Of a DNA stretch of 64,000 nt, positions 1 through 64,000 are shown in pieces. The position numbers were made by a program, and so were the translations under genes. The notes under the pieces are model-generated. The model did not search any database, had not been told where the DNA came from, and saw only the letters and a list, made by a program, of their open reading frames with translations. The stretch is from an uncultured Bacilli bacterium. GTDB taxonomy: Bacteria; Bacillota_I; Bacilli_A; RF39; UBA660. How positions within the stretch are numbered: position 1 is the stretch's first letter; every line of letters starts with the position of its first letter. The stretch covers positions 5,321-69,320 of the forward strand of contig CAKOPC010000003.1 in the NCBI GenBank assembly GCA_934098705.1. The letters run 5' to 3'.

Positions 1-2013
1 TATATCTTTTTGTGTCATATCATCAAGTAAAGGTTTGTTGTCTTCTTTAGTTGATATAACAGTTTCCTCTTGTTTTTCTTCATTTTGTTTAGCAAGATTT
101 TCTTCTTGTTCTTCTTTTTCAAGTTCTGCTATTTTCTCATCTATCTTTTTAACTAATTCATTAACATCAAAATCTTGTTTCATAGAGGACATAAACGGAT
201 TATTTTGCATTGTCATTTGTTGTTTAAATGGATTCTCTCCCATAAATGGATTTTCATTATCATTATCTTCCATCATGCTTCTTAATTTTTCTTCACGTTT
301 TTGTTCTACAAATCTTTTTAAATCGAATACTTTTATTGGTTCAATATTTCTTACGACAAATGGATCTGCTTCATAGTTTTTAACGCCCCAATTAATTTTC
401 CAGTTTGGGTATAACTTTGTTTTTAATGGTCTTTGTCTTGTTCTTATAGCAATAGCTTCATGTTCCTTCATAAGTTGTAGTTCTGCAACAGTAATTAAAG
501 GTCTTGATTCTTCATGTTCCTTATCGCCTTTACCTACTTTTACCTTTTTATCACCACAAAGTTTTGATATTTCTTCAAGAGCTGATAGCTCTGTTGTAAG
601 TAAGTATAGTAAGTTGTTACAGTTAGCTCTTATTGTTTGAGCTACTTCTTTTCCATATACAGCATCAAGTCCTGCAAAGTTTTGAATAATCATGGTAAGT
701 CTTATATGTCTTGATCTTGCTGCCGCAACCATAGTTGTTATATCTTTTAATGGTGGCATATTTTGAAACTCATCCAAAATGAAATTAGTTCTTACAGGTA
801 ATACACCATTTTCTGTTTCTTGGGCTACTCCTATTAAAGTTTCATAACATTGTTTTACAAAGATAGTTGCAAGTGAGTGGTATGTCTTTTTTTCATCTTG
901 AATTATTAAAAATACGGCTGTTTTATGTTTTCCAATATCAAACATATCAAAATCACTATGTGATAACATTTCACTTAATATTTCACGTGATGCAAAAAGT
1001 CTTATTTTTTGTTTAAAAGTTGAAAGTATTGAAGCTTTTGTTTCTTCTGCTGCCATTACTGTACCTGATGCACAGGTATAAGCTGCACTTGCTGGATCTT
1101 TATCATTAAAGTATTCTTTTATATAGGTACTTCTACCTGCGAAACGCTCTTCTCCTACTGTTGTCATAACAGAGATACTATTTAAGTTTACTTCTTCTTC
1201 TTTAGCATCTTCAAAAAGTCCAAGAGCTAAAGCTGTAAAATAGTCTGCTGATGATTTTTCCCAGAAAGCATCTTTTTGTCCGCCTTCTTCATACAAAATA
1301 TTACTAGCAACGTCATCTAAAAGTTCCATTGCTTTATCTGTATCACCTGATTTATATAGTTTATATGGTAAGGCAAGTGGATTCCAACAATTACCTTTTT
1401 GTGGTTCACGGAAGTTTAAAACAACAATTTTGTATCCCCTTTTCTTTAATAAACCTGCATTATTTTTATAAATTTCTGCTTTAGGGTCTGTTACAATCAT
1501 TGATTCTCCATGTTTAGCAAGTATTTTAACAAGTGGTAATACAACATCCTGAGTTTTACCAGCACCAGTTGAACCAACAACTATATTATGACTTTCTCCT
1601 GGATCAACCCATATTTCTTTACCATCATTTATAAGTGGAAAACCAGCATCAGTATATACAGGATCTGTTACATTAACTTTTTTTAATGTTTTTTTTGCTT
1701 CTTTTATGGTAGCAAATCTTGAATACCCTTTATCTTCTTTTTCTCCAACACTTATACCAAAACCTTTTTCTTTTTCAAAAAAGTATGATTTTACTCCCAA
1801 TATAATACCAACAAGTGCTAGTAAAAAAAATAAAAGAGTTGTACCAAATAAATTATGTTTAAATATTACAAAAGGATCAAGACCTGCAAAACCAAAGCCT
1901 CTTACTATTGTATATATATTGGCAACTAAGATACTTATAAAATAAAATAATACTATAACAAATAATACAAATATTAACCAATCTTTTGCGGTTGCTTTAA
2001 ATTTTAATTTCAT
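1..2013 (-). CDS. Type IV coupling protein (VirD4/TraG family), partial; 3' end lies beyond window start
   Basis: Minus-strand ORF from ATG at 2013 (GGAGG RBS at 2021-2025) running off position 1; not in the ORF track because it is open-ended. N-terminal TM helices, then Walker A VVGSTGAGKTQ (around 1560-1590). Acidic C-terminal tail. Confidence 0.8.
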   Translation of the reverse strand, partial: MKLKFKATAKDWLIFVLFVIVLFYFISILVANIYTIVRGFGFAGLDPFVIFKHNLFGTTLLFFLLALVGIILGVKSYFFEKEKGFGISVGEKEDKGYSRFATIKEAKKTLKKVNVTDPVYTDAGFPLINDGKEIWVDPGESHNIVVGSTGAGKTQDVVLPLVKILAKHGESMIVTDPKAEIYKNNAGLLKKRGYKIVVLNFREPQKGNCWNPLALPYKLYKSGDTDKAMELLDDVASNILYEEGGQKDAFWEKSSADYFTALALGLFEDAKEEEVNLNSISVMTTVGEERFAGRSTYIKEYFNDKDPASAAYTCASGTVMAAEETKASILSTFKQKIRLFASREILSEMLSHSDFDMFDIGKHKTAVFLIIQDEKKTYHSLATIFVKQCYETLIGVAQETENGVLPVRTNFILDEFQNMPPLKDITTMVAAARSRHIRLTMIIQNFAGLDAVYGKEVAQTIRANCNNLLYLLTTELSALEEISKLCGDKKVKVGKGDKEHEESRPLITVAELQLMKEHEAIAIRTRQRPLKTKLYPNWKINWGVKNYEADPFVVRNIEPIKVFDLKRFVEQKREEKLRSMMEDNDNENPFMGENPFKQQMTMQNNPFMSSMKQDFDVNELVKKIDEKIAELEKEEQEENLAKQNEEKQEETVISTKEDNKPLLDDMTQKDI

Positions 2014-2090
2014 ATTTACCCCTCCAAACGGAATTACTAACATAATTATATCTTATTTTTATAAAAATAACAATTATTATTTTTTAAAAA

Positions 2091-2120
2091 GAAAAAAATT
2101 CACAAAAACTTGTGAATTTT
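2091..2120 (-). terminator. Intrinsic terminator between virB4-like and virD4-like genes
   Basis: Perfect 9-bp inverted repeat AATTCACAA-aaac-TTGTGAATT followed by a U-run on the minus-strand transcript. Confidence 0.45.
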
Positions 2121-3909
2121 ATAGTCCTCCACCACTTCCAAAAGATTCTAATTCTTCTGGTGTTACAACTACATTTATTTGCATTCTTCTTGAACCACAT
2201 ACAAATAATGCGTTACCTTGTGAATATCTTTTTATAGCTTCTTTTTCATTATCATTTAAATCTATTAATAATGATAAATCTTCTACTGCTTGCTTTTTAA
2301 GTCCCATTACTAAGTAATATGAAGCATTATCAAATATTGCTTTTCCTTGTGTTATTACAGCTTGTGGTGTAAAATCACTTGGTTGCTGTGTTATTATTAT
2401 GTTTCCTGTATTATACTTTCTTGCTCTTCTTTGAATTTGTGCTAAAAAGTCTGCTCCTAATACATTACCACCTGATAATAATACATGAGCTTCATCTACC
2501 ATCATTACTGTATTTACATCTGGTTCAAGACATAAACTCCAAGCATATTTTAATACGTTAAAGAAAAGAGCATTTCTAATATTAGTATCACTATTCATTA
2601 GTTCTTTTATATTAAACACGATAAAGTTACTTCTTGGTGCTATTGTTGTATGTCCGTTAAAATAAAATCTTAATTCATTTGTAAGCGGTCTTATTTTAAG
2701 TTCTAGTCTTTCCATTACATCTCTTTCATGCGTCATATCTGTCATTGATATTAATTTACTTTTTATAGTGGCATAAACATCATCAAATGTGGGATATTGC
2801 TGTGATGTAAGACGAGAAAAATCTGTTGTAAAATCTATTCCAAAACGACGATATGTTTCTTGTACTAATTCTATAAATAGATTTAGTACATCTTCATCTA
2901 TTGATGGGTCATAATATTTCATAAAACCTTTTAAAAATTGTAATGTTTTTGTAAGTACAGTATAGCCAAGTCCTTGTTGTATTTCTTCTTCATCAGCATC
3001 TACTAAAACTTCAAGTGGATTTATTAGTCCAAAATCTCCACCTTTTCCTAAATCTATTGTATCTCCTCCAAAAAGACGTACCATATCTACTAATTCATTT
3101 TCTGGGTCTATACATACTACTTTATAGCCATTTCTTATTGATGTTCTAAGTAATAGTTTAGCTGCTGTTGATTTTCCTGAACCTGATGTTCCTAGTATTA
3201 CCATGTTAGCATTGTTTCTATTATGTTCTTTTCTTATTTGATATAAGAACTGATTAAATAGAACTACTCCTCCTGAAAAGTCTGTTCCAAGTAAGCATGA
3301 TGCTCCTGGATCTTTTATACTATCAAATATATAAGGATACATTGCTGCCATTGTTGGACTTGGCATTATTGTTCCAACTCTTTCCTCTATTACTTGTTTT
3401 GGGAATATTGGTAAAATGCTTTTTAATACTTTTTCTTGTTCAAATCTTAATGGTACTGCCCTTAGTCCCATTGCATCTAAGTAGTTTTTAGTTGTTCCTT
3501 TTCTTAATTCTAACTCTTCAAATGTATCTGCTGTTATTACAACATGCATTTGGAAATCAAATATTTTAGACTGAGCTGCTGCAAGTTGTTGTACAAAAGA
3601 TTCTAATGTATCAAAATCTTGTCTTATTCTCTCCTGGTTTGTTCTATCTTTTTCTTCTTGATACCTTACTTTTAAATTTGCTAGCTCCTTATTTAACATT
3701 TTTGATAGCATTGAAAATGGTACTGGTATATGCTTTACTACAATTTTTACCCCAGGCATATTTGTTATATTTGATATATATCCAACACCTATACTTCTAG
3801 GCCATGATACTACTGTTAGTATTGACATATATTTATCGCTTACTACTATATAATTTGGATTTGTAAAATCTAATCCTTTTGGAGCTATTTCACTTTTAAA
3901 TGTACTCAC
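2119..3909 (-). CDS. VirB4/TrbE-family conjugative transfer ATPase (C-terminal ATPase part)
   Basis: 596 aa. Walker A GTSGSGKST, Walker B-like MMVDEAH, overall VirB4/CagE-like layout. Start overlaps the upstream ORF by ATGA. Confidence 0.75.
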   Translation of the reverse strand: MSTFKSEIAPKGLDFTNPNYIVVSDKYMSILTVVSWPRSIGVGYISNITNMPGVKIVVKHIPVPFSMLSKMLNKELANLKVRYQEEKDRTNQERIRQDFDTLESFVQQLAAAQSKIFDFQMHVVITADTFEELELRKGTTKNYLDAMGLRAVPLRFEQEKVLKSILPIFPKQVIEERVGTIMPSPTMAAMYPYIFDSIKDPGASCLLGTDFSGGVVLFNQFLYQIRKEHNRNNANMVILGTSGSGKSTAAKLLLRTSIRNGYKVVCIDPENELVDMVRLFGGDTIDLGKGGDFGLINPLEVLVDADEEEIQQGLGYTVLTKTLQFLKGFMKYYDPSIDEDVLNLFIELVQETYRRFGIDFTTDFSRLTSQQYPTFDDVYATIKSKLISMTDMTHERDVMERLELKIRPLTNELRFYFNGHTTIAPRSNFIVFNIKELMNSDTNIRNALFFNVLKYAWSLCLEPDVNTVMMVDEAHVLLSGGNVLGADFLAQIQRRARKYNTGNIIITQQPSDFTPQAVITQGKAIFDNASYYLVMGLKKQAVEDLSLLIDLNDNEKEAIKRYSQGNALFVCGSRRMQINVVVTPEELESFGSGGGL

Positions 3910-4547
3910 AATGGCATCACCATCCCACTACTATATGTTCTTCCTCCATTTAGGAAGTTATCTAGAACCATTCTTAAATCATCAGTTGATGTTTGACTTG
4001 CTATAAGACCTGCTGCTGCTAAACCGTTTATCATACCTCTTAATTTCTTTTGCATCATATCTACATTTCTTTCTTTAAATAATAAATAGTACTCTGTATC
4101 TACTACACTATTATTTACGAAGTAATCACCCTTATCTAAGTCTTGTCCTATTATTTTTCTTATTGTTGGATCACTTGCTTTATTATATAAAAGTTGTAGT
4201 TCTGCTTGATATACTGCTATATCTACTGGTCTATCTGCTATTACTAACCAAAATTCATAGTCTAGTGTATTATAAAAATTCATAAGTCCTACTAAAGTAT
4301 TATCCATTGAATATCTGTCTAATATGAAAATATTTTTAGGACTTATTTTTACTCCCGTTATCATATCTCCACTTGTATTATAAATTATCCCATTTGATAT
4401 TTTTTTTACATTTATCCAGTTTTCAGTATATTTTGGATTCGTTTGTTCTTCTTTACTTAATACTCTTCTTGTTGATTTTGTATTTGTTTGCCCTCTATTT
4501 ACTTTCGCTCCTACGTTATTTTGCATATTATTCATTGCGTTGTTCAT
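3906..4547 (-). CDS. Probable VirB4 N-terminal domain protein (split VirB4)
   Basis: 213 aa ORF whose stop overlaps the ATG of the ATPase ORF (ATGA, translational coupling). Combined length 809 aa matches full-size VirB4. Confidence 0.4.
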   Translation of the reverse strand: MNNAMNNMQNNVGAKVNRGQTNTKSTRRVLSKEEQTNPKYTENWINVKKISNGIIYNTSGDMITGVKISPKNIFILDRYSMDNTLVGLMNFYNTLDYEFWLVIADRPVDIAVYQAELQLLYNKASDPTIRKIIGQDLDKGDYFVNNSVVDTEYYLLFKERNVDMMQKKLRGMINGLAAAGLIASQTSTDDLRMVLDNFLNGGRTYSSGMVMPL

Positions 4548-4848
4548 ATTTATAACACCATCCTCTCCATATATATTTTCTTCTATTTACATAAAATGCA
4601 AATATATCCTGTATTAAACATAAAACATTATGATAATTTGGTAGTGGAAATACTAACATTCCTGCTATACATACTGGTAGTATTATTAGTATAACATTTT
4701 TTATATCTGCTACTGATGATACCATAAGTAATATTAGTGTTATTGCTATTCCCGCTATAAATATTCCTAGGTCTATTGGCCTAAAGAATCCAAATATTAA
4801 TCTTGCCCTTTTACTATTTGCTGGTACTAAAAATGTTTGTTCTGACAT
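4528..4848 (-). CDS. VirB3-like small membrane protein
   Basis: 106 aa, two hydrophobic helices, positioned immediately upstream of VirB4 as VirB3 homologs usually are. Confidence 0.4.
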   Translation of the reverse strand: MSEQTFLVPANSKRARLIFGFFRPIDLGIFIAGIAITLILLMVSSVADIKNVILIILPVCIAGMLVFPLPNYHNVLCLIQDIFAFYVNRRKYIWRGWCYKYEQRNE

Positions 4849-4886
4849 TTTTTACTGCCCCTTTCTTTTTTGGATTATTTTTTAAT

Positions 4887-7097
4887 TTATCTATTATTGT
4901 TAGTAGCATTATGATTTGCCCTTGTTTTTTCCATTTTATCTTTAGCAGCGGCTTGTGCTGTCTCCATTTTACCTTTAACTGTTGATATATCGTCACTATA
5001 TCCTTCGACTCCAGCTGCCTTAAATAAACCATCAGCAGTATTTAGTATTTTTTGACCTTTTTCTGCCTTTTCAGCATCTATATGTCCTGCTTTAGTTAAG
5101 CTGGCAATTTCAACTGTATTTCCATCAAGCTTAAATTTACCATCATTTTGTAGTGCTGTTGCCACTTGTTGTACTGCACCTTTTTTAGCATCTGCTAATG
5201 CTTTGTTTACATTATCAATACCTTCTGCTCCATTAGCGTCTGTAACACGTAATATTTGTTGTTTTCCGTCTTTATCCACATAGCTAATATCACTTGAAAT
5301 TTGACCTCCATTATTTAGTATTGACTGAGCTTGCTCTAGTTTTCCAAGTCCAAATAAATCACCATTTTTTCTTGCTTCTCCAATAGCATAGTCTTCAAAA
5401 CTGCTACCAGCTTTTAATGCATCATCTGCTGCTTTATATTGTTCCTCGGCTTTATCATAAGCATCTTGATGTCCAAATGTATGTGCAAATCCCGAAGCAA
5501 ATTGTCCCCAGAAACTACCCCCTTGGGCATTTCTTTGTCTTGCTGAAACAGCTCGGTTTCTTTGTCCGCTAACAGCACCGGCTATATTGCTAAATCCTCT
5601 AGCTCCAGCATTTCCGCCTCTTACCATTCCGCCCAAAAGACCTCCTACTGCTGTTCCAAAGTTTCCACCTTTTCCCATACCAGCAATAAAACCAATGCCA
5701 CCTGTTGCTAAGGCTCCAGTTCCAACAAGAGCGGCTGTTTTTAAAGCGTTCATTGATTCTTTAAATGTTCCACCCATATTTTTAATACCTAAAATATCTG
5801 TTATTATATTAGGGATTGTTTTTGCAAATATAAATATTGCAATATATACAAGTAATGCAGAAAGTCCACTAACTTGTGTTGAAAATTTAGATATAAATAA
5901 AACAGCAAGTCTTATTGATAATATTTTTATAAATAAATCAAAATAGCATCCAACATACTTTTGAAACCAATTGTTTAATATTTTATCATTAGGGTTTATA
6001 TATGACATAAAAGCAATAGGTGCTAATATTTGAAGAAGTAATAGTTTAAACGTACGGATAATTACTTCTATACATAAAATTAAAATAACAACAATTAAAC
6101 CAATACCAACTATTATACATATAAATAAGTCAAAATCTATTTCTTTTTGTTCTACTAATTTACCAAAATCTTCGTTACCTTGTGGATTATTTATAAAACT
6201 TGTTTCTAGCAGTTTATCTGGTTGTGATGTAAAGGTTGCCATAATTTCTCTAGCAAATTTAGAACCTTCAGTGTTGCTTGCATTACTTGTACCTAATTCA
6301 ATTTGGTTATATGTATAACCACCTTTTAATAATTCATCTGTTCTAGAGCACTTTTCTATATCATCTGTGAAATTTATGGTAAATTTTAATTGACTTCCAT
6401 TTTTATTAGAATACCAAACACCTTTTAATGCACAATAATTATTTGGTATTGCATCACAAGATGTTACTTTACCGTTCATTTGACAAATAATTTTTTTTGT
6501 ACCAGAACCATTTTTATACGCAGAAGAATTTTTTATATCATCTATTATTCCACTATAGTACATACATCCTTGAATAAGCTCTGCCATACCACCTTTTTTA
6601 TTGTTAGCATTTTCACCACTCATACCGTTACTTGCTATCATACCTCTTGCTTTATTTATTTGTTCCCTACATTCAGCTTGACTATAAGTTTCAGCATTTA
6701 CATCAACTAATCTACTTAGAATACTATCTTCTGCTAACAATGCATTTTGTAACTGATCTAGTTTAGGAACAATTAGACTTTTAAAAGTCATTATAAGAAT
6801 AAGCGATATAACAACTCTTGTTATCATTTTACCTACTCCTGTTTGTTTATCTGCTACCCTATCTGGATCAATTAAATATTCAAACATTGTAACAGTTATT
6901 CTAAATAGCATAAACACTGCAACTAAAACATAAATAGTATCAGTAATTGATGTTATTGTATCGTTAATTACTGATACATCAAAGGCCTTCCCATTTGTAA
7001 AACTTAACATAAGGTTATACGCTTTTGCAACAGTTGTATAAACACCACAACATAATTCAATAAAGATTTCACCAAAATTATAAAATTTTAATATCAT
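4887..7097 (-). CDS. VirB6/TrbL-like polytopic T4SS membrane protein, paralog 1 (Cys-rich loop, Gly-rich segment, long hydrophilic C-terminal tail)
   Basis: 736 aa. N-terminal block shared with the other two paralogs (YVLVAVFMLFRITVTMFEYLIDPDRV), FMSYINPNDKILNNWFQKYVGCYFDLFIK, and GIKNMGGTFKESMNALKT. Several TM helices around a large Cys-containing loop. Confidence 0.6.
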   Translation of the reverse strand: MILKFYNFGEIFIELCCGVYTTVAKAYNLMLSFTNGKAFDVSVINDTITSITDTIYVLVAVFMLFRITVTMFEYLIDPDRVADKQTGVGKMITRVVISLILIMTFKSLIVPKLDQLQNALLAEDSILSRLVDVNAETYSQAECREQINKARGMIASNGMSGENANNKKGGMAELIQGCMYYSGIIDDIKNSSAYKNGSGTKKIICQMNGKVTSCDAIPNNYCALKGVWYSNKNGSQLKFTINFTDDIEKCSRTDELLKGGYTYNQIELGTSNASNTEGSKFAREIMATFTSQPDKLLETSFINNPQGNEDFGKLVEQKEIDFDLFICIIVGIGLIVVILILCIEVIIRTFKLLLLQILAPIAFMSYINPNDKILNNWFQKYVGCYFDLFIKILSIRLAVLFISKFSTQVSGLSALLVYIAIFIFAKTIPNIITDILGIKNMGGTFKESMNALKTAALVGTGALATGGIGFIAGMGKGGNFGTAVGGLLGGMVRGGNAGARGFSNIAGAVSGQRNRAVSARQRNAQGGSFWGQFASGFAHTFGHQDAYDKAEEQYKAADDALKAGSSFEDYAIGEARKNGDLFGLGKLEQAQSILNNGGQISSDISYVDKDGKQQILRVTDANGAEGIDNVNKALADAKKGAVQQVATALQNDGKFKLDGNTVEIASLTKAGHIDAEKAEKGQKILNTADGLFKAAGVEGYSDDISTVKGKMETAQAAAKDKMEKTRANHNATNNNR

Positions 7098-7121
7098 TTT
7101 ACTATTCCCCTTTTTTATTTT

Positions 7122-7484
7122 TTATTTGCATGTTGCAATACCTGTTAAATTTATTATTGCTTTAATTAAAATTGGTATAAATAATATAGCAACACCAATT
7201 ACTAATCTTTTTATAGCAGTACTTTGTGCTTTTTTCATATCATCAGCTTTACCTGCTGCAACAGCTGTTACCATATCTTTAACAATTAATATTAAAGTAA
7301 TACATGGAATTGATATCATTGCTCCAGTATATACATACTTTAATATTTCAACAACTCCAGCACCTAAAATGCTACTACAATCATCAATAATTTCTTCTCC
7401 ACCATTATCTGCAAAACAAGTAAGTGGTGTGAAAAGCAAACTAAGTAATACATATTTTATTTTCTTTATCTTCATAACTTTCAC
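7122..7484 (-). CDS. VirB2/TrbC-like T4SS pilin candidate 1
   Basis: 120 aa. Signal peptide (cleavage about CFA/DNGG), two hydrophobic helices separated by a Lys/Ala-rich loop (KDMVTAVAAGKADDMKKAQSTAIKR). Three Cys in the mature part. Confidence 0.5.
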   Translation of the reverse strand: MKVMKIKKIKYVLLSLLFTPLTCFADNGGEEIIDDCSSILGAGVVEILKYVYTGAMISIPCITLILIVKDMVTAVAAGKADDMKKAQSTAIKRLVIGVAILFIPILIKAIINLTGIATCK

Positions 7485-7586
7485 CTATCAATCCAAATTT
7501 ATTATAGCAAAAAAAAAAATAAATAACAATAAATATTACTTATTTTTTTATTTTAAATGTTTAAAAATGATATTTGACCGTTTTAA

Positions 7587-9974
7587 TTATTTTTTATTAA
7601 CATCCTGACTTGCTTTTTTTGCTTTGTAAGATTTGCTATCTTCAATAGTAGATGCTTTGTCATTTTCCTTAACGGCATAGCTATTGTGATATTCTTTACC
7701 TTTTTTAACACTCTCCCAGCTATATACATCTATAGCTTTATTGCCATTGTCTTCCCCATCTTTATCGTTTGTTGTTAATTCTTTATACATAGACATTTTA
7801 TTTGCTCCTGATTCTTTCATAGTTTGAAGATCTTTATCATTAGTAGCAGTATTGTAATATTCTTCAATAGCTAGATCTGCTAAACCTTTGTTAGTATTAT
7901 CATAATTGCCATGTAATACATCATATTGTTTGCTATATTCCTCTTTAGCTTTTGCTAGAGAACTCTTATATTGTTCATCAACTATTTGATTATACATACT
8001 ATCAGTAATTCCTTCATGACTTATTCCTGCTGCAACACTTTCTCTTGTTATACTATTTTTAACAGCTTCAAGCCTTGTAAGTTCTTCCTTAGCTTTTCTG
8101 TAATCTTTCATATATTTAGAGTTTGTATACTTATCTCCCTTACCTTTATTTAACTCTCCTTCAACATAAGATTTGGCATTATTTGCATAATCAACGGCAA
8201 GTTGATGACTTTTTGCTTTTTCTTTATACTCTTTAATTTTTCTATCCTCATCACTTGTTAAATTAACTCCTAAATGCGATAATTGTCTATCGAGCCAATT
8301 TGAACCATTTAAACGTGCCTCTCTTACATTAACATTTCTTTGTGCCTGATTTATTCCTCCTTCTAAAATGTGTCCTCTGCTTCCACTTGCAAATCCTCTT
8401 CCAAGACCTCCAAATAAACCACCAACGACTGTAGAAAAACTATGACCTTTTCCGGCGCCACTTGCAGCTCCTATAGCTCCTCCAATTAATGCTCCAGTTC
8501 CTGCAAATGCAGTTGTCTTTAAAGCATTCATTGATTCTTTAAATGTTCCACCCATATTTTTAAGTCCAAATATATCACTTATAAAGTTTGGAACTATTTT
8601 AGCAAATATAAATATTCCTATATAGAATAATATTTTAGCAGCTCCTCCATAAGCAAAATCAGTGTTAGCAACTTCATCAATTAATAATACACTTACTTGT
8701 AAAGCTAATAATTTTATAAACAAGTCTAAAAAGCATCCGACATACTTTTGAAACCAATTACTTAAAACTTTATCATTGGGATTTATATATGATACAAAAG
8801 CAATAGGTGCTAACATATTTAGTACAACCATTTTAAACTGACGTATTACAACTTCAATCATTAAAATTAGTATAAAAACAATTATAGCAATACCACAAAT
8901 CACGCAAAGAAAAATGTCAAATTGAAAACTATTTTCTTCATTTTCAACAATTCTTGCAACTGCATCATTAGCATCACTTGACTCTAAAAATTTACATCCA
9001 CCATCACAGTCATTAGAATATGTTGCTTCTGTTATGACTTTAGAATCACTTGCAAATGAACCAACTATACTTCTTGCAAAAGCTGCTCCACCTTCACTAT
9101 TAACCATTTCATCATAAACTATATCTTCTGCTGTTTGATCTATTATAAACATAATATTGTATTCATTATTACCTTTTGAATTTTTTGTTGTAATGTATGT
9201 GCTATCTATGGTTCCTCTTAAAGAAACTCCATTTTTTAATGAACTAGCTGCTTCTTTTATTAAATCATAAAAATTATAATTTATAAATATTTCTCCAATA
9301 CTAGGTAACTCTCCATTATATTTTAAACCATAATAGCTTTTAAGTGCTGCTTTAACAGGACCTTCAACTGAAGTACTATAAAGTTTACAATTATATTCAG
9401 TACCATTTATTTCATTTAATGCTTTACATAGTCCTTTAGATTTAAAATTTTTTGCTGGGCATTCGCGATAAGCTGATATAATATCTTCATTAGTTTTTAT
9501 AAGTCCTTTATTATACATGTTTTCAATATCACACTTGCTACTTCCAGATTCTTCTAAATCACTTCTTTGATCACCACTTCCAACATCAAATATTCTAAAT
9601 AATGGACTATCATTTTCAAGTAAAACTTGTTGTAAATGGTTTACACCTTTTAATATTATTGGAAATGCTATAACAAGTAAAAGAGAAATGATTATTCTTG
9701 ATATAAGTTTTCCAGCACCTTGTTGTTTATCACTAACTTTATCTGGATCTATTAAATACCCAATTAATATCATAGTTATTCTAAATAACATAAATACTGC
9801 AACTAATACATAAATGTTATTTTCAACTGCTTGTATCTTTTCAAAAAATTTTTCTTCTGCAAAATCATTAATAAAATGAATCATCATATCATAGTTTTTA
9901 GCAACACTTGTAAACACCCCCGCTATAAATTTCATAAAAACATATGCAACATTAAAAAATCCAGTCTTCAACAT
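7587..9974 (-). CDS. VirB6/TrbL-like T4SS membrane protein, paralog 2 (different Cys-rich loop and tail)
   Basis: 795 aa. Same conserved blocks as paralog 1 (YVLVAVFMLFRITMILIGYLIDPDKV; FVSYINPNDKVLSNWFQKYVGCFLDLFIK; GLKNMGGTFKESMNALKT). Unrelated ~200-aa loop with 9 Cys. Confidence 0.6.
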   Translation of the reverse strand: MLKTGFFNVAYVFMKFIAGVFTSVAKNYDMMIHFINDFAEEKFFEKIQAVENNIYVLVAVFMLFRITMILIGYLIDPDKVSDKQQGAGKLISRIIISLLLVIAFPIILKGVNHLQQVLLENDSPLFRIFDVGSGDQRSDLEESGSSKCDIENMYNKGLIKTNEDIISAYRECPAKNFKSKGLCKALNEINGTEYNCKLYSTSVEGPVKAALKSYYGLKYNGELPSIGEIFINYNFYDLIKEAASSLKNGVSLRGTIDSTYITTKNSKGNNEYNIMFIIDQTAEDIVYDEMVNSEGGAAFARSIVGSFASDSKVITEATYSNDCDGGCKFLESSDANDAVARIVENEENSFQFDIFLCVICGIAIIVFILILMIEVVIRQFKMVVLNMLAPIAFVSYINPNDKVLSNWFQKYVGCFLDLFIKLLALQVSVLLIDEVANTDFAYGGAAKILFYIGIFIFAKIVPNFISDIFGLKNMGGTFKESMNALKTTAFAGTGALIGGAIGAASGAGKGHSFSTVVGGLFGGLGRGFASGSRGHILEGGINQAQRNVNVREARLNGSNWLDRQLSHLGVNLTSDEDRKIKEYKEKAKSHQLAVDYANNAKSYVEGELNKGKGDKYTNSKYMKDYRKAKEELTRLEAVKNSITRESVAAGISHEGITDSMYNQIVDEQYKSSLAKAKEEYSKQYDVLHGNYDNTNKGLADLAIEEYYNTATNDKDLQTMKESGANKMSMYKELTTNDKDGEDNGNKAIDVYSWESVKKGKEYHNSYAVKENDKASTIEDSKSYKAKKASQDVNKK

Positions 9975-10189
9975 TATATTTCACCTCTATTTTTTAATTA
10001 AAATAGTAATTAAATAGCGGATTGTTATTGAATTATTAATGTTTTTATTTCAAATAATTGTTAAACTTTCAAAAAAAATTTACACTGTATTATTTTGTAA
10101 TAAAATTAATATAATTAAGCCTTTAAAAACATATTTTATACTTCCACTACACTACCTATCCTATTAGTTTAATTATAACCAATATTTAA

Positions 10190-10230
10190 CTTTATTGCAA
10201 TAAAAAATGTAAACAGTTTTTATGTGTCTA
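10190..10230 (-). terminator. Intrinsic terminator after VirB6-like paralog 3
   Basis: Inverted repeat AAATGTAAACA-gtttttatg-TGTCTACATTT lies immediately 3' of the paralog 3 stop (10266). The minus-strand RNA has a U-run after the hairpin. Confidence 0.4.
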
Positions 10231-10265
10231 CATTTATCTTAAAACTTCGCAATATGTCTAGTTTT

Positions 10266-12041
10266 TTATTTAGATTTCTTACTATCTCTTTTACTTTCTG
10301 TTGGTGTTTTTGTTTTTGGATCATATCCTGATTTGTTATGTTCTTTAGCAATTTTAAGAGCAATAGCTGCATCTTGGATTGCTTCTTGTTTTGCTTTGTC
10401 TGTTTTATCTTTAGCCTGTACTGTTGATACTCTTGATGGTGTAACTCCAACAAACTTCTCACTGGCATCTAATCTTGATGCTAAAGTTACAATATTTTTT
10501 TGGAAGGCATTAGCATTACCATTTAAGAACGCTTCTTTTGCTTCTATTAACTGACTTGCTCTTGCAAGACCTTTCTTTTCTCCCCAAGCTTCATCTAACA
10601 TTCTTAATTTTTCACTTGTATCTTCTGTTTCATTAAACTTTTGTAGTTTTTCACCTGTCACACCGAAGGCATTAGCATAAGCAAATTTTTCTTCAAGTGT
10701 ACCAGAATCATATATGTTTTGTAATTGTTGCATTGATTTATCACTACTAAATACTGACCCATCAAGAGCACCATCAAGGGCTTTGTAATTATCCCCAGCA
10801 CTTTTAGCAGCATCTTTATGCTGAGTTGCACTTTTAATCCAAGGAAATTTGTTTTGTATTTCATCTTTTTGAGCTTCACGCCAACCTATTCCTTCGGCTT
10901 TTCTTTTGGCAACAGCAGTATTACTGCTACTAAATGCTTTACCAACATTACCAATTTTTCCTGAAAAACCAGAATTTAAAACTGCAAATGTTTGTCCTAT
11001 GGTACCTTTGTTGGCTGCTGTTACAAATGCTCCAGCTGTACCAACTGCAGTAACAAGGGATGTTTTTACAGCATTCATTGAATCTTTAAATGTTCCACCC
11101 ATATTTTTAATACCAAAGATTTCACTTATAAAGTTTGGAACTGTCTTAGCAAATACAAATGCTCCAAAATATAATAATAATTTATTAAATCCTGTAACAG
11201 AATCATTTAAAAGTCCAATAAAATATATTGCCATATTTATTCCCAATATTTTAACAAATAAATCTAAATAACAACCAATAAATTTACTAGTCCAATTATT
11301 TAAAACTTTATCATTGGGATTTATATATGATATAAAGGCTACCGGAGATAATACTCTTAAAATTAATAGTTTAAAGTTTCGTATAACAACTTCAATACAT
11401 AAAGCAGCTAATAATACACAAAGAGCAATTCCACATAAAATACTCATAAAAATATCTATTGATATTTCTTCTTCTTCTACTTTTTTTGATATATCATCAT
11501 TACCTTCTTTAGTTATTAAAAAATCACTTTCTAATACTTCATCTGGATTTTTTGATAATGATGCTACCATCTCTCTTGCAAAAGCTATTCCTGCTGTATA
11601 TTCTTTGCTACTATCTACATTAGTTTTATTATTTTGCGGATTAAACAAAGTATATAATACACTTTTACCATCACTTGGATTTAAAATAGCTTCTTCTAGT
11701 GGTGATATTACTGTATCCATAACAACTGGAAATCCTATAACTAATATTAATGATATTACAATTCTTGTTAACATTTTTCCAGTACCTGTTTGTTTATCAT
11801 TTAACTTATCTGGATCTATTAGGTATCCAAACATTGTAACAGTTATTCTAAATAGCATAAAAATTGCTATTAATGTATAAACATTTTCTATAATATTTCC
11901 TATTTCTTCATTTAGTATTTGTGAACCAGTAAGCATCTTAGTATAAGATACCATTCCATCGTATACCATAGCAACTGTTGAAAATATCCATGATAAAAAT
12001 TTTGTAAATATTTCTCCTGCATTAAATAATTTTAATATCAT
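10266..12041 (-). CDS. VirB6/TrbL-like T4SS membrane protein, paralog 3 (short loop without Cys)
   Basis: 591 aa. Same conserved N-terminal, FISYINPNDKVLNNW and GIKNMGGTFKDSMNAVKT blocks. Loop reduced to ~90 aa. Confidence 0.6.
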   Translation of the reverse strand: MILKLFNAGEIFTKFLSWIFSTVAMVYDGMVSYTKMLTGSQILNEEIGNIIENVYTLIAIFMLFRITVTMFGYLIDPDKLNDKQTGTGKMLTRIVISLILVIGFPVVMDTVISPLEEAILNPSDGKSVLYTLFNPQNNKTNVDSSKEYTAGIAFAREMVASLSKNPDEVLESDFLITKEGNDDISKKVEEEEISIDIFMSILCGIALCVLLAALCIEVVIRNFKLLILRVLSPVAFISYINPNDKVLNNWTSKFIGCYLDLFVKILGINMAIYFIGLLNDSVTGFNKLLLYFGAFVFAKTVPNFISEIFGIKNMGGTFKDSMNAVKTSLVTAVGTAGAFVTAANKGTIGQTFAVLNSGFSGKIGNVGKAFSSSNTAVAKRKAEGIGWREAQKDEIQNKFPWIKSATQHKDAAKSAGDNYKALDGALDGSVFSSDKSMQQLQNIYDSGTLEEKFAYANAFGVTGEKLQKFNETEDTSEKLRMLDEAWGEKKGLARASQLIEAKEAFLNGNANAFQKNIVTLASRLDASEKFVGVTPSRVSTVQAKDKTDKAKQEAIQDAAIALKIAKEHNKSGYDPKTKTPTESKRDSKKSK

Positions 12042-12107
12042 ATAAACTGCCCCCTAAGTAAATTGACAACTATATATTATACAATAAAATAGGTAAAATA
12101 ACAAGAA

Positions 12108-13145
12108 TTAATTTTTTTGAATAGGATTTTCTTTAACTTTTAGACTATCTTCATAATATTGTTTTATTAATCTTCTTACATTTTCTTCATTAAAAGCATA
12201 CTTTAACATCTTATTTATTTGATTTTCGGTGCAGAAAAAATTAACGCACTTGTTTTCTAAGTCTTCATTATCTTGATATTTATTAAGATATGATTCCACC
12301 AAAAAATAAGCTACGCTATTTAATTTATCTTCTACTTTTCTATCAATTAATGGATTATATTTAATGTAAAGTAATTTGTCAGTATCCACAATGAAATTCA
12401 AAACAGATGTAACATCATTATATCTTGTTAATAAAGCAATCAAATGATATAAATCAGCTTTAAAGTATAGATACTCCATGTTTTTTTCTCCCACTATTCC
12501 TTCCAAATATTTAGCAATTTGGGCTTGATATTCATAAGATTTAGTTGTATCGTTAAAATATTTTTTATTTAAAACCTGTGTATATCCTTCATTTATGGCG
12601 CGACCATACGTCTTAGTCTTTGACACGAATATACTTTGAGAAAAGCCACAATATGCCACTTTTCCTGTAAATAGTGTACTTGCAGCATGCAATAATTCAT
12701 GTGTTATTACTTCATTTTTATAATTATAAATACTTATCTTATTTTTTACAGTACTATATGCTCCATCAATATATATAAAGTGTAATATACTTTTTATAAA
12801 GTATGAAATATCAGTTGTTTTAGTTAATGTTGTCAAGTTATTAAATAACAATTCATATGAAAATTCGGGATTTTTTTCTTTTAAAGTTTTTATAAAATTT
12901 ATTATTACATCTTTCATTTCCTGATTAAATGTATTTGATATTTCAAAGTCTTGTTTTTCATATTTAAAATCAGGTCTTATAATTATTTCTTTTAATTCTT
13001 CGTTTTTACATAGTTTTATTCTTTTTTTACCCTCTATAAAACCACCATATACAACAAATGTTGATATAAACGTTACAATTTCTTTTACTTTTTCAATATC
13101 AATATTATTAATAATATTTTCTATATCAAAAATATTTAAGTTCAT
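12108..13145 (-). CDS. HExxH-motif protein (putative zinc metallopeptidase) encoded within the T4SS operon
   Basis: ITHELLHAAS motif. Likely start is the internal ATG at 13145, preceded by AAAGGAGGTAAAATT, rather than the ORF-track start at 13208. Confidence 0.45.
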   Translation of the reverse strand: MNLNIFDIENIINNIDIEKVKEIVTFISTFVVYGGFIEGKKRIKLCKNEELKEIIIRPDFKYEKQDFEISNTFNQEMKDVIINFIKTLKEKNPEFSYELLFNNLTTLTKTTDISYFIKSILHFIYIDGAYSTVKNKISIYNYKNEVITHELLHAASTLFTGKVAYCGFSQSIFVSKTKTYGRAINEGYTQVLNKKYFNDTTKSYEYQAQIAKYLEGIVGEKNMEYLYFKADLYHLIALLTRYNDVTSVLNFIVDTDKLLYIKYNPLIDRKVEDKLNSVAYFLVESYLNKYQDNEDLENKCVNFFCTENQINKMLKYAFNEENVRRLIKQYYEDSLKVKENPIQKN

Positions 13146-13215
13146 AATTTTACCTCCTTTTTTATTATAACAAAAAAACCAAATAACAACTAGTGCTATT
13201 TGGTTCATGTATTAA

Positions 13216-13554
13216 TTAGTCTTTTTTAGGGCAAGCTTCTGGCTTAGTTGCACAAGTCCAGCAAATGGAAGAATCATTGTTTTCATTTCCTCCAACTAAA
13301 TTAAATACTGCTTGTACTACAGTTACGACAAAGAATATTACAACACCATAAATAATTCTCTTAATAAGCATTTTTTGGGCTTCTTTTATTTCCTTGTCAT
13401 CTCCAGCCATTACAGCTTTACCTAAGTCTAAAATTGCAAGTAATACGATAATTATTGGAATTACAATTTTAAAAATATTAATAATGATACCAATTAAACG
13501 CCAAATGTTAGCAGTATCACTACAAAATTGAGCAGCTTCATCTAATAAAAACAT
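13216..13554 (-). CDS. VirB2/TrbC-like T4SS pilin candidate 2 (Cys-rich C-terminal tail)
   Basis: 112 aa. Two hydrophobic helices around a loop (DLGKAVMAGDDKEIKEAQKMLIKR) that aligns with the loop of pilin candidate 1. C-terminus CWTCATKPEACPKKD. Confidence 0.45.
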   Translation of the reverse strand: MFLLDEAAQFCSDTANIWRLIGIIINIFKIVIPIIIVLLAILDLGKAVMAGDDKEIKEAQKMLIKRIIYGVVIFFVVTVVQAVFNLVGGNENNDSSICWTCATKPEACPKKD

Positions 13555-13677
13555 ATATATAACCTCTCTTTCTCACATATTTATATTACATAATATTTTA
13601 TATTTTGTCAACTTTAATTAAGAAATTTTACAATTATTTTATTTTATGTTATTATATTTTAGGAAAAGAGGAAGTAT

Positions 13678-14157
13678 ATGAAAAAGATTTTTATAATATT
13701 GGCTGTAATTATTGCTACTTTAATATCTTTAATACTTATATTTAATAACAAAGATAATAATAGTTATTTAAAAGAGATAAACTATGAAGATTATATAAAT
13801 ATGGTAAACGATAATGAAACATTTATTTTATATGTTAAGCAAACTAATTGTAAACATTGTACTGCTTTTACTCCAATTTTTACAAATGTATTAAATAAAA
13901 ATAAAGTTTTGGCATATGTTATTAATTTAACTGATATGGATAATGATAATAAAGAAACTTTTCTTAATGAGTTAAGTATTAATGGTACCCCTACTGTTCT
14001 TTTCTTTCAAGAAGGTGTTGAACTTGGTAAATTTTCAAGAATATCTGGTGAAAAATCTGCAGAATATGTTACTAAAAAGTTAAAAGATTTAGGTTTTATA
14101 AAAGATTCTTTAGATGATGATACTAATAAAGAAAATAATGATAAAAAAGAAGATTAA
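13678..14157 (+). CDS. Membrane-anchored thioredoxin-fold protein (CxxC thiol-disulfide oxidoreductase-like)
   Basis: N-terminal TM anchor, CKHC active-site motif in a thioredoxin-like context (ILYVKQTNCKHCTAF ... PTVLFF). AGGAAAAGAGG RBS. Confidence 0.7.
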   Translation: MKKIFIILAVIIATLISLILIFNNKDNNSYLKEINYEDYINMVNDNETFILYVKQTNCKHCTAFTPIFTNVLNKNKVLAYVINLTDMDNDNKETFLNELSINGTPTVLFFQEGVELGKFSRISGEKSAEYVTKKLKDLGFIKDSLDDDTNKENNDKKED

Positions 14158-14158
14158 A

Positions 14159-14199
14159 AAAAGCATTTGGATTAATAATTAATTCCAAGTGCTTTTTTA
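14159..14199. terminator. Bidirectional intrinsic terminator
   Basis: AAAAAAGCATTTGG-loop-CCAAGTGCTTTTTT hairpin between convergent genes. Confidence 0.4.
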
Positions 14200-14215
14200 T
14201 TACTATTATTTTACT

Positions 14216-14509
14216 TTAAACTTCTTCATCTTTTTCATTTTTACTTAAAAAATATACAACTACTGTTCCTAATAAAACAATTATAGATATTTTAACAACT
14301 GTTGCTACATTTAATGGTTCATCTTTAGTTTGTTCTTTTATTTCCTCTTTTGGCACTTCAGTAGTAACCTCAATTTCTTCTTTTGTTTCAGTATCATTTA
14401 CTTCTTCGTCATTATATTCATCTGCCTTTACATTAAAGTTAAAACTAAAACTAATTAGCAAAATAAATATTATAGCAATAATTTTTTTAAAGTATCCTTT
14501 ATTTTTCAT
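14216..14509 (-). CDS. Small exported protein with acidic Glu/Lys-rich middle and C-terminal TM anchor
   Basis: 97 aa. Signal peptide, then a C-terminal hydrophobic helix. Confidence 0.4.
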   Translation of the reverse strand: MKNKGYFKKIIAIIFILLISFSFNFNVKADEYNDEEVNDTETKEEIEVTTEVPKEEIKEQTKDEPLNVATVVKISIIVLLGTVVVYFLSKNEKDEEV

Positions 14510-14539
14510 ATTTTCCTCCTACTATTCTTTTTATATATT

Positions 14540-14890
14540 TTATATTTTCTTGATACCCTTATCTTTATAATTTAAATACTCATTTAAGGCATTATTATAT
14601 CTTTCTATATCTTCTTCTTTATATAATTTTAAGGCATCTATAACATATTTTTGATTTACTTCTTCTAAAGATTTAACATTAGTATCATTAAGTTTTATTC
14701 CTGTTATACAATCATATAAATTGTTATCTATAAGTTCTGCTATTACAAAAACGTTTTCATATGTTTTTATGTCCTGATATGAAAAGTCATTTAAGCATGT
14801 AAATCTCACTCTTCCTATTATAGCTTCAAGTATATTAAGGAGCATGCCATTTGTATCATTATCAAGATATATTTTATAATATTTTTTCAT
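14540..14890 (-). CDS. Hypothetical protein
   Basis: ORF overlaps the upstream phosphorylase gene by a few codons. Start probably at MKKYYK (14890). Confidence 0.35.
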   Translation of the reverse strand: MKKYYKIYLDNDTNGMLLNILEAIIGRVRFTCLNDFSYQDIKTYENVFVIAELIDNNLYDCITGIKLNDTNVKSLEEVNQKYVIDALKLYKEEDIERYNNALNEYLNYKDKGIKKI

Positions 14891-16149
14891 TATAAGCATC
14901 CTATTATTACACTTTTTGATTTTTGTTTTATTTTAGATATTTTAAAGTATTTACTAACATCAATATTTATATTTTTAGTATTGCCATATAAAGTACATAA
15001 AACATCCCCTTTTAAAACTTTTGCTGTTACATGTTTTTCAATTATTATACCTGCATCATAGTTTATTAAATCTTCTTTAGTTTTTCTTCCAGCTCCTAGT
15101 AAAACTGATGTTTTTCCTAAATTTAAGGCATCTATATCTTTTATATAACCAGTATGTGTTGCATAAACTTTTAAACCATCTGGTAATTTTAAAATATTTA
15201 TATTACCATTATTATAAGTAACATAAGATACAAATCTTTTATAGGCATTACCATTTTCTATTTGTTCTACAACTTTTATTTTTGCTGTTTCAAAAGGAAT
15301 ATTTAAAGTTATTTCTACTATTTTACTTGCTAAATAAACACATAATTCATAAAGGTTACCTCTTACTTTATTTTGTAAAAATTCTAAAACTTCCATAATT
15401 TCTATTTTGTTACCAATATTATATCCTAATGGTTTATTCATATCTGTTAGGACACATATTACATTTCTGTTATATTTTATACCTATCTCTTTCATAATAG
15501 TTGCCAGTTTTAAAGCATCTTTTTTATTTTTTATTAGTGCTCCTTTGCCTACCTTTAAATCAATTACTATATTTTTTGATGAGCATGCTATTTTTTTACT
15601 CATAATAGATGTTGCAATAAGTCCTATGTCTTCAGTTGTATTGGTTACATCTCTTAGGGCATATACTTTTTTATCTAAAGGACAAAGATTTTTTGTTTGT
15701 TTTGTTATGGCAAAACCGAATTTAGAAACATTTTCATATAAAGTATCATAATCTAAATCTGTATTTACATTTATACTTTCTAATTTATCTATTGTTCCTC
15801 CGGTATAACCAAGTCCTTTACCACTCATTTTAACAAGGTTTACACCTAAACAGGCAACTATAGGGGCAATAATTAAAGTTGTTTTATCTCCAATACCACC
15901 AGTTGAATGTTTATCACATAAGTTTTTTATGGTGCTTAAATCAAGTACTTCACCTGACTTTATAAATATATCACAAAGATCAAATATTTCATTTTTATTT
16001 AACTTATATTTTACAATAGCTTTTAACATCTTAGTCATGTCATCATCATTTATAGTGCCATTTAAATAACCATTAAAAAAGTATGCTAACTCATCATATG
16101 ATAAAGTGTTTTTAAGTTTTACTTTATTTATTATTTCTTCGTTATTCAT
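14890..16149 (-). CDS. pdp: Pyrimidine-nucleoside (thymidine) phosphorylase
   Basis: HSTGGIGDKTTLIIAPIVA and SGKGLGYTGGTIDKLESI motifs typical of the thymidine/pyrimidine-nucleoside phosphorylase family; ~420 aa. Confidence 0.8.
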   Translation of the reverse strand: MNNEEIINKVKLKNTLSYDELAYFFNGYLNGTINDDDMTKMLKAIVKYKLNKNEIFDLCDIFIKSGEVLDLSTIKNLCDKHSTGGIGDKTTLIIAPIVACLGVNLVKMSGKGLGYTGGTIDKLESINVNTDLDYDTLYENVSKFGFAITKQTKNLCPLDKKVYALRDVTNTTEDIGLIATSIMSKKIACSSKNIVIDLKVGKGALIKNKKDALKLATIMKEIGIKYNRNVICVLTDMNKPLGYNIGNKIEIMEVLEFLQNKVRGNLYELCVYLASKIVEITLNIPFETAKIKVVEQIENGNAYKRFVSYVTYNNGNINILKLPDGLKVYATHTGYIKDIDALNLGKTSVLLGAGRKTKEDLINYDAGIIIEKHVTAKVLKGDVLCTLYGNTKNINIDVSKYFKISKIKQKSKSVIIGCL

Positions 16150-16192
16150 TATTTATCACCACATAATTAATTATATCAAAAAAAAAGAACTT

Positions 16193-16546
16193 TTAAAATA
16201 AATTCTTGTCTAATCTATCTAAAGCTCTTTTTGGATTTTCTGATAATGTTTCATATAGTTTCTTATGATGTCTTAATTCTTTAATTATTTCAATTTCTTC
16301 ATTTGCCATCATCATACCATAATTATTATTTGTATCAGAAACAACATAACAATCATTACCAATTAGGTACTCAAGCGGAGTATTTAATATCTTTGATAAT
16401 TCAATCAAATTTTTACTGCTTGGTTTTTTAACCTCTTTTTCCCAGTGGCACACACTAACCTTTGAAACTCCTAAAATTTTTCCAAGGTCTTCTTGACTCA
16501 TATTTGCTTTTTTACGTGCTTCTTTTATTCTCTTTCCTAAATACAT
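16193..16546 (-). CDS. XRE-family HTH transcriptional regulator
   Basis: N-terminal Cro/C1-type HTH (LGKRIKEARKKANMSQEDLGKILGVSKVSVCHWE). Confidence 0.7.
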   Translation of the reverse strand: MYLGKRIKEARKKANMSQEDLGKILGVSKVSVCHWEKEVKKPSSKNLIELSKILNTPLEYLIGNDCYVVSDTNNNYGMMMANEEIEIIKELRHHKKLYETLSENPKRALDRLDKNLF

Positions 16547-16655
16547 AAAATCACCTCAAATTTCTTTATACTTAAATTATAAAAAAATTAATCGATAATT
16601 TTACTCGTTTTAACTTAAAGTTAAACATATTTTTTTAAGTAAATAGGCTTTTTTA

Positions 16656-17000
16656 CTATTCTAATTCTTTATTTTTGTCTTTATTTGTTAGTGATGATAG
16701 AAATGTTATCTTTTCTGCAACAACTCTTGTTTTATATATTTTTGCACCTTCTTTTTCATAATTGTTTGTTTCAAGTCTACCTCTTACTCCTATTAAATCT
16801 CCTTTTTTACAGTAATGACAAGTATTTTCTGCTATACCGTTCCATAAAGTACAATCAATATAGTCTGTTTCATATTCTCCATCTATATTTTTATAGCTTC
16901 TTGGAACGGCAATAGTTAAATTAGAGATTTTAGAGCCATCAATTTGTTTAACTTCTGGAGTTCTTACTATCCTACCAACTAAAAGGGTTTGATTAATCAT
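16656..17000 (-). CDS. ssb: Single-stranded DNA-binding protein
   Basis: OB-fold SSB N-terminus MINQTLLVGRIVRTPEV...DCTLWNGIAE. Start at the internal ATG 17000 with AAAGGAGGTG RBS. Confidence 0.75.
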   Translation of the reverse strand: MINQTLLVGRIVRTPEVKQIDGSKISNLTIAVPRSYKNIDGEYETDYIDCTLWNGIAENTCHYCKKGDLIGVRGRLETNNYEKEGAKIYKTRVVAEKITFLSSLTNKDKNKELE

Positions 17001-17223
17001 TTTGGGAATCACCTCCTTTCGTTTTGGTACTATAAAACAAATTTTTTTTGATTGCAAATCGCACTTTTTAAAATTTTGATACTAAAAAGATATTAAATTT
17101 TTAAATTTTGTCTTAAGCAAAAATTCAAATTTGAAGCCATTTTGGTACTCAGTTTTATTAAAAGTATACAATCGTAACAAAAATTACGACATTTTTTGCA
17201 CTTTTAGATATTATTTTACCTAA

Positions 17224-17349
17224 ATATGTAACGAAATTAAAGAATATATTTTAAATTCATTTGAATATGAATATTCTAACGGAATTATTGAATATACTAA
17301 TAATTTAATTAAACAAATTAAACATACTGCTATAAGAAAAGAGAACTAA
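17224..17349 (+). pseudogene. Remnant of the C-terminus of an ISL3-family transposase
   Basis: 40-codon fragment, no start: NEIKEYILNSFEYEYSNGIIEYTNNLIKQIKHTAIRKEN*. It matches the conserved ISL3 C-terminal block (INSFxYPYSNGPIEGINNKIKVIKR) with G-to-Y substitutions. Confidence 0.5.
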
Positions 17350-17465
17350 ATTTTAGTCCTCTTACTGATTCATTTATCATTAGTTTCTGGCACCACCAAC
17401 ACTACTTGACATTGAACCGCAATCACTTTGACTTTTATAAAAATATATTTTTTATTTTCTTAAGA

Positions 17466-18026
17466 TTAACATTTACCACCATTATCTTTAAAATAAGTTT
17501 CTATATATTTCACTAAGATTTTAGCCTTATTAAATTCTTTAGCTTTAACAATATTTATTATATATTCACTACCACTAGCATCTATTATATTATCATTTTG
17601 ATCATATTCTATAAGATATTCGTATTTTTCATTATTAAGGACACAACTTACTTGTACTGTTTGTTCCGTTTTCTCTGTTTTTGATGATTGTCTACTACCA
17701 AAAAAGACACTTAATAAAATTATAGCTACAAACCCAACTATGAATAATATTCCTATTACTTTTAGTATTTTGATTATTAACCCGGCAAGTTTTTCAGTGT
17801 TACTAACTTTTTCAACTAGCACAGGTTTAATATCATTATTTAATAATTCATCAATACTAACATTTAATGCTTTTGATAATAATTTTAACTGCTCTGGATT
17901 TGGTGAAGTTTCACTAAGTTCCCAATTTGATATTGTTTGCCTAGTAACATTAATTTTTTCTGCTAATTGTTCTTGTGAAAGGTTACAATCTTTTCTTAAT
18001 TTTAAAATATTATTTCCTAATTTCAT
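17466..18026 (-). CDS. Membrane-anchored XRE-family HTH regulator with extracytoplasmic C-terminal domain
   Basis: HTH (LKLRKDCNLSQEQLAEKINVTRQTISNWE), a central TM helix, ~80-aa C-terminal domain. Confidence 0.65.
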   Translation of the reverse strand: MKLGNNILKLRKDCNLSQEQLAEKINVTRQTISNWELSETSPNPEQLKLLSKALNVSIDELLNNDIKPVLVEKVSNTEKLAGLIIKILKVIGILFIVGFVAIILLSVFFGSRQSSKTEKTEQTVQVSCVLNNEKYEYLIEYDQNDNIIDASGSEYIINIVKAKEFNKAKILVKYIETYFKDNGGKC

Positions 18027-18108
18027 TTTATCTCTCCTCTCACTTGCAATTATATATGTATTGATATTTGCATTCTACCAAATGTCTTTGGAACTTTGTC
18101 AAAGAGTT

Positions 18109-18708
18109 TTAACATTTATTAAACATTTTATTTTTTTTTACTAATTCCACTATAAAATATCCTATAACAATTCCTAAAAAATTCATTACTAAATCATCTA
18201 TATCAAAACTTCTACCGACTACAAATTGCAGAACTTCAATAGTAAATGGTATTAAAATGGCATATTTAAATATATTCTTTTTATTAATATTTTTAAAGCA
18301 TAATGATAACAATATCCCCATAGGAATAAACATCAAGAGGTTCCCCACTATCATTGTCTTTACCCAGTCACCTAAAGCATAGTTACCTATAATTATTTTA
18401 TATATTGTTGGAATAAAATTATATGAAAAATCAAATATTCCTGCAAACGGATTTTCATTAAAATTATAAAATATATTATGCCAAATGATATTCCAAAAGT
18501 TTATAGGAACTAATACTAAATTAAATAATCCTACTATATAACACACAAATATTAAATACAAGATTTCTTTTTTACTATTAATATCACTATTATTTTTTTT
18601 TAGTTTTAAAAATCTAAATATTATATAAAATAGTCCTACTAATAAAGTGATTGGTATAACTTGTATAAACTGATTTATTACTGAATTTCCTGTAAATAAT
18701 TCTTTCAT
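18109..18708 (-). CDS. VanZ-like family membrane protein
   Basis: Polytopic; C-terminal VanZ-like block GRSFDIDDLVMNFLGIVIGY. Confidence 0.65.
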   Translation of the reverse strand: MKELFTGNSVINQFIQVIPITLLVGLFYIIFRFLKLKKNNSDINSKKEILYLIFVCYIVGLFNLVLVPINFWNIIWHNIFYNFNENPFAGIFDFSYNFIPTIYKIIIGNYALGDWVKTMIVGNLLMFIPMGILLSLCFKNINKKNIFKYAILIPFTIEVLQFVVGRSFDIDDLVMNFLGIVIGYFIVELVKKNKMFNKC

Positions 18709-19310
18709 ATATCCCCCGTTTTAATATTTTTATTAAATACAAACCTTATCAAAAATAATATATATAATATAAGACATATAAGATCAGTAATAGCAGAAAA
18801 TAACTTCATTTGTTTAGTAAATACTGATATAAATAATATAATTGTTTCTATTAATATAAATATTGCTGGCATAATACATAATATTTTACTATATATTTTA
18901 TCTTTTCTACCACTATAAAGTATTGCTCCTAAAGCTCCACATATTACTGCTGGTATAATACTATATAATAACCATCCATTAATACTATTAATTGGTATTT
19001 CCATTAATGAATCAAATGGAGTATACGAATTAAAATGCATTTTAATTAATTGATATATTGTAGTAATTAGAAATATCATAAACACATACATTGAAGTATT
19101 AATAACTGCTGTTTTTCTTTTCTCGCTTAGTAAAACTATAAGAGATATTGTACCTATCCAAAAACCATAAGTACTTGAACTCCAGTAAGAAAAAGACCAC
19201 AAGTTATTATTAGGAAGCATTAAACATATTACTACGGAAAGTCCCGCAAGTACACTTAATAAAAATACTAATAAATATGATTTAATATTATCCTTAAAAA
19301 CCACTTTCAT
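18705..19310 (-). CDS. Polytopic membrane protein of unknown function
   Basis: About 6 TM helices. Start likely MKVVFKD (GGAAG RBS). Confidence 0.4.
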   Translation of the reverse strand: MKVVFKDNIKSYLLVFLLSVLAGLSVVICLMLPNNNLWSFSYWSSSTYGFWIGTISLIVLLSEKRKTAVINTSMYVFMIFLITTIYQLIKMHFNSYTPFDSLMEIPINSINGWLLYSIIPAVICGALGAILYSGRKDKIYSKILCIMPAIFILIETIILFISVFTKQMKLFSAITDLICLILYILFLIRFVFNKNIKTGDI

Positions 19311-19830
19311 TATTTTCACTTCCTTCTCTTTTTTTATTTGATTCTTTATTTATTATTATATAGCCAATTATGGATAAAATTATTTCTATTATAAATGTTC
19401 CGTTCCCAAAACCATATAATTTTATACTATCATATATAGTTAATACAATAGAGCCAATAATAAATAGACATCTAAATAATTTTGTATTTCTCACTTTGTA
19501 AAATATATTTCCAATTATCGCTGTTATAAATAACATTATAATCTAAAACCATACTATTTTTGAATAATAATAACCTATTACATACTTTGAATATAAATAG
19601 TATGATACAAGCATTGATCCCATAAATGATAAATAATATAAATTAAATAACTTTCTTGTTTTTGATAAACATAAAATCAAAGTAGCAATGAAAAACCAAA
19701 AGAATATACCGTAAGATAATATTCCAAAATAATGAGAAAAAGTTTTACCCGATGTCTCACTATATTTTGAAAAAATTCCTATTATAATTCCAAATATTAT
19801 CATTGCAAGTATTTTTAATTTGTCTTTCAT
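19294..19830 (-). other. Two short membrane-protein ORFs (80 and 95 aa) in different frames; possibly one frameshifted membrane protein gene
   Basis: Adjacent hydrophobic ORFs 19294..19536 and 19543..19830, separated by 6 nt. Confidence 0.3.
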
Positions 19831-19865
19831 ATCATTTTCCTATCAATTACAGGAATATCCTTATT

Positions 19866-20882
19866 TTATAATTTATTATTACTTTTTATTTCATTAACTA
19901 AATCTTTAATTGTATATTCAATATTTCTTGTTTGGTAATCTAAATCCTTTTTTGCTTTAGCATTTGTAAAGTTAGCATTGGCTTTTAATGTATACAATGA
20001 ATATTTAGTAAATAATGGTGTTTTTTTTCTAAATCTATAATATAGTTCAAATAAAGGAACAATATTTTTAACCATGTTTATTGAAACAACTTTTGTTATT
20101 GGTCTTATAGCACCATACTCACATACCAAATCAGCTATTTTTTTTATGGTTACATATTCACCTGATAAAATATATCCTTCCCCTTTTTTACCTTTAGTAC
20201 AAGCATTAATAATACCTTCAGCGACATCTCTTACATCGACAAAGTCATATCCACCTTCAGTTACCAAAGGAAGTTTTTCATTTAAGATATTTTTTATTAA
20301 AACGGTCATATTTGTATTGGTAAAATCATTTACCCCTAGAAGTCCTGATGGAAATACAACACAAGCATTTAAATTATTGTTTTTAACTTCATTAAACACA
20401 TACTTTGTCGTTTCAGCTTTAGTCTTTGCATATAAACCAATAATTTTATCTGGATCAAAACTTGCATTTTCATCCATTACCTCATGATTTGGTTTTTCTT
20501 CTATTGCATGTACACTGCTAACATAGACTAGTTTAGCTTTTATTTCTTTGGTTTTTTGAATGATGTTTTTAGTCCCTTGTACATTAACTTGATATACTCT
20601 TTCATTATATTTACTATCAAGGTATACTATTGAAGCACAATGAATAACATAAATATTTGCTTTTTCTTTAACTTTTTCATCAATATTAAATATATCTTTT
20701 AATGTTTCTATCTTTGTTACATCACCATAGAATTTTTTGCATTTAAGCCCTTTTAGAGCATCTGTTTTATCATTGGGTATAATTAATGCTCTTATTTCGT
20801 TATTATTATCTTTTTCAAGTAATCTTACAATATTGTTTCCAAGAAAGCCATTAGCTCCTGTTATTATATAAATATTTTTCAT
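19866..20882 (-). CDS. NAD-dependent epimerase/dehydratase (extended SDR) family protein
   Basis: Rossmann motif IITGANGFLGNNIV near the N-terminus. Start likely MKNIYI. Confidence 0.7.
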   Translation of the reverse strand: MKNIYIITGANGFLGNNIVRLLEKDNNNEIRALIIPNDKTDALKGLKCKKFYGDVTKIETLKDIFNIDEKVKEKANIYVIHCASIVYLDSKYNERVYQVNVQGTKNIIQKTKEIKAKLVYVSSVHAIEEKPNHEVMDENASFDPDKIIGLYAKTKAETTKYVFNEVKNNNLNACVVFPSGLLGVNDFTNTNMTVLIKNILNEKLPLVTEGGYDFVDVRDVAEGIINACTKGKKGEGYILSGEYVTIKKIADLVCEYGAIRPITKVVSINMVKNIVPLFELYYRFRKKTPLFTKYSLYTLKANANFTNAKAKKDLDYQTRNIEYTIKDLVNEIKSNNKL

Positions 20883-20893
20883 ATAGTTCACCA

Positions 20894-21490
20894 TTATTTC
20901 CTTATAAAGTTTTCTTTTCCTTGTTTACATTTAGGACACACAAAGGTTTCTGGAAGATTTTCTCCATCATATATATATCCACACAATGTGCATACCCAAA
21001 AAGTTTTATTATCTTTAGTTGTTATTTTAATTAATTCTTCTTTATGTTCTTGATAATAATGATATGTCATAACTTCATCATCACTAGTTATATCGCCTTC
21101 AAACATTTGACCAAAGAATACAGTATGAGTTTCATTTTCAACAAAGCCCTCCACATCACATATTAAATAACCTAAAGTATTACTAATAATGTTTATTCCA
21201 TCAACTTCTCTATATTCTATTTCCTTAAATTTATCAATTTCTCTACTTGATTTAAATCCAAATGTTTCTATAATTTTTGGATTAACTTTTTTCCCAATAA
21301 TTGACAAAGCAAATTTTTGATTTAACTTAATTAATTGATTAGTAAAATTCTTTTTATTTACTGACACTATGATAGTAGGTTTTTCTCCTTTTCCTACTTG
21401 AGCAACAGCATCAACTATACAGCCCCCGCCTTTAGTTGTTAAAACATACATTCCATGTGTTATTTTTGATGTTACATCTACATTTCTCAT
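20894..21490 (-). CDS. Flavin reductase-like (FMN-binding) domain fused to a C-terminal rubredoxin-like domain
   Basis: Flavin reductase-like N-terminal domain. C-terminal two CxxC pairs (WVCTLCGYIY...FVCPKCKQ), typical rubredoxin fold. Confidence 0.65.
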   Translation of the reverse strand: MRNVDVTSKITHGMYVLTTKGGGCIVDAVAQVGKGEKPTIIVSVNKKNFTNQLIKLNQKFALSIIGKKVNPKIIETFGFKSSREIDKFKEIEYREVDGINIISNTLGYLICDVEGFVENETHTVFFGQMFEGDITSDDEVMTYHYYQEHKEELIKITTKDNKTFWVCTLCGYIYDGENLPETFVCPKCKQGKENFIRK

Positions 21491-21909
21491 TAGTTACTCC
21501 TATCCTTAAAGAATCTTTCTATTTCTATTATTGCTTCTTCCTTGCTACCAGATCCGTGAATCACATTAATGCTTTTATCAGTGCCATATTTTCCCCTTAT
21601 TGTTTCAGGCCCTGCAATCCTACTATCAGTTGGCCCTATCAACTTTCTAAATCTTTCAACTATGTTATCTCCTTCTAAAAGTAAAATTGCTACTTTATCA
21701 GAAGTCATATAGTCAACAAGTTCTGGAAAAAATGGTTTATCTACCAAATGAGCATAATGTTCTTTTAAGATTTCTTTATCCAAATATTTCAGATAAAAAT
21801 CTTTAATAGTAAATCCTTCATTGTAAATGGCCGCTATAATTTCATCTAAATACACCATTCCATCTGGCTTTACAATAGCAAGCGTCCTTTCTTTATTCTT
21901 TGTTTTCAT
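21490..21909 (-). CDS. ndk: Nucleoside diphosphate kinase
   Basis: ERTLAIVKPDG and NVIHGSGS motifs; 139 aa; GGAAGGAGG RBS. Confidence 0.8.
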   Translation of the reverse strand: MKTKNKERTLAIVKPDGMVYLDEIIAAIYNEGFTIKDFYLKYLDKEILKEHYAHLVDKPFFPELVDYMTSDKVAILLLEGDNIVERFRKLIGPTDSRIAGPETIRGKYGTDKSINVIHGSGSKEEAIIEIERFFKDRSN

Positions 21910-22612
21910 TAAATCCTCCTTCCAACCTTATTTGATTTTAAAAATATTAATTATTAAATCTTGTTTATTTTTCATTAAACCAAGCTTTTATTCACAATAA
22001 CCCTTTCCTCTTTTATCTCCATCATGGTATTCTTGCCCAGATAATCCACATGATAATCTAGCAATTTGATCCATGAATTCATTCCTTAAAAGAAGAACAT
22101 CCCAATTATAACCGTCGAAATTATAGCCATTATTAATACATACTTTACTAATGTTTGACCTTTATTATTTAACATATCTACTCCTATCTTTTACAACGTG
22201 TTATAAAATTATTCTATTTCAGCTTCATTATATCACATTTTGCTTGTTTTTCCTACTAATTTCGGTTGATTTATACATATACATTTGCAATAAAATTATG
22301 TAAAAAATAGCGTTTTTGCTTAAAAAAAATTATAATTTTGAATAATTTCACAAAATTTTATTTACGATTTAATTTTATTATTAAACAATGACATAATAAT
22401 TGCTCCAAAACTATTACCCAAAATTATAAACAACATTGATATTGCAGATTTAAATGACCAAGCTTTCACTAATGAAATATAGTCCATATTAGCAATTCTT
22501 GTATTTAGTATCAACAATGCTGTAATGATTATTCCTAATAAATTATCTAACAAAGTGAATATACGAGTTTTTTAAATACCCTAATTTATTTTCTAATATA
22601 TAGCTATTTCCT

Positions 22613-24082
22613 TTAAATAAATCTTTCCCAATGTTCTCTTACAGATGTTGAAACACAATTATAATATTTATGAAGTTGATCATTTATTAATTTTGCTTTT
22701 TTATTTAGTGGAGTACCATCATTGTAATATGGTCTTTTTGTTGTTCTAGTCATCATATCAGAAAACAAAACTGCTCTATCTTCTAAATAACTTTGCCTTG
22801 AATAATATGATAAGAAATAGGCATCATTTGGATTTGAAAAATTATAATCATAGGTACTATCATTAGAACCATAATTAAATCCTTCTGGATTATAGGATTT
22901 CATTATTTCTGCTAAATTTAATGTTGGATCTTTTTGTCTCATATAAATATCTATATAGTGCATTAATTCATGGTGAAGGGTATACTCAAACAAATTAGTA
23001 CCATCCGTTCCAATAGTTACTGTAATATTACTTTGATTCCTTCCATCTGTCATCCCAGAATGACCACCATTTATTTTATTTACCATATAGATTCTAAGAG
23101 ATACATTATTATCTTTCATTTCTTTAAAGAAACCATTTGGATATTTTTTTAATGTAGATTCAATTTCTTTCAAATACTTATTTATCTCATTATCATCATA
23201 TAGTTTTTCAGTATTTATAGATCCACCAATTAAGTAATTTCCATTCTCATCCTTATATACGATTTTAACTAAATATTTATTTTCTAATTTTTTTCTATAT
23301 TCATCATTTATTTCAGCCTGTGGTTTTGGTTCGGATTTTGGTTCTGGCTCTTTTGGAGGATTAGGTTTATTTTCCTCTGGTTTTGGTTTTGTTGTTCCAC
23401 CATTTTGGCCATTACTTTTATTATTATTAATGTTATTGTTATTTTTATTTACACTATTGTTTTGATTTGAATTATTTTTATTGTTATTAGTTTTATTATT
23501 TTTTTTATTTAATTCTTCTTTTTTTGATTGCTCTTCTTTTTTATTTTCTTCTTTATTATCTGTAACTTGTTCTTCTTTTTTAAGTTGTTCTTTACTTATT
23601 TCTTTTTTAATATAATCTATTTTAAATATATCTAAATCTGATATTTTAACTTTTCCTTCTTTTAAAGCAGTTATAATATTTTCACTAAAATGATTTGAAC
23701 TATAATTTACTTTTATGTATTCACTTTTCATACAACTTAAAAAATAAATATATTCATCATCTCTGTATATTTCCTCTAGGGCTTCAGCACATGTAAAATC
23801 TTTAATATTCTTACTTTCATCTATTATTTCAAAAGTCGTTTTTTTTAAAGGACAAGAATATTTTTCCCATTTTAAAACTGTTTTTCTTTTTTCACCTATG
23901 CAATTATAAGTATAGGTAATTAGTCCTTTGTCTTTATAATAAAGTGTCCCTCCATCAAAGTGTTCCCTTATCTTTAATACTGGACTATTTTGAAATATGA
24001 GTGCTTGTGATATATCAATAATAATTAAAATAATTATTGAGAATACTGCTATTAATATATATTTTTTATACTTATTCAACAT
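22613..24082 (-). CDS. Membrane-anchored HExxH metalloprotease-like exoprotein with Asn/Lys- and Pro-rich low-complexity linker
   Basis: N-terminal TM. Linker NNKNNSNQNN...PKPEENKPNPPKEPEPKSEPKPQ. C-terminal domain with YTLHHELMHYID. Confidence 0.5.
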   Translation of the reverse strand: MLNKYKKYILIAVFSIIILIIIDISQALIFQNSPVLKIREHFDGGTLYYKDKGLITYTYNCIGEKRKTVLKWEKYSCPLKKTTFEIIDESKNIKDFTCAEALEEIYRDDEYIYFLSCMKSEYIKVNYSSNHFSENIITALKEGKVKISDLDIFKIDYIKKEISKEQLKKEEQVTDNKEENKKEEQSKKEELNKKNNKTNNNKNNSNQNNSVNKNNNNINNNKSNGQNGGTTKPKPEENKPNPPKEPEPKSEPKPQAEINDEYRKKLENKYLVKIVYKDENGNYLIGGSINTEKLYDDNEINKYLKEIESTLKKYPNGFFKEMKDNNVSLRIYMVNKINGGHSGMTDGRNQSNITVTIGTDGTNLFEYTLHHELMHYIDIYMRQKDPTLNLAEIMKSYNPEGFNYGSNDSTYDYNFSNPNDAYFLSYYSRQSYLEDRAVLFSDMMTRTTKRPYYNDGTPLNKKAKLINDQLHKYYNCVSTSVREHWERFI

Positions 24083-24096
24083 ATTTACACCTCCAT

Positions 24097-24792
24097 CTAA
24101 ATAAATATCCTTTGTTTTATTTCATCCATTAATTTTCTATTATAAGAAATCATAAATAGAATTAATCCTATAATTGTTATTGGTAATATAGCATATATTG
24201 ACCAATTAATAAGAATTTTCTCATATTTAAACATATCAACACACATCTCTATTGTTAAAAGAATTACTGATATAAATGAAAATGCAACAGAAAATCTTCT
24301 TAATAAATTATATTTTTTCTTACTTAATACAAATACACAAAGGACGATATAAATCCAAATTATAAATATAAATGGACAAACTAAATAATAAAACCAATGT
24401 AATCCGTTATTTAAATATGCTATTACATATATTAATATTTCAGTTGCAAATAAATCAATTATTAATGGAATAAATTTATTTTTAAATAATATAAATGATA
24501 GTTTAGAATCCAAAAACAAAATAGATACAATTACATAAATACTCCATGTAATATTTCCTGTAAATATCAAATCACATAAAACTGTAATAATGGTTGCACA
24601 TATTAATACAACTGTTATTAATTCACACAAATATTTTTTATTTATTCCTTTATGCTTTTCAACTACTTGACTATATGCTGGAGTAAACTTATCTTTTAAG
24701 TTATTTGGATTTATTACTTTTGTATTACACAAAGGGCAAACTTTTTCAGATTGTTTTAATTTAACTCCACAATTAACACAATAACTCATCAT
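24097..24792 (-). CDS. Zinc-ribbon (CxxC...CxxC) N-terminus fused to a polytopic membrane domain
   Basis: MMSYCVNCGVKLKQSEKVCPLCNT followed by ~5 TM helices. Confidence 0.5.
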   Translation of the reverse strand: MMSYCVNCGVKLKQSEKVCPLCNTKVINPNNLKDKFTPAYSQVVEKHKGINKKYLCELITVVLICATIITVLCDLIFTGNITWSIYVIVSILFLDSKLSFILFKNKFIPLIIDLFATEILIYVIAYLNNGLHWFYYLVCPFIFIIWIYIVLCVFVLSKKKYNLLRRFSVAFSFISVILLTIEMCVDMFKYEKILINWSIYAILPITIIGLILFMISYNRKLMDEIKQRIFI

Positions 24793-26075
24793 AACCTCCT
24801 ATTACTTTCTATTAAAACGGGTACTCCCATTTCAACTAATGTAGTAAATAATATTCGTTCAAATTCAGCTTCTTTTATTTTTCTAGTTATAGTTATATAT
24901 AAATTACCATTATATCCAACCACTGCTGATGATGCAGGCTTTCCTCTTGATTTTCCTATTGCAATTCCCATTTCTAAAACATATTTTTCTACTTCTTTGG
25001 GTAATACAATATTTCCCAGATTAGATAAAGTATTAGAACAATATCTATCCCCCATCATTTTTTCGGCAAATGACATTATATGTTTTTTTATAAACATTGG
25101 TAAGAGTCTTATGAAATAATTTCTTGCTATTTTTACATTAGCACTTATTTTAGCATTTAACATTTTTTCAGTCAAGTTAAGTTCCAAAGTGTTTTTAACT
25201 ATCTTTATTGTTTCTTCTAAAGAGTAATTACCATATGTAGTATCTATTCCAACATTTATATAAGAAGAAAAATTTCTCATTGTACTACTTTTATAATAAT
25301 TTCTTAAATTAACCGGTATTGATATTTTTACTTCCTTATTTTTCTTTTTATGTTCTCTATTATATAATTCTTGTATAGATAGAATGTATAATGATGCTAA
25401 TAAACAGGTTATAGTACATTCATACTTTTTAGTTATTTTTTTAAAATCATCTATCTTAATAATACCAGTAATAACATTTAAATCATTATTACTAATAAGA
25501 GTTCCTTTATAATGGTATGCTGGTTTTTCATGCACTAACTTTCCAGTTTTTCTAGCATACTTTTTAAAGTCATCACTATATTCTTCTTTACTAACTTTTT
25601 CTTTTGGATTTAAAACATAATTATTATATGTAATTTTTGTATTATATTTTAATTTAATATATTCTCCTACTAATGTAGATATAAATATAATTGCTCCCGT
25701 ACCATCGGTTAAGGCGTGAAAAAATTCAACTGCAATTCTATTTTCATAATATCTAACTCTAAATAGATAATTTCTATAATTTTTAAACTTTATTCTAAAC
25801 ATAGGATTATTATAATCTTGCTCTATTATGGGGTTATCTTTTATTTTTTTAAAATAACACCAAAAAAGTCCTTGCTTTAACTGATATTTAAATGTTGGAA
25901 ATCTATCTATTACATTGTTTAATGCACATTGTAAAACATCTTTATCTATTTTATCTTTTAAAGTCATGCTAACACGAAACATAGCAGCATATTTTCTTGA
26001 TAATGTTGACGGATAAATAGTTGCAGCATTATCTAGTTTTAACCAATTTGGTGTTTTTTCTTTCATTTTAAGCAT
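24789..26075 (-). CDS. HxxxDG-motif acyltransferase (condensation-domain / WS-DGAT-like fold)
   Basis: FHALTDGTG motif at ~aa 120 of a 428-aa protein; start overlaps the downstream gene. Confidence 0.45.
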   Translation of the reverse strand: MLKMKEKTPNWLKLDNAATIYPSTLSRKYAAMFRVSMTLKDKIDKDVLQCALNNVIDRFPTFKYQLKQGLFWCYFKKIKDNPIIEQDYNNPMFRIKFKNYRNYLFRVRYYENRIAVEFFHALTDGTGAIIFISTLVGEYIKLKYNTKITYNNYVLNPKEKVSKEEYSDDFKKYARKTGKLVHEKPAYHYKGTLISNNDLNVITGIIKIDDFKKITKKYECTITCLLASLYILSIQELYNREHKKKNKEVKISIPVNLRNYYKSSTMRNFSSYINVGIDTTYGNYSLEETIKIVKNTLELNLTEKMLNAKISANVKIARNYFIRLLPMFIKKHIMSFAEKMMGDRYCSNTLSNLGNIVLPKEVEKYVLEMGIAIGKSRGKPASSAVVGYNGNLYITITRKIKEAEFERILFTTLVEMGVPVLIESNRRL

Positions 26076-26147
26076 CTCCCCATCTTCTTACAATAAAAGA
26101 AAGCATTACTTATATAGTATCAGAAATGCTTTCTTCTCTTATATTAT

Positions 26148-26963
26148 TTATTTAACTTCAAATTCTACTGCTGAATATACTATTTCAGTATCTTCACTTG
26201 CATTTTCCTCAGTAAATGATTTAACAATTCTGTATTTTCCTTTTGTCAAAGATTCTCTAAACATTCCATCTATTTCAGTTGTAATTATTTCCTCACCCTT
26301 AATAACATGAAGAATTAAGTTAAATGATGGTTCCTCTGTCCATTTTACTTCATACCACTTACCATCTTTTTCCATTTCTACATAAAAATCTTCTTCATAC
26401 TCATAGGATTTCTTAGTCATATTTTTGATAATCAATTTAATTTTGTTATTCATCATGTCTTCTGACTTCATTTCGTTATTTTTTATTTCCATCATTATTT
26501 TATTGTTTGTAACATTATATTTTGACATTTCACCAATAGTATAGACTTTAGATAAATACATCATTATATCTTCATATTCTTTTTTACTTAATTTGAATAT
26601 TCCATTGTATGGTTGTTCAAGATAATACATATCATCTTTCATATAAATATTCATTATATTTTTTTCATCATCACCTATAATGAAAGAAATTTTTATAAGT
26701 TTTTTAACATCTTTTGGTGTATCTGTTACACTTTTTTTCATAGACTTTTTGTTTTCTATAATTTTGTATATTTTTTCTATTTCTTTTTTATCACTAATAG
26801 TAACAACTCTATTATCTTCCTTTATTAAAACTTCTTCAACTTCTCCCCTTTTAGGAAGATTAATTTTTCTATTATTTGATAAAACATATACTACCCCACA
26901 CATTATAGCTGCAAGTGCTATTATAACAATAAGTTTAATTATTTCTTTTTTTAAAGTTTTCAT
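26148..26963 (-). CDS. Membrane-anchored hypothetical protein
   Basis: N-terminal TM anchor, Lys/Glu-rich, 271 aa. Confidence 0.4.
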   Translation of the reverse strand: MKTLKKEIIKLIVIIALAAIMCGVVYVLSNNRKINLPKRGEVEEVLIKEDNRVVTISDKKEIEKIYKIIENKKSMKKSVTDTPKDVKKLIKISFIIGDDEKNIMNIYMKDDMYYLEQPYNGIFKLSKKEYEDIMMYLSKVYTIGEMSKYNVTNNKIMMEIKNNEMKSEDMMNNKIKLIIKNMTKKSYEYEEDFYVEMEKDGKWYEVKWTEEPSFNLILHVIKGEEIITTEIDGMFRESLTKGKYRIVKSFTEENASEDTEIVYSAVEFEVK

Positions 26964-26977
26964 TTTTTTCCTCCAAT

Positions 26978-27574
26978 TTAGTTATTTTTTTTAAAAACTG
27001 TTATTTTTTCATATCCACCTAAATCAATAACATTTTTAAAACCATTTTTATTTAATTTAATCATTGCATTGTGGCTTCTTCTTCCACTTCTACAATAAAC
27101 AAAAATATATTTGTTTTTGTCAAGTTTATTAAGATTTTTTTCTAATATCTCTTCTGGTATATTTATTGCATCAACCAAATGACCCGAATCAAATTCTTCT
27201 TTAGTTCTAACATCTACAATAGTGTAGTTGTTTTCAGTAATTATTTTTTTGATGTTTTCCTCTTTTGTATCTTTAGACCACTGCCAAACATTTTCCTTAA
27301 ACATTGTTTTAAAAGTCTTTTTGGAAATTGTGTATTGGACTAGATCCTCTGACATTTGGTTAAGATCATATTCATATCTAACAGTAAAACCTAAACTATG
27401 TATTTCTTCAATATATATATTTTTGTTATTGCTCTTTATTTCTTCAACTTTTAATTTAACAAGTGGCTTATCATACAAATTAAGTTCTAACCTTATACAT
27501 TCCTCAACAAAGAATACCAAAAATACGAATACTATTATTATAAAAATTGGTAGCATTCTATAAATTAACTTCAC
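26978..27574 (-). CDS. Membrane-anchored rhodanese-domain sulfurtransferase-like protein
   Basis: C-terminal rhodanese active-site loop YCRSGRRS. Probable GTG start at 27574 (GAAAGGAG RBS), because the upstream part of the track ORF overlaps the promoter. Confidence 0.6.
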   Translation of the reverse strand: MKLIYRMLPIFIIIVFVFLVFFVEECIRLELNLYDKPLVKLKVEEIKSNNKNIYIEEIHSLGFTVRYEYDLNQMSEDLVQYTISKKTFKTMFKENVWQWSKDTKEENIKKIITENNYTIVDVRTKEEFDSGHLVDAINIPEEILEKNLNKLDKNKYIFVYCRSGRRSHNAMIKLNKNGFKNVIDLGGYEKITVFKKNN

Positions 27575-27632
27575 ATATTTTCTCCTTTCTTTTTTGCAAT
27601 ATATCCTCTTGTTATATATATGATACCACATT

Positions 27633-27653
27633 TTTTCCGTTTTCGGTAGATTT
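27633..27653 (-). promoter_or_regulatory. Operator/promoter copy 1 of the recurring palindromic motif (TACYGAWWTCRGTA class), upstream of the rhodanese gene
   Basis: Gene-strand reading TCTACCGAAAACGGAAAAAATGTGGTATCAT: operator followed by a TGnTATCAT extended -10. Confidence 0.5.
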
Positions 27654-27713
27654 TTTTAATTTTTTCTCTCACTTTACAAAAAAACAAGCCATTTTTGACT
27701 TGTTTAAAAACAT

Positions 27714-27986
27714 TTAATTTATTTTGTCTTTTATGGCTGTGCTAAGTTTAAAGTTTACTGATTTTGAAGCTTTAATTTTTATTTTTTCACCAGTTAAAGG
27801 ATTCCTGCCATCTCTAGCAGCTCTTGCAGTAATTTTAAATATTCCAAATCCTGCAACCGAAACTTTTTCTCCTTTAGCTAATTCATCTTTAAAAATTTCA
27901 AAAGTAGTGTTAAATACTTTTTTACATTCGGTTTTTGTTAAACCTGTTTTAGTAGCTAAAGCTTCTATCATTTCTGATTTTTTCAT
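27714..27986 (-). CDS. hup: HU-family DNA-binding protein
   Basis: MKKSEMIEALATKTGLTKTECKKVFNTTFEIF...GFGIFKITARAARDGRNPLTGE, a classic HU signature; start at the internal Met. Confidence 0.8.
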   Translation of the reverse strand: MKKSEMIEALATKTGLTKTECKKVFNTTFEIFKDELAKGEKVSVAGFGIFKITARAARDGRNPLTGEKIKIKASKSVNFKLSTAIKDKIN

Positions 27987-28049
27987 TCTTGCTACCATCC
28001 TTCTATAACAAATTCATTTTTATTTAACAAAAAAATTATAATTTGTTAT

Positions 28050-28418
28050 TCAATCTTTTAATAAATTACCTTGTTTAAATTTTTCACTATATTTGATGGT
28101 TTCTTCTTTATCTAACATCGGTTCAGCACTAACATCTTCAAAGATTATTTTTTTATTTTTATAGGTAAACCAAAAATACATATTTGGTTTTTTCTCAAAT
28201 TCAACGGAAATTCTCCACTCATTATAACTTAAAATTTTATTTATATATGAATGATCTATTTTAATATTTTTTATATCACTTGAATTATATCCTCTATTTT
28301 CTATTTCAACAATAGTATCACTTTTTATGAATTTTTTCTTTATTTCAACATTTAATGCTAATCCAATGACAATAATAAATAGAATTATACCTATAATTAC
28401 TGATACTTTTCTTTTCAT
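28050..28418 (-). CDS. Membrane-anchored hypothetical protein
   Basis: N-terminal TM, 122 aa. Confidence 0.35.
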   Translation of the reverse strand: MKRKVSVIIGIILFIIVIGLALNVEIKKKFIKSDTIVEIENRGYNSSDIKNIKIDHSYINKILSYNEWRISVEFEKKPNMYFWFTYKNKKIIFEDVSAEPMLDKEETIKYSEKFKQGNLLKD

Positions 28419-28467
28419 AACTCTCCTTTACAAATTACTATTTGTCTTTCAATATATATTATAACTT

Positions 28468-29025
28468 TTAAAATCTATTTTTATTATTATATATGTAATA
28501 CATTGGTTCGACTTTTTTAAACTTTAATCTTGGAATCAATGCTGTAAGTACGGAAATTGCTTTTCTTTGATCTAATGGTTTTTCTAAATAACCATCAAAA
28601 CCAATTACATTTATAAAATATTTGGTTTCGTTTCTTTCAACCGTTAATACAATTACCTTTATATCTTTTTTTATTTTTTTTACTGCTTTTAAAACTTCTT
28701 CTCCACTACCATTATTTGAATAAGTATTATTTGTGATAATTACATTATATTTATCTGGATTATCCATAAACTCTTGAATTAATGCTTCACAACTAGGAAC
28801 AATAGTTGTTTTGCAACCAAGACTTTCTAAGATGGAATTTGATATAATTGCCATTTGCTCATAATAATCGCCAAGTAACACTGACACTTTTTTACTTGGT
28901 TTATACTTATGTAAGTTATCAATTATCTCTTTACTTTTTTCATGTACTGTTTTATTATAAAAATACGAACTGATTTTATTCTCATTATATTTATTATTAC
29001 TTGAAACAATTTCGTTTTGATTCAT
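28468..29025 (-). CDS. Orphan receiver (REC)-like domain protein lacking an output domain; the phospho-acceptor Asp may be replaced
   Basis: CheY-like alpha/beta pattern (KVSVLLGDYYEQ...NVIITNN...KVIVLTVERN...GFDGYLEKP). Start at MNQNEIV (29025). Confidence 0.4.
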   Translation of the reverse strand: MNQNEIVSSNNKYNENKISSYFYNKTVHEKSKEIIDNLHKYKPSKKVSVLLGDYYEQMAIISNSILESLGCKTTIVPSCEALIQEFMDNPDKYNVIITNNTYSNNGSGEEVLKAVKKIKKDIKVIVLTVERNETKYFINVIGFDGYLEKPLDQRKAISVLTALIPRLKFKKVEPMYYIYNNKNRF

Positions 29026-29132
29026 AATTATCACCACATTTTGTATCAAAAATTTGATCTTTAAATAGTTGTTTAAAAGCGAAAAGCATAAGATCCTATA
29101 CAAGAAATATTATACTTTTTTTACCAAAAATG

Positions 29133-29175
29133 TCAACCGATTTCAGTAAACCTTCTACCGATTTCAGTAAATTTT
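29133..29175 (-). promoter_or_regulatory. Two tandem operator copies (CAACCGATTTCAGTAAACC / TTCTACCGATTTCAGTAAATT) upstream of the REC-like gene, adjacent to the small HTH gene
   Basis: Gene-strand reading TTTACTGAAATCGGTAGAAGGTTTACTGAAATCGGTTGACA-17bp-TATAAT. Confidence 0.5.
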
Positions 29176-29284
29176 ATATCAATACTTTAAATATTTTTTT
29201 TGTTTTCAGAAAAATTTATTGAAATCAAGAGATTTTTTTATTTTTTTTTTGATATAATTACATATAGACAAAGGAGGCCATAAT

Positions 29285-29524
29285 ATGTCTTTTACGCAGG
29301 CAATAATCAATAGAATACTTGAACTATGTGAAAAGAACCATATTACTCCAAATAAGTTATCAGAACTTTCCACTGTACCGGTAGCAACACTATTTGCGTT
29401 ACTAAATGATAAAGTAGAAAATCCTAGTTCCAGAAACATATATAAAATGTGTAAGGTTTTTGGGATAACTATGGCAGAGTTTTATGATACTGATATATTT
29501 AATCAAATGAATTTTACAAAATAA
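29285..29524 (+). CDS. Small XRE-family HTH protein (79 aa)
   Basis: HTH region ITPNKLSELSTVPVATLFALLN. AAAGGAGG RBS; own -10 TATAAT at ~29248. Confidence 0.55.
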   Translation: MSFTQAIINRILELCEKNHITPNKLSELSTVPVATLFALLNDKVENPSSRNIYKMCKVFGITMAEFYDTDIFNQMNFTK

Positions 29525-29589
29525 TTATTTATATCGCAACCAAAATGGTTGTTTTCTTTTTACATAATTTTTTTATTTTTTTAAACATT

Positions 29590-29625
29590 TTCTACCGATT
29601 TCAGTAAATACTGTGATATAATTTA
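29590..29625 (+). promoter_or_regulatory. Operator copy plus extended -10 promoter (TTCTACCGATTTCAGTAAATACTGTGATATAAT) driving a non-coding transcript
   Basis: Same operator-to--10 architecture as the other copies. Confidence 0.5.
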
Positions 29626-29775
29626 ATTGTAGAGGAAATACGGGCATTTAAGTTATAAAGATGGATATATAAGCGAAACCGCAACCTATTTTCCTCTGCA
29701 TCCCACTTTATGTTTTTCATTTAATCTACACACTCCTTTCTGAAAATGAGGCAAAAATGTCTCATTTTTGTTTTT
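29626..29775 (+). ncRNA. Candidate ~150-nt small RNA or orphan leader
   Basis: Lies between the operator promoter and an intrinsic terminator (AATGAG-gcaaaaatgt-CTCATT + TTTTGTTTTTT, 29737-29770). Contains a 10-bp closing stem AGAGGAAATA...TATTTTCCTCT. No ORF. Confidence 0.3.
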
Positions 29776-29832
29776 TATGTCATGTTAAACATAATGTTTT
29801 GTAAAAAAAAACTCTAAAGTAATTAAGTTATT

Positions 29833-29995
29833 TTAATACTTAATACTAAAAGTAGTTCCTTTTCCTTTTAAAGATTTCATAATAACTCTTCCATTATCCT
29901 TTTCTATTATTGCTTTTGCTAAAGATAATCCTATCTCATTACTATCATTATTAGAGTTTTTCCCTTTATAAAATCTTTTATTTTTATCTTGATGT
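29833..29995 (-). pseudogene. Remnant of the C-terminal ATP-binding (HATPase_c) end of a sensor histidine kinase
   Basis: Minus-strand translation ...KRFYKGKNSNNDSNEIGLSLAKAIIEKDNGRVIMKSLKGKGTTFSIKY* resembles the G2 box through the C-terminus of histidine kinases. In-frame stops follow immediately upstream. Confidence 0.4.
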
Positions 29996-30174
29996 AAGTG
30001 TTATTTTTATCAACTCCATCTTAATTATATATAACTAATGTTACATCTAAGTTACAAAATGATAAAAAAAAGAGAATAGTATAAGCTACAATGGTAAAGG
30101 AGGCTTGTCTCAAATTTCTCTATTGCAGCTAGCCAATATAGCCATTCTATCCTCTTAACACTATTTTACCATAT

Positions 30175-30198
30175 TTTTTCCGTTTTCAGTAGAAAATT
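30175..30198 (-). promoter_or_regulatory. Operator copy oriented toward the histidine-kinase remnant
   Basis: Minus-strand reading TTCTACTGAAAACGGAAAAAATATGGTAAAAT (operator + extended -10). A degenerate half-site (GATATCAGTAAAT) also sits near the perR promoter at ~30225-30240. Confidence 0.45.
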
Positions 30199-30282
30199 AT
30201 TATTTATTTACATAAAAGTTTTTGATATCAGTAAATTATTATGATATATTATTAGTAATCATTACTATTAAGGAGGTAATTG

Positions 30283-30653
30283 TGAGAAATACTACACAAA
30301 GAAATTTAATACTAGATATTATTAATAATTCATGCAATCATTTAACAGCAGAAAAAGTACATGAAATTGCTAGAAAAAGTATTTTAAATATTAGTTTAGG
30401 AACAGTATATAGAAATCTAAATATTCTAGTAGAACTTCAAAAGATAAGAAAAATTAAAACTTTTGATGGGAAAGATCATTATGACAAACTGAATATTAAA
30501 CATAATCACTTTATTTGTTTAAAATGTAATAAAATATTTGATATACATGAAGCATCTAATATTGAGTATAAAAATATTCCAAATGATTTTGAAATAGTAA
30601 ACTATGATATTACCTACTCTGGTTATTGTAATGAATGTAAGAAAGGAAAGTAA
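30283..30653 (+). CDS. Fur-family transcriptional regulator (PerR-like)
   Basis: Fur-family DNA-binding helix and two C-terminal CxxC pairs ([10 protein letters not shown] ... GYCNECKK). GTG start after AAGGAGG RBS. Immediately followed by rubrerythrin. Confidence 0.7.
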
Positions 30654-30655
30654 AG

Positions 30656-31198
30656 ATGGAAAATCTAAAAGGAACAAAAACAGAAAAAAATTTAATGGAA
30701 GCATTTGCTGGTGAATCACAAGCAAGAAATAAATATACTTATTATGCTTCTAAGGCAAGAAAAGATGGTTTTGAACAAATTGCTGCAATTTTTGAAGAAA
30801 CTGCTAATAATGAAAAAGAACATGCTAAATTATGGTTTAAAGAACTTCATGGTGGCGAAGTTCCTAGTACATTAGAAAATCTTAATGATGCTGCAAGTGG
30901 TGAAAACTATGAATGGACAGATATGTATGAAAGAATGGCTAAAGAAGCAAAAGAAGAAGGATTTACAAGAATTGCTAATCTTTTTGAAGGAGTTGCCAAA
31001 ATTGAAAAAGAACATGAAGAAAGATACAAAAAATTAATTGAAAATATTAATAATGACTTAGTATTTTCTAGTGAAGGTGATACTATTTGGATATGTCGCA
31101 ACTGTGGTCATATTGTCATTGGTAAAAAAGCACCAGAAGTTTGCCCTGTTTGTTCTCACGCTAAATCATTCTTTGAAAGAAAAGCAAATAATTATTAA
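30656..31198 (+). CDS. rbr: Rubrerythrin
   Basis: Ferritin-like di-iron domain ([33 protein letters not shown]) plus C-terminal rubredoxin-like CRNCGH...CPVCSH. Confidence 0.85.
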
Positions 31199-31204
31199 TT
31201 TTAT

Positions 31205-31245
31205 GTCAGTAAAAAAGTTTGCAAAAAAGCAAACTTTTTTTATAT
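31205..31245. terminator. Bidirectional intrinsic terminator
   Basis: AAAAAGTTTGC-aaaaaa-GCAAACTTTTT hairpin with flanking T/A runs, between convergent rbr and MMPL genes. Confidence 0.5.
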
Positions 31246-31248
31246 ATT

Positions 31249-33414
31249 TTATGATTTACTCTTATTATTAACTATCTTTTTATCAAATAAGACAATAATA
31301 CTTGGCAAGACAAATAATATTAATAATACTGCAATAGTTACTCCGATTGCTATTATATGGCAGATCTCTCCTATCGCAGGATCTTTAAAGACAAACCCTA
31401 ATACACCAGTTATAATAATCATTATTAGTGATGATGTAAGAATTGTATGAATTGATTTATTATATGTTTCTTTTAAAGATATTCTTATACTGTTTTCTTT
31501 CCTTAGCTCTCTATAATAGTTTGTAAATAATATTGCATAATCAATCGTAGCACCCATTAAGATACTTTGTACTATAAGTAAAGATAGATAATATACTTTC
31601 ATATCTAATATATTAATAATACTCATTAATATATAGACAGCACACTGAATTAGTAATACTAATATAAATGGAATAATTAGCGATTTAAAGGTAAATAAAA
31701 CTACCAAAAATATTAAAACTATTGTAATAATTGTAAGTTTATTCATTTCATAATTAAAGTTATTACTCATTTCATAGTTCATTATAGAATTTCCTATAAA
31801 GTAATATTTTTCATTTAATTTATTCATACATTCTTTGTCTAATTTATCAATAAAAGTAAATGTATCTTTTGATTCTTCTTTATATGATGTGCTTATATTA
31901 ATAATAGAATGGTTTTCTCCAACAAACATTTTTTTAGCTTCTTGTATCATATTATTAGCACTATTTATTTCTAGAAGCATATCATCATTAATCATATTTT
32001 TAAAGTTATTTTGATTTTGTATTATAAAATTAATAAGTTCTTCAAGTGTTAATTTAGAATCATTATTGTATTTATCTTGATAGATAGTTTTATAAATACT
32101 AACGATAATTTCTTTATTAATATCAATATTTTGCATTTTTAAAAAATAATCTAATTCATCGGCATTATATTTTTTCCCTACTGTCGTTTTATAAGTATTT
32201 ATAGTTTTAACCTTATCATCAATAGTTAGATAATTTATAATTTCATCAATATTATCTTCATTTTTATTTTCATATAAAAGTACTATATTATTATCTCTTT
32301 TAAAAACCTTACTGATAGTATTATCTTTCGGTGTATCAAAAGTAACTATATTTGTTCCTTTAATAAAATATAAACCGGCAAATAGTATTATAAAAGTTAA
32401 TGATATTATATATTTATATTTTTGACTAAATATGGCGATTTTTTCCATATTTATATGAGGATATTTCTTATGTGTTTTATATATTAGTTTATCAAATATA
32501 AGTATAAGTGATGGTAATACTGTAAAGATACATATTAAACTAATTAATACTCCTTTAGATAAAACTATTCCTAAATCTGTTCCTATTTTAAAACTCATAA
32601 ATAAAAGTGCTAAAAGTCCTACTATAGTAGTAAATGAACTACCCATAATAGATGGAAATGATTTTTTTATTGCCTCTTTCATTGAAGTTAAATTATTTTT
32701 ATTATTTTCTTTTTCTTCACGGTAGCGATTAAGTAACATTATTGAATAATCCATTGTTAGAACAAGTTGCAAGATAGCTGCGATGGAATAAGTGGTATAT
32801 GACACTTCACCAAGTAAATAATTGGTTCCTAAATTAATGATAATTGCAATTCCTATTGTTATTATAAATAATACCGGTTCTATCCATGATGAACACATAA
32901 TAAGTAATATTATTAGTAGTATTGAAAAAGCAAATATAATAATTGAAATAGGAACATTAGTAGTATCACTATCTAGTTCATATACGAGTTTATATTCTTC
33001 TTTTAGATTATCAAGTTCTTTTTTAATATTTTTTATTTCATCAGAATTAGAATTATATTTACTAGTTAACACATATAACGTGTGATTATCCTTATTATAT
33101 GCATTACTTTCATTATCATAACTGATTGTATAAATGTTTTTTACTTCTTTTAATTTATTATAAACATCTAACTTTTTATTATTATCTAAGTCATCTATCA
33201 TTACCCAAACAGTACTCATATTTTTAACATCTGGTAATTCTTTTTCTAAAATATCAATGCCTTTTTTCATTGAAGAATTAGATGGTAAATATTTAGTCAT
33301 ATCTTGATTTATATTTACTTTATTCATAGCAAATATACTCACGCAAGTAACAAGTAACATAAATAATAAAATATAATTTCTTTTTTCTGTTATGAAATTT
33401 ATTATTTTTTTCAT
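31249..33414 (-). CDS. MMPL/RND-superfamily membrane transporter
   Basis: 721 aa. Two blocks of ~6 TM helices, each preceded by a large extracytoplasmic domain. Divergent from the TetR gene. Confidence 0.6.
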   Translation of the reverse strand: MKKIINFITEKRNYILLFMLLVTCVSIFAMNKVNINQDMTKYLPSNSSMKKGIDILEKELPDVKNMSTVWVMIDDLDNNKKLDVYNKLKEVKNIYTISYDNESNAYNKDNHTLYVLTSKYNSNSDEIKNIKKELDNLKEEYKLVYELDSDTTNVPISIIIFAFSILLIILLIMCSSWIEPVLFIITIGIAIIINLGTNYLLGEVSYTTYSIAAILQLVLTMDYSIMLLNRYREEKENNKNNLTSMKEAIKKSFPSIMGSSFTTIVGLLALLFMSFKIGTDLGIVLSKGVLISLICIFTVLPSLILIFDKLIYKTHKKYPHINMEKIAIFSQKYKYIISLTFIILFAGLYFIKGTNIVTFDTPKDNTISKVFKRDNNIVLLYENKNEDNIDEIINYLTIDDKVKTINTYKTTVGKKYNADELDYFLKMQNIDINKEIIVSIYKTIYQDKYNNDSKLTLEELINFIIQNQNNFKNMINDDMLLEINSANNMIQEAKKMFVGENHSIINISTSYKEESKDTFTFIDKLDKECMNKLNEKYYFIGNSIMNYEMSNNFNYEMNKLTIITIVLIFLVVLFTFKSLIIPFILVLLIQCAVYILMSIINILDMKVYYLSLLIVQSILMGATIDYAILFTNYYRELRKENSIRISLKETYNKSIHTILTSSLIMIIITGVLGFVFKDPAIGEICHIIAIGVTIAVLLILFVLPSIIVLFDKKIVNNKSKS

Positions 33415-33508
33415 TAATAATTTCTCCCTTCTTTGACTTATATGTCTATTTATATTATAATATACATATGTTGATTTTACAGCCAGCAGTTTATAAAAAT
33501 TTGTTATT

Positions 33509-33540
33509 AAATAAACATTAAAATAATATATGTTTATTTA
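33509..33540. promoter_or_regulatory. Perfect 10-bp inverted repeat AAATAAACAT-N11-ATGTTTATTT in the MMPL/TetR divergent intergenic region (candidate TetR operator)
   Basis: Seen directly in sequence; position is typical for TetR autoregulatory operators. Confidence 0.4.
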
Positions 33541-33564
33541 ATAAATGAAAGGAGTAAATTATTT

Positions 33565-34095
33565 ATGAATATCAAAGATAATCGTCGTGTTTCAATGACT
33601 AAAAAAATTATTAAAGATACATTTATTGAAATGTTAGAAAAGAAAAATATTCAAAAGATTTATGTTAGAGAATTATGTGAATCTGCTGATATTAATAGAA
33701 GTACATTCTATAAATATTATGAATCACAATATGATTTATTAGCAGAAATGCAAAATGATTTGCTCATTCAAATAGAAGAAAAATGTAAAGATACTGATAA
33801 TATAAAAGGATTAAATAATATATTACATTATCTAAATAATAATAAAAAAATGTATAAGATTATTTTTAATGCAAATATTGATCCAATATTTCCAAAAAAA
33901 TTGTTAAATTTGCCTATTATTACTGAAATATTAAATAGCAAAATGTCTAGTAAAACTGAAACTAAATATAAGAAAACTTATATTCTTGAGGGTGGATACC
34001 ATGTTATATTAGAATGGTTAAATAATGATTGCAAAGAACCGGCAGAAAAGATAACTGAAGTCCTTATGAAATATATAAATCAAAATTTGAAATAG
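33565..34095 (+). CDS. TetR/AcrR-family transcriptional regulator
   Basis: N-terminal HTH KIYVRELCESADINRSTFYKYYESQYDL; 176 aa. Confidence 0.75.
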   Translation: MNIKDNRRVSMTKKIIKDTFIEMLEKKNIQKIYVRELCESADINRSTFYKYYESQYDLLAEMQNDLLIQIEEKCKDTDNIKGLNNILHYLNNNKKMYKIIFNANIDPIFPKKLLNLPIITEILNSKMSSKTETKYKKTYILEGGYHVILEWLNNDCKEPAEKITEVLMKYINQNLK

Positions 34096-34100
34096 AAAAA

Positions 34101-34145
34101 AAGTTTATAGAAAGTAAATATATCTATAAACTTTTTATTTATACT
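34101..34145. terminator. Bidirectional intrinsic terminator
   Basis: AGTTTATAG-aaagtaaatatat-CTATAAACT hairpin flanked by A/T runs, between convergent genes. Confidence 0.4.
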
Positions 34146-35559
34146 GATAAGGATTATTAACTGTCCCATCTCCTGTCATTTCAAAATTGCCGTTTATTGT
34201 TATGACTGGTCTTATATAATAACTATTCGTTAATAAATTTCTAGTCCAGTCAGTAGGAGATCCATTTTTATCTACAATAAAAACATTTCCATTTTTATAT
34301 GTTGGATCGTAATATGCTGGGGATAATGTCCAGTAGTAATCAGGAATGCTAGAATTATATAAGAAATATGAAGTGTTATTTTTTTTATAAGCTCCTCCTG
34401 CTAAAACAACTTCTTCTGCACTTATTAATCCAATATTTTCTTGAGTAATATATTTACTAGGACAAACTAGTATTGGAGAATAATTATTACTATCTTGACC
34501 TAAATTTTCATATGATTGAAAATAATTAACATTCGCATATGTACCTGATGATTTTCTTGTATAATAATCAAGATTTATACAAAAATTTGATTTTACGATT
34601 TTATCAGAATTAGATGCTAAATTATTTTGATACCAATTATCTAAAATTGGTTTAATATTACTATTACCATAAGCAAGCATTTCTTTTGCTAAATCTATTG
34701 TATCAGCAGAAGCACTATCTCTATATTTAGATGTTGTTCCACTTATTACACCATCTAATACAATTCTTAGATTACCATTTTCATCTATTTGTAGTATTCT
34801 CCATGTGAACCCTCCAAAAGAAACATAGTTATCATCATAATTACCTCTTAGTAAAATTACATTTTCATTATTTATACCTTTTATAGTATGTATTTCTTTT
34901 CCAGTAGCAATATTACTAAATTTTTGTTTTCTTTCTGTTTCTTCCATACTTTCAATATCTATATGTTCTATATCTTGGGCATTACCAGATGGTACATAAT
35001 TATTTACAAGAGTTGTTTCCATTTGAGTTTGATTTATTTTAAAGTTAAAACCTATATATGATACTAAAGTGTTAGAATCAGGAACAATATTATCTTTATA
35101 ACTAAAAGTAATACTAAATTCTTTAAATGTATGTGGCTCTATCTTAGTATCTTTATCTATACCAGTTAATGTAAATATTATATTTTGATTACTATAGAAT
35201 GCATTATCATAAATAGGATTATTAAATCTATATGTTTCGTTATTTTTATTATACACTTTAATTTTATATGTAATAGAGGAGTTTCCATTTGTGTTTGATA
35301 ATACAATTCTAGAATTTAAAGTGGTACTAGAAAATGTTATTATTTTTGACTCTTCTAAATTTGCATCGATATTTGAATCATAATTAACTTCAGTTATAAA
35401 TAAACCATCTTGTGAAACAAGACTAACATCTCCACTAATATCAAGAGTAATAGAGTTTACTATTGCATATCCAATAGACATAAATAAAGTTGTAAGCGTA
35501 ATCAAAAATAAATAAAGTGGCTTTTTATTAATATTTTTATTTTTTATTGATTTATCCAT
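34135..35559 (-). CDS. Large secreted protein with SipW-cognate (TasA/camelysin-type) N-terminal signal region
   Basis: N-terminal TM then SIGYAIVNSITLDISGDVSL, which parallels the GVGYALTTIDLKVNGDITV segment of the TasA-like protein in the same operon. Start probably MDKSIKN. Confidence 0.45.
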   Translation of the reverse strand: MDKSIKNKNINKKPLYLFLITLTTLFMSIGYAIVNSITLDISGDVSLVSQDGLFITEVNYDSNIDANLEESKIITFSSTTLNSRIVLSNTNGNSSITYKIKVYNKNNETYRFNNPIYDNAFYSNQNIIFTLTGIDKDTKIEPHTFKEFSITFSYKDNIVPDSNTLVSYIGFNFKINQTQMETTLVNNYVPSGNAQDIEHIDIESMEETERKQKFSNIATGKEIHTIKGINNENVILLRGNYDDNYVSFGGFTWRILQIDENGNLRIVLDGVISGTTSKYRDSASADTIDLAKEMLAYGNSNIKPILDNWYQNNLASNSDKIVKSNFCINLDYYTRKSSGTYANVNYFQSYENLGQDSNNYSPILVCPSKYITQENIGLISAEEVVLAGGAYKKNNTSYFLYNSSIPDYYWTLSPAYYDPTYKNGNVFIVDKNGSPTDWTRNLLTNSYYIRPVITINGNFEMTGDGTVNNPYQYK

Positions 35560-35604
35560 ATATATCACCATTTATTTAAAATAAAAGAATATGATAGAAA
35601 AGTA

Positions 35605-36738
35605 TCATAATTCAAAATCATTAATTATTCCTTTTTCTACTGCATTTTCTCTCATTTGCTTTTTTATTTTAGATACTTTCAAAGAATAAGTATAAAGAAT
35701 CTTTGTGTTACTAGGAATTATAAAATATACTCCAGTTTTTTCTTTGTTTTCAGTCATTAATATTGGTTGACCTAGTGTATCCCTTATTTCTAACATATCA
35801 GTAAATTCATCTACTTGAAGAACTTGATATCCACTTAAATCAAATGAATTATTTATTTTTTGAATATAACTTTTATAATTGTTAAGAATTTTTTGCAATT
35901 CTCTTTGATATATGCTTTCAGCTGTTCTTGTTTTAATTATATATTTTACTAAAATCACTAAAACTATAATTTCAATTAGAAACACTATAACTGCAACGAC
36001 TAGGAATAAAAAGTTAAATGGAGATTTTTCTATACAAGCCATAAAGTTTTCTTGCTTTGCATCTACTAGACTTTTTGAGATATCAATGGCAACTGTCTTG
36101 GTAGTTAGTGGAATACTTAAAGAAACAGTTGATGTCTTATCCGTATCTTTGATATCTTCACATTCTCCTAATACCTTAATATTCATAACTATATCAAGAG
36201 TTGCTATAGACTCATCTAAATTATATATACTAACAAATTTTTTAATTAAATCATTATATTTATTATAATCTATTGTTACATCTTCTTTTATTTGTACACT
36301 TGATTTACTATTTGAATGATTTATCTTATCACTAATAAGCGTATCAGTGTATTTATATATTGAGTTTTTAGTATTTTTATCTATTACATTTACATTTGCT
36401 TCAATAGAATACTGATATTTATAATCTATATTTTTTTCGCTAACATTTAAATTATAATCAAATGTGGCATTAATATAATCTATAAGATTAGCTATATATT
36501 GATTATTTGCATCTAGATACTCTTTATTAAAGAATTCATTATCTTTTAAATAAACTTTATAATCTATTTTACTTTCTTCATTATAAGGAACGTAATAAGT
36601 TTTATTCTTTGTTAAAAATAGACACACGAAAGACATAACTATGAATGTTAAGATAAATAACACACAAGCATAACTTATAATCGTTTTTCTACGTTTAGTT
36701 TGATCAACAAGTATTGCATTAACTTGATTCTTTTTCAT
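35605..36738 (-). CDS. Two-TM membrane protein of unknown function within the fibre operon
   Basis: 377 aa; TM near the N-terminus and at ~aa 235-265. Confidence 0.4.
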   Translation of the reverse strand: MKKNQVNAILVDQTKRRKTIISYACVLFILTFIVMSFVCLFLTKNKTYYVPYNEESKIDYKVYLKDNEFFNKEYLDANNQYIANLIDYINATFDYNLNVSEKNIDYKYQYSIEANVNVIDKNTKNSIYKYTDTLISDKINHSNSKSSVQIKEDVTIDYNKYNDLIKKFVSIYNLDESIATLDIVMNIKVLGECEDIKDTDKTSTVSLSIPLTTKTVAIDISKSLVDAKQENFMACIEKSPFNFLFLVVAVIVFLIEIIVLVILVKYIIKTRTAESIYQRELQKILNNYKSYIQKINNSFDLSGYQVLQVDEFTDMLEIRDTLGQPILMTENKEKTGVYFIIPSNTKILYTYSLKVSKIKKQMRENAVEKGIINDFEL

Positions 36739-36771
36739 AGTTAGACTCCTTTCTTTTTATTCTATATTTAT

Positions 36772-37890
36772 TTATGAAAACATTTCTTTTATCCAAATTG
36801 ATGGATAACCAATATATTTTATTCTTAATTTTGATATCCCAATGATATCACTATCCACTAAATAATAATCATCTGCACTCATATTGGCGTCCCCTTTAGT
36901 GTAATATCTAATACTACCATTTATATCTTTTTTATCAATAACTCTATGTATAATTTGCAATCCGTCTTTTTTAAATACGATAATATCTCCTGTTTTAATG
37001 TTTTGTTTATCATATTTAACAAATATTGTTGTATCTCCCATATTAAGAGCTCCTGTCATACTTTTAGATCCAATTACCAATATTCCATATTTAAACTGAC
37101 AAGATATTAACATTGTTATCGAAGATAAAACTATTATTAATATAGTAGTCCCCACAATCTCTCTTTTTTTATCCTTATAAGCAACTGCAAAATTTGTTTT
37201 TGAATAGGTATATTCTAGAAACAAATATATAAAGTATGGATAAACAATTTTTAAAAATGTTCTAAAGAAGATGTATATGTTTGGAGTATAAGGAATAATA
37301 AAAGAATATAAAATAGTTATTAGTCTATATACAACAACACTGTTTTTCCCATATCTTAGTGAAATATAATTATAAAGCAAATTACTTGAAATAGATGAGA
37401 ATACAATAAAACCGATTATAATTAATAAATCCTCTAGGTTCGAGTAACTATAAACTTCACCATAAATTATTAGATCAATAAGAACAAATGCAATAAAGGG
37501 GATTATCTTAGCAAATTTTCCTCGTTGTGCTAGAAATATTTCTCTAATTACTTCAGTTGAGTACACAATGATTGTTATTGGAATTATATAATATAATAAA
37601 GCAACTTTACCAAATTTAACCGAAGATTCATAAAAACCAAAGTGTATTCCCATTAGGTAAAAAACTATTAGATAAATAATTCCCATTGCACTCATTACTA
37701 TTGTTACTTCTTTTTTGTAGTGAGATATAATATTTCTTTTTTTAATTATTTTTTTTAGTATCAACATATAAATAAGAAGAAATATTGACAAATATATTGT
37801 TTTATATATTGTTGACACAAAGAGAATAAAGAAAAGAAATGTAACTAAAATAAATTCAAACACATAATTTTTTATCTTATCTATACCCAT
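36772..37890 (-). CDS. Fusion of a polytopic membrane domain (~250 aa, ~8 TM) with a C-terminal SipW/ER-type signal peptidase I (S26B) domain
   Basis: C-terminal GSKSMTGALNMGD (catalytic Ser box), DIIVF, IIHRV (His), YYTKGDAN: Ser/His-type S26B signature. Confidence 0.6.
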   Translation of the reverse strand: MGIDKIKNYVFEFILVTFLFFILFVSTIYKTIYLSIFLLIYMLILKKIIKKRNIISHYKKEVTIVMSAMGIIYLIVFYLMGIHFGFYESSVKFGKVALLYYIIPITIIVYSTEVIREIFLAQRGKFAKIIPFIAFVLIDLIIYGEVYSYSNLEDLLIIIGFIVFSSISSNLLYNYISLRYGKNSVVVYRLITILYSFIIPYTPNIYIFFRTFLKIVYPYFIYLFLEYTYSKTNFAVAYKDKKREIVGTTILIIVLSSITMLISCQFKYGILVIGSKSMTGALNMGDTTIFVKYDKQNIKTGDIIVFKKDGLQIIHRVIDKKDINGSIRYYTKGDANMSADDYYLVDSDIIGISKLRIKYIGYPSIWIKEMFS

Positions 37891-37927
37891 AAAATCCCTC
37901 TTCTTTATCTACTTTCTATCAACTATA

Positions 37928-38443
37928 TTACTTTGTTGCACTAGCATTAAATGTAACAGTAAAGTTTCCTGTAACTTCTTCTAAAGGTGCTTTTACTAAT
38001 TCAACTGTAACAGTTAGTTTCTTTGTTCCATTTGGAGCAATAGCAGCGTTATCTGCAAGTTCTGCTGTAACTGTATAATAATCTTTTGCAGTATCATCTG
38101 TTTGTGTTGCTGTTGGATTAGATAATGTTGCGTTAATACCAGCTTTACTGTTATTAGTTATTGTGTATTCTGCAACAACTTTTTCACCAACTGTTTTTAA
38201 TGTTTTTACAGATAGTGTTGCTATTTTTCCATTTCCTTTATCAGCTGTATCAGTTTTACCTGTTAAAGTTCCAGTTGTTGTTATGCTAGCATCAGTAAAA
38301 TTAACATCAAAGTTACTATCATCTGGACTAACTGTAATATCACCATTTACTTTTAAGTCAATAGTAGTAAGGGCATAACCAACACCTAAAACTAGTACTG
38401 CAACAACTAAAGCAAGAGCAACAAATGATTTTTTCTTTTTCAT
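37928..38443 (-). CDS. TasA/camelysin-like secreted fibre subunit candidate (SipW-cognate signal peptide)
   Basis: 171 aa. MKKKKSFVALALVVAVLVLGVGYALTTIDLKVNGDITV then Thr/Asn/Val-rich beta-type sequence. Immediately upstream of the SipW-like peptidase. Confidence 0.5.
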   Translation of the reverse strand: MKKKKSFVALALVVAVLVLGVGYALTTIDLKVNGDITVSPDDSNFDVNFTDASITTTGTLTGKTDTADKGNGKIATLSVKTLKTVGEKVVAEYTITNNSKAGINATLSNPTATQTDDTAKDYYTVTAELADNAAIAPNGTKKLTVTVELVKAPLEEVTGNFTVTFNASATK

Positions 38444-38605
38444 CTCTTTTCACCTCCTCGCACAATATTTTTATGGGAGTAATCTACATAATAGCTACTC
38501 CCAAATAACTATCATGCTTTTTAAGGTTAAGATATAAGAATATAAACTATTTAAAATTAGAGTCTGTCCTTCTACCTTAATCTTACAATTATAATTATAT
38601 CATAC

Positions 38606-38648
38606 TTTTCCGAAATCGGCAAAGAAAATTTTCGTTTTCGGAAAAAAT
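38606..38648 (-). promoter_or_regulatory. Two operator copies overlapping the promoter of the tasA-like/sipW operon
   Basis: Gene-strand reading CCGAAAACGAAAATTTTCTTTGCCGATTTCGGAAAAGTATGATATAAT. CCGATTTCGG is a perfect palindrome; it sits in -35 position, 17 bp from TATAAT. Confidence 0.5.
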
Positions 38649-38723
38649 AAATATAAAAAAGAGTTATATGTGTATTATTTATTCATTAGTTAACAAAAAA
38701 AGAAATCTAATTAAATAGATTCC

Positions 38724-39806
38724 TTATCTCATAGAAAAACTATTATTTATAGTTAATATACTATACATAAAAAGAACATCTTGATTATTAAATTTTATAT
38801 AATTATTCAAAATCCTTGAAGAAACATATCTAATATCAATAACAGTAATCTTCTTATAACCCTCTATTAACAAAGGAATTAAACTACTACCATAAGAATC
38901 ACGGAAAACAATTAATTCTTTATTACTATTTGAAGTAGGATTAACAATATCAATAATAGAAGATGCTCCTGATAAATATATATCATATTTATCTAATGAT
39001 TTTAGTTTGTCATAATCATATATTTGTGTATATTTTTTAGTTTCATAATTATACACACTGCTATTAAGAGTAGATGGATTAGATATAGTTTTTATAGTAT
39101 CAATATCTTTAGTTACTGATAATCTACCAGCATAACTACCTTTAAAAGTAGTAACAGTATTTATAACATTGTTATTAGTTATATCAAAGTTCATTTGATT
39201 AGCAATAGTATTTGCAACATTAAATAAATCTTCTTGTTTCCAATGAGTATCAGTCTTATAATAATTATTAAGTGTTAATTTATCAAATATATTTATATAA
39301 TTAAGACTTGTTAAATTACTTTTCATCATATCTTGTAATTTATTATAATCAAGTTTTAAATTACCTTTATTAACAAAATAATTTTTATCAGGAATAATAG
39401 TATAATATATATTACTATTATTATTCAAATATGTATTTTTTATATAATTAATCTTATTTGTTAAATTATTAATAGAATTAGTATTTAAAGGAAATATTTC
39501 TTCAACAATATAATCATCGTACATATATAAATTATTATATTCACCTTTAGTAGATAATTCTATATCTATTTTAATTTTTCTAAAAGTATCTCTTTTAATA
39601 AACTGATCCGTAACATAGGAATCAAATTTCTTAAAATATGTACCATCAAACAAGCTTTTAGTAGTTAGTTCTGGCATAGTAGCAAGTTTTCTTCTCTCTG
39701 CTATAGAAATATCAGTATCTTTTTTTATAACATTAATCAAAAATAATGAAATTATAGTAAAAAGAAATACTAAAGTTACAACTATATTTTTAATTTTATC
39801 GTTCAT
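38724..39806 (-). CDS. DHHW-family (AlgX/DltD-like SGNH-type) extracytoplasmic O-acyltransferase partner
   Basis: N-terminal TM anchor; KTDTHW (DHHW-like) motif. Located directly downstream of the MBOAT gene. Confidence 0.55.
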   Translation of the reverse strand: MNDKIKNIVVTLVFLFTIISLFLINVIKKDTDISIAERRKLATMPELTTKSLFDGTYFKKFDSYVTDQFIKRDTFRKIKIDIELSTKGEYNNLYMYDDYIVEEIFPLNTNSINNLTNKINYIKNTYLNNNSNIYYTIIPDKNYFVNKGNLKLDYNKLQDMMKSNLTSLNYINIFDKLTLNNYYKTDTHWKQEDLFNVANTIANQMNFDITNNNVINTVTTFKGSYAGRLSVTKDIDTIKTISNPSTLNSSVYNYETKKYTQIYDYDKLKSLDKYDIYLSGASSIIDIVNPTSNSNKELIVFRDSYGSSLIPLLIEGYKKITVIDIRYVSSRILNNYIKFNNQDVLFMYSILTINNSFSMR

Positions 39807-39817
39807 GTATAACCTCC

Positions 39818-41215
39818 TTAAAATCTAAAATATAGAAATGGATTATATGAATTGTCTATCAAATAAGAAGTAACAACAAATAATATGATTACTATTAAAA
39901 TTGGTTCTAAAATATTAATTATGTTATTTACATATTTATTTTTTCTTAACTTTTCTATTAATGTTTTAATAAAAGGAGTAGCCCCAAATAAAGCAATAAT
40001 TAGTAATGGTAGATAACTCTTTAAGTAATGGAGTGTATAATCATTAATAAAAACTTCTCCATTCATACCAAATAACCCTTTAATATTAGTCAAAGCCACT
40101 TGCATATTGTCAGAATTAAATATAATAAATAATATCATAACAATAAATAATACATATATTCTTCTTATAAAAGAAGGTAATTTTTCTATAAATTTATTAA
40201 GGAATAATTTTTCTATTATAAGAATAATTCCAAACAATAATCCCCATATTAAAAAAGTCCAATTAGCACCATGCCATATTCCAGTTAATAACCATACTAT
40301 TAAAATATTTCTTATTTGTTTATATTTACCATCTCTATTACCTCCAAGTGGAATATAAACATAATCTTTAAACCATGTACTAAGAGAAATGTGCCATCTT
40401 CTCCAAAACTCAGTTATACTTTTTGATATATATGGGTAATTAAAGTTTTCAGGGAAATTAAATCCAAATATTCTTCCAAGACCAATAGCCATATCACTAT
40501 AAGCAGAAAAATCAAAATACAACTGTAGCATATAACTTATACCAAATATCCAATAAAATATTACGGTTGTTTCATTTAGAGCGAAAGCTTTAGTACAAAG
40601 TTCTCCCAAAGCATTTGCTATTAATACTTTTTTAGCAAGTCCAATAGAAAATCTTCTAATACCATATGCAAAATTATTAAAACTATGTACTCTATCATCT
40701 AATTCTTTTTCTACTGTTTGATATCTAACAATAGGTCCTGCGACTAACTGTGGAAATAAAGATACATAAGTGGCTAAATTTATAATGTTTTTTTGAACTT
40801 TAACTTTTCCATTATATACATCAATAACATAACTTATAATTTGAAATGTATAAAATGATATTCCTATTGGTAATGCAATATTTAATAATTTAATATTAGC
40901 ATTAGATATATCATTAATTGTTTGTATAATAAAATCAGTATATTTAAATATTATTAATAAAAATACATGTATAAATAAAGTTGTTATTAATATATTTTTA
41001 CTTTGATTTTTATATTTATCAATTAAAATAGCTCCTATATAAGCAATAATAATTTCTGCAATCATTAAAAAAACATATTTAGGTTCTCCGTAAAAATAAA
41101 ATAATAAAGATGCAATTAATAAAATAATATTTTTATATTTTTTAGGTGTTATAAAATATATAATTATTAATGCTGGTAAAAAATAATATAAAAAACTAAT
41201 ACTAGTAAATAACAT
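39818..41215 (-). CDS. MBOAT-family membrane-bound O-acyltransferase (AlgI/DltB/PatA-like)
   Basis: 465 aa polytopic; conserved WRRWHISLSTWFKDYVYIPLGGNR block and catalytic His region. Confidence 0.75.
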   Translation of the reverse strand: MLFTSISFLYYFLPALIIIYFITPKKYKNIILLIASLLFYFYGEPKYVFLMIAEIIIAYIGAILIDKYKNQSKNILITTLFIHVFLLIIFKYTDFIIQTINDISNANIKLLNIALPIGISFYTFQIISYVIDVYNGKVKVQKNIINLATYVSLFPQLVAGPIVRYQTVEKELDDRVHSFNNFAYGIRRFSIGLAKKVLIANALGELCTKAFALNETTVIFYWIFGISYMLQLYFDFSAYSDMAIGLGRIFGFNFPENFNYPYISKSITEFWRRWHISLSTWFKDYVYIPLGGNRDGKYKQIRNILIVWLLTGIWHGANWTFLIWGLLFGIILIIEKLFLNKFIEKLPSFIRRIYVLFIVMILFIIFNSDNMQVALTNIKGLFGMNGEVFINDYTLHYLKSYLPLLIIALFGATPFIKTLIEKLRKNKYVNNIINILEPILIVIILFVVTSYLIDNSYNPFLYFRF

Positions 41216-41254
41216 TTTATCCTCCTTTAAAAAGGCACCTTAAAAGGTGCTTCA

Positions 41255-41833
41255 TTATTCTTCTGCTGGCATTTCTGGTGGAAGTTCTATATTTTCTTCG
41301 TTATTTGATTTTTCTAATTCTTTTCCAATATTATTATTTACATATTTCTTAAAATCATTATATACTGCTTTAGCAATATCTTTATCAGCCATTACAGAGA
41401 ATATTATATTACCACTATTAGTGATATATAATTGTTCTGCAGAAACACAAATCCATCGTCTCATATCAATATTATCTAGCATCTCTTGTTTAATTTTTTC
41501 TACATCAGCACTCTCTTTAACCTTAACAATAGCAACTGAATAAGCTTGTGCTGTTATCAATGGTACTGATACAACAATTGATTCGATACCATCATTTGTT
41601 TTTAAACCAGTATAACTATTAACTTCATCAATATTCTTTATATCTACTTTCATAGTTTCAAGTTCAGGTAAAATATCTTTGTTATTTTTATTTATAGTAT
41701 TAATAATGTTATTAATGTTTTTTGGTGTATTACCACCGCCTTTATTTCCGCCACTTGATACTAGTATGATTATTATAAATGATATAACTGCTAATAATAT
41801 CAAACCTATTATAAAAATATTTTGTTTTTTCAT
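41255..41833 (-). CDS. Membrane-anchored extracytoplasmic protein of unknown function (DUF4358-like)
   Basis: Signal anchor, Gly/Asn-rich linker, ~130-aa globular domain. Confidence 0.35.
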   Translation of the reverse strand: MKKQNIFIIGLILLAVISFIIIILVSSGGNKGGGNTPKNINNIINTINKNNKDILPELETMKVDIKNIDEVNSYTGLKTNDGIESIVVSVPLITAQAYSVAIVKVKESADVEKIKQEMLDNIDMRRWICVSAEQLYITNSGNIIFSVMADKDIAKAVYNDFKKYVNNNIGKELEKSNNEENIELPPEMPAEE

Positions 41834-41867
41834 TTCTTTCTCCTCTCCATATTTAAATTATATCATA

Positions 41868-41893
41868 CTTTTACCGAAATCAGTAAAAAAATT
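41868..41893 (-). promoter_or_regulatory. Operator copy plus extended -10 promoter upstream of the DUF4358-like gene
   Basis: Gene-strand reading TTACTGATTTCGGTAAAAGTATGATATAAT. Nearly identical to the tasA-like promoter, including the AAAAGTATGATATAAT tail. Confidence 0.5.
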
Positions 41894-41976
41894 ATTACGT
41901 TTTACAAAAATTAAATTTCAACTATTTAAAAAGTAACCATTTCTGATTTACTTTTATAAATTATAAATATTTATTA

Positions 41977-42617
41977 CTATTTTGTATCAATTAATAATGC
42001 TTTTGGACTTTTCTTTAAATTGCTTGATGAAGATATTAGTAAAGAAATTATAAGAACTATTGACATAAATAAAACCACATATATCATTAATTTTGGAGAT
42101 ATATTAATTTCTAAACTTGTTAGTGTTTTATTAAATCCATCTACTTCAGCTCCCCCTCCAAGTTGGCTAGATGCTCCTTGTTTAGCAATTTGTTTTGCTA
42201 TAGTACCAGTGACTTTATTTAATATATTATTTCCAATCATACTCGCTGTATAAACCGCTAGAAAGTATGATCCTATAAATGCTGGGATTGATATAAATAC
42301 TAATTCAATAACAAACTGCCCGAATATTTTAGCTTTTGAAATTCCTAAGGAAAGTAAAATTGCAATTTCTTTTTTCCTAGCATTCATCCATAAAAACAAA
42401 AGTAATGAAACTGTAATACCTGCAAATAATAATGATCCTGCAAATAATTTGTTAGCTATTTTATATATACCTGATATTGACTGTTGTAGTGCTGGGTAAT
42501 TATTTGAACTTTTAATCAAATTATATTGTTTCCAATCTATATCGAGTTTTTCAATATTTTTAATGACTTTATCTAAATTTTTATCACCTTTTACAAAAAA
42601 TGTTGCATATTTAGGAT
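41977..42617 (-). pseudogene. 5'-truncated ABC transporter permease (FtsX-like C-terminal domain only)
   Basis: Reading frame open upstream of the track start (which is a TTG) to 42617, with no ATG. Product covers only the last ~4 TM helices of an FtsX-type permease. Confidence 0.5.
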
Positions 42618-42639
42618 TTTTTATCTAAAAATCACATAA

Positions 42640-42935
42640 CTTCAATAAATTATTATATTAGTCCTTTTTCATAGTAATTAACAAGTGCTTTTTCATCAGA
42701 TGAGTAATATTCATATTCTGTTTTTATATATTTTGTAAATCCCAATTTAAAATATATCTGTATATTTCTTATTTCACATGGTTCAACTAATGGCAAATAA
42801 TTAAAGCACCTTTTTTTTAAATCATTTTCCATAATTCTGAATTATTATGTTTTAAAATCTCTTCATCCCATTTTTTTATAATTAGTTTTTTAGTAGCTAT
42901 AACACATTCATAATTTGTCATTCCACTCACCTCAT
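42640..42935 (-). pseudogene. Frameshifted GNAT-family acetyltransferase remnant
   Basis: MTNYECVIATKKLIIKKWDEEILKHNNSELWKMI* in one frame and ...IQIYFKLGFTKYIKTEYEYYSSDEKALVNYYEKGLI* (GNAT motif-B-like YFKLGF) in another. Confidence 0.35.
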
Positions 42936-42943
42936 TAAACGTT

Positions 42944-43507
42944 TCAATTAACAAAAGTACAGTTATGAATAACCTTTGTTATTTCAAAAAAAAGATTTGT
43001 ACTTTTTTCAACTTTTATGGTATTTATTTTTAGAGTATTAGCACTTTTAATATTATCAATATTATCATCAATAAACAATAATTCTCTTGGTGTAATATTA
43101 TACCGATTTAATATGTATTCGTAAAAATCTGCATTTGGTTTAATCTTATTAATTTCTGCAGATATTATTATGTCATCCAAATAAGTAGCGCCAAAATTAT
43201 CTATAATAAACTTTTTAACAAATGATAAATGATTTGTAGCTACAATTATTTTTATATTTTTATATCTTCTTTTTATTTTTTCAAATAGATGTTTATCTCT
43301 TATTTTATATATTTTATTAATCAAAAGCTCTGTTATGTTAATGATATCAGATGTATCTTTTATTAAACTATTTGCTTTAATCAAATAATCAGAATCATTT
43401 ATATTTGGACCAAACATTCTCTCCAATTGTACTTCTATATCAGATAACTCAACATCTTTTTCATTAACAAGAACACCAACAAAATCAAATGCAATTATTT
43501 TTATCAT
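42944..43507 (-). CDS. HAD-superfamily hydrolase
   Basis: N-terminal motif IIAFDFVGVL (DxD-type motif I), downstream Lys and DD motifs. Confidence 0.55.
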   Translation of the reverse strand: MIKIIAFDFVGVLVNEKDVELSDIEVQLERMFGPNINDSDYLIKANSLIKDTSDIINITELLINKIYKIRDKHLFEKIKRRYKNIKIIVATNHLSFVKKFIIDNFGATYLDDIIISAEINKIKPNADFYEYILNRYNITPRELLFIDDNIDNIKSANTLKINTIKVEKSTNLFFEITKVIHNCTFVN

Positions 43508-43554
43508 ATTTTCTCCTATACTAAATTACTTTTTTAATAATTGATATTTTCAAC

Positions 43555-44091
43555 TTAATAAATATTATATTCCCAACCTGGTTGCCAATCGCCAATTTTT
43601 CTCCAATCATTTTTATTTGCTTCTTCCCAACTTATATTTTTAGTTATAACTTCAAACGCTAATTGTGGAGCTCTATGTGCAACGATACCGATAGTTTTTC
43701 CTTTATAATCTCTTAAAATATCATCAATTAAACTTTTAATTCTCTTTTCAAGATCTTTAAGAGATTCTCCATTTGGAAATGGTTCGTTAACATGTTTTTC
43801 ATATACAATAAGATTTTTATCTTTACCATCTAAATCACCATAATTACATTTCCTTAATCTTTTATCTTGAATTTTTGGTACATTTGGGAAAGCGATATTT
43901 GCACTTTCTATTGTTCTAACTAAATCAGAAGTAAAAAGTACATCAAACTTAATTTTTGAATTAATTTTTCCCAGATTTGCTGCCTGTTCTCTACCTAAAT
44001 CATTTAACTCTACTTGCTTCCAACCAGAGCATTTTTTATTAGCATTATCATAAGTTGTTCCATGTACAAAATAGATAAGATTTGTTTTCAT
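43555..44091 (-). CDS. Histidine phosphatase (phosphoglycerate mutase-like) family protein
   Basis: LIYFVHGTT (His motif)...GIVAHRAP (second His), typical branch-1 histidine phosphatase. Confidence 0.6.
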   Translation of the reverse strand: MKTNLIYFVHGTTYDNANKKCSGWKQVELNDLGREQAANLGKINSKIKFDVLFTSDLVRTIESANIAFPNVPKIQDKRLRKCNYGDLDGKDKNLIVYEKHVNEPFPNGESLKDLEKRIKSLIDDILRDYKGKTIGIVAHRAPQLAFEVITKNISWEEANKNDWRKIGDWQPGWEYNIY

Positions 44092-44218
44092 TATATTACA
44101 CCTCCATTTTTACAATAATAATATTTTAATACTTTGCTTTGTTAATATTAATTATATCATATTTTCATTTTTCTTTAAATATTAACCAACATGTTAGCTC
44201 ATTTTAAACAAAAAATAT

Positions 44219-44464
44219 TTATTTTAATTCAAAAATTGATTTCAACACATTATAAATTACATCTACTACTATTGAATTTCCAGCCTGGTGATATAAATAA
44301 GTTTCTGCACATACCCTTTTTGCTCTATTATATTCTTCATCACTAAACCTTATAAGTCTCCAAGCCTCTTTGGATGTTAATTTCCTAATTATACAAATAA
44401 AAATGGAAATTTTAAAGTACAATTTCTTAGACTTTATATCTTTGACAGAATTAATGAAAAACAT
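44219..44464 (-). pseudogene. C-terminal fragment of a C5 cytosine DNA methyltransferase (motifs IX and X only)
   Basis: RKLTSKEAWRLIRFSDEEY (motif IX-like, LTxxExxRLxGFxD) and QAGNSIVVDVI (motif X, GNSV). The N-terminal catalytic motifs are absent. Confidence 0.55.
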
Positions 44465-44510
44465 AAATTTTCATTAGATTTGTCAAAAAATATTAACTTA
44501 TTTTAAATTT

Positions 44511-44534
44511 GCGTACCTAAAAGTGTACCTAAAA
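44511..44534. repeat. Tandem pair of GTACCTAAAA repeats, outer left flank of island
   Basis: GTACCTAAAA x2 in direct orientation; the same motif recurs at 44705-44726 and 58170-58189. Confidence 0.6.
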
Positions 44535-44566
44535 TTACTTAATAGTTCTAAAATTCTTTAATATAA

Positions 44567-44600
44567 ACAAAAATGAGAGCTTTCGCTCTCTTCAGAGGGC
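44567..44600. repeat. Left direct repeat (att-like): ACAAAAATGAGAGC-tttc-GCTCTCTTCAGAGGGC with internal hairpin
   Basis: Matches 58238-58280 (ACAAAAATGAGAGCG-atataagttaat-CGCTCTCTTCAGGGGG) in both arms; only the loop differs. Confidence 0.5.
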
Positions 44601-44704
44601 TCGCCCTTTTATTCTTTGTATGTGTTAATTCCTTTTAATTTCGGCCTTTTATGGTCTTTTTGTTTTAGCAACAACCTTATTAATTTGGTATTTATTAGTG
44701 TGTT

Positions 44705-44726
44705 GGTACCTAAATGGTACCTAAAA
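44705..44726. repeat. Tandem pair of GGTACCTAAA repeats inside the left end of the island
   Basis: GGTACCTAAAtGGTACCTAAAA. Confidence 0.6.
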
Positions 44727-44764
44727 TCACAATAATTGTAATTAGATAATGATATTAAAAATTT

Positions 44765-46477
44765 CTAATCCCAAGTATTATTTTTCATACAAAAATCACA
44801 TGAATCATCCAAAAATATATTTGAATTATCTGTCGCAAAATTATTTGATAATCCCGTCATTAACAAGCCACATCCAAATAATTCTAAAGGATCATTGCCA
44901 ATTATTTTAATTGTTTTATCATAATCCCAATATAAATCAGTAGAATCAGCAAATAAATAACAATATTTGTAATCATTTTTTTTAAATTCTTCGTACTTTT
45001 TCTTTCCCTTAATTTTATAGTTTCCTCTTTCTCCAAAGAATTTATTAATATATGCTTGTCCATAAAAGAATGATTCTAATTCTTTTTCATTAGGAATACA
45101 TCTTTCTTCATTAAAAATTATTTCAACAATTCTTTTACAATTTATTACTGATATATTGCAATTATTATGTAGCCTTTTTATTAATGCTTTCTTAATTGAA
45201 TCAATACTATTTCCTGCTATTAACACTTCAGCATCTCTTACATTAAATTTATCATTTATTAATCTTAAATAGCCATCATAATAATGGTATTTTTTATTAT
45301 TAAATCCATTGGCTTCGAAAATACTACCGTTTTCTCCATAGAAGCAGTTATAAATACCATCTTTATATTTCATTAAAAATTCATGATTAGGATCTTCAAC
45401 TTTAATTATATTATTCAATACTCTATATAAATCTTTAAGTAAGCCATCTTGCTCAATGGCATATGAGTAATCTAAATCATTTTGATAAATTTTATGTGCT
45501 GGCTCTGTTCTAAGTTTTCTAATTTGATTGAGTTTTTCATAAGACATCATATTAAATAAGTCATATTGACCAAAATATGTTTTAAATAATCTTAAACCCC
45601 TGAACTCTTCTTTTTTTAGATCCTCTAAAGTAAACTCGTTATTATTTTTCATAGTTTCATATTCTTCTCTTATTTTCTTTTTTAAATCTTTTCCATTAAT
45701 ATTATCTAAAAAGATTTTTGCTAATTCCATCATAAAATTAAATCTATTCATTTTTGTGGGATAAAATAATGGCATGTAAAATTGTAATTCAGAAGCATCA
45801 TATTCATTATTAAACAACTTAAAATTATATTTACTTTCAAATATATAATTAACTATTCTGATTCCCTCTAAAAGAACATCATAAATACTTTCTTCATCTA
45901 TATCTAAGAACTCTCCCAAAAATAAGTTTTTAATATTGTATGAATGCATTTCATATCTTCTACCATCATCTTCAATCATAAATGGTTGTAATATTAACTG
46001 GGATTGTTCAGACAAATCTATCAAATCAACCATTAACATACCAATAACAATTTTATTTTCTTCTAAATCATGACATAAACATAAATCTTTTATATATACA
46101 TCTAATTTAGAATTTTCTGTTGAACAAACGTATCCTCTATAACCACTCCAATGAAAATGGAATTTAGGATTATTCAAAAACAAATGCATAATTTCCTCAT
46201 CGAAATATATAATATTCAATGCAAAATAATCTTTAATTAACTCTTTTTCAAAACGATTTAACCCTATTCTTTCAATTTCTTTTTTATAATTTTTATAAAA
46301 TTTTTTATCTAAGAAATAATAATCAGGTAATTCTTTATTTGTATATATGTATTTATACTTTAAAAGATAATTCTTTATATTTTCACTAACATTTAATCTG
46401 CATGCAAATCCACGGCCGTCAATAAAATTCTTACAAACAGCTAAAACCTGTTCATTATCTAATCTCTGCATTTTCAT
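44765..46477 (-). CDS. Large hypothetical protein (570 aa), no recognizable motifs; candidate restriction/defence cargo
   Basis: Own promoter and terminator. Sits between the R-M operon and the island end, next to the methyltransferase fragment. Confidence 0.4.
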   Translation of the reverse strand: MKMQRLDNEQVLAVCKNFIDGRGFACRLNVSENIKNYLLKYKYIYTNKELPDYYFLDKKFYKNYKKEIERIGLNRFEKELIKDYFALNIIYFDEEIMHLFLNNPKFHFHWSGYRGYVCSTENSKLDVYIKDLCLCHDLEENKIVIGMLMVDLIDLSEQSQLILQPFMIEDDGRRYEMHSYNIKNLFLGEFLDIDEESIYDVLLEGIRIVNYIFESKYNFKLFNNEYDASELQFYMPLFYPTKMNRFNFMMELAKIFLDNINGKDLKKKIREEYETMKNNNEFTLEDLKKEEFRGLRLFKTYFGQYDLFNMMSYEKLNQIRKLRTEPAHKIYQNDLDYSYAIEQDGLLKDLYRVLNNIIKVEDPNHEFLMKYKDGIYNCFYGENGSIFEANGFNNKKYHYYDGYLRLINDKFNVRDAEVLIAGNSIDSIKKALIKRLHNNCNISVINCKRIVEIIFNEERCIPNEKELESFFYGQAYINKFFGERGNYKIKGKKKYEEFKKNDYKYCYLFADSTDLYWDYDKTIKIIGNDPLELFGCGLLMTGLSNNFATDNSNIFLDDSCDFCMKNNTWD

Positions 46478-46544
46478 ATTATTCCCCCTTAACTTATTAT
46501 TTGATTATACCATATATTCCAATTTATTTTTTTACAAAACAATT

Positions 46545-46580
46545 AGAAATTAAAAAAAGCCACTTTATTAGGTGGCATCA
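46545..46580 (-). terminator. Intrinsic terminator after the methyltransferase gene
   Basis: GCCACC-taataaa-GTGGC hairpin followed by a U-run on the minus-strand RNA. Confidence 0.4.
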
Positions 46581-47522
46581 TTTATTATCAAGGCTATTAA
46601 CATCTTCAAAAAATTCATTAATTGTTTTTACTCTATTGTATTCTTTCTTCAAATTGGTTTGAGACATATTTTCAAGATGTTTTTTAAAATAAACTTGAGA
46701 TTGCTTATCATTATCTATCATTATGCAATGTCTTCCCTCTTCTATACAAATTCTTCCTGTAGTTCCACTTCCAGCGAAAAAATCTAAAACTACTGCTCCT
46801 GGATATGATAATGATTTAACAAATCTTCGTATTATTTCAAGTGGCTTTTGAGTAGGATGCCCAACTCTCTCCAATGAATTACCATTTAGTCTTCCAATTT
46901 CCCATACATTAGTTGGATTCTTACCTTTTATAACATTTTCAGGAATCAATCTTTTATCTTTCAATGCATTTTTTAGTTCTTCAGGAGAATATTTTACTCT
47001 TACTGAATCTAAATCAAAATAATATTTATCAGTTTTTACCAACCATATTACTTCTTCATGCCTATTTGCAAAATACCTATGAGCAGACATACCATTCTTA
47101 TAATACCATATAATTGTATTTACTAATTTCCATTTTGTGTTATGCCTGCAATGATATATTATTTCAGTTAAATCTCCACTTCTTTCATTTCTAAATTGTG
47201 TTCCACCAAAGATAACCAAACTACCACTTTTTGATAAAACCCTATATGCTTCATCCAACCAAGTTCCAGCCCATTCCATATAATTCTCATATGTATCCCA
47301 ATCTGCTAAATCAAGATTATATGGTGGATCAATCAAGATTAACTGAATTGACTCATCAGGAATCTTTTTTAATGCTTTAACACAATCTTCATTAAATAGC
47401 AAAGATATTGATTTTTCTGGCATTTTAAAATCTACACTTGTTTTATTTTTTAAATTATCTTTATTTTTCTTCAAAATTGATCTTAGTGCAGAGTTATTAT
47501 GTGATTTATTATGTATAGCCAT
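46578..47522 (-). CDS. Beta-class amino (N6-adenine or N4-cytosine) DNA methyltransferase
   Basis: Motif IV DPPYN precedes motif I VLDFFAGSGTTG (beta-class order). 314 aa. Abuts the restriction gene. Confidence 0.8.
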   Translation of the reverse strand: MAIHNKSHNNSALRSILKKNKDNLKNKTSVDFKMPEKSISLLFNEDCVKALKKIPDESIQLILIDPPYNLDLADWDTYENYMEWAGTWLDEAYRVLSKSGSLVIFGGTQFRNERSGDLTEIIYHCRHNTKWKLVNTIIWYYKNGMSAHRYFANRHEEVIWLVKTDKYYFDLDSVRVKYSPEELKNALKDKRLIPENVIKGKNPTNVWEIGRLNGNSLERVGHPTQKPLEIIRRFVKSLSYPGAVVLDFFAGSGTTGRICIEEGRHCIMIDNDKQSQVYFKKHLENMSQTNLKKEYNRVKTINEFFEDVNSLDNK

Positions 47523-50192
47523 TTACAAAACCTCCACTTCTAATTTATTTTTCATTAAATCAAGACCAAGCTTTTCCTTTAAATATTCTACGTAATTACC
47601 ATTATCATTAATATAACTATCTGCTAGTTGTTTCATAGTAACATTTTCAGCATCGTCAAATATTATATCACTAAATAGCAATTTTTGTACTTCAATATCT
47701 GATCTTGTCGTATTTATAAATCCCATTATTTCAAGCAATGATACTATAAATGGAACCCTATGTTTAGATGCTTCGGCAGATGGAATTTCTATTCCCCGCG
47801 TTTCACAATAATGGATAGTTCTTTGACTTTCAAAAAACAAAGAATAACAATTTGCTTTAGAAATATTGTGCTTTCTACTATCAAAATATATAAATTGGAA
47901 CATTTGCTTTACTGCATCCATATTCAACATTAAATTAATAAATTGTTTTTTCTTAGTATAATCTTGATTTAAATACTCTTTTATTGGATTTACAAAATCA
48001 GATAAGTTCATTTCCCAACTAATTCCTTTTTCTTTATCCTTAAAACTTAAATCTATATGATTAATTAAATCTTTAAGTAACTCGTAAAGTTTTTCCCCAT
48101 TTTCTGTTAACTCTATAGTTTTTGTCTCATGACCAAGTTTTCTATCGTCAACAATTAACCCCATTCCCATCATTCCCTGAATTTTATATTTTGTTTGTCT
48201 TTGGAATTTTGCTAACGATTCATCCTTATCTAAGTTCCCTCTAAGTCTTATATACTTTTCATTCATATAACCTGTTGTATCATTTTCATATAATGATTTC
48301 AATATATATAATATATGTCCAAAATGTAATCCTTGAGGATAATGATATCCATTTTCTGTTACTTCCCCAATTTCCCTTAAAAATTTCATCCAACTACCAA
48401 AAGAAGAAATATATTTACCACTCTTGTATTTGCCATACATGTTTATATCATCTATACTTGGCTTTTTCTTTATATCAGTCATAACATCATAATAAGCAAC
48501 AATTAAATCATCCTTATTAACTTCATGATCCATTGCATCTTGTAAATCAAGAATTTCTTGAACTTCATCATCAAATTGAACTTCGCATTTTGGATTATAT
48601 TCATATATATTCTTTTCAAAAGCATTTGTACCTTCTTTATTTTTTGTTGTTACTTTTGTAGATAAATACTGTCTGACATAATTTGCTCGCTGATAATTAC
48701 TTATAAAATCCAAAATAATTACTTTATCTTTATTAGATGATATTCTTAATCCCCTACCTAGCTGTTGCATAAATACAGTTTTTGATTCAGTAGGTCTTAG
48801 AAACAGTAATGCTCTAACATTAGGAACATCAATACCTTCATTGAAAATATCAACGGTGAATGCAACTGCAATTTCATTATTTTTAAATGCTTTAATTAAT
48901 TCAGCCTTAGTTTCTGTAGTATTCGTTCCAGATGTTATTGCAACAGCACTTACACCTCTTTCATTAAACAATTTTGCCATTGCCTCTGCATGTCGTATTG
49001 TTACACAAAAGCCTATAGCTTTATCTCCATTACAAAACTGTTGATATTTTTCAAAAATCATTTCATTTCTAGCATTAATAATTAAGTGTCTCTCTAAATC
49101 GCTTTCATTATACTTGATACCATTTCTTCTGATATTTGTATAATCTATATTATCTTTTAATCCATGATATTCATATCCTACAAGGAAACCTCTATCTATA
49201 GCATCATTAATATCATATTCGCATACTTTTTGATAATCAAATAAAGATAGTATGTCTTTTTTATCAGTTCTATCTGGAGTGGCAGTAATTCCTAAAAAGA
49301 ATTTAGGTGTAAAATAATCTAATATTTTTCTATATGTTTTTGCTTCCCCATGATGAACTTCATCAACTATAATATAATCAAAGTATTCTTTACTAAATGA
49401 ATTTAATGTTTCATCTAAACAGAGAGAATCTTTAGATGCAAATAAAATTCTACAATCCCTAACATGTTCTTTTGTTTCTCCTGTTAATAAACCTAATATT
49501 TCATTTGGCCAAACATCTTCAAATGCATTTTTTGATTGTGTCAAAATATCTAATCTATGAACAATAAATAAAAACTTTGCATTAGGATTTTCCAAATAAT
49601 AATTATAGGCATCCATAGCACTTAAATAAGTTTTTCCTGTCCCTGTTGGCATAATAACTAAGCCTTTTGTCCAGCCTAAGTCTCTGCAATTTTTTAATTG
49701 AGGTAATACTTCTAACTGAATTGGATTCGGATCTATTTTTACATCTCCCAATAATTCTGGAGCATACTTTTTTAATGTCAAATTAATTTCATCAAAAATT
49801 CTCTGTCTCCACATAGGATCTTTCAATTGATTATATGAATATCTTCTTAATGTCCATCCATGAAATAATATTTCATTTTGTCGAAATAAATTATCATCAA
49901 ATTGTGCAAATGGAATAATGCCTTCAGCATGATATGTTTCACCATTTACTTCAAATGCAATTTTATTTCCCTCATCAGTTATTATCCCAAAATCAATTTG
50001 TCTTGCATGTCCTTCAGAATCAATAAATGGATACTGGGGAACTACTAATGTCATTTTTTCATTTCCTAAAATTGGAAACAAAAATTCTTTAACAAACAAT
50101 TTCTCACTCTCTGATATTATCTTGTTTTTATATATTTCTAAATACTCTTCACAAGTAATACTGCTTTTGTCTAACAATAAATTACAATTCAT
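47523..50192 (-). CDS. Restriction endonuclease subunit: N-terminal DUF559/Vsr-like PD-(D/E)xK nuclease fused to SF2 DEAH helicase (Type III Res-like) with long C-terminal domain
   Basis: KIAFEVNGETYH...GWTLRRYSYNQL (DUF559-type), Walker A VIMPTGTGKTY, DEAH box IIVDEVHH, motif VI QQLGRGLR. 889 aa. Confidence 0.65.
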   Translation of the reverse strand: MNCNLLLDKSSITCEEYLEIYKNKIISESEKLFVKEFLFPILGNEKMTLVVPQYPFIDSEGHARQIDFGIITDEGNKIAFEVNGETYHAEGIIPFAQFDDNLFRQNEILFHGWTLRRYSYNQLKDPMWRQRIFDEINLTLKKYAPELLGDVKIDPNPIQLEVLPQLKNCRDLGWTKGLVIMPTGTGKTYLSAMDAYNYYLENPNAKFLFIVHRLDILTQSKNAFEDVWPNEILGLLTGETKEHVRDCRILFASKDSLCLDETLNSFSKEYFDYIIVDEVHHGEAKTYRKILDYFTPKFFLGITATPDRTDKKDILSLFDYQKVCEYDINDAIDRGFLVGYEYHGLKDNIDYTNIRRNGIKYNESDLERHLIINARNEMIFEKYQQFCNGDKAIGFCVTIRHAEAMAKLFNERGVSAVAITSGTNTTETKAELIKAFKNNEIAVAFTVDIFNEGIDVPNVRALLFLRPTESKTVFMQQLGRGLRISSNKDKVIILDFISNYQRANYVRQYLSTKVTTKNKEGTNAFEKNIYEYNPKCEVQFDDEVQEILDLQDAMDHEVNKDDLIVAYYDVMTDIKKKPSIDDINMYGKYKSGKYISSFGSWMKFLREIGEVTENGYHYPQGLHFGHILYILKSLYENDTTGYMNEKYIRLRGNLDKDESLAKFQRQTKYKIQGMMGMGLIVDDRKLGHETKTIELTENGEKLYELLKDLINHIDLSFKDKEKGISWEMNLSDFVNPIKEYLNQDYTKKKQFINLMLNMDAVKQMFQFIYFDSRKHNISKANCYSLFFESQRTIHYCETRGIEIPSAEASKHRVPFIVSLLEIMGFINTTRSDIEVQKLLFSDIIFDDAENVTMKQLADSYINDNGNYVEYLKEKLGLDLMKNKLEVEVL

Positions 50193-50406
50193 TTTTATCC
50201 CCCTTATCTACTGAATATTCAACTATATCATCTAACTTGCAATTGAATACTTCACATATTTTCATTAATGTTTCCATTCTTACCATTTCATCTTTTCCCA
50301 TTTTAGCCATTTCGTTTGTTGTAATATCAGCTATTTCACATAATTTAGACTTATTCATGTTATTATCTATCAATAGCTTCCACAACTTTTTATAACTAAC
50401 TTTCAT
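50182..50406 (-). CDS. Small XRE-type HTH protein, probable R-M controller (C-protein)
   Basis: 74 aa HTH (LIDNNMNKSKLCEIADITTNEMAKMGKD). Its 3' end overlaps the restriction gene start by 11 nt. Confidence 0.5.
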   Translation of the reverse strand: MKVSYKKLWKLLIDNNMNKSKLCEIADITTNEMAKMGKDEMVRMETLMKICEVFNCKLDDIVEYSVDKGDKNEL

Positions 50407-50539
50407 ACCTTGCCTCCAATTGTTTTACATAATAATATTTTAACACATATAATTTATCTTTTCAATATTTTTTTGAATATTTCAATATATTTTTTTGCTA
50501 TTTACTTGCATTTTTATCTTTTTAGAGTGATTAATACAC

Positions 50540-50875
50540 ATGGAGGTATTTATGTTAAGAAAATGTACTGATGAAGATATAAGTGATGAAGAATGTGAAA
50601 AGGTTATTGATCCTTTTTATGAAAACTATGATAGTTATTTGGAAGAATATGTTATTCCTGAAGTAATAGCTTTTTATATTGCTAGCTCATTTTATAGAAA
50701 TGCTATGTGGAAAGCAACTTTTGAACAACATTTTAATTCTGCTTTTGATACATTTAATCTGATATGTAGAAATTATAAAAAAATGAAAGCTGAAGTTATT
50801 AAACTACTCAGATTAAAATATTCTCTAGAAATTATTAATAAGGATCCTTTAGACTTCAAAATAATCGAGTATTAG
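50540..50875 (+). CDS. Hypothetical protein
   Basis: 111 aa ORF with GGAGG RBS (ACATGGAGGTATTTATG). Confidence 0.35.
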   Translation: MEVFMLRKCTDEDISDEECEKVIDPFYENYDSYLEEYVIPEVIAFYIASSFYRNAMWKATFEQHFNSAFDTFNLICRNYKKMKAEVIKLLRLKYSLEIINKDPLDFKIIEY

Positions 50876-51051
50876 TATTAGCTAATGCTTTTTTATTGCA
50901 TCAAAAAAGGCTCACATTGAGCCAATAATTTCATCTTTATCAAATACTCTATTTTCCAAAAAACTCACGGAAAACTTAAAATTGTGTGAATTTGAGTGGG
51001 CTGTGGGTGGAGAAAAAAATAATTTTTTAGTATCACTACCCTAGGGGGAGT

Positions 51052-51420
51052 CTATTTACTCTCTATCATTTTTAATAATTCTTCTTTTGTTATTATCCCC
51101 TGTTCTGCTTCCTTATGATGCATAGGACATAATGTTATAAGATTTGTACTATCTAATCTTTTAGAATAATCTTCATCTATTGATACTATATGATGTACTT
51201 GTAAGTCTTTATAGTTAAACATAAATGGTGCTCCCTCATATCCATTTATACATGCCTGACATAAATATTTATCTCTTTTCTTTACTTCTTCTCTTTTTTG
51301 TTTCCATTCATATGTACTTCTAAATCTATCACTTTTACTACTCTTTTTATACCTATATGGTCTTTTACATACGATATTAAAGTCATGTATCTTTCCACAC
51401 ACACTACAAGTTTTTAACAT
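51052..51420 (-). CDS. HNH endonuclease
   Basis: CxxC...HHIVSIDED...N...CPMHH zinc-finger HNH pattern. Confidence 0.65.
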   Translation of the reverse strand: MLKTCSVCGKIHDFNIVCKRPYRYKKSSKSDRFRSTYEWKQKREEVKKRDKYLCQACINGYEGAPFMFNYKDLQVHHIVSIDEDYSKRLDSTNLITLCPMHHKEAEQGIITKEELLKMIESK

Positions 51421-51862
51421 TATTTAATAGTTTCCTATTCTTTTGTTCTATTTGTTTATTATGCTTAAGAAATGCTTTAATATCGTTTTCTACAAATTCT
51501 GGTAGATTTCCCTCATCTAACCACATAAGAGTTTTAAAACAGCTATTGCTAGCATGAGAATCTGTTAATTCTTCAACACCTTTTTTAAAGTATTCACTTT
51601 CTTTCATTTTATCTATGATTGAAATAATATACTTTTTATTTATTTCTTTGCATTTATCTTTTAATTGTGAAATTGTTGGAAAGTATTTTGATTCTGATAC
51701 TATTTCTTTTATAGCATTATTTAATGTTGAATAAGATACATCACTAAAATATTCAAACCAGCTTTCTAATTGTTCTTGATCCGTATTCTTGAAATAGCAA
51801 GCATTTAGATATTTCATACACTTAATAAAAGCAAAATGGGTCATTTTCATTTTCTTCTCCAT
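51404..51862 (-). CDS. Phage-type hypothetical protein (replication-module associated)
   Basis: 152 aa, overlaps both neighbours, in the replication gene block. Confidence 0.35.
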   Translation of the reverse strand: MEKKMKMTHFAFIKCMKYLNACYFKNTDQEQLESWFEYFSDVSYSTLNNAIKEIVSESKYFPTISQLKDKCKEINKKYIISIIDKMKESEYFKKGVEELTDSHASNSCFKTLMWLDEGNLPEFVENDIKAFLKHNKQIEQKNRKLLNNVKNL

Positions 51863-52661
51863 TTTGTCTTGCTTCTATCATTTCTTCTAATTCTTTCATA
51901 GAAATATCATTTAATGTTTTCTTCTTTACTGGTTGATTATAATAGTTTTCAAACTTATCTCCAAACAAAGTATATGGGTTTAAATGTACTACCATTTTAG
52001 TATCTTTCCATTCATAAAATTTCTTATCAATAACTATTTGAAAATCAAGTGTTTTATATCCTTTTTCTATCCAATTATTAACAAGACTTTTTATCTTTTC
52101 ATTTTCCCAATTGTATGAAGAATTAATTTTCTTATTTAAATAATCAATAACATCTTTTACGACAAAATCGTTACCAGACAAGATAGTTACATCTTCTCTC
52201 TTCTCCACTATATTATTTTTTTCTTCTCTTTTATTTTCTAGACTATTCTTTTCTTTACTTATCTTATCTATACTATTCTTGGTATCCATTTGGTTTCCAT
52301 CTGGTATACCATTGGTGTCCAACATAATATATTCATTATTATCAGCTATATCTAACCTACTAAATTCATTTTGAAAAATAGTAGGTCTATATCTATCATT
52401 TCTAACAGTATTATTTATTTTCCAATGTTTTATGGCGATCACATCAGAATCAAATTTATAAATAAAAGATTTGTCTATTAAAGATTGTAAATCTTCATTT
52501 GTAGCACCAACGAGCTTCATATAAGATCTATAGTTTTTAGATAGCCCATCATCATCTGCTAACATACCCATATGAAAATATAGACATTGAGCTTCAGCAG
52601 ATAGTTCTAAAAAGTCATCACTTGTTGTAACAACCTTATCAAACATTCTTTTTTGAGCCAC
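51822..52661 (-). CDS. Phage replisome-organizer-like / replication initiation protein
   Basis: N-terminal MAQKRMFDKVVTTSDDFLELSAEAQCLYFHMGMLADDDG (phage replisome organizer N-terminal-like); C-terminal TLFGDKFENYY block. Confidence 0.4.
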   Translation of the reverse strand: MAQKRMFDKVVTTSDDFLELSAEAQCLYFHMGMLADDDGLSKNYRSYMKLVGATNEDLQSLIDKSFIYKFDSDVIAIKHWKINNTVRNDRYRPTIFQNEFSRLDIADNNEYIMLDTNGIPDGNQMDTKNSIDKISKEKNSLENKREEKNNIVEKREDVTILSGNDFVVKDVIDYLNKKINSSYNWENEKIKSLVNNWIEKGYKTLDFQIVIDKKFYEWKDTKMVVHLNPYTLFGDKFENYYNQPVKKKTLNDISMKELEEMIEARQNGEENENDPFCFY

Positions 52662-52689
52662 AATTGTTTCCTTTTGATAAAGATGAAAT

Positions 52690-52953
52690 AAAATAACAAT
52701 TATTGTTTCTCATAAGCGGAAACCTCTTTTAGATAATTAATATCTATATTGAAATATTTTAAAACTTCAACCATAGGTACCAATCCTCTATTACGAACTT
52801 TGGAATCATCTCCATATAATGATATAGCAATTTAACTCCTAATGGCATATACCTTATTTCTTCCAACACTGCCAATTTTCATAATATCAGTTGCTGATGC
52901 CCACTGACTTGATACTACTTGTAATAATTGTTCTGCAGTTAGTTTTTCACTGT
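52690..52953 (-). pseudogene. Small phage-type gene interrupted by an in-frame stop
   Basis: MNSEKLTAEQLLQVVSSQWASATDIMKIGSVGRNKVYAIRS*IAISLYGDDSKVRNRGLVPMVEVLKYFNIDINYLKEVSAYEKQ* in a single frame. Confidence 0.3.
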
Positions 52954-53010
52954 TCATTCTTATCACTCTCCTTATTATTTAATAGTGTTTAAACTTTGCT
53001 AGACTTCTAA

Positions 53011-53144
53011 TTACAGTTTATATTGGAAATAATCATATATAAACCACCTACTTTCTACCTTTGATAACTACATTTTACATTTTAAATGGAATAATGTAAA
53101 TAGTTTTTGATAAACTTAATTTACTTTTTACAGTTTAAATGTAA
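53011..53144. promoter_or_regulatory. Three copies of a 17-bp palindromic operator (TTACAKTTTAWATKGWA) in the divergent lysogeny-switch region
   Basis: TTACAGTTTATATTGGA (53011), TTACATTTTAAATGGAA (53075), TTACAGTTTAAATGTAA (53128). TTACA...TGTAA inverted symmetry. Confidence 0.45.
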
Positions 53145-53199
53145 TTTTAGTTGACTTTAGGGAAAAATCGGTGTATATTGGTAACAGAGGTGATAAGTA

Positions 53200-53871
53200 A
53201 TGAATAGTAAAAATACTGATCCTAAAATATGCTTTGCTACTAATCTTAAAAAATACATGGAATTAAGAAATGTTAGTAGAAAGAAATTATCTGAAGATAT
53301 TAATATTAAATATTCAACTATATGCGAATGGTTAAAAGGTACGATGTTACCACGTGCAGATAAAATGGAAATAGTCGCAAATTACTTTAATACGACTTCA
53401 TCTAGATTATTAGAAGATCCAAATGCTGAATTATTGGTATATAAGTATCCTTTTGTAACTAAAATACCTGATGGATATACATTGGAACAAGCATCTGACG
53501 AATTTTTCTCTGGTTGGGGTGTTATTCAACATGTAAAACAAGTACCTAACCACTATGGATTAACAATTACTCATGAATGTAATCCTATGCAACCTCGTTA
53601 TGCTAAAGGTGAACCTGTTTCTTTTAAACTTACAAGCTATGTTTCTGATTGTGATTGCGATTATTTAATTAGAAGAAAAGGCCATGATGCAGAAATAGTA
53701 AGAATCTATGAAGACCAAGAGCCTCCTTTTATAATTGAAGATGATGAAAATGATGATCGTGAGATTATATATTATGTTATGATTCCTGTCTATAATGAAG
53801 AAAACAATTATGAACCATATCATACATTTAACTTAAGTGCTGATTATGAAATAATTGGAAAAGCAGAATAA
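53200..53871 (+). CDS. CI-like repressor (XRE HTH N-terminus plus C-terminal oligomerization/peptidase-like domain)
   Basis: HTH LKKYMELRNVSRKKLSEDINIKYSTICEWLKG. 223 aa. Divergent from the replication genes, upstream of the integrase. Confidence 0.5.
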   Translation: MNSKNTDPKICFATNLKKYMELRNVSRKKLSEDINIKYSTICEWLKGTMLPRADKMEIVANYFNTTSSRLLEDPNAELLVYKYPFVTKIPDGYTLEQASDEFFSGWGVIQHVKQVPNHYGLTITHECNPMQPRYAKGEPVSFKLTSYVSDCDCDYLIRRKGHDAEIVRIYEDQEPPFIIEDDENDDREIIYYVMIPVYNEENNYEPYHTFNLSADYEIIGKAE

Positions 53872-54015
53872 AAAAAGACCTACTGCGCCAACAGTAAGTC
53901 AAATTGGATAACCACAAAGTCTAGCAAACTTTAAACACTATTAGATAATAATGTAATTGGGTTTCCTTTTACATTATATCACTTTATTGAAAATCACACA
54001 AGAAAGGACGATATA

Positions 54016-55127
54016 ATGGGAGTATATAAAGCTAAAGATGGCAAAACTAAAGATGGTCGTATCTGGTTCTTTAAGTTAAGATATCAAGATATGGATGGTA
54101 GAAACAAACAATACAAATCAGGAAAATATGCTACTAAAAAAGAAGCAGAAGAAGCTGAACTTGAATTTAGATTAAAAATACATAGACATGAAAATATGGA
54201 TAAAATAACCTTAGATGAAATGATTGATATATTTATTGAGAATAGAACTTCTACTATTGAGGTTAAACCTAATACTCTATATAATTACGGAAATAAAAAA
54301 ACTCATTTAAAAAGTTTATTAAATATTAAATTAAAAGATTTTAATATCAATCACTATGATAATTGGAAAAAGCAAATGAATGAAACTAATATCTCAACAC
54401 GATATAAAAATGATATATTAAAATTTCTAAAATCAGTATTAAACTTTGCTATGACTTGGTATGATTTTAATCTTAATAAAGTTTATAATAAAATGACTAA
54501 GTTTAGTAACGCTTCTGATATACCAAAAGAAATGATGTATTTTACATATGATCAATGGAAACAATTTATTTCTGTTGAAACTAATTTACAAAGTAAAGTT
54601 ATGTTTGAAATATTATATTATTGTGGATTAAGAAAAGGTGAACTTAGAGGATTAACTTGGAGAAATGTTGATCTTGTTAATAAAACCTTATCCGTTAAGA
54701 AACATATCACAGATCGTGGTAGTTCGGTTAAAGAGTTCCAATTCTCCACTCCAAAGACTAAAAGTAGCATAGAACCCTACCACTTAATAAAGTTCTCTTA
54801 AACGACCTTAAAATGCTCAAAAATGAGGTATCTAAAGAGTATGGATTTAATGATGATTACTTTGTTATTGGCGATGCTTTCCCTGTTGCAAGTAATACTA
54901 TTACATCAAGAAAAAATCGTAACTGCAAATTAGCAGATGTACCTCAAATTAGGATCCATGACTTCAGACATTCTTGTGCATCTCTAATTGTTAATAATGG
55001 TGCTAATATAACTGTAGTAGCTAAATATCTAGGTCACACTAAAATAGAAGAAACTTTAAACACCTACACGCATCTTTTTAACTCTGCTTTAAATGAAGTA
55101 GTAGATTTAATTGATAAGTTAGAGTAA
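54016..55127 (+). pseudogene. Tyrosine recombinase/phage integrase, frameshifted near 54770-54815
   Basis: N-terminal SAM-like and core-binding region in ORF 54016..54801. Catalytic region continues in ORF 54813..55127 (HDFRHSCAS...GHTKIEETLNTYTH). The linking segment ...LPLNKVLLNDLKMLKNE is readable only in a shifted frame. Confidence 0.7.
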
Positions 55128-55163
55128 AATAAAAGCAGGGTTTCTCTGAAATGCATCCCTTAA

Positions 55164-56401
55164 AGTAGACATTAATAAAAAAGAGGGACTACAAAATATG
55201 ATAAAATACATTTCCGAAAGGAGGTGTATTTTTATTATGGCAACAAAAGGACAAAAGTTTAAAACATTTACAAATGAAGAAAGAACTGAAATTGTAAGCA
55301 AATACATGTCAGGCAAATATTCATATGCAATTTTAGCAAAAGAATATAACATAAGTTGGAAAACTATAGAAAGCATGGTTAGAAAATTCAAAAAAACTGG
55401 ACTAACAATTAAAGACAAAAAAGGTAGAAATAATCAATCACATTTAACTAAAGAAGATTGGAAAGAAAGATATGAAATATTAAAAAAATACCAGGCCTTC
55501 CTCAAGGCACAACGAGAGAAAAAGTAACATTTATAAATTTGTATAGAAATAATTATAAACTTACTAACATGTGTGCCGTACTTAATATAAGTCCTAAAAC
55601 TTATTATAAGTATAGAAACAAGGAAGATCCTGATTATTATGATTATTTGATAATTAAAGAAATATTTGATGATTCTAAAGGTACATATGGATATCGTAGG
55701 ATTGTTGAATGCCTACTCCAAAAATATGGTGTAGTTATGAATGGAAAGAAGGTATTGAGAATAATGAAAAAATATAATCTAATGGCTGAATATATAAGAA
55801 AAGCTAAAATTAAACATAAGAACGAAAAAATTGAAGATAATGTTAAACCTAATTTATTAAATAGAAATTTCACTACTGATAATTCTAATAAAGTTTGGGA
55901 TACAGATGTAACGTATTTAATATTTAAAGGTTCAAGAGCTTATTTATCTACAATAATTGATTTATATGATAGACATGTAGTTTCATATGTAATATCAAAA
56001 AGAAATAATTTAAAGTTAGTTATGGATACTTTAAATAAAGCTATATCAAAAGAAAAAGATGTACATGGTTTAATCATTCACAGTGATCAAGGATTCCAAT
56101 ATACATCTTATGAGTACAAAGCTATATGTGAATCGAATGGAATACAAATTTCCATGTCACGAAAAGGAACGCCAATTGATGATTCTCCAATAGAAAGTTG
56201 GCATTCACTCCTTAAGAAAGAAACTCTGTACAACAATAATATTACATCTTTACAAGAATATATTCAACTTGTAGAAGAATGGATATTATTTTACAATACA
56301 ACTAGACTAAAGTCAAAAATTAAGAAAAAGAGAAAAAATTATACAAAAAGAGAAAAATAATTTTCTCTTTTTAATAACCCTCTTTTTTATTAATGTCTAC
56401 T
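55164..56401 (+). mobile_element. IS3-family insertion sequence (orfA 55237..55527, orfB 55539..56360) with perfect 24-bp terminal inverted repeats
   Basis: IRL AGTAGACATTAATAAAAAAGAGGG at 55164-55187 equals the reverse complement of 56378-56401. OrfA is an HTH protein. OrfB carries a DDE rve core (WDTDVTYL...IHSDQGFQYTS...E). Confidence 0.8.
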
Positions 56402-56432
56402 ATTTGGGGTTCACATCATCTCCTAGCTTCTT

Positions 56433-57314
56433 TTAATTTTTATAATTTTGATAATTTGAATATTTTAATTGTTTATCTTTATATTCTTTATATACATCAG
56501 TATGGTTACTAATAAACTTGCTAACATTATCACGATTACATGGATTTTGTTTTTTTATCATCTTATAATATGGTTTTATGCTTTTATCTTTTAATATTCG
56601 TATTAATCCTCTTATTCGATTTGAAACAGCTTCTTTTCCTAAAAATGGTATCATACCCTTATTATAGAATCTTTGGTAAGAATATATTGATTTATTCTCG
56701 CAAAAACTCTTTGGAATAAAAATAATAGCCATATTAGATTCAAAATCAAATGGTAATTTTAAAATTTGATTACTTACCCATTTATGATTAGAGTATGACC
56801 AATATTTTCGTTTAAGCAAAACATCTTGTAAGGGTATATTATATTTCATACATTCTTCTTGTGTATATAATACCAATTCTTCTAATATAAGATTTGATAT
56901 AAAATCAGATAATTTATCAACTCCCAATTTTTCAATCATAACTTCTGCATCAAATATATCTCCTATCATACCAGTTTTAATAGCACTTGAGTCCTTAATC
57001 AAATCAAATATTTTATTACCTAGATGTTCTCCACCAGATAAACCATTTGGTTTATTTCTTGAATAACCTAATCTTGTTTCATTTATTTCACTAAAATTCT
57101 TAGTATATAAATACCCCATTTTATAATCATTATTGATTGCTAATTTTAGTAAATGTGAAAAGTACTGTTGTACAATTAAGCAACATCTTTTCCCCATTTC
57201 ACTCTTATCCATATGCATCATCATAGGATCAATCCATACAGTATTATCTTTTGCCAATTCTATATTAACAAAACCAGCATTATCTGGTATATTATATTTT
57301 GTAAATAATTTCAT
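56433..57314 (-). CDS. Hypothetical protein (293 aa), island cargo of unknown function
   Basis: No recognizable motifs; own RBS (GGAGGAACAAATATG). Confidence 0.35.
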   Translation of the reverse strand: MKLFTKYNIPDNAGFVNIELAKDNTVWIDPMMMHMDKSEMGKRCCLIVQQYFSHLLKLAINNDYKMGYLYTKNFSEINETRLGYSRNKPNGLSGGEHLGNKIFDLIKDSSAIKTGMIGDIFDAEVMIEKLGVDKLSDFISNLILEELVLYTQEECMKYNIPLQDVLLKRKYWSYSNHKWVSNQILKLPFDFESNMAIIFIPKSFCENKSIYSYQRFYNKGMIPFLGKEAVSNRIRGLIRILKDKSIKPYYKMIKKQNPCNRDNVSKFISNHTDVYKEYKDKQLKYSNYQNYKN

Positions 57315-57377
57315 ATTTGTTCCTCCTTCGCTGAATTATTTATATAATAGTTGTGGCTACAAATATTTATATATTAT

Positions 57378-57551
57378 CTACTTTTCTTTACGTACACCTT
57401 TAAATTTACCACCAGAAGTTTTAACATCCATAAATCTTCCATTTGTTGTATTTCTTTTTACAAATAGATTTGTTTTTGTATTTAAAACTTGTGATCGTCC
57501 ACATACAGCTCCTTTTCTGCAATTATCACCATTAGGTTTGTTTACTGCCAT
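57378..57551 (-). CDS. Small basic protein (57 aa), absent from the ORF track
   Basis: Strong RBS AGAAAGGAGGAC 9 nt upstream of ATG. Product MAVNKPNGDNCRKGAVCGRSQVLNTKTNLFVKRNTTNGRFMDVKTSGGKFKGVRKEK. Confidence 0.35.
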   Translation of the reverse strand: MAVNKPNGDNCRKGAVCGRSQVLNTKTNLFVKRNTTNGRFMDVKTSGGKFKGVRKEK

Positions 57552-58169
57552 ATAAAAAGTCCTCCTTTCTTAAATACTCAGAGAACTTGTAAACATAATT
57601 CCATAAATAATCTTTTTTTAATTCATAGGTTGAAATTTGATCAAAGTATGTTATAATAGTTATAGAACATAGGTTGTAATTAGTTCTCTTGTTCAATCTT
57701 GAATACAAATTTGCTAGTGTATTCTTGTATTTCTTGTAGATGTAGCCGTCAACTACATTTGCTATAAGGTATTTGCTCTATTGCTCGCAAATGCTTTTTT
57801 TTTGCATTTTTAGCCTTTTTGAGACATTTTTATAGCATTCTACTGCTGTAACTTATAGCAATTACATTATAGCATAATAAGCCTGAAAAAACAACTGATG
57901 AGACGTTTTTAAGCAAACAAACGAACGCTATTATTAACAGGAAATTTATTATTTATTTTTTTTAGATTTATATCATATGAATTAAACAAAAAAAGAAACA
58001 ACATTACAGTTTCATTTTTTTAATATTTTAGATAAATTTTATTCCAACATAATAATAATTTATTAAATGATTAACGCTATTTCAACTTATACTTTCAATG
58101 TTTTTTTAAAATACACAACCTATCTCATTGATTATTTTTATATCAAAAAGATTCATTATTTATTTAAGT

Positions 58170-58189
58170 GGTACCTAATTGGTACCTAA
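58170..58189. repeat. Tandem pair of GGTACCTAAT repeats inside the right end of the island
   Basis: GGTACCTAATtGGTACCTAAT. Confidence 0.6.
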
Positions 58190-58237
58190 TCCTATTTTTA
58201 GAAATTTATCAAAGCACCAAATCCCTTATATTTCCTA

Positions 58238-58280
58238 ACAAAAATGAGAGCGATATAAGTTAATCGCTCTCTTCAGGGGG
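58238..58280. repeat. Right direct repeat (att-like) with GAGAGCG/CGCTCTC hairpin
   Basis: See left repeat at 44567-44600. Confidence 0.5.
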
Positions 58281-58403
58281 TTTTGGTTGAATACTACTTT
58301 CACAATAACCGTAAAAGCAGTGCGGGTATCATCACCACGCATTTTAATCATAAAGTATTTTTAGTAAAAAGTCAAGGGTGATTTTAAAAATTGTAAAAAA
58401 AGT

Positions 58404-60410
58404 TTACCCCTCTTTTATGGTATCAATAATTTTCTTTTTTAAATTGTCATATTTTTCATCTTTATTATTTAAAAATTCAAGTGAATCTTTTTTTGCTTGT
58501 AAAAGGATTTTATAATCCTCTTTTATGTTAGCAACTTTAAATGTCATGTCTCCACTTTGTTTTACTCCAAATAAATCGCCATGTCCTCTTAATTTAAAGT
58601 CCTCTTCACTTATTTCAAAACCATCATTTGTTTTTGTCATAACATCAAGTCTTGCTGTATCGCTATCACTTATTAAAATACATGTACTTTGCATGTCATT
58701 TCTTCCAACTCTTCCTCTTAACTGATGAAGTGTTGAAAGTCCAAATCTATTAGCATCAAATATTACTATCATCGTTGTATTAGGAACATCAACTCCAACT
58801 TCTATAACAGTTGTACTTATTAATATTTGTGTTTTATTGTTAACGAACCTCTCCATTATTTTATCTTTATCTTGTTGATGTAATTTACCATGTATTATAT
58901 CTATATTATATTTACTTCCAAAAGCAAGATTCATTTTATCTTTTAGTTCAGTAACTGTTGTTAAATCAGTTGTTTCACTTTCTTCAATTAAAGGTGCTAT
59001 AACGTATATTTGGTGGTTTTCTTTTAATTCATCATACATCATTTTTAAAACATCTTTCATCTCTTTAGTTGTTTTTAAATAAGTCTTTATTTTTTTTCGG
59101 CCACTTGGTAATGTTTTAATTGTTGATATATCCATATCTCCATATATAGTTAAGGCATATGTTCTTGGAATTGGGGTTGCACTCATATAAAGTATATCTG
59201 GATACTCTCCTTTATTTTGTAAACTTGTTCTTTGAAGCACACCAAATCTATGTTGTTCATCTGTTATAACAAGTCCTAAGTTTTTGTAACTAACACCTTC
59301 TTGTATAAGGGCATGTGTTCCTATTATTATATCAATACTTCCTTCTTCTAGCATTTTATGTATGTCATCTTTTTCTTTTTTCTTCATACTTCCAGTAAGT
59401 AGTCCTACTTTGATGTTAATGTCTTTAAATAACTTACATATATTTTCATAGTGCTGATTTGCAAGTATTTCAGTCGGGGCCATCAAAGCACTTGTATAAC
59501 CGCTTAAATAGGTTGCATACATAGCAAGTATGGCAATTATTGTTTTACCACTTCCAACATCACCTTGTAGTAATCTATTCATCCTGTATGGTGAATTTAA
59601 ATCATTTAATATTTCAAAAAGCACTTTATTTTGATCCTCTGTTAATTTAAATGGCAATTTTGCTATAAAATTATCAAGTGCCTCATAATTTATATCTTTA
59701 ACAGTACCACTTTGTTTTGTTTTATATTTTAGTTTAACATAATTTATTTTTGTCATGAAAGAAAATAATTCTTCATATTTTAATCTTATTAAAGCTTCTT
59801 TTAACTTTTCATATGATGGCGGATTATGTACGATATTAAGTGCGGTTTTCTTATTTAGAAAGTTATATTTACAAGTTATATAATCAGGAATATAATCATC
59901 TATCTTGTTGCCGTACTGCATTAATGCTTGATTTATAAATACACTTAAATTTTTAGAATTTAGTGATGTTGTTGAGTGGTATACTGCTTCTATCTTCTCA
60001 CCCTTTGGTAAAAGCCCCATTCTAATTTCTGATGCTATTATTGTATTTTTTTCCTTTTCGTATTTACCAATTACAATTATTTCTTTACCAACCTCTAAAT
60101 CTTTTTTTAAGTATGCTCTATTAAATATGGAAACACCAACTATCATACCATCACTTGTTACAAGTCTAACATTCATTTTATTTAAGTTGTTCTTAAGTCT
60201 TATTAATATGGGAGTACAGTCAACCTTTCCATCTACAATACATTTTTCTTGCTCGTTATAATTTCTTAAATCAGTTCTTTTAATTAAATCATATCTATAT
60301 GGATAATGAGTTACCAAATCATCTACTGTTTTTATATCTAATTTTTGAAGTAACATTAAACTTTTTGGTCCTACACCTTTTACTAACTTTACATCTATCA
60401 AGTAAATCAC
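58404..60410 (-). CDS. recG: ATP-dependent DNA helicase RecG
   Basis: 668 aa. N-terminal wedge/OB domain, Walker A LLQGDVGSGKT, DEQH box (ITDEQHRFG), helicase C motifs. Confidence 0.9.
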   Translation of the reverse strand: MIYLIDVKLVKGVGPKSLMLLQKLDIKTVDDLVTHYPYRYDLIKRTDLRNYNEQEKCIVDGKVDCTPILIRLKNNLNKMNVRLVTSDGMIVGVSIFNRAYLKKDLEVGKEIIVIGKYEKEKNTIIASEIRMGLLPKGEKIEAVYHSTTSLNSKNLSVFINQALMQYGNKIDDYIPDYITCKYNFLNKKTALNIVHNPPSYEKLKEALIRLKYEELFSFMTKINYVKLKYKTKQSGTVKDINYEALDNFIAKLPFKLTEDQNKVLFEILNDLNSPYRMNRLLQGDVGSGKTIIAILAMYATYLSGYTSALMAPTEILANQHYENICKLFKDINIKVGLLTGSMKKKEKDDIHKMLEEGSIDIIIGTHALIQEGVSYKNLGLVITDEQHRFGVLQRTSLQNKGEYPDILYMSATPIPRTYALTIYGDMDISTIKTLPSGRKKIKTYLKTTKEMKDVLKMMYDELKENHQIYVIAPLIEESETTDLTTVTELKDKMNLAFGSKYNIDIIHGKLHQQDKDKIMERFVNNKTQILISTTVIEVGVDVPNTTMIVIFDANRFGLSTLHQLRGRVGRNDMQSTCILISDSDTARLDVMTKTNDGFEISEEDFKLRGHGDLFGVKQSGDMTFKVANIKEDYKILLQAKKDSLEFLNNKDEKYDNLKKKIIDTIKEG

Positions 60411-60570
60411 GTCCTTTTTTCAAGGCATATTATATCACAATTTTTTATTTTTTTAAAGGCTATTTTAAATTTATTTTACGCTAATTTTACTTTTTTTATT
60501 CTTCAAGTTTATCTCTTGCATTTTAAATTTAATGGACATATTCGTTTTATTGCTACTTTATTTATTATTT

Positions 60571-60622
60571 TATGTTTTTGTTTTATGTTTTTGTTTCATG
60601 TTTTTGTTTCATGTTTTTCTTT
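60571..60622. repeat. Tandem repeat, ~4 copies of ATGTTTTTGTTT(T/C)
   Basis: ATGTTTTTGTTTT ATGTTTTTGTTTC ATGTTTTTGTTTC ATGTTTTTCTTT in a 290-bp AT-rich intergenic region. Confidence 0.7.
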
Positions 60623-60806
60623 ATTATTTTATTTTTATTATTATTGATAATCATCCTTACCTTCTACGATTATTATTTATAAATATATAGATATATATAT
60701 TATACTTATATCCTTATTTATATATATCTATTTTTACTAATGCTTAGTCCTTACCTAGTAAAAAAAGAGGCTTAATTTTTATATTAACCCTACACCTTAT
60801 TTTATA

Positions 60807-61625
60807 TTATCTTATCCTTTTAAATATATTTGTTTCATTTACCTCTTTTTTAGAAACAGATAGTATATAATTGATATCTTCCTTTGTAAGAGGCATACCA
60901 GATATTAATCTTGACTTATCATTATTTCTTTCAACATGTAAATTAAGATTATAATACTTATATATTTCTTCTTTTAAGCTATCTTTAAATAATTTATCGT
61001 GATAAGAATAAGGACTTGTTAGATAACTATAAAATAAAGTATTTGAAACCTTATAATATCTTTTTAAAAAATAACATAAATATCTATTGTAAAACCAAAG
61101 CACTTTCTCATCTACTTTAAATGGCAAATTCTCTATAAATTTAATAGTATTCATACCTTCATTTACAATAGCATTATATTCATCATATAAAGTGTTATAA
61201 TTTTTTTCATATATTCTATATTTATAAAAAAATAATAAGTTACACTCAAGCAACATTTTATCATCTTGGGTTATATTATTTTTACCATTTAATATTTCTG
61301 CTACATTTTTAGTTTGTTTTACATGTTCTATTTCATGAAACATAAGTGTTATAAGCATAATATTATAATAATTTGGTTTCTTTAAAAAATTATCTATTAA
61401 AGAATTATTATACTCTATATTTATACTTTTACCAAAACTATCGTAATAACTATTATTTTTTTTAATAAATTTATTTTCATCATTTAAAGTTACTTTATTA
61501 CAATATAAAAGTAGGTTTTCTTTTTCTAATATAGTTAAAACTAAATTTTTTAAGTCTTTTTCTTTTATAAAATGATTTTCATAAAAAGAATTTATAATAT
61601 TAGATTCCCATTCCATATATATCAC
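60807..61625 (-). CDS. HExxH-motif hypothetical protein
   Basis: LMFHEIEHVKQ motif; 272 aa; no signal peptide. Confidence 0.35.
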   Translation of the reverse strand: MIYMEWESNIINSFYENHFIKEKDLKNLVLTILEKENLLLYCNKVTLNDENKFIKKNNSYYDSFGKSINIEYNNSLIDNFLKKPNYYNIMLITLMFHEIEHVKQTKNVAEILNGKNNITQDDKMLLECNLLFFYKYRIYEKNYNTLYDEYNAIVNEGMNTIKFIENLPFKVDEKVLWFYNRYLCYFLKRYYKVSNTLFYSYLTSPYSYHDKLFKDSLKEEIYKYYNLNLHVERNNDKSRLISGMPLTKEDINYILSVSKKEVNETNIFKRIR

Positions 61626-61753
61626 TATATTTAGTATATCATAAGTTTTATAAATAGCAATTTTTATGTAAAAATATAAAGCAAAAAAGGATTATTGCTA
61701 TCTTTAACATTAATCCTTTTTATATTATTTTTTTAAAATTTAGCTAAACCTTA

Positions 61754-63553
61754 CTATTTTTTAGTACCTTTATCTGTTTCTTTATCTTTATTTTCATTAG
61801 ATTCTTTATTTTCTACTTCTTTAGAAGTATTACTTAATATTAATTTTTCAATATTAGTATTTTTAGTATTTATATCAGTTGGTTTAGTTTCTGTTTCCTT
61901 ATTTAAAACAAGTTTATTTGAAAGGTCATAATCACTACTTATTATTTGGTCTTCTTTCTTTTTAAATATTTTCTTTCTAAATAAGAATAATAATAGTAAT
62001 AGAATAGCTATAAGTCCTAAAATAATATATAGTAAGTTTCCACTTTTTTCTTCATCTTTTACTATTTCAATAGAATATACTTTTGCAAGTCCAGACTCAC
62101 TTTTAACTGTTATTTTTATAATACTACCATTTTTTAGGGCATTATTTCCTTCCACTTGAATTTGTGAGTTTTTATCTTCTGCGGTATAACTAATGCTTAA
62201 TCTATCCTCTTGTTTTATCTTTACTTTATAATTTTCTACTTCTTTATTAAAATCTATATTATACCCACTTATTACAAGCTCGCTTAAGTAATTATTTTTA
62301 GATAATTCTCTTCCTTCTTCTAATCTGTTAACTCTTACTTTATAAGTTAAAACAGAACCATTTTCTGCAATACAGTTAATAGTAAAGTCGTTTGCTCCTA
62401 TAAGAAGTGATCTATTTCCTATTACTTCTACTTTAGTTTTATTATCTTCTGGTACAGCAATTATTTGTGTTTCAAGAACATTATATAAAACATTAACATT
62501 ATATTCATATATATTTTTGTCAAAATTAAATTCTGTTCCTACTACTTTTAAACCTTTTAAAAAGTTATTACTACTTTTATCAACTCTTACTATATTTAAA
62601 GTATATGTTTTAGTAATACCTGTTTCACTTACAACTTGTATAGTAACCGTTGTAAGACCATTTGCAAGATCTATTGTTCTAGGTCCATATCCTTCTTGAT
62701 ATTGTGATGATTCTACTTCTTTTTTAGCTTCTATTGTTAAGCTTTTTACGTTATTAGATACTGATACGTTGTATGATAAAACATTTTTATCAAATTTTGG
62801 AGATAATACTCCTTCACTTACCTTTAATTCTTTTAAGTTATTGTTACTACTTCTTTGATCTAATCTTTCAATGTTAATTGTATAGGTTGTTGTTGAACCA
62901 TTTTGAGCTATTACAACAACTTGTATAGTATTTTTACCATAGTTTAAATCAACTGTTCTAGGTCCATATCCTTCTTTAAATTTAGAGTTTGTATCCATTA
63001 AAGTTGCATTAATACTTATGCTATCCTTACTTGTTTTTAGACTGTAATTTAACTGTTTTGGACTGAATGAAAAATCAATTCCTCCAACTGTTAAATTTCT
63101 AAGTGAACTATTATTGGATAATACTTCTAAATTAAATGAACTTTCGCTTTCTGTATCATATCCTTTAATTGTTATTTGTTTATTGCCATATGATGCATTA
63201 TCACTTACTTTGAATTTTAAAGTTACAATATTAAAGTCAATAGTAAGTCCCTGTCCTTCTTCATAATTTGATGTAAGATCTATTAGATTTTGAGAATTAC
63301 TTTTCCAACCAGTTGCAGCTTCAATACCAGTAAGTGTAAAATCACTTGGGTATACTAAATTTGATTTAAACTGGGAAAGTGGATTTTCTGTTGTTGGACT
63401 TACTGTTACATCACATTTAAAAGTGTTGCCCTTTACAACTTTAGTATCACTACATTTTATAGATGCTGGTACTTTAGCACTTACGTTTATGCCTATAAAT
63501 AATGATACACATAATATAGCAAAATTTATAATTTTTTGTTTCCTGTTTTTCAT
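61754..63553 (-). CDS. Cell-surface protein with tandem cadherin-like beta-sandwich repeats, N-terminal signal peptide and C-terminal TM anchor
   Basis: Signal peptide MKNRKQKIINFAILCVSLFIGINVSA. At least 4 repeats of ~90 aa (NNLKELKVSEGVLSPKFDKNVLSYNVSV...TYTLNIVR). C-terminal LLYIILGLIAILLLLLFLF plus Lys-rich tail. Confidence 0.55.
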   Translation of the reverse strand: MKNRKQKIINFAILCVSLFIGINVSAKVPASIKCSDTKVVKGNTFKCDVTVSPTTENPLSQFKSNLVYPSDFTLTGIEAATGWKSNSQNLIDLTSNYEEGQGLTIDFNIVTLKFKVSDNASYGNKQITIKGYDTESESSFNLEVLSNNSSLRNLTVGGIDFSFSPKQLNYSLKTSKDSISINATLMDTNSKFKEGYGPRTVDLNYGKNTIQVVVIAQNGSTTTYTINIERLDQRSSNNNLKELKVSEGVLSPKFDKNVLSYNVSVSNNVKSLTIEAKKEVESSQYQEGYGPRTIDLANGLTTVTIQVVSETGITKTYTLNIVRVDKSSNNFLKGLKVVGTEFNFDKNIYEYNVNVLYNVLETQIIAVPEDNKTKVEVIGNRSLLIGANDFTINCIAENGSVLTYKVRVNRLEEGRELSKNNYLSELVISGYNIDFNKEVENYKVKIKQEDRLSISYTAEDKNSQIQVEGNNALKNGSIIKITVKSESGLAKVYSIEIVKDEEKSGNLLYIILGLIAILLLLLFLFRKKIFKKKEDQIISSDYDLSNKLVLNKETETKPTDINTKNTNIEKLILSNTSKEVENKESNENKDKETDKGTKK

Positions 63554-63656
63554 AATTTTTTCTCCCTCTTATTCTATTTTAATATACCATAAATTGGTTA
63601 TTCTTTCAATAATTTTAAAAGAGTTAAATATTTTTTTTAACAATTAACAAAAAAAA

Positions 63657-63800
63657 CTTGACATTTTAAACAAAAATGATTAATATATAAATCACCAATT
63701 CGAATTTAGGCGAATTGGAATGCTAGTATCACACTAGCCAACCCCTTTTTATTCTTTTTATTGAAGCTGTTCCTTCAGGGGGTACAGCTTCTTTTTTATG
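63657..63800 (+). ncRNA. Candidate short non-coding transcript between a sigma-A-like promoter and an intrinsic terminator
   Basis: TTGACA-17bp-TAATAT at 63657-63685. Two hairpins (CCAATTCG-aatttagg-CGAATTGG; CTAGT-atcac-ACTAG). Terminator GAAGCTGT-tccttcagggggt-ACAGCTTC + TTTTTT. No ORF. Confidence 0.25.
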
Positions 63801-63811
63801 TTTTTTAGTAT

Positions 63812-63848
63812 AAAAAAAAGGTATAACTATAAATTACTGGTTATACCT
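63812..63848. terminator. Bidirectional intrinsic terminator
   Basis: AAAAAAAAGGTATAAC-tataaattact-GGTTATACCTTTTTT. Confidence 0.45.
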
Positions 63849-63869
63849 TTTTTATAATTTAATACATAT

Positions 63870-64000
63870 TTATTTTGTTATATTTTTTTCTCTTACTAAT
63901 TTTTCAAGTTTTTCATTTTCTTTACAAAATATTTCTACAAATAATTCACTATTTTTTATATCAATTCCTAAAGCATTATAAAACTTTGGTACATTATCAA
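63870..64000 (-). CDS. Partial CDS (C-terminal end) continuing beyond the window
   Basis: Open minus-strand frame ...DNVPKFYNALGIDIKNSELFVEIFCKENEKLEKLVREKNITK* with stop at 63870. Confidence 0.3.
   Translation of the reverse strand, partial: DNVPKFYNALGIDIKNSELFVEIFCKENEKLEKLVREKNITK

Follow-up and report, generated by a model that had tools for sequence, protein, structure and literature searches.

What does a four-gene operon build when its signal peptidase is fused to a large polytopic membrane domain, and what might that domain contribute? We examined this locus within the window, the whole 64,000-nucleotide stretch of DNA that was analysed. Inspection of the gene content verified four minus-strand open reading frames encoding proteins of 171, 372, 377 and 478 aa, in the order originally proposed and separated by gaps of 37, 33 and 33 nt. 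The features of the locus are listed below.

37928 to 38443, minus strand: gene of the 171-aa protein, putative major fibre subunit (signal peptide, donor-strand-like segment, beta-sandwich)
36772 to 37890, minus strand: open reading frame of the 372-aa fusion peptidase
37156 to 37890, minus strand: its N-terminal domain, residues 1-245 (eight TM helices, predicted CPBP/type II CAAX-protease-like fold)
36772 to 37155, minus strand: its C-terminal part, residues 246-372 (anchor helix and predicted S26B peptidase)
35605 to 36738, minus strand: gene of the 377-aa DUF5305 protein, putative signal-peptidase accessory subunit (two TM segments, family match)
34135 to 35571, minus strand: gene of the 478-aa large subunit-like protein (signal end and strand in common with the 171-aa protein)
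38594 to 38649, minus strand: promoter and operator (-35, extended -10, palindrome, half-site)
34094 to 34134, minus strand: likely operon terminator, an AT-rich hairpin (AAAGTTTATAGA ... TCTATAAACTTT) followed by a T-run

The terminator hairpin lies directly 3' of the last operon gene, where it overlaps the 3' end of a convergent TetR-family gene; it was not picked up by a GC-based terminator scan.

In the 372-aa protein, residues 248-365 score 79.7 bits against TIGR02228, the archaeal-type signal peptidase I model (cut-off 51.85), and 29.8 bits against Peptidase_S26. An alignment of 86 diverse homologues showed little or no variation at S277, H315, D334 and D340. By sequence, the C-terminal domain is assigned to the S26B (SipW/archaeal/Sec11-type) peptidases with S277 and H315 as the predicted catalytic pair, in line with the S26B/SipW-type peptidase suggested by the initial annotation. 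It is not SipW itself, because its score with the equivalog model of Bacillus SipW was 41 bits, short of the cut-off of 190. AlphaFold2 placed eight helices in residues 3-229, as had been expected for the first 250 or so residues, followed by an anchor helix (238-263) and a beta-rich peptidase domain, after which a C-terminal TM helix is absent. The predicted cytoplasmic loops contain seven Lys and Arg residues and the outer loops one, which supports a topology with the N-terminus inside and the peptidase outside.

The fusion had been described as atypical, which holds relative to B. subtilis SipW but not in terms of frequency. The fusion peptidase is a large family, neither rare nor unnoticed, and polytopic SPase I proteins together with DUF5305 have already been reported at AbpX loci (10.64898/2026.01.04.697558). 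Homologues of the full-length protein form more than 1700 clusters; the 120 matches listed are 371-390 aa long and cover 91-100% of the query. A relative is encoded in 456 of 484 pattern matches among one-per-species genomes. At 50% clustering, the N-terminal domain family has 897 representatives. Its fusion to the peptidase is essentially universal, since the full-length members listed are almost all 368-384 aa long. A frameshift interrupts one short homologue (P0199), and one 2.2-kb contig carries a gene for the N-terminal domain with no peptidase behind it, as one would expect if two adjacent genes had been read as one through an annotation or assembly artefact, or if the gene were decaying. 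We consider this explanation vanishingly improbable and effectively refuted: the window open reading frame runs uninterrupted for 372 codons, catalytic and motif residues are conserved, and the family counts above speak against it.

The predicted structure of the N-terminal domain (mean pLDDT 74.6) points to a CPBP/type II CAAX-protease-like fold with degenerate motifs, a fold that was previously unreported for the fused membrane domain of this widespread operon type. This assignment is based on the predicted structure and on motif analogy, because no member of the domain family matched Pfam CPBP (PF02517) and a profile search of the PDB was empty. In the window protein, the motifs read E113-x-x-R116, F135-x-x-x-D139 and N170-x-x-x-N174, in CPBP order and on successive helices. 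Across the 86 sequences, which share only 28-47% identity with the window protein, E113 is present in 100% and R116 in 98%, 82 (95%) have D or E at position 139, and 72 (84%) have N170; at position 174, 61 carry N or H, and most carry N, H or Q. Both canonical CPBP histidines (motif 2 FxxxH, motif 3 HxxxN/D) are absent, no column other than position 174 (His in 24 of 86) is His-rich, and ExxR is spaced one residue more tightly than the canonical EExxxR. The polytopic domain's CPBP/CAAX-protease fold had been overlooked in the initial annotation.

Based on this conservation, the domain might be a second protease, intramembrane and active, whose Glu-based site has Asp/Glu and Asn in place of both histidines. 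From the side of the cytoplasmic leaflet, it would then cut either the same precursor or its signal peptide after release, so that the fusion would be a two-site processing machine with a signal-peptide peptidase or leader-trimming step built in. By helix position (helix limits from AlphaFold2), E113, R116, N170 and N174 are placed toward the cytoplasmic leaflet, as is the active site of Rce1. Active leader proteases, for example MroQ, occur among bacterial CPBP members; non-catalytic homologues have degenerate motifs, and mutations in the SpbR motifs are without effect (PMC12260438). The higher motif conservation in the window family hints at a functional site. We nevertheless regard a second protease as unlikely, given the loss of both histidines, the altered E-to-R spacing and the missing PF02517 match, and because the non-catalytic SpbR shares the His-to-Asp change in motif 2 (FIYLD in SpbR, FVLID here) (PMC12260438). 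We infer a non-catalytic role for the CPBP-like domain, as a membrane platform, although a purely passive scaffold does not explain the strict conservation of E113 and R116.

SpbR of Staphylococcus aureus, a degenerate CAAX-like protein, binds SpsB via the TM helix and extracellular domain of SpsB (PMC12260438). The window fusion resembles both this pair and SpdC-SagB (PDB 6U0O) in combining a polytopic CAAX-protease-fold protein of degenerate motifs with a single-pass extracytoplasmic hydrolase through the TM helix of the latter, and the partner of SpbR is likewise a type I signal peptidase. In contrast, the S. aureus components are separate polypeptides rather than one chain, SpsB is a bacterial-type S26A enzyme (Ser/Lys) rather than S26B (Ser/His), and the window family shows no detectable sequence similarity and has much more conserved motif residues. 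SpbR inhibits a housekeeping peptidase, whereas the partner here is dedicated and operon-specific, so that the outcome, be it activation, targeting or gating, may not be the same. The eukaryotic signal peptidase complex (SEC11 with SPC12, SPC25 and SPC22/23; PDB 7P2Q) differs in that its accessory parts are non-homologous and a CPBP-fold subunit is absent.

The 377-aa protein belongs to DUF5305, with TM segments at about 18-45 and 234-271, and is a putative signal-peptidase accessory subunit; its family identity had been missed before. Both remaining proteins carry a signal peptide. That of the 171-aa protein ends LGVGYA, with predicted cleavage after A24, and is followed by an amphipathic donor-strand-like segment (LTTIDLKVNGDITV) and an acidic beta-sandwich domain (mature pI 4.6). 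The 478-aa protein, a putative tip, cap or nucleator, has the signal end SIGYA and a donor-strand-like segment (IVNSITLDISGDVSL); its C-terminal ~300 aa had no family match in Pfam or NCBIfam. The N-terminal regions of the two proteins (residues 4-61 and 16-84) are alike (BLASTP E 5e-5), and ~73 small subunits and ~40 large proteins of other genomes contain the motif L-G-(I/V)-G-(Y/F)-A with x-L-x-I-x-G-x-A behind it, which substantiates the common N-terminal region noted earlier. The label "TasA-like" is weakly supported for the 171-aa protein. No TasA/Peptidase_M73 or TIGR04088 (SipW-cognate signal) model matched even at E=10, so the proposed TasA/camelysin-like identity is left with a modelled beta-sandwich of weak, generic resemblance to donor-strand pilins. 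Searches with the subunit were also empty against Pfam and NCBIfam at E=10 and, by sequence, against the PDB.

The operon order of small subunit, fusion peptidase, DUF5305 and, in part, large variable protein is kept across 80 gut and rumen Bacillota genomes: DUF5305 immediately follows the peptidase in 80/80 loci, the small subunit precedes it in 73/80, and about 46/80 also encode a large protein that shares the N-terminus of the small one. At related loci, the large proteins contain DUF285/BspA-type LRR, ricin-lectin, GH3 or FGE-sulfatase domains. This diversity, which includes enzyme (GH3) and FGE-sulfatase-like domains, would also suit a processing or sorting system for surface or secreted cargo (adhesins, lectins, glycosidases), in which the conserved post-cleavage strand serves as a recognition or retention tag and not as a donor strand; moreover, the small protein has no sequence homology to any proven fibre subunit and its fold matches are generic. 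We judge this rather improbable, as the small acidic beta-sandwich protein (about 165-200 aa) is the first, promoter-proximal gene in those 73 loci, which suits an abundant structural subunit. In addition, donor strands typically show an alternating hydrophobic pattern like the x-L-x-I-x-G-x-A that small and large proteins alike carry directly behind the cleavage site, and the peptidase and DUF5305 pair is documented beside proven donor-strand fibres, tafi and AbpX.

The operon also parallels B. subtilis tapA-sipW-tasA and C. perfringens sipW-bsaA, where a dedicated S26B peptidase gene adjoins a fibre-subunit substrate gene. The cleavage context is shared with tapA-sipW-tasA: position -3 holds a small residue, -2 an aromatic one and -1 Ala. 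The residues here (G, Y/F, A) mirror TasA (T-W-A) and AbpX (T-Y-A). TasA uses its new N-terminus as donor strand, and a further protein, TapA, whose signal is of the same type, nucleates or anchors the fibre. SipW, in contrast, has about 190 aa and lacks both a CPBP-like domain and a DUF5305 partner, and the window subunit is about 100 residues shorter than TasA. The haloarchaeal tat-fimbriae (tafi) consist of TafA/C/E subunits, the peptidase TafD, which was shown genetically to be required for TafA processing and fibre formation, and the DUF5305 protein TafG (PMC11821415). As in the window, a peptidase and DUF5305 gene pair adjoins donor-strand fibre subunits. However, TafD has four TM helices, an N-terminal peptidase domain and a second extracellular domain, whereas the window peptidase domain lies C-terminal to the eight-TM CPBP-like domain; TafD substrates use Tat, and the window proteins lack a twin-arginine motif.

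A closely similar layout was found at the AbpX-type loci of the TasA superfamily, which comprise Pyrodictium abyssi AbpX and its bacterial and archaeal homologues, and the widespread operon type is partly described in the preprint on archaeal AbpX (bioRxiv, January 2026), which reports a polytopic ("ten-TM") SPase I, DUF5305, minor subunits and tip proteins near TasA-superfamily fibre genes (10.64898/2026.01.04.697558). Both locus types encode a small acidic secreted subunit, an S26B SPase I (TIGR02228) of about 370-380 aa, DUF5305 and a larger "tip" protein that has its N-terminus in common with the subunit, and in both the signal peptide ends aromatic-Ala (AbpX G-L-T-Y-A, window G-V-G-Y-A) before an amphipathic strand. 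The P. abyssi SPase (380 aa) has the same layout as the window fusion. Its peptidase domain aligns with that of the window protein at 98% probability, and its N-terminal domain matches the window family profile (p about 5e-6) with GxxFGF and ExxR in register. The window subunit shows no significant similarity to AbpX (hhalign probability 2-5%) and has no cysteines, and its mature N-terminus has neither an aromatic residue at position 2 nor an acidic one at position 4, AbpX hallmarks tied to Ca2+-mediated strand complementation (10.64898/2026.01.04.697558). Nine helices instead of ten are predicted in the window protein, the operon type here occurs in uncultured Bacilli and Clostridia of gut and rumen, and the operon has no c-di-GMP genes and no sortase, LPXTG or SLH domain, leaving no visible anchor.

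Taken together, we favour, with moderate confidence, the reading that the operon encodes a sortase-independent surface fibre, probably donor-strand-polymerised and of the TasA-superfamily/AbpX-type class, with the fused domain as a non-catalytic platform. In this model, Sec would export the 171-aa subunit and the 478-aa protein via the family-specific signal peptide ending G-x-G-Y/F-A, and the dedicated S26B peptidase would cleave behind its terminal Ala. The freed amphipathic N-terminal beta-strand would enter the beta-sandwich of an adjacent subunit, and the 478-aa protein, bearing a variable functional domain, would join by the same strand as tip, cap or nucleator. The eight-helix CPBP-like domain would keep the anchor helix of the peptidase in place. 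Joined by the two-TM DUF5305 protein, it would make up a signal-peptidase holoenzyme dedicated to recognising or gating these signal peptides, the fused enzyme being a possible covalent counterpart of SpbR-SpsB and SpdC-SagB. Coupling of processing to polymerisation, as initially suggested, is plausible.

The operon promoter lies at 38622-38594 (-35 TTGCCG, 17-nt spacer, extended -10 TG-n-TATAAT). Of the two regulon operator copies proposed upstream of the operon, one is a full palindrome copy (TTTGCCGATTTCGGAAAA, 38606-38623), which overlaps the -35, and the other is an inverted half-site (TTTTCCGAAA, 38636-38645) beside the promoter. The palindrome TTTACYGAWWTCRGTAAA occurs nine times in the 64-kb window, compared with 1.5 occurrences expected.

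The four genes of the probable fibre operon stand head to tail on the minus strand, as had been proposed in the initial annotation, with intergenic gaps of 37, 33 and 33 nt, in a part of the very AT-rich window with a G+C content of ~24%:

37928-38443, minus strand, ORF of the 171-aa protein (small subunit)
36772-37890, minus strand, ORF of the 372-aa protein (fusion peptidase)
35605-36738, minus strand, ORF of the 377-aa protein (DUF5305)
34135-35571, minus strand, ORF of the 478-aa protein (large secreted protein)

A good sigma-70-type promoter (TTGCCG, 17 nt, TG-n-TATAAT; 38622-38594) is found 150 nt 5' of the 171-aa gene, and an AT-rich hairpin with a T-run (34094-34134) lies immediately 3' of the 478-aa gene. 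The downstream neighbour is a convergent TetR-family gene, while the genes for a DHHW protein and an MBOAT/DltB-like protein upstream belong to a separate unit.

The C-terminal domain of the 372-aa protein is an S26B enzyme of the Ser/His (not Lys) type. Residues 248-365 match TIGR02228, the model for archaeal-type signal peptidase I, with 79.7 bits (cut-off 51.85) and the protein matches Peptidase_S26 with 29.8 (cut-off 22.9). The Bacillus SipW equivalog NF046067 reaches only 41.3 bits (cut-off 190); the peptidase is of the S26B type, as labelled earlier, but not SipW itself. S277 (in GSxSM), H315 (in HRV) as well as D334 and D340 (in TKGDAN...D) are invariant or at least 99% conserved among 86 sequences, that is, the window protein and 85 representatives, and likewise in 21 close homologues. 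Since S277 and H315 are kept in the homologues, the Ser/His assignment withstands the alignment check for a loss of either residue. An AlphaFold2 model of the protein (mean pLDDT 74.6) contains eight helices ahead of the peptidase (3-23, 30-48, 59-84, 95-120, 126-143, 152-180, 183-198 and 207-229), in agreement with the ~8 TM helices attributed to the first ~250 aa, followed by an anchor helix (238-263) and a beta-rich peptidase domain. Compared with the ~190-aa SipW architecture, the protein is longer by the eight-TM domain, and its model has no C-terminal TM helix. The predicted inner loops carry seven Lys and Arg residues and the outer loops one, consistent with a cytoplasmic N-terminus and an external peptidase domain.

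The fused architecture is real, and its interpretation as an artefact is excluded; it is less unusual than had been supposed and belongs to a large conserved family. A word-indexed search with the 372-aa protein returned 1772 homologues, and the 120 listed were 371-390 aa long with a query coverage of 91-100%. Among genomes taken at one per species, 456 of the 484 pattern matches encoded a relative. When the N-terminal 245 residues alone were run as a profile against 1.84 billion cluster representatives, 897 proteins were retrieved, and almost all of the full-length matches listed were 368-384 aa long. The 80 best-ranking loci derive from assemblies of gut and rumen origin; almost all of these bear a MAG or uncultured label, and the names given include Bacilli (Candidatus Coprovivens, Scybalousia), "Tenericutes", Erysipelotrichaceae, Clostridia, Oscillospiraceae and Christensenellaceae. 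The same operon is present at 97-98% identity in four MAGs from the human gut (L001-L004) that are named "uncultured Bacilli bacterium" or "Bacilli bacterium". With 456 matches among the one-per-species genomes, the system is common in uncultured gut and rumen Bacillota, and the subunit matches that bear a name are called "hypothetical protein". Three MAGs labelled Muribaculaceae or Paludibacteraceae, of the Bacteroidota (L010, L027 and L035), also contain the Bacillota-type operon; these labels probably reflect binning contamination and not horizontal transfer.

The neighbourhood of the fusion was determined from ORFs called in the best 80 loci and searched with the four window proteins. In all 80 loci the peptidase is directly followed by a DUF5305 protein; 73 encode a small protein of ~165-200 aa ahead of the peptidase, and ~46 have a relative of the 478-aa protein, usually encoded by the last gene. 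The 377-aa protein itself matches DUF5305 (PF17231) with 43.6 bits against a gathering threshold of 29 (residues 129-351, profile positions 2-217 of 217), and its hydrophobic segments are at 18-45 and 234-271.

We propose, based on the predicted structure and on motif analogy, that the N-terminal domain has a CPBP fold, that of the type II CAAX proteases. In the model it shows the eight-TM fold of Rce1 and SpdC, and its conserved polar residues appear in CPBP motif order on successive helices. The first motif, (S/T)-E113-x-x-R116, keeps its E in all 86 sequences and its R in 84; in the second, F135-x-x-x-D139, D or E is found in 82 of 86; in the third, N170-x-x-x-N174, N170 is kept in 72, and position 174 is N in 37, H in 24 and Q in 7 of the 86. 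The canonical CPBP motifs are EExxxR, FxxxH and HxxxD/N (PMC12260438), and in contrast to these the domain lacks both His residues and has a Glu-Arg spacing that is one residue shorter. PF02517 gave no match to the window domain at E=10, and at E=1 none of the 86 sequences of the family was hit; a PDB search with the N-terminal domain profile was empty, and NCBIfam and Pfam at E=10 returned nothing useful for the isolated domain. An exosortase/archaeosortase-like domain was considered and rejected: C264 is present in 60 of 86 sequences, but there is neither a conserved His nor a fold match. The January 2026 preprint on AbpX makes no mention of CPBP, CAAX or Rce1 (10.64898/2026.01.04.697558), and a literature search for CPBP jointly with signal peptidase or TasA found nothing relevant. 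If correct, the CPBP-fold assignment gives a structural identity to the unexplained "ten-TM" signal peptidases of TasA-superfamily loci.

A close precedent is known from Staphylococcus aureus. [quoted passage not shown] The 372-aa protein resembles a covalent version of an SpbR-SpsB or SpdC-SagB pair, built on an S26B enzyme, and as a natural gene fusion it supports the recently described role of CAAX-protease-like proteins in binding and controlling type I signal peptidases. The literature found on DUF5305 is all about donor-strand fibres of archaea. In the tafi system, the peptidase TafD is needed for TafA processing and fibre formation, and TafG is a DUF5305 protein (PMC11821415). According to the AbpX preprint, the AbpX-linked SPase I of bacteria and archaea is a ten-TM protein, and most of the loci also encode tip proteins, minor subunits resembling AbpX, and DUF5305, which the preprint terms an SPase I accessory protein (10.64898/2026.01.04.697558). 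The window operon shows the composition of an AbpX-type locus, with a polytopic SPase I, DUF5305, a small subunit and a larger tip-like protein.

The Pyrodictium abyssi peptidase, like the 372-aa protein, has a C-terminal S26B domain (hhalign probability 98%) in a chain of 380 aa, with a polytopic N-terminal region of ~260 aa, and S277, H315, D334 and D340 align with its GSGSM, HRV and TKGDAN segments. An HMM of our N-terminal domain (86 sequences) matched the N-terminal region of the archaeal enzyme with 12.2 bits in hmmsearch (p ~5e-6, single planned comparison), with G-x-x-F-G-F and E-x-x-R in register; hhalign between the domain profile and the same region gave a probability of 5% only. 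We take the hmmsearch match as supportive only. The P. abyssi layout and alignments place the window fusion in the class noted in the preprint.

The SpbR-SpsB and SpdC-SagB precedent favours a model in which the CPBP-fold domain would serve as a membrane platform for the anchor helix of the peptidase and, with DUF5305, would form a dedicated holoenzyme for G-x-G-Y/F-A signal peptides; signal-peptide cleavage would then release the strand that drives polymerisation. We consider this account of the system as a whole reasonably probable. A passive scaffold leaves the near-absolute conservation of E113 and R116 unexplained, which sustains the alternative that the CPBP-fold domain works on the signal peptide as an active protease without histidines, but with both canonical histidines missing and PF02517 unmatched we regard this as unlikely. 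In its full form, which we hold to be doubtful, the domain would be a living Rce1-type glutamate protease without histidine (site E113/R116/D/E139/N170/N/H174) and the 372-aa protein a two-active-site enzyme. S26B would then cut the precursor at the outer face, while cutting or clearing of the signal peptide in the inner leaflet would fall to the CPBP-like domain. An ancient and obligate partnership would also link CPBP-like proteins to type I signal peptidases throughout bacteria and archaea, and SpbR-SpsB would descend from it in split form.

The N-termini of the 171-aa and 478-aa proteins are clearly related (BLASTP E 5e-5), which, together with the recurrence of the motif across loci, bears out the shared cognate region claimed for the two secreted proteins. 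Both protein classes have a basic n-region and a hydrophobic core, then L/A-G-(I/V)-G-(Y/F)-A, and after it an alternating segment such as A-I-S-x-I-x-L-x-I-x-G-T-A. The G-(Y/F)-A end is nearly invariant, and alignment A3 shows no variation at Y23 and A24. G at -3 and A at -1 predict a legitimate type I cleavage site here, and the conserved amphipathic segment directly after it is disordered in the monomer model. The TasA signal ends in G-G-T-W-A, and the mature protein begins with A-F. In AbpX the signal ends in G-L-T-Y-A, followed by Q-W-S-E-T-L-S-L (10.64898/2026.01.04.697558, supplement). In the secreted proteins, the aromatic residue at -2 parallels that of AbpX (T-Y-A) and TasA (T-W-A).

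The assignment of the secreted proteins to the TasA/camelysin family was wrong or too strong. Neither the 171-aa nor the 478-aa protein matched Pfam or NCBIfam at E<=10, Peptidase_M73 (PF12389) and TIGR04088 included, and a PDB sequence search was empty. In the model of the 171-aa subunit (pLDDT 88.5), a beta-sandwich extends from residue 47 on and residues 22-45 are unstructured. Foldseek matched this model to FimG, CfaB and the TasA fibre (E 6e-3, probability 0.97), weakly and with all TM-scores <=0.42, and generic PapD-like and Ig-like domains matched equally well. We also rejected the idea that the subunit belongs to the AbpX subfamily, as hhalign gave a non-significant probability of 2.4-4.7% only, with the signal and strand region alone aligned. 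[quoted passage not shown] A search with AbpX recovered Pyrodictium relatives only. The subunit family has no detectable sequence relative among characterised fibres, and it would widen the known range of donor-strand biomatrix proteins.

In related loci, the N-terminal module common to the class is followed in the large proteins by DUF285/BspA-type LRR arrays, a ricin-type lectin, a GH3 glycosidase or an FGE-sulfatase-like domain, as expected of a variable tip or cargo subunit. This arrangement would also suit a reading in which the secreted proteins do not build a fibre but are sorted as cargo, which we consider quite improbable; the small subunit combines the strand segment with a beta-sandwich. 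In two loci the signal and strand module is fused to GH3 (L031:8290-10992, E 1e-81) or to a ricin-type lectin (L006:6343-8340). Judging from the domain content, enzymes or carbohydrate-binding modules may be displayed on some of these fibres, and a fibre displaying lectins, LRRs or glycosidases is plausible as a colonisation or adhesion organelle. Taken as a whole, the initial observation is confirmed and its reading is partly right: the locus is of a recently recognised kind, the AbpX type, and the system is a variant of it; the proposed CPBP-fold identity of the fused domain, the link to SpbR-SpsB and the large uncharacterised subunit family in gut Bacillota are new.

Two shorter matches to the N-terminal domain were inspected. 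One is a frameshifted gene; the other (L083:267-1668, on a 2.2-kb metagenome contig) encodes a 251-aa stand-alone CPBP-like domain with no peptidase domain downstream. The small subunit upstream of it has the mature N-terminus A-F-T-A-L-T-L-Q, with the aromatic residue at position 2 common to AbpX and TasA. This copy is possibly genuine, in which case the platform domain is able to exist as a separate polypeptide; a single short contig does not establish a class of stand-alone genes.

The palindrome TTTACYGAWWTCRGTAAA occurs at nine sites with at most three mismatches in the window, against 1.5 expected, with copies of 18 nt each at the following positions:

27633, 29133, 29154, 29591, 30176, 30218, 38606 and 41870, window starts of TTTACYGAWWTCRGTAAA sites

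At several promoters it occupies the -35 position, ~5 nt upstream of an extended -10 (TGnTATAAT). At the fibre operon, the copy at 38606-38623, with two mismatches, extends over the -35 element. A perfect copy (41870-41887) has the corresponding promoter position at the upstream unit, which consists of the MBOAT and DHHW genes together with a 192-aa gene. Two operator copies had been claimed at the operon; one stands, and the second is an inverted half-site only. An activator or repressor probably binds at TTTACYGAWWTCRGTAAA and thereby defines a small regulon, of which the fibre operon seems to be a member. The operator inverted repeat was found only in the near-identical genomes L001, L003 and L004, and its conservation is therefore uninformative. 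Other TTTACYGAWWTCRGTAAA sites lie close to a gene pair for a Fur/PerR-like protein and a rubrerythrin.

The unit that immediately precedes the fibre operon (38724-41833, minus strand) encodes a 192-aa membrane-anchored protein, a 465-aa MBOAT/DltB-like O-acyltransferase (MBOAT 127 bits; DltB model 170 bits, below the cut-off of 375) and a 360-aa DHHW-family protein. It looks like a cell-surface polymer acylation module and may be co-regulated with the fibre.

Rfam gave no match over the whole window, and the ~150-nt operon leader thus contains no known riboswitch. The leader does contain an imperfect hairpin, GGGAGTA ... TACTCCC (38460-38517, minus strand; 22-nt arms, 77% complementary), just 5' of the ribosome-binding site, and a second extended -10-like sequence (AAAAGCATGATAGTTAT) that repeats AAAAGTATGATATAAT of the promoter. 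GGAGG- or AGGAG-like sites precede the 171-aa, 372-aa and 377-aa genes, and no recognisable Shine-Dalgarno sequence stands before the annotated ATG of the 478-aa gene (35572-35604). The 478-aa protein may start at the second Met (residue 5), or its translation may be weak or coupled, which would fit a low-abundance tip protein.

Follow-up and report, generated by a model that had tools for sequence, protein, structure and literature searches.

The locus raises the question of what is encoded by a long gene at the border of a mobile island. It lies in a 64,000-nucleotide stretch of DNA (the window) from an uncultured Bacilli bacterium. An initial annotation regarded the product as an orphan protein without detectable motifs and proposed either a relic restriction enzyme or an uncharacterized, Abi-like defence gene. 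The 570-aa open reading frame that it described is present at 44765-46477 on the minus strand, complete with its stop codon (44765-44767), and is genuine and intact. Relative to the copy in another gut Bacilli genome (L012), 59 codons differ synonymously and 29 non-synonymously, a ratio that indicates purifying selection on the gene.

Direct reading of the sequence reveals expression signals ahead of the ATG (46484-46517, minus strand), comprising an extended -10 element (TGgTATAAT, 46512-46504) and an AAGGGGG ribosome-binding site (46490-46484). A terminator-like hairpin followed by a T-run is found at 46576-46559 (minus strand), just past the end of the upstream gene, and another at 44590-44575 (minus strand), 3' of the target. 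The proposal that the gene has its own promoter and terminator is therefore borne out in part: these signals are visible, but a promoter scan overall yielded 57 sites against 55 expected, no richer than chance, so that the evidence for the promoter consists of the single extended -10 plus conservation at the level of the cassette. This cassette spans about 2 kb and contains the gene, the -10 box, the ribosome-binding site and the terminators. Positions 44549-46517 are shared with L012 at 93% DNA identity between unrelated flanks, with 46517 marking the common 5' edge. The 3' flank (44549-44764, minus strand) is conserved, the same element following the gene in L012 and in a further locus, L018; it contains a GGTACC-N5-GGTACC hairpin (44705-44724), after which come terminator hairpins at about 44575-44610.

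Upstream of the cassette, a separate operon (46578-50406, minus strand) encodes an HTH_26 regulator, a helicase-nuclease and a methyltransferase. The intact 314-aa N6/N4 DNA methyltransferase (46578-47522, minus strand) lies directly upstream of the target, preceded by the 889-aa nuclease-like/SF2 helicase (47523-50192, minus strand); the initial annotation had overlooked this pair, which is on the same strand. The terminator at 46576-46559 separates the operon from the target. On the opposite side, an 81-aa open reading frame (44219-44464, minus strand) is a relic of a C5-cytosine methyltransferase (PF00145, E 7e-7). It matches only the C-terminal end of the profile (positions 275-323 of 324), confirming that the fragment keeps motifs IX-X and no others, and no further pieces of that gene were found in the window, including a 5' part at the other end of the island. 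Given its position beyond the end of the cassette and the recG-flank-like sequence, the relic appears to lie outside the island and not to be a partner of the target. The earlier argument that a restriction endonuclease lacking its methyltransferase would be toxic is thus moot, since an intact methyltransferase operon adjoins the gene and the C5 relic appears to be external.

In agreement with the earlier description, the target plausibly occupies the border of a mobile island, which contains an IS, a phage-type replication module, a split integrase and the recG-flank-like sequence. An imperfect similarity of about 35-100 bp between 44.5-44.7 kb and 58.16-58.28 kb (local alignment score 39 versus a shuffle maximum of 32) is suggestive of an att repeat, though not conclusive; no clean att direct repeat and no tRNA gene were found in the window. 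Rfam identified no RNA family, either near the target or elsewhere in the window, and there is consequently no evidence of a type III-like RNA antitoxin.

The protein is not an orphan. Its close family comprises about 90 homologous clusters, with lengths of 564-572 aa and identities of 50-95%; the closest cluster has 201 member sequences. A profile search extended this to a wider superfamily of 216 representative clusters, ranging from Bacillota to Alphaproteobacteria; most are about 420 aa long, and these shorter relatives match profile positions ~80-356. When the superfamily alignment served as query in another word-indexed search, the close family alone was recovered, with no further distant relatives. 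Single-sequence scans of Pfam, NCBIfam, PADLOC and PHROGs gave no match for the target, and phmmer and profile hmmsearch against PDB sequences gave chance matches only (E about 1). Screening with PADLOC, which the initial annotation had suggested, found no system model that matches the target, and PADLOC-DB 2.0 models assigned 0 families to the target together with 10 distant relatives. No homolog was detected in 50,697 isolated phage genomes (tblastn, E 1e-3); one distant relative was found on plasmids. Three neighbouring genes were considered as possible relatives and rejected: the 410-aa gene upstream in L012 and the 302-aa gene downstream in L019 (hhalign probability 0.2% in each case), and a 566-aa neighbour in L018 that had no blastp or hmmsearch match. 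We assign the target to an unnamed family that is borne by mobile elements within bacterial defence islands.

The full-length AlphaFold (AF2) model of the target (pLDDT 85) is divided into four domains. Residues 1-85 (46223-46477, minus strand) form an N-terminal helical domain (pLDDT about 90), which is possibly winged-helix-like to judge from the model; its BFVD matches are weak and limited to small DNA-binding proteins. The N-terminus varies across the superfamily; relatives have different regions in its place, in one case a REC receiver domain. The following alpha/beta domain, delineated by secondary structure (residues 89-190; 45908-46213, minus strand), is common to the whole superfamily. 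Its near-invariant positions are restricted to F92, P104, G115 and G188, its sole frequent acidic residue is D151, and no acidic/lysine catalytic triad is conserved across the superfamily. Residues 198-375 (45353-45886, minus strand) constitute an all-helical, HEPN-like domain in the domain model, the predicted RNase effector, with conserved polar residues N210, T241, K254, N259 and Q343. The C-terminal alpha/beta domain of the AF2 model (residues 405-570; 44768-45265, minus strand) is confined to the ~550-570-aa clade, where it carries an invariant N-x-W-D at the carboxy-terminus, and is missing from the ~420-aa relatives. It had no structural match in PDB or BFVD by Foldseek and is a candidate sensor or regulatory module. 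The target contains no Walker A motif and has no ATPase match in Pfam.

The most strictly conserved feature is an R-x4-H motif in the HEPN-like domain, R323-T-E-P-A-H328 (LRTEPAH; 45494-45511, minus strand), read from the translation and from alignments A1, A3 and A4. When 41 superfamily sequences sharing 18-60% identity are aligned, no column but R323 and H328 is invariant. The core-domain alignment gives the same result, these two being the sole invariant columns in both A3 and A4. The residue immediately after the arginine is polar (T, Q, S or N). The statement that the protein has no detectable motifs is therefore incorrect.

A separate model of the core domain (residues 190-372) is all-helical and was predicted with a pLDDT of 92.6 and a pTM of 0.87. 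Helix 122-135 ends at R134 (equivalent to R323), H139 (equivalent to H328) is situated in the following loop, and a long helix (149-172) comes next; the second long helix is separated from the third by short ones. As far as predicted secondary structure and topology go, this arrangement agrees with the described HEPN layout, with the arginine at a helix end, the histidine in the next loop and helical inserts between helices 2 and 3 (PMC3710099). The structure prediction suggested by the initial annotation thus delivered a helical domain whose best matches are HEPN toxins, but only at E 0.13-1.5: in a Foldseek search of the PDB, ranks 1-13 are all HEPN toxins, but the matches are weak, with a high rmsd (~11 Å) and TM-scores of 0.3-0.46, and below statistical significance. 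The full-length model gave nothing below E 1 against PDB and BFVD, and its ClpS- and L7/L12-like matches of ~40 residues were taken as chance. Among 30 core sequences scanned with Pfam, one sub-threshold match to HEPN_Cthe2314 (E 0.037) was obtained. In putative helix 2, basic residues make up 85% of the K254 column, and conservation of E251 is limited to the 570-aa family. No acidic position in that helix is shared across the superfamily, and an Ex3[KR] motif is not clearly present. This acidic motif of HEPN helix 2 is common but optional, and non-catalytic HEPN domains typically lack R-x4-H (PMC3710099).

To place the family in its genomic setting, we compared 12 distinct neighbourhoods of its members. 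Restriction-modification (RM) or other defence genes occur within a few kb in 11 of them, and RM genes specifically in 9; the defence genes include type I, II and III RM systems, RT+SLATT, SLFN/AlbA, HerA, NERD and Fic. Some variants of a recG-adjacent locus (L002) carry SLFN-type helicase, reverse transcriptase, SIR2 and MazG-like genes. Many contexts adjoin a resolvase, a serine recombinase or integrase, or prophage genes, and the neighbours of a full-length relative of ~31% identity are two serine recombinases, RnlA/RnlB and a TIR-like gene. Methyltransferase or RM genes of the same orientation immediately precede the cassette in the window, L012 and L018, the three closest copies. L016 and L019 have no RM gene beside the family member. 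Adjacent methyltransferases, where present, differ in class, and every RM-bearing context includes an RM system with its own endonuclease candidate (for example Eco47II, type I HsdR or type III Res). The contexts of two ~420-aa relatives, L025 and L026, are too short to be informative.

Given that the sole invariant residues are the HEPN R-x4-H signature and that the family resides in defence islands, the target is most likely a new single-gene anti-phage protein. We propose, with moderate confidence, that it is a stand-alone, Abi-type protein with a predicted HEPN-like RNase effector, encoded as a ~2 kb single-gene cassette. It would represent a new family of an already known kind, as judged from sequence and models. 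The Abi-like role raised by the initial annotation as its second option is supported by the defence-island and mobile context together with the R-x4-H motif in a HEPN-like helical domain. According to this proposal, the cassette would occupy the accessory or defence end of integrative mobile elements of gut Bacilli, and its gene could be expressed constitutively. The helical domain at residues ~198-375 would act as effector, with R323-x4-H328 and the five conserved polar residues forming a putative metal-independent RNase site, probably completed across a dimer interface by analogy with other HEPN enzymes. The N-terminal helical domain and the conserved and C-terminal alpha/beta domains may keep the RNase off until a phage-derived trigger appears; the enzyme would then cut tRNA, rRNA or mRNA, stopping translation and aborting the infection. 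Against this proposal stand the HEPN link below significance (best Foldseek E 0.13), a defence-island context that amounts to guilt by association, the lack of a homolog in the isolated phage genomes searched, the lack of a clear Ex3[KR] motif, and the lack of an evident antitoxin or inhibitor gene.

The same genomic data can be read differently. RM genes in most of the neighbourhoods compared, the cassette directly behind methyltransferase or RM genes in the window, L012 and L018, and the tight linkage of many HEPN families to RM systems (PMC3710099) would fit a guard or back-up of restriction, in which a latent RNase, like PrrC with EcoprrI, would be unleashed once the adjoining RM system had been knocked out by an anti-restriction protein of the phage. 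Yet the adjoining systems are of unrelated types (I, II C5, II N6/N4 and III), so that no specific protein partner is conserved; the target also has its own -10 box and is separated by a terminator from the upstream methyltransferase, some contexts (L016, L019) have no neighbouring RM gene, and the P-loop NTPase domain of the PrrC/RloC kind is lacking. We regard such a guard as unlikely. It shares its predicted HEPN effector with the proposed stand-alone Abi protein, and the two differ in trigger logic. The constant association of the family with mobile elements, often beside a recombinase or at an island end, could alternatively reflect an addiction or maintenance toxin that stabilises the island, or a regulator of the element such as a non-catalytic, MtlR-type HEPN-like protein that binds a ligand or nucleic acid. 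The possibly winged-helix-like N-terminal domain (weak matches) and the REC domain of one relative are consistent with regulation. Non-catalytic HEPN domains, however, typically lose the R-x4-H (PMC3710099) that is the sole invariant feature here, no adjoining antitoxin gene is conserved, and the neighbours are defence genes, not replication or partition genes; a role of this kind seems to us equally doubtful.

The leading idea of the initial annotation was a restriction endonuclease. As a DNA endonuclease, the protein could be of type II, as a relic or an orphan, or of the methyl-dependent type IV, with no need for a methyltransferase. Restriction enzymes often lack detectable sequence similarity, methyltransferase genes accompany the family in several contexts, and a C5-methyltransferase relic lies downstream of the target. 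Nevertheless, neither a fold nor a profile match to PD-(D/E)xK, HNH, GIY-YIG or PLD nucleases was found, the alpha/beta domain has no superfamily-conserved acidic/lysine triad, and the family adjoins complete RM systems that possess their own endonuclease (Eco47II, HsdR, type III Res). No cognate methyltransferase co-varies with the family as a constant partner, and the C5 relic is beyond the cassette end. We therefore consider an endonuclease highly improbable. A bolder extension of the stand-alone Abi proposal would make the target the founding member of a widespread, hitherto unrecognised HEPN-like RNase immune superfamily, with a new alpha/beta core, exchangeable sensors (winged-helix-like, REC, and the C-terminal N-x-W-D domain) and a promoter-gene-hairpin cassette that inserts preferentially behind RM operons as a type-independent back-up to restriction; we offer this as speculation that is rather less probable than the proposal itself, although somewhat less remote than the guard or regulator readings.

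If confirmed, the stand-alone Abi protein would define a defence family that Pfam, NCBIfam, PHROGs and PADLOC fail to detect and that is common in human and animal gut Bacilli. It would also be a HEPN protein of several domains, with an RNase gated by sensing domains that match no recognised fold; the identity of the trigger and the control of an enzyme lacking an antitoxin are the least understood aspects of HEPN immunity. At ~2 kb, promoter included, the cassette lends itself to direct cloning and testing, and its recurrent place behind RM operons leads to the concrete hypothesis that restriction and abortive infection cooperate. For annotation, two errors are likely: reading such genes as orphan restriction enzymes, and naming a relative without a P-loop 'AAA family ATPase', as RefSeq does.

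Among known systems, the best structural matches of the core domain are to HepT of the HepT/MntA (HEPN/MNT) type VII toxin-antitoxin system (5yep, 7bxo, 7ae6), whose R-x4-H RNase motif, as in the target model, is located where helix 3 ends. The matches are weak (E 0.13-1.5, TM 0.3-0.46). The target core is ~180 aa with helical inserts, whereas HepT has ~130-145 aa and an MNT nucleotidyltransferase as its antitoxin; family members have no MNT gene nearby. The PrrC/RloC anticodon nucleases, with HEPN-type R/H residues, are RM-linked, suicidal RNases that back up restriction (PMC3710099). Unlike the target, which has no Walker A motif and varied RM neighbours, they carry an ABC/P-loop NTPase at the N-terminus and have type Ic hsd as their fixed partner. 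Lactococcal AbiD/AbiF (Abi_2) and other Abi HEPN families resemble the target as single-gene, plasmid- or prophage-borne R-x4-H proteins of low-GC Firmicutes, but they differ in length and architecture, and the target matches no Abi or HEPN model above threshold in Pfam or PADLOC.

Two prophage proteins also invite comparison. HepS (HEPN Solo), an anticodon nuclease from the Gifsy-1 prophage of Salmonella, is activated by a structural phage protein (PMC13043305). It is a constitutive, single-protein HEPN Abi effector with R-x4-6H in a prophage accessory region, and the target is predicted to be alike; HepS, however, has <250 aa, consists of the HEPN domain only and forms a tetramer, whereas the target has four predicted domains and comes from a different phylum. 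Tha-1 (PMC11087260), encoded by Staphylococcus aureus prophages, is a tail-activated HEPN protein that acts against phages. It differs in size and layout (301 aa with a C-terminal HEPN domain, versus 570 aa with a central HEPN-like domain and two extra alpha/beta domains) and in its cognate inhibitor, no Ith-like gene being evident for the target; tblastn (E 1e-3) showed no BLAST-level similarity to Tha-1 or Tha-2 in the 50,697 phage records, which should include 80alpha. Both Tha-1 and the target are encoded by a single gene on a mobile element of a Firmicute, both combine an uncharacterised sensor region, a putative one in the target, with a HEPN or HEPN-like domain (the R-x4-H of Tha-1 being R265/H270; PMC11087260), and Tha-1 and the target core have common PDB structural neighbours in 5yep (HepT) and 5yjc (Csm6). 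Tha-1 serves as the model for how the target would work.

The 570-residue protein is encoded at positions 44765–46477 on the minus strand, in a window of low G+C content (about 25%). On its 5′ side, a hairpin with a T-run (46576–46559) comes after the stop codon of the upstream gene and is followed by an extended −10 box, TGgTATAAT (46512–46504), and a ribosome-binding site, AAGGGGG, six bases ahead of the ATG. Terminator-like hairpins lie on the 3′ side (about 44575–44610). These elements support the initial annotation in giving the gene its own promoter and terminator; however, the promoter scan was overall at chance level (57 sites versus 55 expected), so that the promoter assignment relies on one strong −10 element and on conservation at the level of the cassette described below.

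No match to the protein was found in Pfam, NCBIfam, PADLOC, PHROGs or the PDB sequences. Its earlier description as an orphan is nevertheless contradicted by 90 homologous clusters with 50–95% identity, nearly all of 564–572 residues, from a search of 5.8 billion proteins, and by a superfamily of 216 clusters (E ≤ 1e-3) obtained by searching 1.84 billion representatives with a profile. The nearest cluster, at 95% identity, holds 201 member sequences; Pfam domains and informative names are lacking throughout the close family. Genome matches came from uncultured gut Bacilli, Bacillales and Clostridia, all represented by metagenome-assembled genomes (MAGs). All family-invariant residues are present in the window copy, which differs from the copy at locus L012, in a Hadza-gut Bacilli MAG, by 59 synonymous and 29 non-synonymous codons, and from a third copy, at locus L018, by 34 and 31. 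These counts indicate purifying selection, and hence a gene that is not decaying. Within the clade of 550–570 residues, the carboxy-terminal N-x-W-D (residues 567–570; 44768–44779, minus strand) is strictly conserved, with N567, W569 and D570 invariant even in the ~30%-identical homolog P0092; such a tail, unusual for a C-terminus, suggests that the free carboxylate end serves a function.

A few members of the wider superfamily are full-length (540–553 residues, ~30% identity), while most have ~400–430 residues and match profile positions ~80–356 only. The core shared by the sampled relatives has no significant match in Pfam, PADLOC or NCBIfam. In the distant relative P0173, an N-terminal extension consisting of a REC receiver domain is fused to this core. 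A proteobacterial relative on an Agrobacterium vitis plasmid (NZ_AP023275.1; WP_180575543.1; locus L024, 6632–7858) is labeled “AAA family ATPase” in RefSeq, probably a misannotation: no ATPase model matched it, and no Walker A motif was seen when the sequence was read by eye.

The protein had also been said to contain no detectable motifs. Across a superfamily alignment of 41 sequences with 18–60% identity to it, exactly two columns are invariant, R323 and H328, within the motif LRTEPAH ([IV]R+xR[QSN]xPAH in relatives), and N210, P240, T241, F248, N259 and Q343 are near-invariant. By sequence, the R323/H328 pair corresponds to the R-x4-6H motif that marks HEPN RNases, and the arginine is followed, as expected, by a polar residue. 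A regular-expression check for Walker A found no P-loop in the protein.

The full-length AlphaFold2 model, built from the family alignment (pLDDT 85, pTM 0.65), comprises four parts: a small helical domain (residues 1–85), an alpha/beta domain common to the superfamily (89–190), in which no conserved acidic/lysine triad is present, an all-helical domain (198–375) and, after a disordered loop (389–400), a second alpha/beta domain (405–570). Foldseek searches of the PDB and BFVD with this model returned nothing below E 1. Residues 190–372 were also modeled alone, using an alignment that included distant relatives (pLDDT 92.6, pTM 0.87). Here, R323 closes a helix, H328 is located in the next loop, and a long helix follows. 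The two residues are thereby placed as described for HEPN domains in PMC3710099, which also records that additional helices are often inserted between helices 2 and 3. Among 350,542 PDB chains, Foldseek ranks 1–13 for this region are all HEPN toxins, including HepT of HepT/MntA systems (7bxo, 5yep, 6m6u, 6m6w), the HEPN toxin 7ae6/7ae2/7ae9 and AF0298 (2hsb), with HEPN 4nqf and Csm6 (5yjc, 6tug) at lower ranks. Since these matches are not individually significant (E 0.13–1.5, TM-scores 0.3–0.46), the ranking is a consistent pointer to an HEPN fold, not proof. One of 30 core sequences additionally gave a sub-threshold Pfam match to HEPN_Cthe2314 (E 0.037).

The gene appears to travel alone. Window DNA from 44549 to 46517, reaching from just 5′ of the −10 box to just beyond the terminators, is 93% identical to L012; outside this segment the similarity ends and the neighbors differ. 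At L018, too, the gene is followed by this 3′ element, in which a GGTACC-N5-GGTACC hairpin precedes the terminators. We interpret the gene and its signals as a mobile single-gene cassette. The modules upstream differ in all three copies: an HTH/helicase-nuclease/N6-N4 methyltransferase operon in the window; an 837-residue C5 methyltransferase and a 410-residue protein in L012, with a reverse transcriptase and SLATT_5 effector pair and an 85-residue integrase relic further upstream (3811–6018); and a 566-residue protein with two N6/N4 methyltransferases in L018, where an AAA ATPase and an S8 peptidase lie downstream. The GGTACC hairpins occur at 44705–44724, 44512–44532 and 58170–58189 in the window, at 11754–11773 in L012 and at ~6051 in L018, and within the 64-kb window every exact GGTACCTAA match, four in total, falls in such a pair. 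Each hairpin has a similar terminator module (AACAAAAATGAGAGC...GCTCTCTTCAGGGGG) close by, with one 3′ of the cassette gene and one 3′ of recG; they could be att/recombination sites or a common terminator element.

The window surroundings fit an integrative, satellite-like element of ~13.6 kb that has decayed and that was inserted 3′ of recG (58404–60410, minus strand), with the cassette gene at the end distant from the integrase. Between the two genes lie phage-type HNH and DnaD-like genes (51052–52661), a cI-like HTH gene (53200–53871), a tyrosine integrase split into two ORFs (54016–54801 and 54813–55127), an IS3-family transposase pair (55198–55527 and 55539–56360) and two ORFs without a family match (56433–57314, minus; 57133–57555, plus). 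Positions 44486–44599, just past the cassette gene, resemble the recG 3′ flank of homolog locus L001, and a comparable hairpin-plus-terminator module (58157–58275) lies immediately 3′ of the window’s own recG. The element boundaries are provisional because the recG-flank repeat is imperfect. An 81-residue ORF at 44219–44464 (minus strand) would then lie outside the element and would not be a former partner of the protein. The similarity of this ORF to PF00145 is confined to the final ~50 positions (275–323 of 324, E 7e-7; PADLOC MTase_II, 4e-10), so that it is a genuine relic retaining C5-methyltransferase motifs IX–X, as initially proposed; tblastn with full-length C5 methyltransferases found no other pieces in the window. 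An imperfect 19-bp inverted repeat (TTGACAAATCTAATGAAAA / TTTTCATTAATTCTGTCAA; 44442–44486) overlaps the start of the ORF, ~50 bp upstream of where the homology begins (residue 26, ~44389), a location that may correspond to the truncation junction.

A three-gene operon (46578–50406, minus) that the initial annotation had not recorded lies immediately upstream of the cassette gene in the same orientation; its genes abut or overlap. It encodes a 74-residue HTH_26 regulator (50182–50406), an 889-residue protein (47523–50192) with an N-terminal nuclease-like region, an SF2 helicase (ResIII, 6e-38) and a C-terminal winged-helix-like region (PADLOC type IV REase model, 1e-74; phrog_16), and an intact 314-residue N6/N4 DNA methyltransferase (46578–47522; PF01555, 3e-57). 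The operon looks intact and resembles a restriction–modification (RM) system in which the R subunit is ATP-dependent and a controller protein is present.

We compared twelve distinct neighborhoods, those of the window, L012 and L018 and those of the locus groups that follow. These groups carry NERD, Fic and type III RM genes in a variable island adjoining recG, with SLFN helicase, RT, SIR2 and MazG in some variants (L001–4); Bro-N and type III RM (L005–8); a C5 methyltransferase and Eco47II endonuclease, with ASCH and a resolvase in L009–11 (L009–11, L015); a HerA-like ATPase and a 973-residue methyltransferase (L013/14); a prophage endolysin and HTH (L016); a REase_MTES_1575 protein and a large serine recombinase (L017); SLFN_AlbA_2, IS110, Fic/M78 and an integrase (L019/20); and type I RM, DUF3800 and DpnD-PcfM (L021/22). 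RM or other defense genes lie within a few kb in 11 of the 12, and no neighbor is constant among them. The 546-residue relative P0091 (~31% identity) sits between a TIR-like gene and RnlA/RnlB, adjoined by two large serine recombinases (L028, 1774–10528), and a 459-residue relative lies inside a prophage beside a resolvase. In one subclade, a conserved 411–424-residue membrane protein with a weak DUF6688 match precedes the homolog (L001–L004, 8728–9963; L013, 8668–9942; L019, 6701–7942), and a 302-residue protein of no known family follows after a 4-nt gap (L013, 11714–12622; L019, 9714–10622). This arrangement may represent a version of the system made up of several genes; the homolog is related to neither protein (hhalign probability 0.2% for the 302-residue protein).

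The proposal of a restriction enzyme, relic or orphan, finds no support, as the protein has neither a nuclease fold nor a consistently paired methyltransferase. A role guarding RM systems, following a PrrC-like logic, is possible: the cassette is often found behind RM operons, but the neighboring RM systems are of varied types and transcription signals specific to the gene are present. The evidence best supports a defense protein of the abortive-infection type that stands alone and is carried by mobile elements, in which a predicted HEPN-like RNase would act as the effector and the flanking domains of unknown fold would gate it. The protein probably belongs to the HEPN superfamily; it has the motif and, in the predicted model, the helix topology, and no significant profile or structure match to an HEPN family was obtained.

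The family is new, part of a sizeable unannotated superfamily; its architecture is new as well, and the libraries searched (Pfam, NCBIfam, PADLOC, PHROGs) do not cover it. It is of a known kind, the HEPN-type defense and toxin proteins of defense islands, and so not categorically new, with a mechanism that is predicted. The gene lends itself to testing, occurs commonly in gut Bacilli, and is relevant to the way in which stand-alone HEPN effectors sense infection. With its activity a prediction, the protein would work like the experimentally characterized single-gene prophage HEPN defenses Tha-1 (301 residues, R265/H270), with which it has the structural neighbors 5yep and 5yjc in common (PMC11087260), and HepS, an HEPN-only anticodon nuclease (R100/H105) activated by a tail-tip protein (PMC13043305).

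Follow-up and report, generated by a model that had tools for sequence, protein, structure and literature searches.

A probable cos-type, PICI-like satellite, now apparently immobilised, at a small RNA gene beside recG in an uncultured gut Bacilli bacterium

The window, a stretch of 64,000 nucleotides from an uncultured Bacilli bacterium, contains an island of 13,681 bp that is, with a probability of about 0.7, an immobilised cos-type, PICI-like satellite, whose dependence on a helper phage we infer. It belongs to a family of islands of about 12-14 kb that is apparently widespread and undescribed and whose hosts are uncultured AT-rich gut Bacilli/Mycoplasmatota. What is new is a family with a putative phage-type packaging signal but without structural genes, in which the non-coding block is more conserved than the HNH gene.

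The insertion extends from about 44584/44596 to 58264/58276. An island of ~13.7 kb between direct repeats with a hairpin had been proposed in the preliminary description, and the repeats at the two edges can indeed be aligned, with the hairpin in both copies. The sequence AACAAAAATGAGAGC occurs in two exact copies in the 64 kb, at 44566 and 58237, and allowing up to two mismatches gives three matches against 0.34 expected from shuffles; next to both exact copies lies a hairpin and then CGCTCTCTTCAG. The GAAA-loop hairpin (minus strand) of the distal junction is the hairpin present at uninterrupted sites. Inside the junctions lie the arm-type repeats, and GGTACCTAA is found in the 64 kb only at 44705, 44716, 58170 and 58181 (0.26 expected). 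The junctions and arms are as follows:

44566-44600, no strand: distal att junction, with one copy of the direct repeat, the hairpin of the native sRNA terminator (44575-44590) and the identity block of 12 nt, CGCTCTCTTCAG (44584-44595)
44601-44728, no strand: P' arm at the island end, with arm-type repeats GGTACCTAAATGGTACCTAA in tandem (44705-44724) and an internal hairpin resembling a terminator
58166-58236, no strand: island end, P arm, with arm-type repeats GGTACCTAATTGGTACCTAA (58170-58189)
58237-58281, no strand: recG-proximal att junction, with the other copy of the direct repeat, a replacement terminator hairpin brought by the island (58246-58271) and the identity block of 12 nt (58265-58276)

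The comparison with related genomes that had been suggested as a check on the boundaries returned the same edges. In strains with different islands the sequence shared with the window stops at 44599 on the left side and resumes at about 58272 on the right side, and in related species (L016, L109-L112) the site is uninterrupted, with recG, sRNA, native terminator and flank contiguous. These uninterrupted sites are from relatives with about 70-73% RecG identity, none having been found in the window's own species. Because the strains with other islands diverge at these positions and the related species have a contiguous site, the flanking repeats are, on this comparison, the att junctions. The last base of one contig (L014) falls exactly on the recG-proximal boundary. 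Positions 44623-44728 and the corresponding end of the L103 element are 81% identical, and identity of the P' arm end with the other L103-L108 loci is 73-80% over longer spans. At the P-arm position L009, which has a different element, has diverged arm repeats (GGTAGC).

The left end had also been thought to abut a truncated C5-methyltransferase gene. This was not borne out: about 190 bp of conserved flank lie between them, and the alignments indicate that the truncation at 44393 is a separate event, unrelated to island integration. The flank is 90-92% identical to post-terminator sequence in island-free L016, L110 and L111 and 99% identical to L007, which has a different island. In L002 the C5-MTase gene is intact (295+58 aa) and its homology to the window ends at 44390.

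44219-44393/44464, minus strand: C-terminal fragment of a C5 cytosine DNA methyltransferase, outside the island (Pfam DNA_methylase, profile positions 275-323 only)
44394-44583, no strand: conserved chromosomal flank, normally found after the sRNA terminator, with a twofold repeat of GTACCTAA at 44513-44532

The target, as judged from these junctions, is the 3' end of an unannotated conserved sRNA gene just downstream of recG; a tRNA or tmRNA was rejected as the target.

58237-58375, minus strand: target small RNA gene, with the promoter TTGACT-17-TATGAT (58375-58347) and a predicted transcript from about 58340 to 58237
58404-60401, minus strand: recG, the chromosomal gene upstream of the sRNA (Pfam RecG_wedge, DEAD, Helicase_C, RecG_dom3_C)

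The predicted transcript of about 100 nt comprises two hairpins, a tail that stays unpaired (UAUUCAACCAAAACCCCCUGAAG) and a terminator. Six homologues have the same fold with different stem sequences, and no matching family was found in Rfam. The element supplies its own terminator hairpin, and the sRNA gene therefore stays complete. The same hotspot is occupied in L009 by an unrelated island with a Mob_Pre relaxase.

The backbone is organized as a lysogeny-replication module, as previously described, with a CI-like repressor and integrase on one side and replication and HNH genes on the other (Pfam, PHROGs):

50540-50875, plus strand: conserved backbone ORF of 107/111 aa, convergent with the HNH gene and found in all island variants, L011 and L007 among them
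50951-51051, minus strand: cos-like non-coding block, 101 nt right after the HNH stop codon, ACTCCCCC...CTCCACCCACAGCCCAC...TCACACAATTTTAAGTTTTCCGTGAGTTTTTTGGAAAAT
51052-51420, minus strand: HNH endonuclease of the type linked to packaging in cos phages (Pfam HNH, phrog_144)
51404-51862, minus strand: G39P-like helicase loader (Pfam Inhibitor_G39P)
51822-52661, minus strand: DnaD-like replisome organiser, Rep (Pfam Phg_2220_C)
52700-52957, minus strand: Cro/Xis-like gene, broken by an in-frame stop codon (TAA, 52832-52834)
52958-53199, no strand: divergent regulatory region, with palindromes TTACA-N-TGTAA at 53075-53099 and at 53128-53144, and a half-site
53200-53871, plus strand: CI-like repressor, with an N-terminal HTH (Pfam HTH_3 and HTH_26) and a lambda-CI-like C-terminal domain
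54016-55127, plus strand: tyrosine integrase, split (54016-54801 and 54813-55127), with an Arm-DNA-binding domain (Pfam)

Three operator palindromes had been reported in the regulatory region; two are exact, and the third is not a full palindrome. Across the whole window TTACA-N-TGTAA occurs six times where 3.4 are expected, which is not significant. Both arms of a 35-nt inverted repeat (52972-53006 and 53917-53951, the latter upstream of int) are kept in relatives. The repressor has no S24 match in Pfam and lacks the Ser/Lys dyad; the Foldseek matches of its AF2 model (pLDDT 87) are lambda repressor and its cleavage domain, and its invariant motif is ECNPMQP...EIVRIY. The replication module (51404-52661) matches PHROGs 5708, 8489 and 2289, its phage homologues have <50% identity, and tandem repeats (iterons) inside the Rep gene, at 52192-52321, are a candidate ori. 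The 107-aa ORF has 637 homologous protein clusters but no family match, and its AF2 model (pLDDT 54) is too low for use.

The HNH protein is essential for packaging in cos phages (PMC12967558), and the genes of the closest phage homologues of the island HNH are found directly before terS-terL-portal or as the last gene ahead of the cos end. The island HNH is 55-56% identical to those of L128-L130, which are 30-35-kb HK97-type phage contigs from IMG/VR encoding terL, portal, protease, major head and adaptor proteins; their 29% GC is the only host-range indication that fits. An exact 23-mer of the block follows HNH at the same position in these three contigs, and the last 62 nt of the block are 84% identical between island and phage, compared with 70.7% for the HNH coding sequence. 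The block also aligns with the genome ends of Lactobacillus phages LL-Ku and Ld25A, where the LL-Ku annotation reads 'cos site', and it is kept in all island variants, even those without HNH, rep and CI. Position and sequence homology thus suggest a putative cos-like site; alternatively, the block may act as a late promoter or as part of a 5' UTR. In the phage the block extends up to the ribosome-binding site of the next gene, and in the islands a terminator and a convergent gene follow. The earlier statement that structural and packaging genes are lacking holds in its first part, no structural or lysis genes having been found in the island with Pfam and PHROGs, and calls for a qualification in its second, as the HNH gene and the block behind it are, by homology, packaging-related.

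The island also has two cargo slots, and the R-M and orphan cargo noted earlier was recovered in both the gene content and the database scans. The cargo consists of the R-M-like operon, the 570-aa orphan and two candidate defence genes, DUF8370 and PDC-S38.

44765-50406, minus strand: cargo slot 1 (Pfam, PADLOC and NCBIfam scans)
44765-46477, minus strand: 570-aa orphan, slot 1
46578-47522, minus strand: N6/N4 DNA methyltransferase, slot 1
47523-50192, minus strand: 889-aa PD-(D/E)xK-like nuclease and SF2 helicase, slot 1
50182-50406, minus strand: HTH_26 controller-like protein, slot 1
55147-56419, plus strand: IS3-family insertion sequence, with orfA (55198-55527), orfB (55539-56360) and 41-nt inverted repeats
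56433-57551, minus strand: cargo slot 2, between int and the att site (PADLOC and Pfam)
56433-57314, minus strand: DUF8370 protein, PDC-M36A-like, slot 2
57378-57551, minus strand: PDC-S38 protein, 57 aa, slot 2

Relatives that share the backbone have other defence genes in slot 1; in slot 2, L103-L108 have nothing, L011 has RVT_1 and L121 has SocA_Panacea.

Three mutations appear to disable the island, all of them already noticed in the preliminary description. The integrase is frameshifted by a 1-nt deletion at about 54770 relative to an intact 373-aa orthologue (91-94% identical), and in tblastn the intact L011 integrase aligns to the window over two frames. The Cro/Xis-like gene has GAA>TAA, reading AIRS*IAISLY where an intact orthologue has AIRSEIALSLY; intact orthologues are of 85 and 106 aa, the 85-aa gene being present in L103-L108 and L121. 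The IS3 element adjoins the 3' side of int, with ends TG...CA and a 4-bp target duplication, TCTC. With both genes broken and IS3 between int and the att site, the present copy is predicted to be incapable of an excision-packaging cycle, and together with the defence cargo this agrees with the earlier idea of an immobilised defence island. Each of the 22 contigs read that encode the identical RecG carries this same island over the part that it covers; of the eight places shown, four extend to int, and in each of these the integrase is split in the same way. The defective copy thus appears to be fixed in its lineage.

Other copies are intact. Positions 50506-55130 are 91% identical over 4,643 bp to elements with an intact 370-aa integrase, an intact 85-aa cro/xis-like gene and different cargo. 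This 4.6-kb backbone comprises int, the CI-like repressor, the cro/xis-like gene, the DnaD-like Rep, the loader, HNH and the 107-aa ORF, and it is located behind the sRNA, behind a DUF1294 gene or in tandem arrays, with no structural genes in the family elements. No close relative (>50% Rep identity) was found in IMG/VR, so there is no sign of the family in viral-fraction data. The PICI-like reading proposed earlier is strengthened because the family is compact, with intact integrases and swapped cargo, and because the cos-like block is common to a real phage lineage.

As the comparison shows, a tyrosine integrase with an arm-binding domain recombined attP with the sRNA 3' end downstream of recG; the crossover was probably inside CTGAAGAGAGCG, and arm-type GGTACC repeats lie on both arms. 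The backbone would correspond to the early half of a cos-type temperate siphophage, from int through HNH to the cos-like site, and swappable defence cargo would replace the phage genes downstream of cos (terminase, head, tail, lysis). In intact relatives the repressor would be relieved other than by self-cleavage, because its S24-like domain is without the catalytic dyad, and most likely via a helper-phage product. Excision and then replication would follow, and a helper phage whose cos matches would provide the terminase for packaging into its capsids. The present copy may serve its lineage as a resident defence island. A cos-to-cos unit of 12-14 kb is small for a 30-35-kb phage head, which counts against the satellite reading.

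An ordinary prophage remnant, left when a complete temperate phage inserted here and subsequently shed its late genes in this lineage, with an incidental likeness to satellites, would explain why the genes stand in exactly the order of a cos-type phage's early half, as far as HNH and cos, why homologues of Rep, loader and HNH occur in 30-45-kb phages and why this copy has pseudogenes and an IS element. It is nevertheless improbable, as at least three further cargo variants, in different genomic contexts, are equally compact, have intact integrases and both att arms, and share the 4.6-kb backbone at 91% identity; many independent compact members end at the same backbone point, and IMG/VR and INPHARED yielded no full-length phage that has this backbone. 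With the backbone recurring in this way, the island is, as far as sequence can tell, not a one-off remnant. A phage origin of the whole family is likely and differs from a local remnant. Very improbable is a static chromosomal defence locus, never mobile as a unit, with duplicated terminators as repeats and domesticated phage-like genes: inactivated mobility genes and apparent fixation of the island in the lineage would fit it, but other genomes have the backbone with both ends at different loci and in tandem arrays, and the boundaries match the repeats exactly.

A phage-independent integrative element, with autonomous excision and replication and spread by conjugative mobilisation, natural transformation or vesicles, is unlikely, though less so than these two. 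The HNH gene and the conserved block would then serve replication or regulation (as promoter, UTR or origin) and not packaging. This is consistent with the relaxase island in the same hotspot, with the lack of any terS, capsid-size-redirection (remodelling) or interference gene recognisable in the island by Pfam and PHROGs, with the absence of the family from IMG/VR, and with the end of the phage block at a ribosome-binding site, which fits a promoter or leader. The family, however, has no relaxase, oriT-like nick region or coupling protein, and the block can be aligned to an annotated cos region, with equal spacing from the common ACTCCCCC box. In the island the block precedes a terminator and a convergent gene, and a promoter there would therefore drive nothing.

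The cos-type satellite reading can be set beside known systems, with PICI criteria taken from PMC6092414. Like cos-type PICIs (SaPIbov5-type SaPIs; EcCICFT073), the island is compact, with int, a repressor and divergent regulator, a replication module and no structural genes or terS (PMC6092414); it contains a sequence with homology to the cos region of a phage, and the terminase and HNH of a helper would thus be needed for packaging, as in those elements. Unlike them, it encodes HNH itself, is without a recognisable capsid-size-redirection gene, and has a host among uncultured gut Bacilli/Mycoplasmatota. Some PICIs do have HNH, and defence genes between att and int (PMC10085698). The replication module is a DnaD-like organiser with a loader and not the primase-helicase (pri-rep) type of PICIs, which counts against the satellite reading. 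With cos-type HK97-like siphophages (L128-L130; LL-Ku and Ld25A; Flavonifractor phage Castelnaud) the island shares the order rep, loader, HNH and cos-like block, with HNH identity of 55% (L130) or 35-42% and a homologous block, but past the block it has defence cargo in place of terminase, portal, head, tail and lysis genes. Islands in tRNA or tmRNA 3' ends likewise target the 3' end of a structured RNA and supply a replacement 3' segment, here the terminator hairpin, whereas the target here is an unannotated ~100-nt sRNA without an Rfam family. As in P4-like and PICI defence hotspots, a conserved backbone is combined with fast-exchanged anti-phage systems at fixed positions, including att-int (PMC10085698), although the backbone genes differ and the two slots here lie after the 107-aa ORF and between int and the P arm.

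The window has a G+C content of ~25%, reads normally in genetic code 11 and is 100% identical to scaffold_35 of ENA ERZ28615459, a human-gut metagenome. NCBI labels its closest relatives in genome collections, and the sources of its protein homologues, as 'Bacilli bacterium' or 'Mycoplasmatota bacterium' MAGs. Exact copies of AACAAAAATGAGAGC occur only twice in the 64 kb, at 44566 and 58237, and each is followed by a hairpin and then by CGCTCTCTTCAG. The hairpin loops are unlike, with 4 nt in the left copy and 8 nt, on a longer stem, in the right copy. Tandem GGTACCTAA repeats are confined to 44705-44724 and 58170-58189, just within both ends of the island. The preliminary description had proposed that direct repeats with a hairpin flank the island. 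Comparison with related genomes, both strains with other islands at the recG site and uninterrupted sites, confirms these repeats as the island boundaries, while the exact limits need correction and the integration target proves to be a small RNA gene. On the right side, L009 and L011, from strains whose islands are very different, match the window without a difference from recG as far as ...CAACCAAAACCCCCTGAAG. Past this point L009 has another terminator hairpin and other arm repeats (GGTAGC), and a further contig (L014) terminates exactly at the junction. On the left side, L007, from the same contig as L009 (Hadza NODE_1288), matches the window as far as 44599 and diverges thereafter. A related species, represented by L016 with a RecG 73% identical, has three features in a row right after recG: a homologue of the small RNA, a terminator with a GAAA loop, and a flank that matches window 44388-44599 at 90% identity. 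When the predicted uninterrupted attB was used to search metagenome contigs, four further such sites were found in related organisms. From the junctions in strains with other islands and the uninterrupted sites in related organisms, we conclude that the island is a 13,681-bp insertion. We infer a crossover within CTGAAGAGAGCG (44584-44595 / 58265-58276), and the attP junction of the element is predicted to run P' arm, CCCCCTGAAGAGAGCG, P arm, the P and P' arms being the island ends at the recG-proximal and distal junctions. The recG-side hairpin is carried by the island and the far-side hairpin is the native terminator.

The gene into which the island has inserted, and its homologues in other contigs, are as follows.

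Window 58237-58375, minus strand: small RNA gene of ~100 nt, downstream of recG, unannotated
L016:12074-12172: homologue at the uninterrupted site of the related species
L103:7321-7421: homologue in a relative with the same backbone
L109:441-524: homologue at an uninterrupted site
L110:9433-9542: homologue at an uninterrupted site
L112:3143-3257: homologue at an uninterrupted site

A near-consensus promoter (TTGACT-17-TATGAT) lies between recG and the junction. Downstream of it are two hairpins, then a C-rich tail without pairing (UAUUCAACCAAAACCCCCUGAAG) and last a terminator, and the folding z-score is -5.9. Tail and terminator are kept in six homologues from different organisms, the UAUUCAACCAAAACCCCCUGAAG tail being invariant. 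When the six are folded one by one, each has a hairpin of 9-13 bp immediately before the tail, and the stem sequences differ. A MAFFT/RNAalifold analysis of the whole small RNA recovered nothing beyond the terminator. Rfam at gathering thresholds found no family in the whole window, and an E-value scan of 58100-58450 gave weak matches only, far below those thresholds (best E 0.16). A tRNA or tmRNA was considered as the target and none was found. The promoter, the conserved tail and terminator, and the lack of an Rfam, tRNA or tmRNA match lead us to conclude that the island targets a small RNA gene without annotation, at its 3' end, and rebuilds the terminator of this gene. This gene is an addition to the known RNA-gene integration targets. 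From its sequence, the CCCCCU tail could pair with Shine-Dalgarno sequences.

The gene content of the island is as previously described. From left to right it holds a 570-aa orphan, an N6/N4 methyltransferase, an 889-aa nuclease-helicase, HTH_26, a 111-aa ORF on the opposite strand, HNH, a G39P-like loader, a DnaD-like Rep (Phg_2220_C), a small cro/xis-like gene, a CI-like repressor, a split tyrosine integrase, IS3, a DUF8370 protein and a 57-aa PDC-S38 protein. Head, tail, portal, terminase and lysis families are absent from the island in Pfam and PHROGs searches, and no interference gene is recognisable in it. In the cargo, the methyltransferase is clear (N6_N4_Mtase E 3e-57; PADLOC MTase_II 1e-98). 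The 889-aa protein combines an N-terminus that is weakly PD-(D/E)xK-like with an SF2 helicase; the models it matches best, those of Type IV or Type I R-subunits, are hit below their cut-offs, and the HTH_26 gene overlaps the start of its gene. The 570-aa orphan (44765-46477, minus strand), downstream of this R-M-like operon, has no Pfam, PHROGs, PADLOC or NCBIfam match and is possibly a novel defence component. The 107/111-aa ORF (50540-50875, plus strand) is by far the most widespread backbone gene: its homologues form 637 protein clusters, those of the repressor 23 and those of Rep 187 under a stricter E-value limit (1e-20). Many of the contigs with this ORF are only 0.5-1.2 kb, as expected for a conserved gene amid variable cargo, and the ORF may be family-specific. 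Its predicted structure (pLDDT 54) was set aside.

The order is phage-like, as the preliminary description held, with repressor and integrase on one side and replication genes and HNH on the other. The CI-like HTH protein is on the plus strand, opposite the cro/xis-like, rep, loader and HNH genes on the minus strand, and the operator region lies between them. The TTACA-N-TGTAA palindromes reported from this divergent region are present, two in number as against the three claimed. The predicted structure of the repressor (pLDDT 87) matches that of lambda repressor, its C-terminal cleavage domain included; Pfam detects no S24 domain in the protein. An invariant repressor motif (ECNPMQP...EIVRIY) appears to be without Ser/Lys at the place of the dyad, judging the correspondence by sequence pattern and not by structural superposition. 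No family match tells whether the 85-aa cro/xis-like protein is Xis or Cro. The operator region and the CI gene are bracketed by a 35-nt sequence with arms at 52972-53006 and 53917-53951 (94% complementary). Such an inverted repeat might be an invertible switch, but each arm lies upstream of one gene (cro/xis-like and int) in the same relative orientation and both are kept in relatives, so that this is not supported; a common regulatory sequence is more likely. In L011, int and the cro/xis-like gene are present without a CI gene between them, and TGATAGTAA iterons occupy that place (L011:18620-18720). The replication module consists of a DnaD-like replisome organiser and a G39P-like loader, and the rep gene contains iterons. 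Origins within replisome-organiser genes are known from SPP1 and from lactococcal P335-type phages.

Several defects indicate that the island no longer moves. Aligned in two frames with an intact 373-aa orthologue (91-94% identity), the integrase has lost one base at ~54770, which accounts for the frameshift seen earlier, and the internal stop of the reported pseudogene is a GAA>TAA change in the cro/xis-like gene relative to intact orthologues. An alternative genetic code (TGA=Trp) could in principle produce false 'pseudogenes', but this is rejected: the flanking genes are normal in table 11, and what disrupts the two genes is in one case the loss of 1 nt and in the other a TAA codon. The IS3 said to adjoin the integrase is indeed there: it has TG...CA ends, 41-nt inverted repeats and HTH_28 + rve, rve_3 and HTH_21 domains, and a 4-bp target duplication (TCTC) lies 20 nt beyond the int stop codon. 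All 22 contigs read with an identical RecG, from several samples and two cohorts, have the same island as far as each extends, and no uninterrupted site was found in the window's own species. The integrase is reached in four of the eight listed places and is split in the same way in all four. The island of the window is thus a dead copy, a fixed and immobile defence island with real 'pseudogenes'. Other islands at the hotspot have independent integrase disruptions (L103:7535-8647, 250+116 aa; L009:15471-16655, 254+115 aa), and loss of mobility seems to be recurrent there. Several metagenome contigs break inside IS3 (L115-L117 and the ends of L012 and L013). Two of the full-length copies at the same insertion site differ from that of the window by 1-2.4%. 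The pattern suggests that these genomes have IS3 in several copies, although the window has a single one.

The island is not a one-off remnant. Homologues of Rep at 84-96% identity are numerous, and their contexts (L103-L108, L121-L125) have the same backbone of int (370 aa, intact), CI-like (223 aa), cro/xis-like (85 aa, intact), Rep, loader, HNH and 107-aa ORF, with 91% identity to window 50506-55130 over 4,643 bp. Their P' arm is also homologous (~80% identity), and their cargo is wholly different from that of the window island. They are located after the small RNA, after a DUF1294 gene in which the core recurs, or next to other islands in tandem. The recG/small RNA site has unrelated islands in other strains of the window's species, among them the first two hotspot islands below. 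The list gives the contents found in the relatives and at the hotspot.

Relative, cargo: two MTases, ASCH, OLD-like ATPase
Relative, cargo: DpnII-type R-M system and 1,067-aa AAA protein
Relative, slot between int and att: SocA_Panacea or reverse transcriptase
Hotspot island: Mob_Pre relaxase, GmrSD, OLD+UvrD (Gabija-like), AbiEii/AbiE, MTases
Hotspot island: RVT_1 and DpnII R-M system
Hotspot island: HTH, rep_org, loader element with EcoRI-type MTases, GmrSD

Unrelated or tandem islands at this hotspot are seen in L007/L009, L011, L105 and L121-L123, and at L007:2758-2798 two elements have an internal att copy between them. In a non-exhaustive sample of ~25 loci, the site is occupied by small islands only. 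Full-text literature searches gave no description of this island family, IMG/VR does not represent it, and the backbone DNA matches deposited phages in nothing but ~120-nt HTH segments.

Every variant conserves the 101 nt past the HNH stop codon (50951-51051), even L011 and L007, which otherwise have little in common with the window. The invariant 23-mer of this block is found at the same position in three IMG/VR contigs of HK97-type phages (30 kb, 35 kb and 8.9 kb; 29% G+C). In these, DnaD-like Rep, loader, ArpU-like regulator and HNH precede the block, and ParB-MTase, MTase, two small ORFs, terL, portal, protease, major head and adaptor follow it. Phage and island HNH are 55% identical. At the nucleotide level the identity of phage and island is 84% over the final 62 nt of the block and 70.7% over the adjacent HNH coding sequence. 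Among deposited phages, the nearest HNH homologues lie directly before terS-terL-portal in Flavonifractor phage Castelnaud, while in Lactobacillus delbrueckii phages HNH is the final gene before the genome end. The record of Lactobacillus phage LL-Ku annotates a 'cos site' at nt 1-11, and the end junctions of LL-Ku and Ld25A align with the island block, sharing with it a ACTCCCCC box, a spacing of ~65 nt and ACACAATTT...TTTTC.....TTTTTGGAAAA. In cos phages, HNH proteins beside the terminase genes are essential for completing packaging (PMC12967558). Given the position in the phage contigs, the conservation, the LL-Ku/Ld25A alignment and this role of HNH, we read the block as a putative cos region common with a helper-type phage lineage. 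A promoter role is argued against, since a terminator and a convergent gene come next in the islands. The claim that the island has no structural or packaging genes stands for structural genes, and the block after HNH, shared with phage contigs, is a candidate cos.

Measured against the definition of Gram-positive PICIs (criteria of PMC6092414), the island resembles a PICI in its tyrosine integrase adjoining the recG-proximal junction with direct repeats that are boundaries in other genomes, its repressor with divergent operon, its lack of structural and lytic genes, its size (13.7 kb; ~12 kb in relatives) and, by sequence only, its packaging determinant, a cos-like block and not terS. It differs in having no pri-rep, there being neither primase nor helicase in the replication module. 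For induction by a helper phage, the apparent lack of the S24 catalytic dyad in the repressor is indirect evidence only. HNH is present in some PICIs, and defence genes have been found between att and int (PMC10085698, by SatelliteFinder's authors). The earlier observation and its interpretation are thus supported overall, with the boundaries, the target and the relation to the C5-methyltransferase corrected. The boldest reading, which we put at roughly 40%, is that the family is an undescribed cos-type phage-satellite lineage of uncultured AT-rich human-gut Bacilli/Mycoplasmatota. On this reading each member would correspond to the early half of a temperate phage of the HK97-like kind. It would have kept its own HNH and cos, ride on the terminase and capsids of a related helper, shuttle anti-phage systems in two slots and pile up in tandem at a conserved C-rich small RNA gene, rebuilding the terminator each time. 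The interest lies in the family revealed, the candidate cos site and the candidate helper lineage rather than in the dead copy itself. Phage satellites are well characterised in a few cultured genera only, and if the reading is true, a satellite-like family would be common in a gut lineage that is uncultured. A candidate cis-site and a candidate helper phage lineage could be named from sequence alone, so that the pairing of helper and satellite can be tested in viromes, with no need of cultivation. In addition, the family illustrates the exchange of defence genes on a fixed backbone.

Beyond the left boundary, the native flank after the small RNA terminator has GTACCTAA-type tandem repeats (window 44513-44532; also L016, L106 and L109-L111), as far from the core as the arm sites of the islands are. 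An inverted repeat, TTGACAAATCTAATGAAAA...TTTTCATTAATTCTGTCAA, is also present within it (44440-44490), and L112 is without this flank. We considered 44394-44600 as the P arm of an older tandem element; this was largely dropped, as in L016 and L109-L111 the flank comes directly after the small RNA terminator with no island. The native flank may be an ancient fixed island arm. The truncated C5-methyltransferase gene, thought to abut the left end, sits ~190 bp outside the island, and its break at 44393 is a separate event, since another contig (L002) has an intact gene. There, at L002:8807-9873, the C5 methyltransferase consists of two adjoining ORFs (295 + 58 aa) beside ABC-transporter and ffh genes. 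L002 and an island-bearing contig (L003) are from the same sample, yet only ~1.8 kb is common to them, in two segments with His_Phos and HAD genes (96-98.5% identity), and this suggests a rearrangement or a mobile segment.

Follow-up and report, generated by a model that had tools for sequence, protein, structure and literature searches.

A three-gene operon (46578-50406) on the minus strand of a 64,000-nucleotide stretch of DNA from an uncultured Bacilli bacterium (hereafter the window) probably encodes an ATP-dependent restriction-modification (R-M) system aimed at unmethylated GAATTC. Taken as one picture, this best reading joins a GAATTC-type methylase to a large SauUSI-built, ATP-driven nuclease-motor rather than to a small EcoRI-like cutter, and treats the operon as a self-contained R-M unit riding on a decaying integrative element. 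The chances are about even that the system represents an undescribed R-M class, in which a translocating nuclease in the style of SauUSI and the Type ISP enzymes uses a new domain, winged-helix-like and with no relation to EcoRI, to read the palindromic Type II site GAATTC when it is unmethylated, and in which three chassis (PD-(D/E)xK plus motor, PLD and HNH) share this one portable reader. Literature searches for the architecture found no description, and the combination is widespread.

As the preliminary description had proposed, an HTH gene is followed by a nuclease-helicase gene and then by a short beta-class methylase gene, and all three ORFs were confirmed. The HTH gene (50182-50406; minus strand, as are all features below) encodes a Cro/C1-type protein of 74 aa, the nuclease-helicase or restriction gene (47523-50192) a protein of 889 aa, and the methyltransferase gene (46578-47522) a beta-class N6-adenine methylase of 314 aa. 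The HTH stop overlaps the nuclease-helicase start by 11 nt (ATGAATTGTAA), an overlap that had also been noted before, and the methylase ATG directly abuts the nuclease-helicase stop codon with a spacer of 0 nt. The HTH gene starts with an ATG at 50406, 5' of which lie a GGAGG ribosome-binding site (50413-50417) and a promoter-like site (50437..50465; TTGAAA, 17 nt, TAAAAT, extended TG) that matches the consensus at 10 of 12 positions, such sites being as frequent in shuffled sequence as here. A terminator-like hairpin, GCCACCTAATAAAGTGGC with a T-run (46559..46576), closes the operon 2 nt past the methylase stop; six terminator-like sites were found in the region versus 1.2 expected in shuffles. 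With the promoter-like site, this terminator and a further terminator that closes the upstream module ahead of the operon, the three genes would form a transcription unit of their own. Rfam and tRNA scans of the whole window found nothing.

The small protein matched Pfam HTH_26 (E=3.9e-18) and, under the cut-off, the NCBIfam VanU-like model (3e-19). A candidate operator for it is the inverted repeat TTGAA-ATA-TTCAA (50473..50485); this repeat and a further copy of ATATTGAA (50461-50468), which overlaps the -35 hexamer, are both kept in locus L081 (87% identical), with changes in the bases around them. Small HTH genes, homologous or analogous, were also found upstream in L081, L082, L085, L090, L091 and L140; in L082 the HTH gene is itself preceded by a palindrome (TTGACA-TATAG-TGTCAA). 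Position and 11-nt overlap of the HTH gene are as in R-M systems controlled by a C protein, and the inverted repeat kept in L081 may correspond to their palindromic operator. The earlier name of 'controller' was right about the HTH identity, while the regulatory role is putative and is suggested by position and by the upstream inverted repeat. The HTH protein would probably bind the repeat and delay or limit restriction-gene expression on entry into a new host. No HTH gene was present upstream in L083 and L086. There the restriction gene lies ahead of the methylase gene without this regulator, an order hazardous for an independently acting enzyme, so that the enzyme may depend on the methylase.

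The methylase matched Pfam N6_N4_Mtase (3e-57), and its motifs run from DPPY to FAGSGTT, the beta-class order. Over residues 5-288 it aligned with M.RsrI (PDB 1eg2) at E=1.6e-95, collinear over the full length, with an identity of 52.5% overall and 61% in residues 106-215. An N-terminal NKSH.N motif and the length are common to this methylase, M.RsrI and the methylase of L149, and PADLOC scored it as MTase_II (1.2e-98) versus MTase_III (1.3e-13). The short beta-class assignment made earlier was therefore correct, but the comparison with a shortened Mod was not: its sequence identifies the protein as an orthologue, over the full length, of M.RsrI (GAATTC, m6A). In host DNA it most likely modifies both strands of GAATTC, each at the inner adenine. 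GAATTC occurs twice in the window versus 12.4-18.9 times expected, with no depletion of one-base neighbours. Across the family loci none of the 60 palindromes compared was depleted more strongly (25 found versus 60 expected, a large share of this signal coming from the window itself), and control loci had 296 versus 307 expected (p about 1e-6). Homology and depletion together point to GAATTC as the recognition site. A relaxed specificity of the RAATTY type was also considered and is not supported by the depletion data. For M.CjeNI, GAATTC was reportedly predicted where RAATTY is the actual site, a case of how homology-based site calls can mislead.

The restriction protein begins with a Vsr/DUF559/MTES_1575-like PD-(D/E)xK domain (residues 1-145; 49758..50192) that contains the motif KIAFEVNGETYH...GWTLRRYSY. 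Residues D58, D67, E81, G84, Y87, H88, R117 and S119 are invariant in the family, and N83 and E85 nearly so. Pfam MTES_1575 matched the window protein below threshold (E=0.0065) and 9 of 17 relatives at E<=0.01. An AlphaFold model of the domain (pLDDT 83) retrieved by Foldseek the DUF559 structure 3hrl (probability 0.97, target TM 0.67) and the Vsr-like domain of I-Bth0305I (probability 0.96), all Foldseek E-values being >=0.005. Of the proposed fusion between a Vsr/DUF559-type PD-(D/E)xK nuclease and a DEAH helicase, the motif and the helicase were thus both found, and the Vsr/DUF559 type is the less firmly assigned part of the anatomy. The DUF559 'ExDG' motif carries an Asp; at this position the present family has Asn (EVNG), so that nuclease competence is putative. 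An SF2 DExH motor follows (residues ~150-520; 48633..49745) with all SF2 motifs intact, among them Walker A PTGTGKT, DEVH, TATP and QQLGRGLR (Pfam ResIII 6e-38, Helicase_C 1.5e-13), and then a helical coupler (residues ~521-605; 48378..48632) that includes Pfam HNH_repeat at residues 560-609. The nearest solved relative is SauUSI (PDB 7CLG), with residues 134-606 aligned to SauUSI 202-666 at E=3.9e-71; SauUSI residue 666, where the alignment ends, falls in the first coupler subdomain (PMC7913695). Pfam searches of the 889-aa protein gave no PLDc, DUF3427 or methylase domain, and NCBIfam EcoAI R reached 138 bits against a cut-off of 550.

The remaining ~280 aa (residues 606-889; 47526..48377), on which the preliminary description is silent, form a C-terminal domain with the signature motifs PQG..GH, RQ.KYK, DDR and HR.P. 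Its model (pLDDT 92.7) shows winged-helix-like elements, and comparison with PDB folds gave no match with E<1 (best E=1.1) and none that was SRA-like. Other proteins join the same domain to a PLD or an HNH nuclease, which makes three unrelated nuclease types in all. Five of these PLD/HNH-fusion loci (L087/L088, L089, L145, L149) adjoin M.RsrI-like methylases that are 50-60% identical to the window methylase. L149, at 60%, additionally encodes a true orthologue of EcoRI (E=7e-90), and L150 has the same fusion beside an EcoRI-family gene on a contig that ends before any methylase. Divergent copies of the domain adjoin methylases of quite another kind, 608 and 633 aa long. The domain is portable and probably the site reader, putatively specific for unmethylated GAATTC.

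From this anatomy we infer a single-chain restriction enzyme with the layout of SauUSI and Type ISP. The C-terminal domain would bind GAATTC only if it is unmethylated, and binding would switch on the SF2 motor for ATP-driven movement along double-stranded DNA. The Vsr/DUF559-like nuclease would then cut away from the site, probably on the meeting or dimerisation of two enzymes. The likeliest analogue is cutting by collision of translocating Type ISP enzymes (PMC4666363).

An M.RsrI-like gene lies immediately downstream of the helicase gene in all 57 assessable related loci, spread over several phyla, and since the pair recurs in every one of them the arrangement does not reflect chance ORFs. 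These loci comprise 49 of 49 from metagenome and viral scans plus L001, L003, L005, L081-L083, L085 and L086, some being near-duplicates (e.g. L090/L091, L093/L094, L116/L139). A scan of genome contigs with full-length alignment had returned mostly SauUSI-like relatives and five true orthologues, because the chosen patterns lay in the motor; it was repeated with the C-terminal domain as query. In all these loci the methylase gene is on the same strand as the restriction gene, and gene overlap is frequent. Named hosts of the pair include Bdellovibrionales, a Doudnabacteria MAG, a cyanobacterium and Pedobacter. The flanking genes differ among loci and are often defence genes (SIR2+DUF87, TIR, HEPN). 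The preliminary description had allowed for a DNA repair helicase unlinked to the methylase in other genomes; with SauUSI as the nearest solved relative and the methylase adjoining in every assessable locus, this was not borne out.

Strict linkage, frequent gene overlap and the co-occurrence of domain and methylase fit protein-protein co-evolution equally well. The C-terminal domain might then dock on a dimer of the M.RsrI-like methylase, the dimer would read the site, and the large protein would have no specificity of its own and restrict only in the complex, as in a Type III-like holoenzyme. We consider this unlikely. It would make the restriction-first order without a regulator safer, the enzyme being inert without methylase, and it agrees with the lack of a significant DNA-binding fold match for the C-terminal model. 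However, the methylase shares its length and NKSH.N motif with M.RsrI and with the L149 methylase, which stands beside an EcoRI orthologue, and so carries no extra docking module; M.RsrI's own partner is an EcoRI-like enzyme that acts independently. The divergent domain copies adjoin the 608- and 633-aa methylases of another kind, and a conserved R/Q/K/Y helix together with the winged-helix-like elements resembles a DNA reader. A palindromic site would moreover carry full methylation, which Type III sites do not. In SauUSI, a direct DNA reader occupies the corresponding position (PMC7913695).

PADLOC assigned the 889-aa protein to mREase_IV (1.2e-74, versus 1.3e-4 for REase_III), and its closest solved relative is itself a Type IV enzyme, so that a modification-dependent nuclease merely adjoining an unrelated or orphan methylase has to be weighed. 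This is very improbable: the SauUSI match spans the motor and coupler only, both the PLD nuclease and the DUF3427/SRA reader of SauUSI are missing, linkage to a single methylase family in 57 of 57 loci is not expected for an attacker of modified DNA, and attack on GA(m6A)TTC beside the maker of this mark would be suicidal. Hardly credible is a reading in which the genes belong to the early region of a phage-like element and encode a helicase for replication or recombination and an anti-restriction orphan methylase, with no defence function. In both the window and L081 an integrase / cI-like repressor / replication / HNH module does precede the operon, and six related loci are on contigs classed as viral. 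But 50,697 phage records and 72,556 plasmids contained no full-length homologue of the helicase, many chromosomal contexts carry the pair without that module, and the near-identical L091 has lost the mobility module and retained the operon. Moreover, a promoter-like site and terminators set the operon apart as a unit, and a nuclease with a portable domain is typical of restriction enzymes.

The preferred reading, a methylation-blocked ATP-dependent enzyme, agrees with the earlier suggestion of a non-canonical ATP-dependent restriction system, which we judge probable, with SauUSI or Type ISP as better comparators than Res. The chain order of nuclease, SF2 DExH motor, helical coupler and C-terminal target domain is that of SauUSI, and motor and coupler are homologous. 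The nuclease is PLD in SauUSI and Vsr/DUF559-like here, the DUF3427/SRA reader of SauUSI has no relation to the C-terminal domain found here, and SauUSI attacks 5mC DNA without a partner methylase, whereas the present enzyme always comes with a linked m6A methylase and has to leave methylated DNA intact. The Type ISP enzymes LlaGI and LlaBIII likewise combine an N-terminal PD-(D/E)xK nuclease, an SF2 translocase, a coupler and a reader of unmodified sites, but they carry a gamma-class methylase and target domain in the same chain and recognise asymmetric sites; here a beta-class Type II methylase is separate and the site is probably palindromic. With the Type IIP system RsrI/EcoRI (GAATTC) the family has in common an orthologous methylase, GAATTC depletion in its hosts and one related locus with an EcoRI orthologue, but the restriction partner there is unlike this 889-aa motor-nuclease, which has no similarity to the EcoRI and RsrI endonucleases. 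Type III systems such as EcoP15I also place a beta-class methylase and an ATP-dependent helicase-nuclease in one operon. Their Mod is about twice as long (about 600 aa or more) with an internal target domain, their Res places the helicase N-terminally and the nuclease C-terminally and lacks a DNA reader, and their gene order is mod-res; the PADLOC Type III models scored far lower. The size and identity of the methylase and the N-terminal nuclease, differences from Mod and Res already pointed out in part, rule out a Type III system.

Type I HsdR needs HsdM and HsdS nearby, and no hsdM- or hsdS-like neighbour was seen in any locus examined. MANTIS, a BREX-related four-gene system, provides a precedent for a SauUSI-like ATPase-nuclease acting on unmethylated DNA (bioRxiv 10.64898/2026.09.23.753747). 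Its targeting needs MtsA (AAA+), MtsB and the large methylase MtsC, and MtsD has a PLD nuclease but no target domain; no MtsA/BrxC-like AAA+ ATPase, MtsB or large PglX/MtsC-type methylase was found in the operon or conserved nearby. In the ATP-dependent Type II systems CglI and NgoAVII, a Type II-like methylase also accompanies NTP-dependent restriction with a DEAD-family ATPase (PMC5737866). There the helicase is one protein and the nuclease/DNA-binding protein another; here they form one chain with another nuclease and another reader.

If the undescribed-class reading is true, the SauUSI-type chassis is not confined to Type IV enzymes and also serves classical restriction, blocked by methylation, in partnership with an ordinary Type II methylase. 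Annotation models, which currently label the motor form as Type IV, would then mislabel such genes as a Type IV enzyme plus an orphan or Type II methylase and miscount both. With the C-terminal domain there would be a second way, independent in structure, to read GAATTC and to sense its N6-methyladenine, and as a compact module the domain might find use as a tool that binds DNA in a methylation-sensitive manner. Metagenomes commonly contain the family, which spans several phyla and would thus account for a substantial and so far unrecognised share of restriction systems.

A 570-aa ORF downstream of the operon (44765-46477) was considered as a fourth component and rejected. It has no family match, is separated from the operon by the terminator, is missing from the other family loci examined and belongs to a narrow ORFan family. 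At 90% identity its cluster has 201 members, versus 33 for the helicase.

The HTH, nuclease-helicase and methylase genes named in the preliminary description were all located, as three closely packed ORFs on the minus strand of the window (46578-50406). The first encodes a 74-aa HTH protein (50182-50406, minus strand; Pfam HTH_26, 3.9e-18), and its stop codon lies over the start of the large ORF for the 889-aa protein (47523-50192, minus strand) in an 11-nt overlap (ATGAATTGTAA). The ATG of the methylase gene (314 aa; 46578-47522, minus strand; N6_N4_Mtase, 3.4e-57) directly abuts the stop of the large gene. On the same strand, the HTH gene is preceded by a GGAGG ribosome-binding site and, at 50465-50437, a promoter-like site (TTGAAA-17-TAAAAT, extended TG). 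Since promoter-like matches are not commoner in this region than in shuffled sequence, only the position of this site is suggestive. A hairpin with a T-run (46576-46559, minus strand) lies 3' of the methylase stop, and a terminator-like site (50923-50909, minus strand) closes the genes upstream of the operon. Taken together, these signals suggest that the three genes form a transcription unit of their own.

Along its whole length the methylase matches M.RsrI (PDB 1eg2, E=1.6e-95), with 52.5% identity overall and 61% across the central stretch that separates DPPY from FxGxG (residues 106-215). PADLOC ranks a Type II methylase model first (1.2e-98), far ahead of the Type III one (1.3e-13). The enzyme is a short beta-class methylase of 314 aa; a truncated Type III Mod was ruled out by this full-length match and by the PADLOC ranking. 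M.RsrI itself acts on GAATTC, where the inner adenine is methylated (PMC7544214).

Residues 134-606 of the large protein are homologous to the Type IV ATP-dependent restriction enzyme SauUSI (7clg, E=3.9e-71), a region that reaches into the coupler and covers the first of its helical subdomains in SauUSI (Pfam HNH_repeat), and its motor motifs are intact (Walker A PTGTGKT, DEVH, TATP and QQLGRGLR). While motor and coupler resemble those of SauUSI, both termini differ. At the N-terminus (residues 1-145), Pfam MTES_1575 matches below threshold in the window protein (E=0.0065) and at E<=0.01 in 9 of 17 relatives (best E=1.4e-4). The AlphaFold model of this part (pLDDT 83) gives weak but consistent matches to PD-(D/E)xK folds, among them 3hrl, a DUF559 protein (prob 0.97), and the Vsr-like I-Bth0305I domain (prob 0.96). 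Within the family, D58, D67, E81 and H88 are invariant. The 'ExDG' motif of DUF559 carries an Asp where this family has an Asn (EVNG), so catalytic competence of the N-terminal domain is plausible, no more. The C-terminus (residues 606-889) was modelled with high confidence as helical and winged-helix-like units (pLDDT 92.7), for which Foldseek returned no significant solved neighbour (best E=1.1; hits were TubR, the BpuJI recognition domain and BrxA).

When residues 606-889 were searched against 1.84 billion representative proteins, only 90 were recovered, and these fall into three architectures: the nuclease-motor-coupler form of the window, an NgoFVII-like PLD nuclease followed by the C-terminal domain (~475-550 aa), and the C-terminal domain followed by an HNH nuclease (~394-480 aa). 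The motifs PQG..GH, RQ.KYK, DDR and HR.P are kept in all three. Both the PLD forms (loci L087/L088 and L145) and the HNH forms (loci L089 and L149) adjoin methylases 50-60% identical to that of the window, and the two such methylases that were compared with the PDB matched M.RsrI (1e-110 and 1e-131). At L149 (1556-5138), the HNH form (394 aa) is flanked by an M.RsrI-like methylase on one side and a true EcoRI orthologue (E=7e-90 to EcoRI) on the other, so that one methylase is apparently common to two unrelated nucleases. The same HNH form stands next to an EcoRI-family gene at L150, a contig that stops before any methylase. A domain that is attached to three unrelated nucleases and keeps company with a single methylase family bears the hallmark of a restriction-enzyme specificity module, its putative role here.

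The large protein belongs to a tight full-length family: among the best 120 clusters nearly all members are ~880-930 aa long, with at least 50% identity and at least 93% query cover, and two are fragments. Named members come from Pedobacter, Cyclobacteriaceae, Christiangramia and a Doudnabacteria MAG. In every assessable locus an M.RsrI-like gene lies immediately 3' of the large gene on the same strand (L001, L003, L005, L081, L082, L083, L085 and L086), and scans that took the C-terminal domain as seed gave the same result for 49 of 49 assessable loci, some of which are near-duplicates; 6 more loci end too early to assess. This linkage upholds the proposal of a restriction helicase tied to its methylase and argues against an unlinked repair helicase. 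The neighbourhood differs from locus to locus and often includes defence genes (SIR2+DUF87, TIR, HEPN). At L005 (5983-9043), from a Waterburya MAG, the orthologous restriction gene is in three pieces and lacks query residues 72-298, which an insertion, masking of the sequence or decay to a pseudogene could explain; 3' of it, the methylase is intact. Four loci (L130:5875-7755, L140:7740-9485, L141:9622-10989 and L143:7759-9522) carry, just past the M.RsrI-like gene, a second and larger ORF (~450-630 aa) weakly similar to the window methylase. A sister family (L017, L036, L039 and L073; ~760 aa) has the MTES_1575-like nuclease and motor in common with the large protein, together with a dissimilar, unannotated C-terminal region of ~260 aa and no adjoining M.RsrI-like methylase; it is apparently the same chassis with another reader.

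GAATTC occurs twice in the 64-kb window (at 22075 and 36532, with none inside the operon), where between 12.4 (by a maximal-order Markov model) and 18.9 (by base composition) would be expected, which makes it the most depleted palindrome among those with a sizeable expectation. Its one-base neighbours are undepleted (observed versus expected: GAATTT 35 vs 33, AAATTC 40 vs 42, GAATTG 9 vs 11, CAATTC 21 vs 22). Across the window and 11 family loci, GAATTC is the most depleted of 60 palindromes (25 vs 60 expected), compared with 296 vs 307 expected in 75 control loci encoding SauUSI-like relatives without this methylase (p ~1e-6). The depletion fits GAATTC-directed restriction in the hosts of this family, with the window contributing much of the signal.

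The model that we favour, with moderate confidence, is one in which the methylase would protect GAATTC in the host, while unmethylated GAATTC would be bound by the C-terminal domain, licensing the SF2 motor. The N-terminal nuclease would then cut away from the site, with collision or dimerisation as the most plausible trigger, by analogy with Type ISP enzymes or SauUSI. The main rival, held with low confidence, is a Type III-like complex in which the C-terminal domain docks on the methylase; it would fit well with loci where the restriction gene comes first and a regulator is lacking. Three points speak against it: compared with M.RsrI or with the methylase beside the L149 EcoRI orthologue, the methylase carries no additional module; copies of the domain that have diverged further (25-28% identity) adjoin different, unrelated methylases (608 and 633 aa); and the conservation of the domain is like that of a DNA reader. 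A Type IV reading of the large protein, which is the PADLOC label (1.2e-74), is unlikely; the label arises from the homology of residues 134-606 to SauUSI. It is likewise unlikely that these are phage-replication genes; no full-length homologue of the large protein was found in phage or plasmid collections.

The favoured GAATTC-reading system would work like a Type ISP or SauUSI motor-nuclease, but it falls outside Types I, ISP, III and IV, MANTIS and CglI. The architecture is atypical and not Type III, as originally suggested, and only the methylase can be placed clearly in a known family, that of M.RsrI. Literature searches returned no description of an M.RsrI-type methylase paired with a SauUSI-like motor-nuclease, although REBASE may already list it as a putative system. 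The nearest precedent is MANTIS, a four-gene system in which a SauUSI-like PLD-motor works on unmethylated DNA (bioRxiv 10.64898/2026.09.23.753747).

Upstream of the HTH gene lies an inverted repeat, TTGAA-ATA-TTCAA (50485-50473), and an extra ATATTGAA copy covers the -35 hexamer; both are kept in L081, a locus 87% identical to the window. In the Pedobacter locus the HTH is of another kind (HTH_3) and is preceded by a perfect palindrome of its own. An HTH_26 gene sits 160 bp ahead of the large gene in L085, whereas L083 and L086 have no HTH gene there. C proteins are typically exchangeable and optional regulators, as are the HTH proteins of these loci, and we regard the window protein as a putative C-protein-like controller.

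HNH, replication and small genes lie upstream of the operon on the same strand, and genes for a cI-like repressor and an integrase are divergent from it. The layout is the same in L081, where the integrase is intact (374 aa). In the window the tyrosine integrase (54016-55127, plus strand) is frameshifted at ~54780-54800, with KTKSSI / RTLPL resuming in another frame, and an IS3-type two-ORF transposase follows immediately (55198-56360, plus strand). Locus L091 (98-99% identical) retains the operon and a 570-aa ORF and lacks window 50746-55075, the 4.3-kb integrase/repressor/replication/HNH module. Of the integrase it keeps only 54 bp from the 3' end (L091:1595-1647); its copy of the divergent 111-aa ORF (window 50540-50875) is truncated, and it looks like a deletion derivative. 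These features suggest that the operon is carried as cargo on an integrative element now in decay in this lineage.

The 570-aa ORF (44765-46477, minus strand) lies directly 3' of the operon, has its own terminator (44590-44575) and matched nothing in Pfam, NCBIfam or PADLOC. Its family is a narrow ORFan group (90 unnamed clusters, each at 50% identity or more) and is not conserved alongside the restriction-modification pair. An 81-aa ORF (44219-44464, minus strand) matches C5 cytosine methyltransferases at their C-terminal end only (Pfam DNA_methylase positions 275-323); the N-terminal part was not seen nearby, and the ORF is probably a gene remnant.
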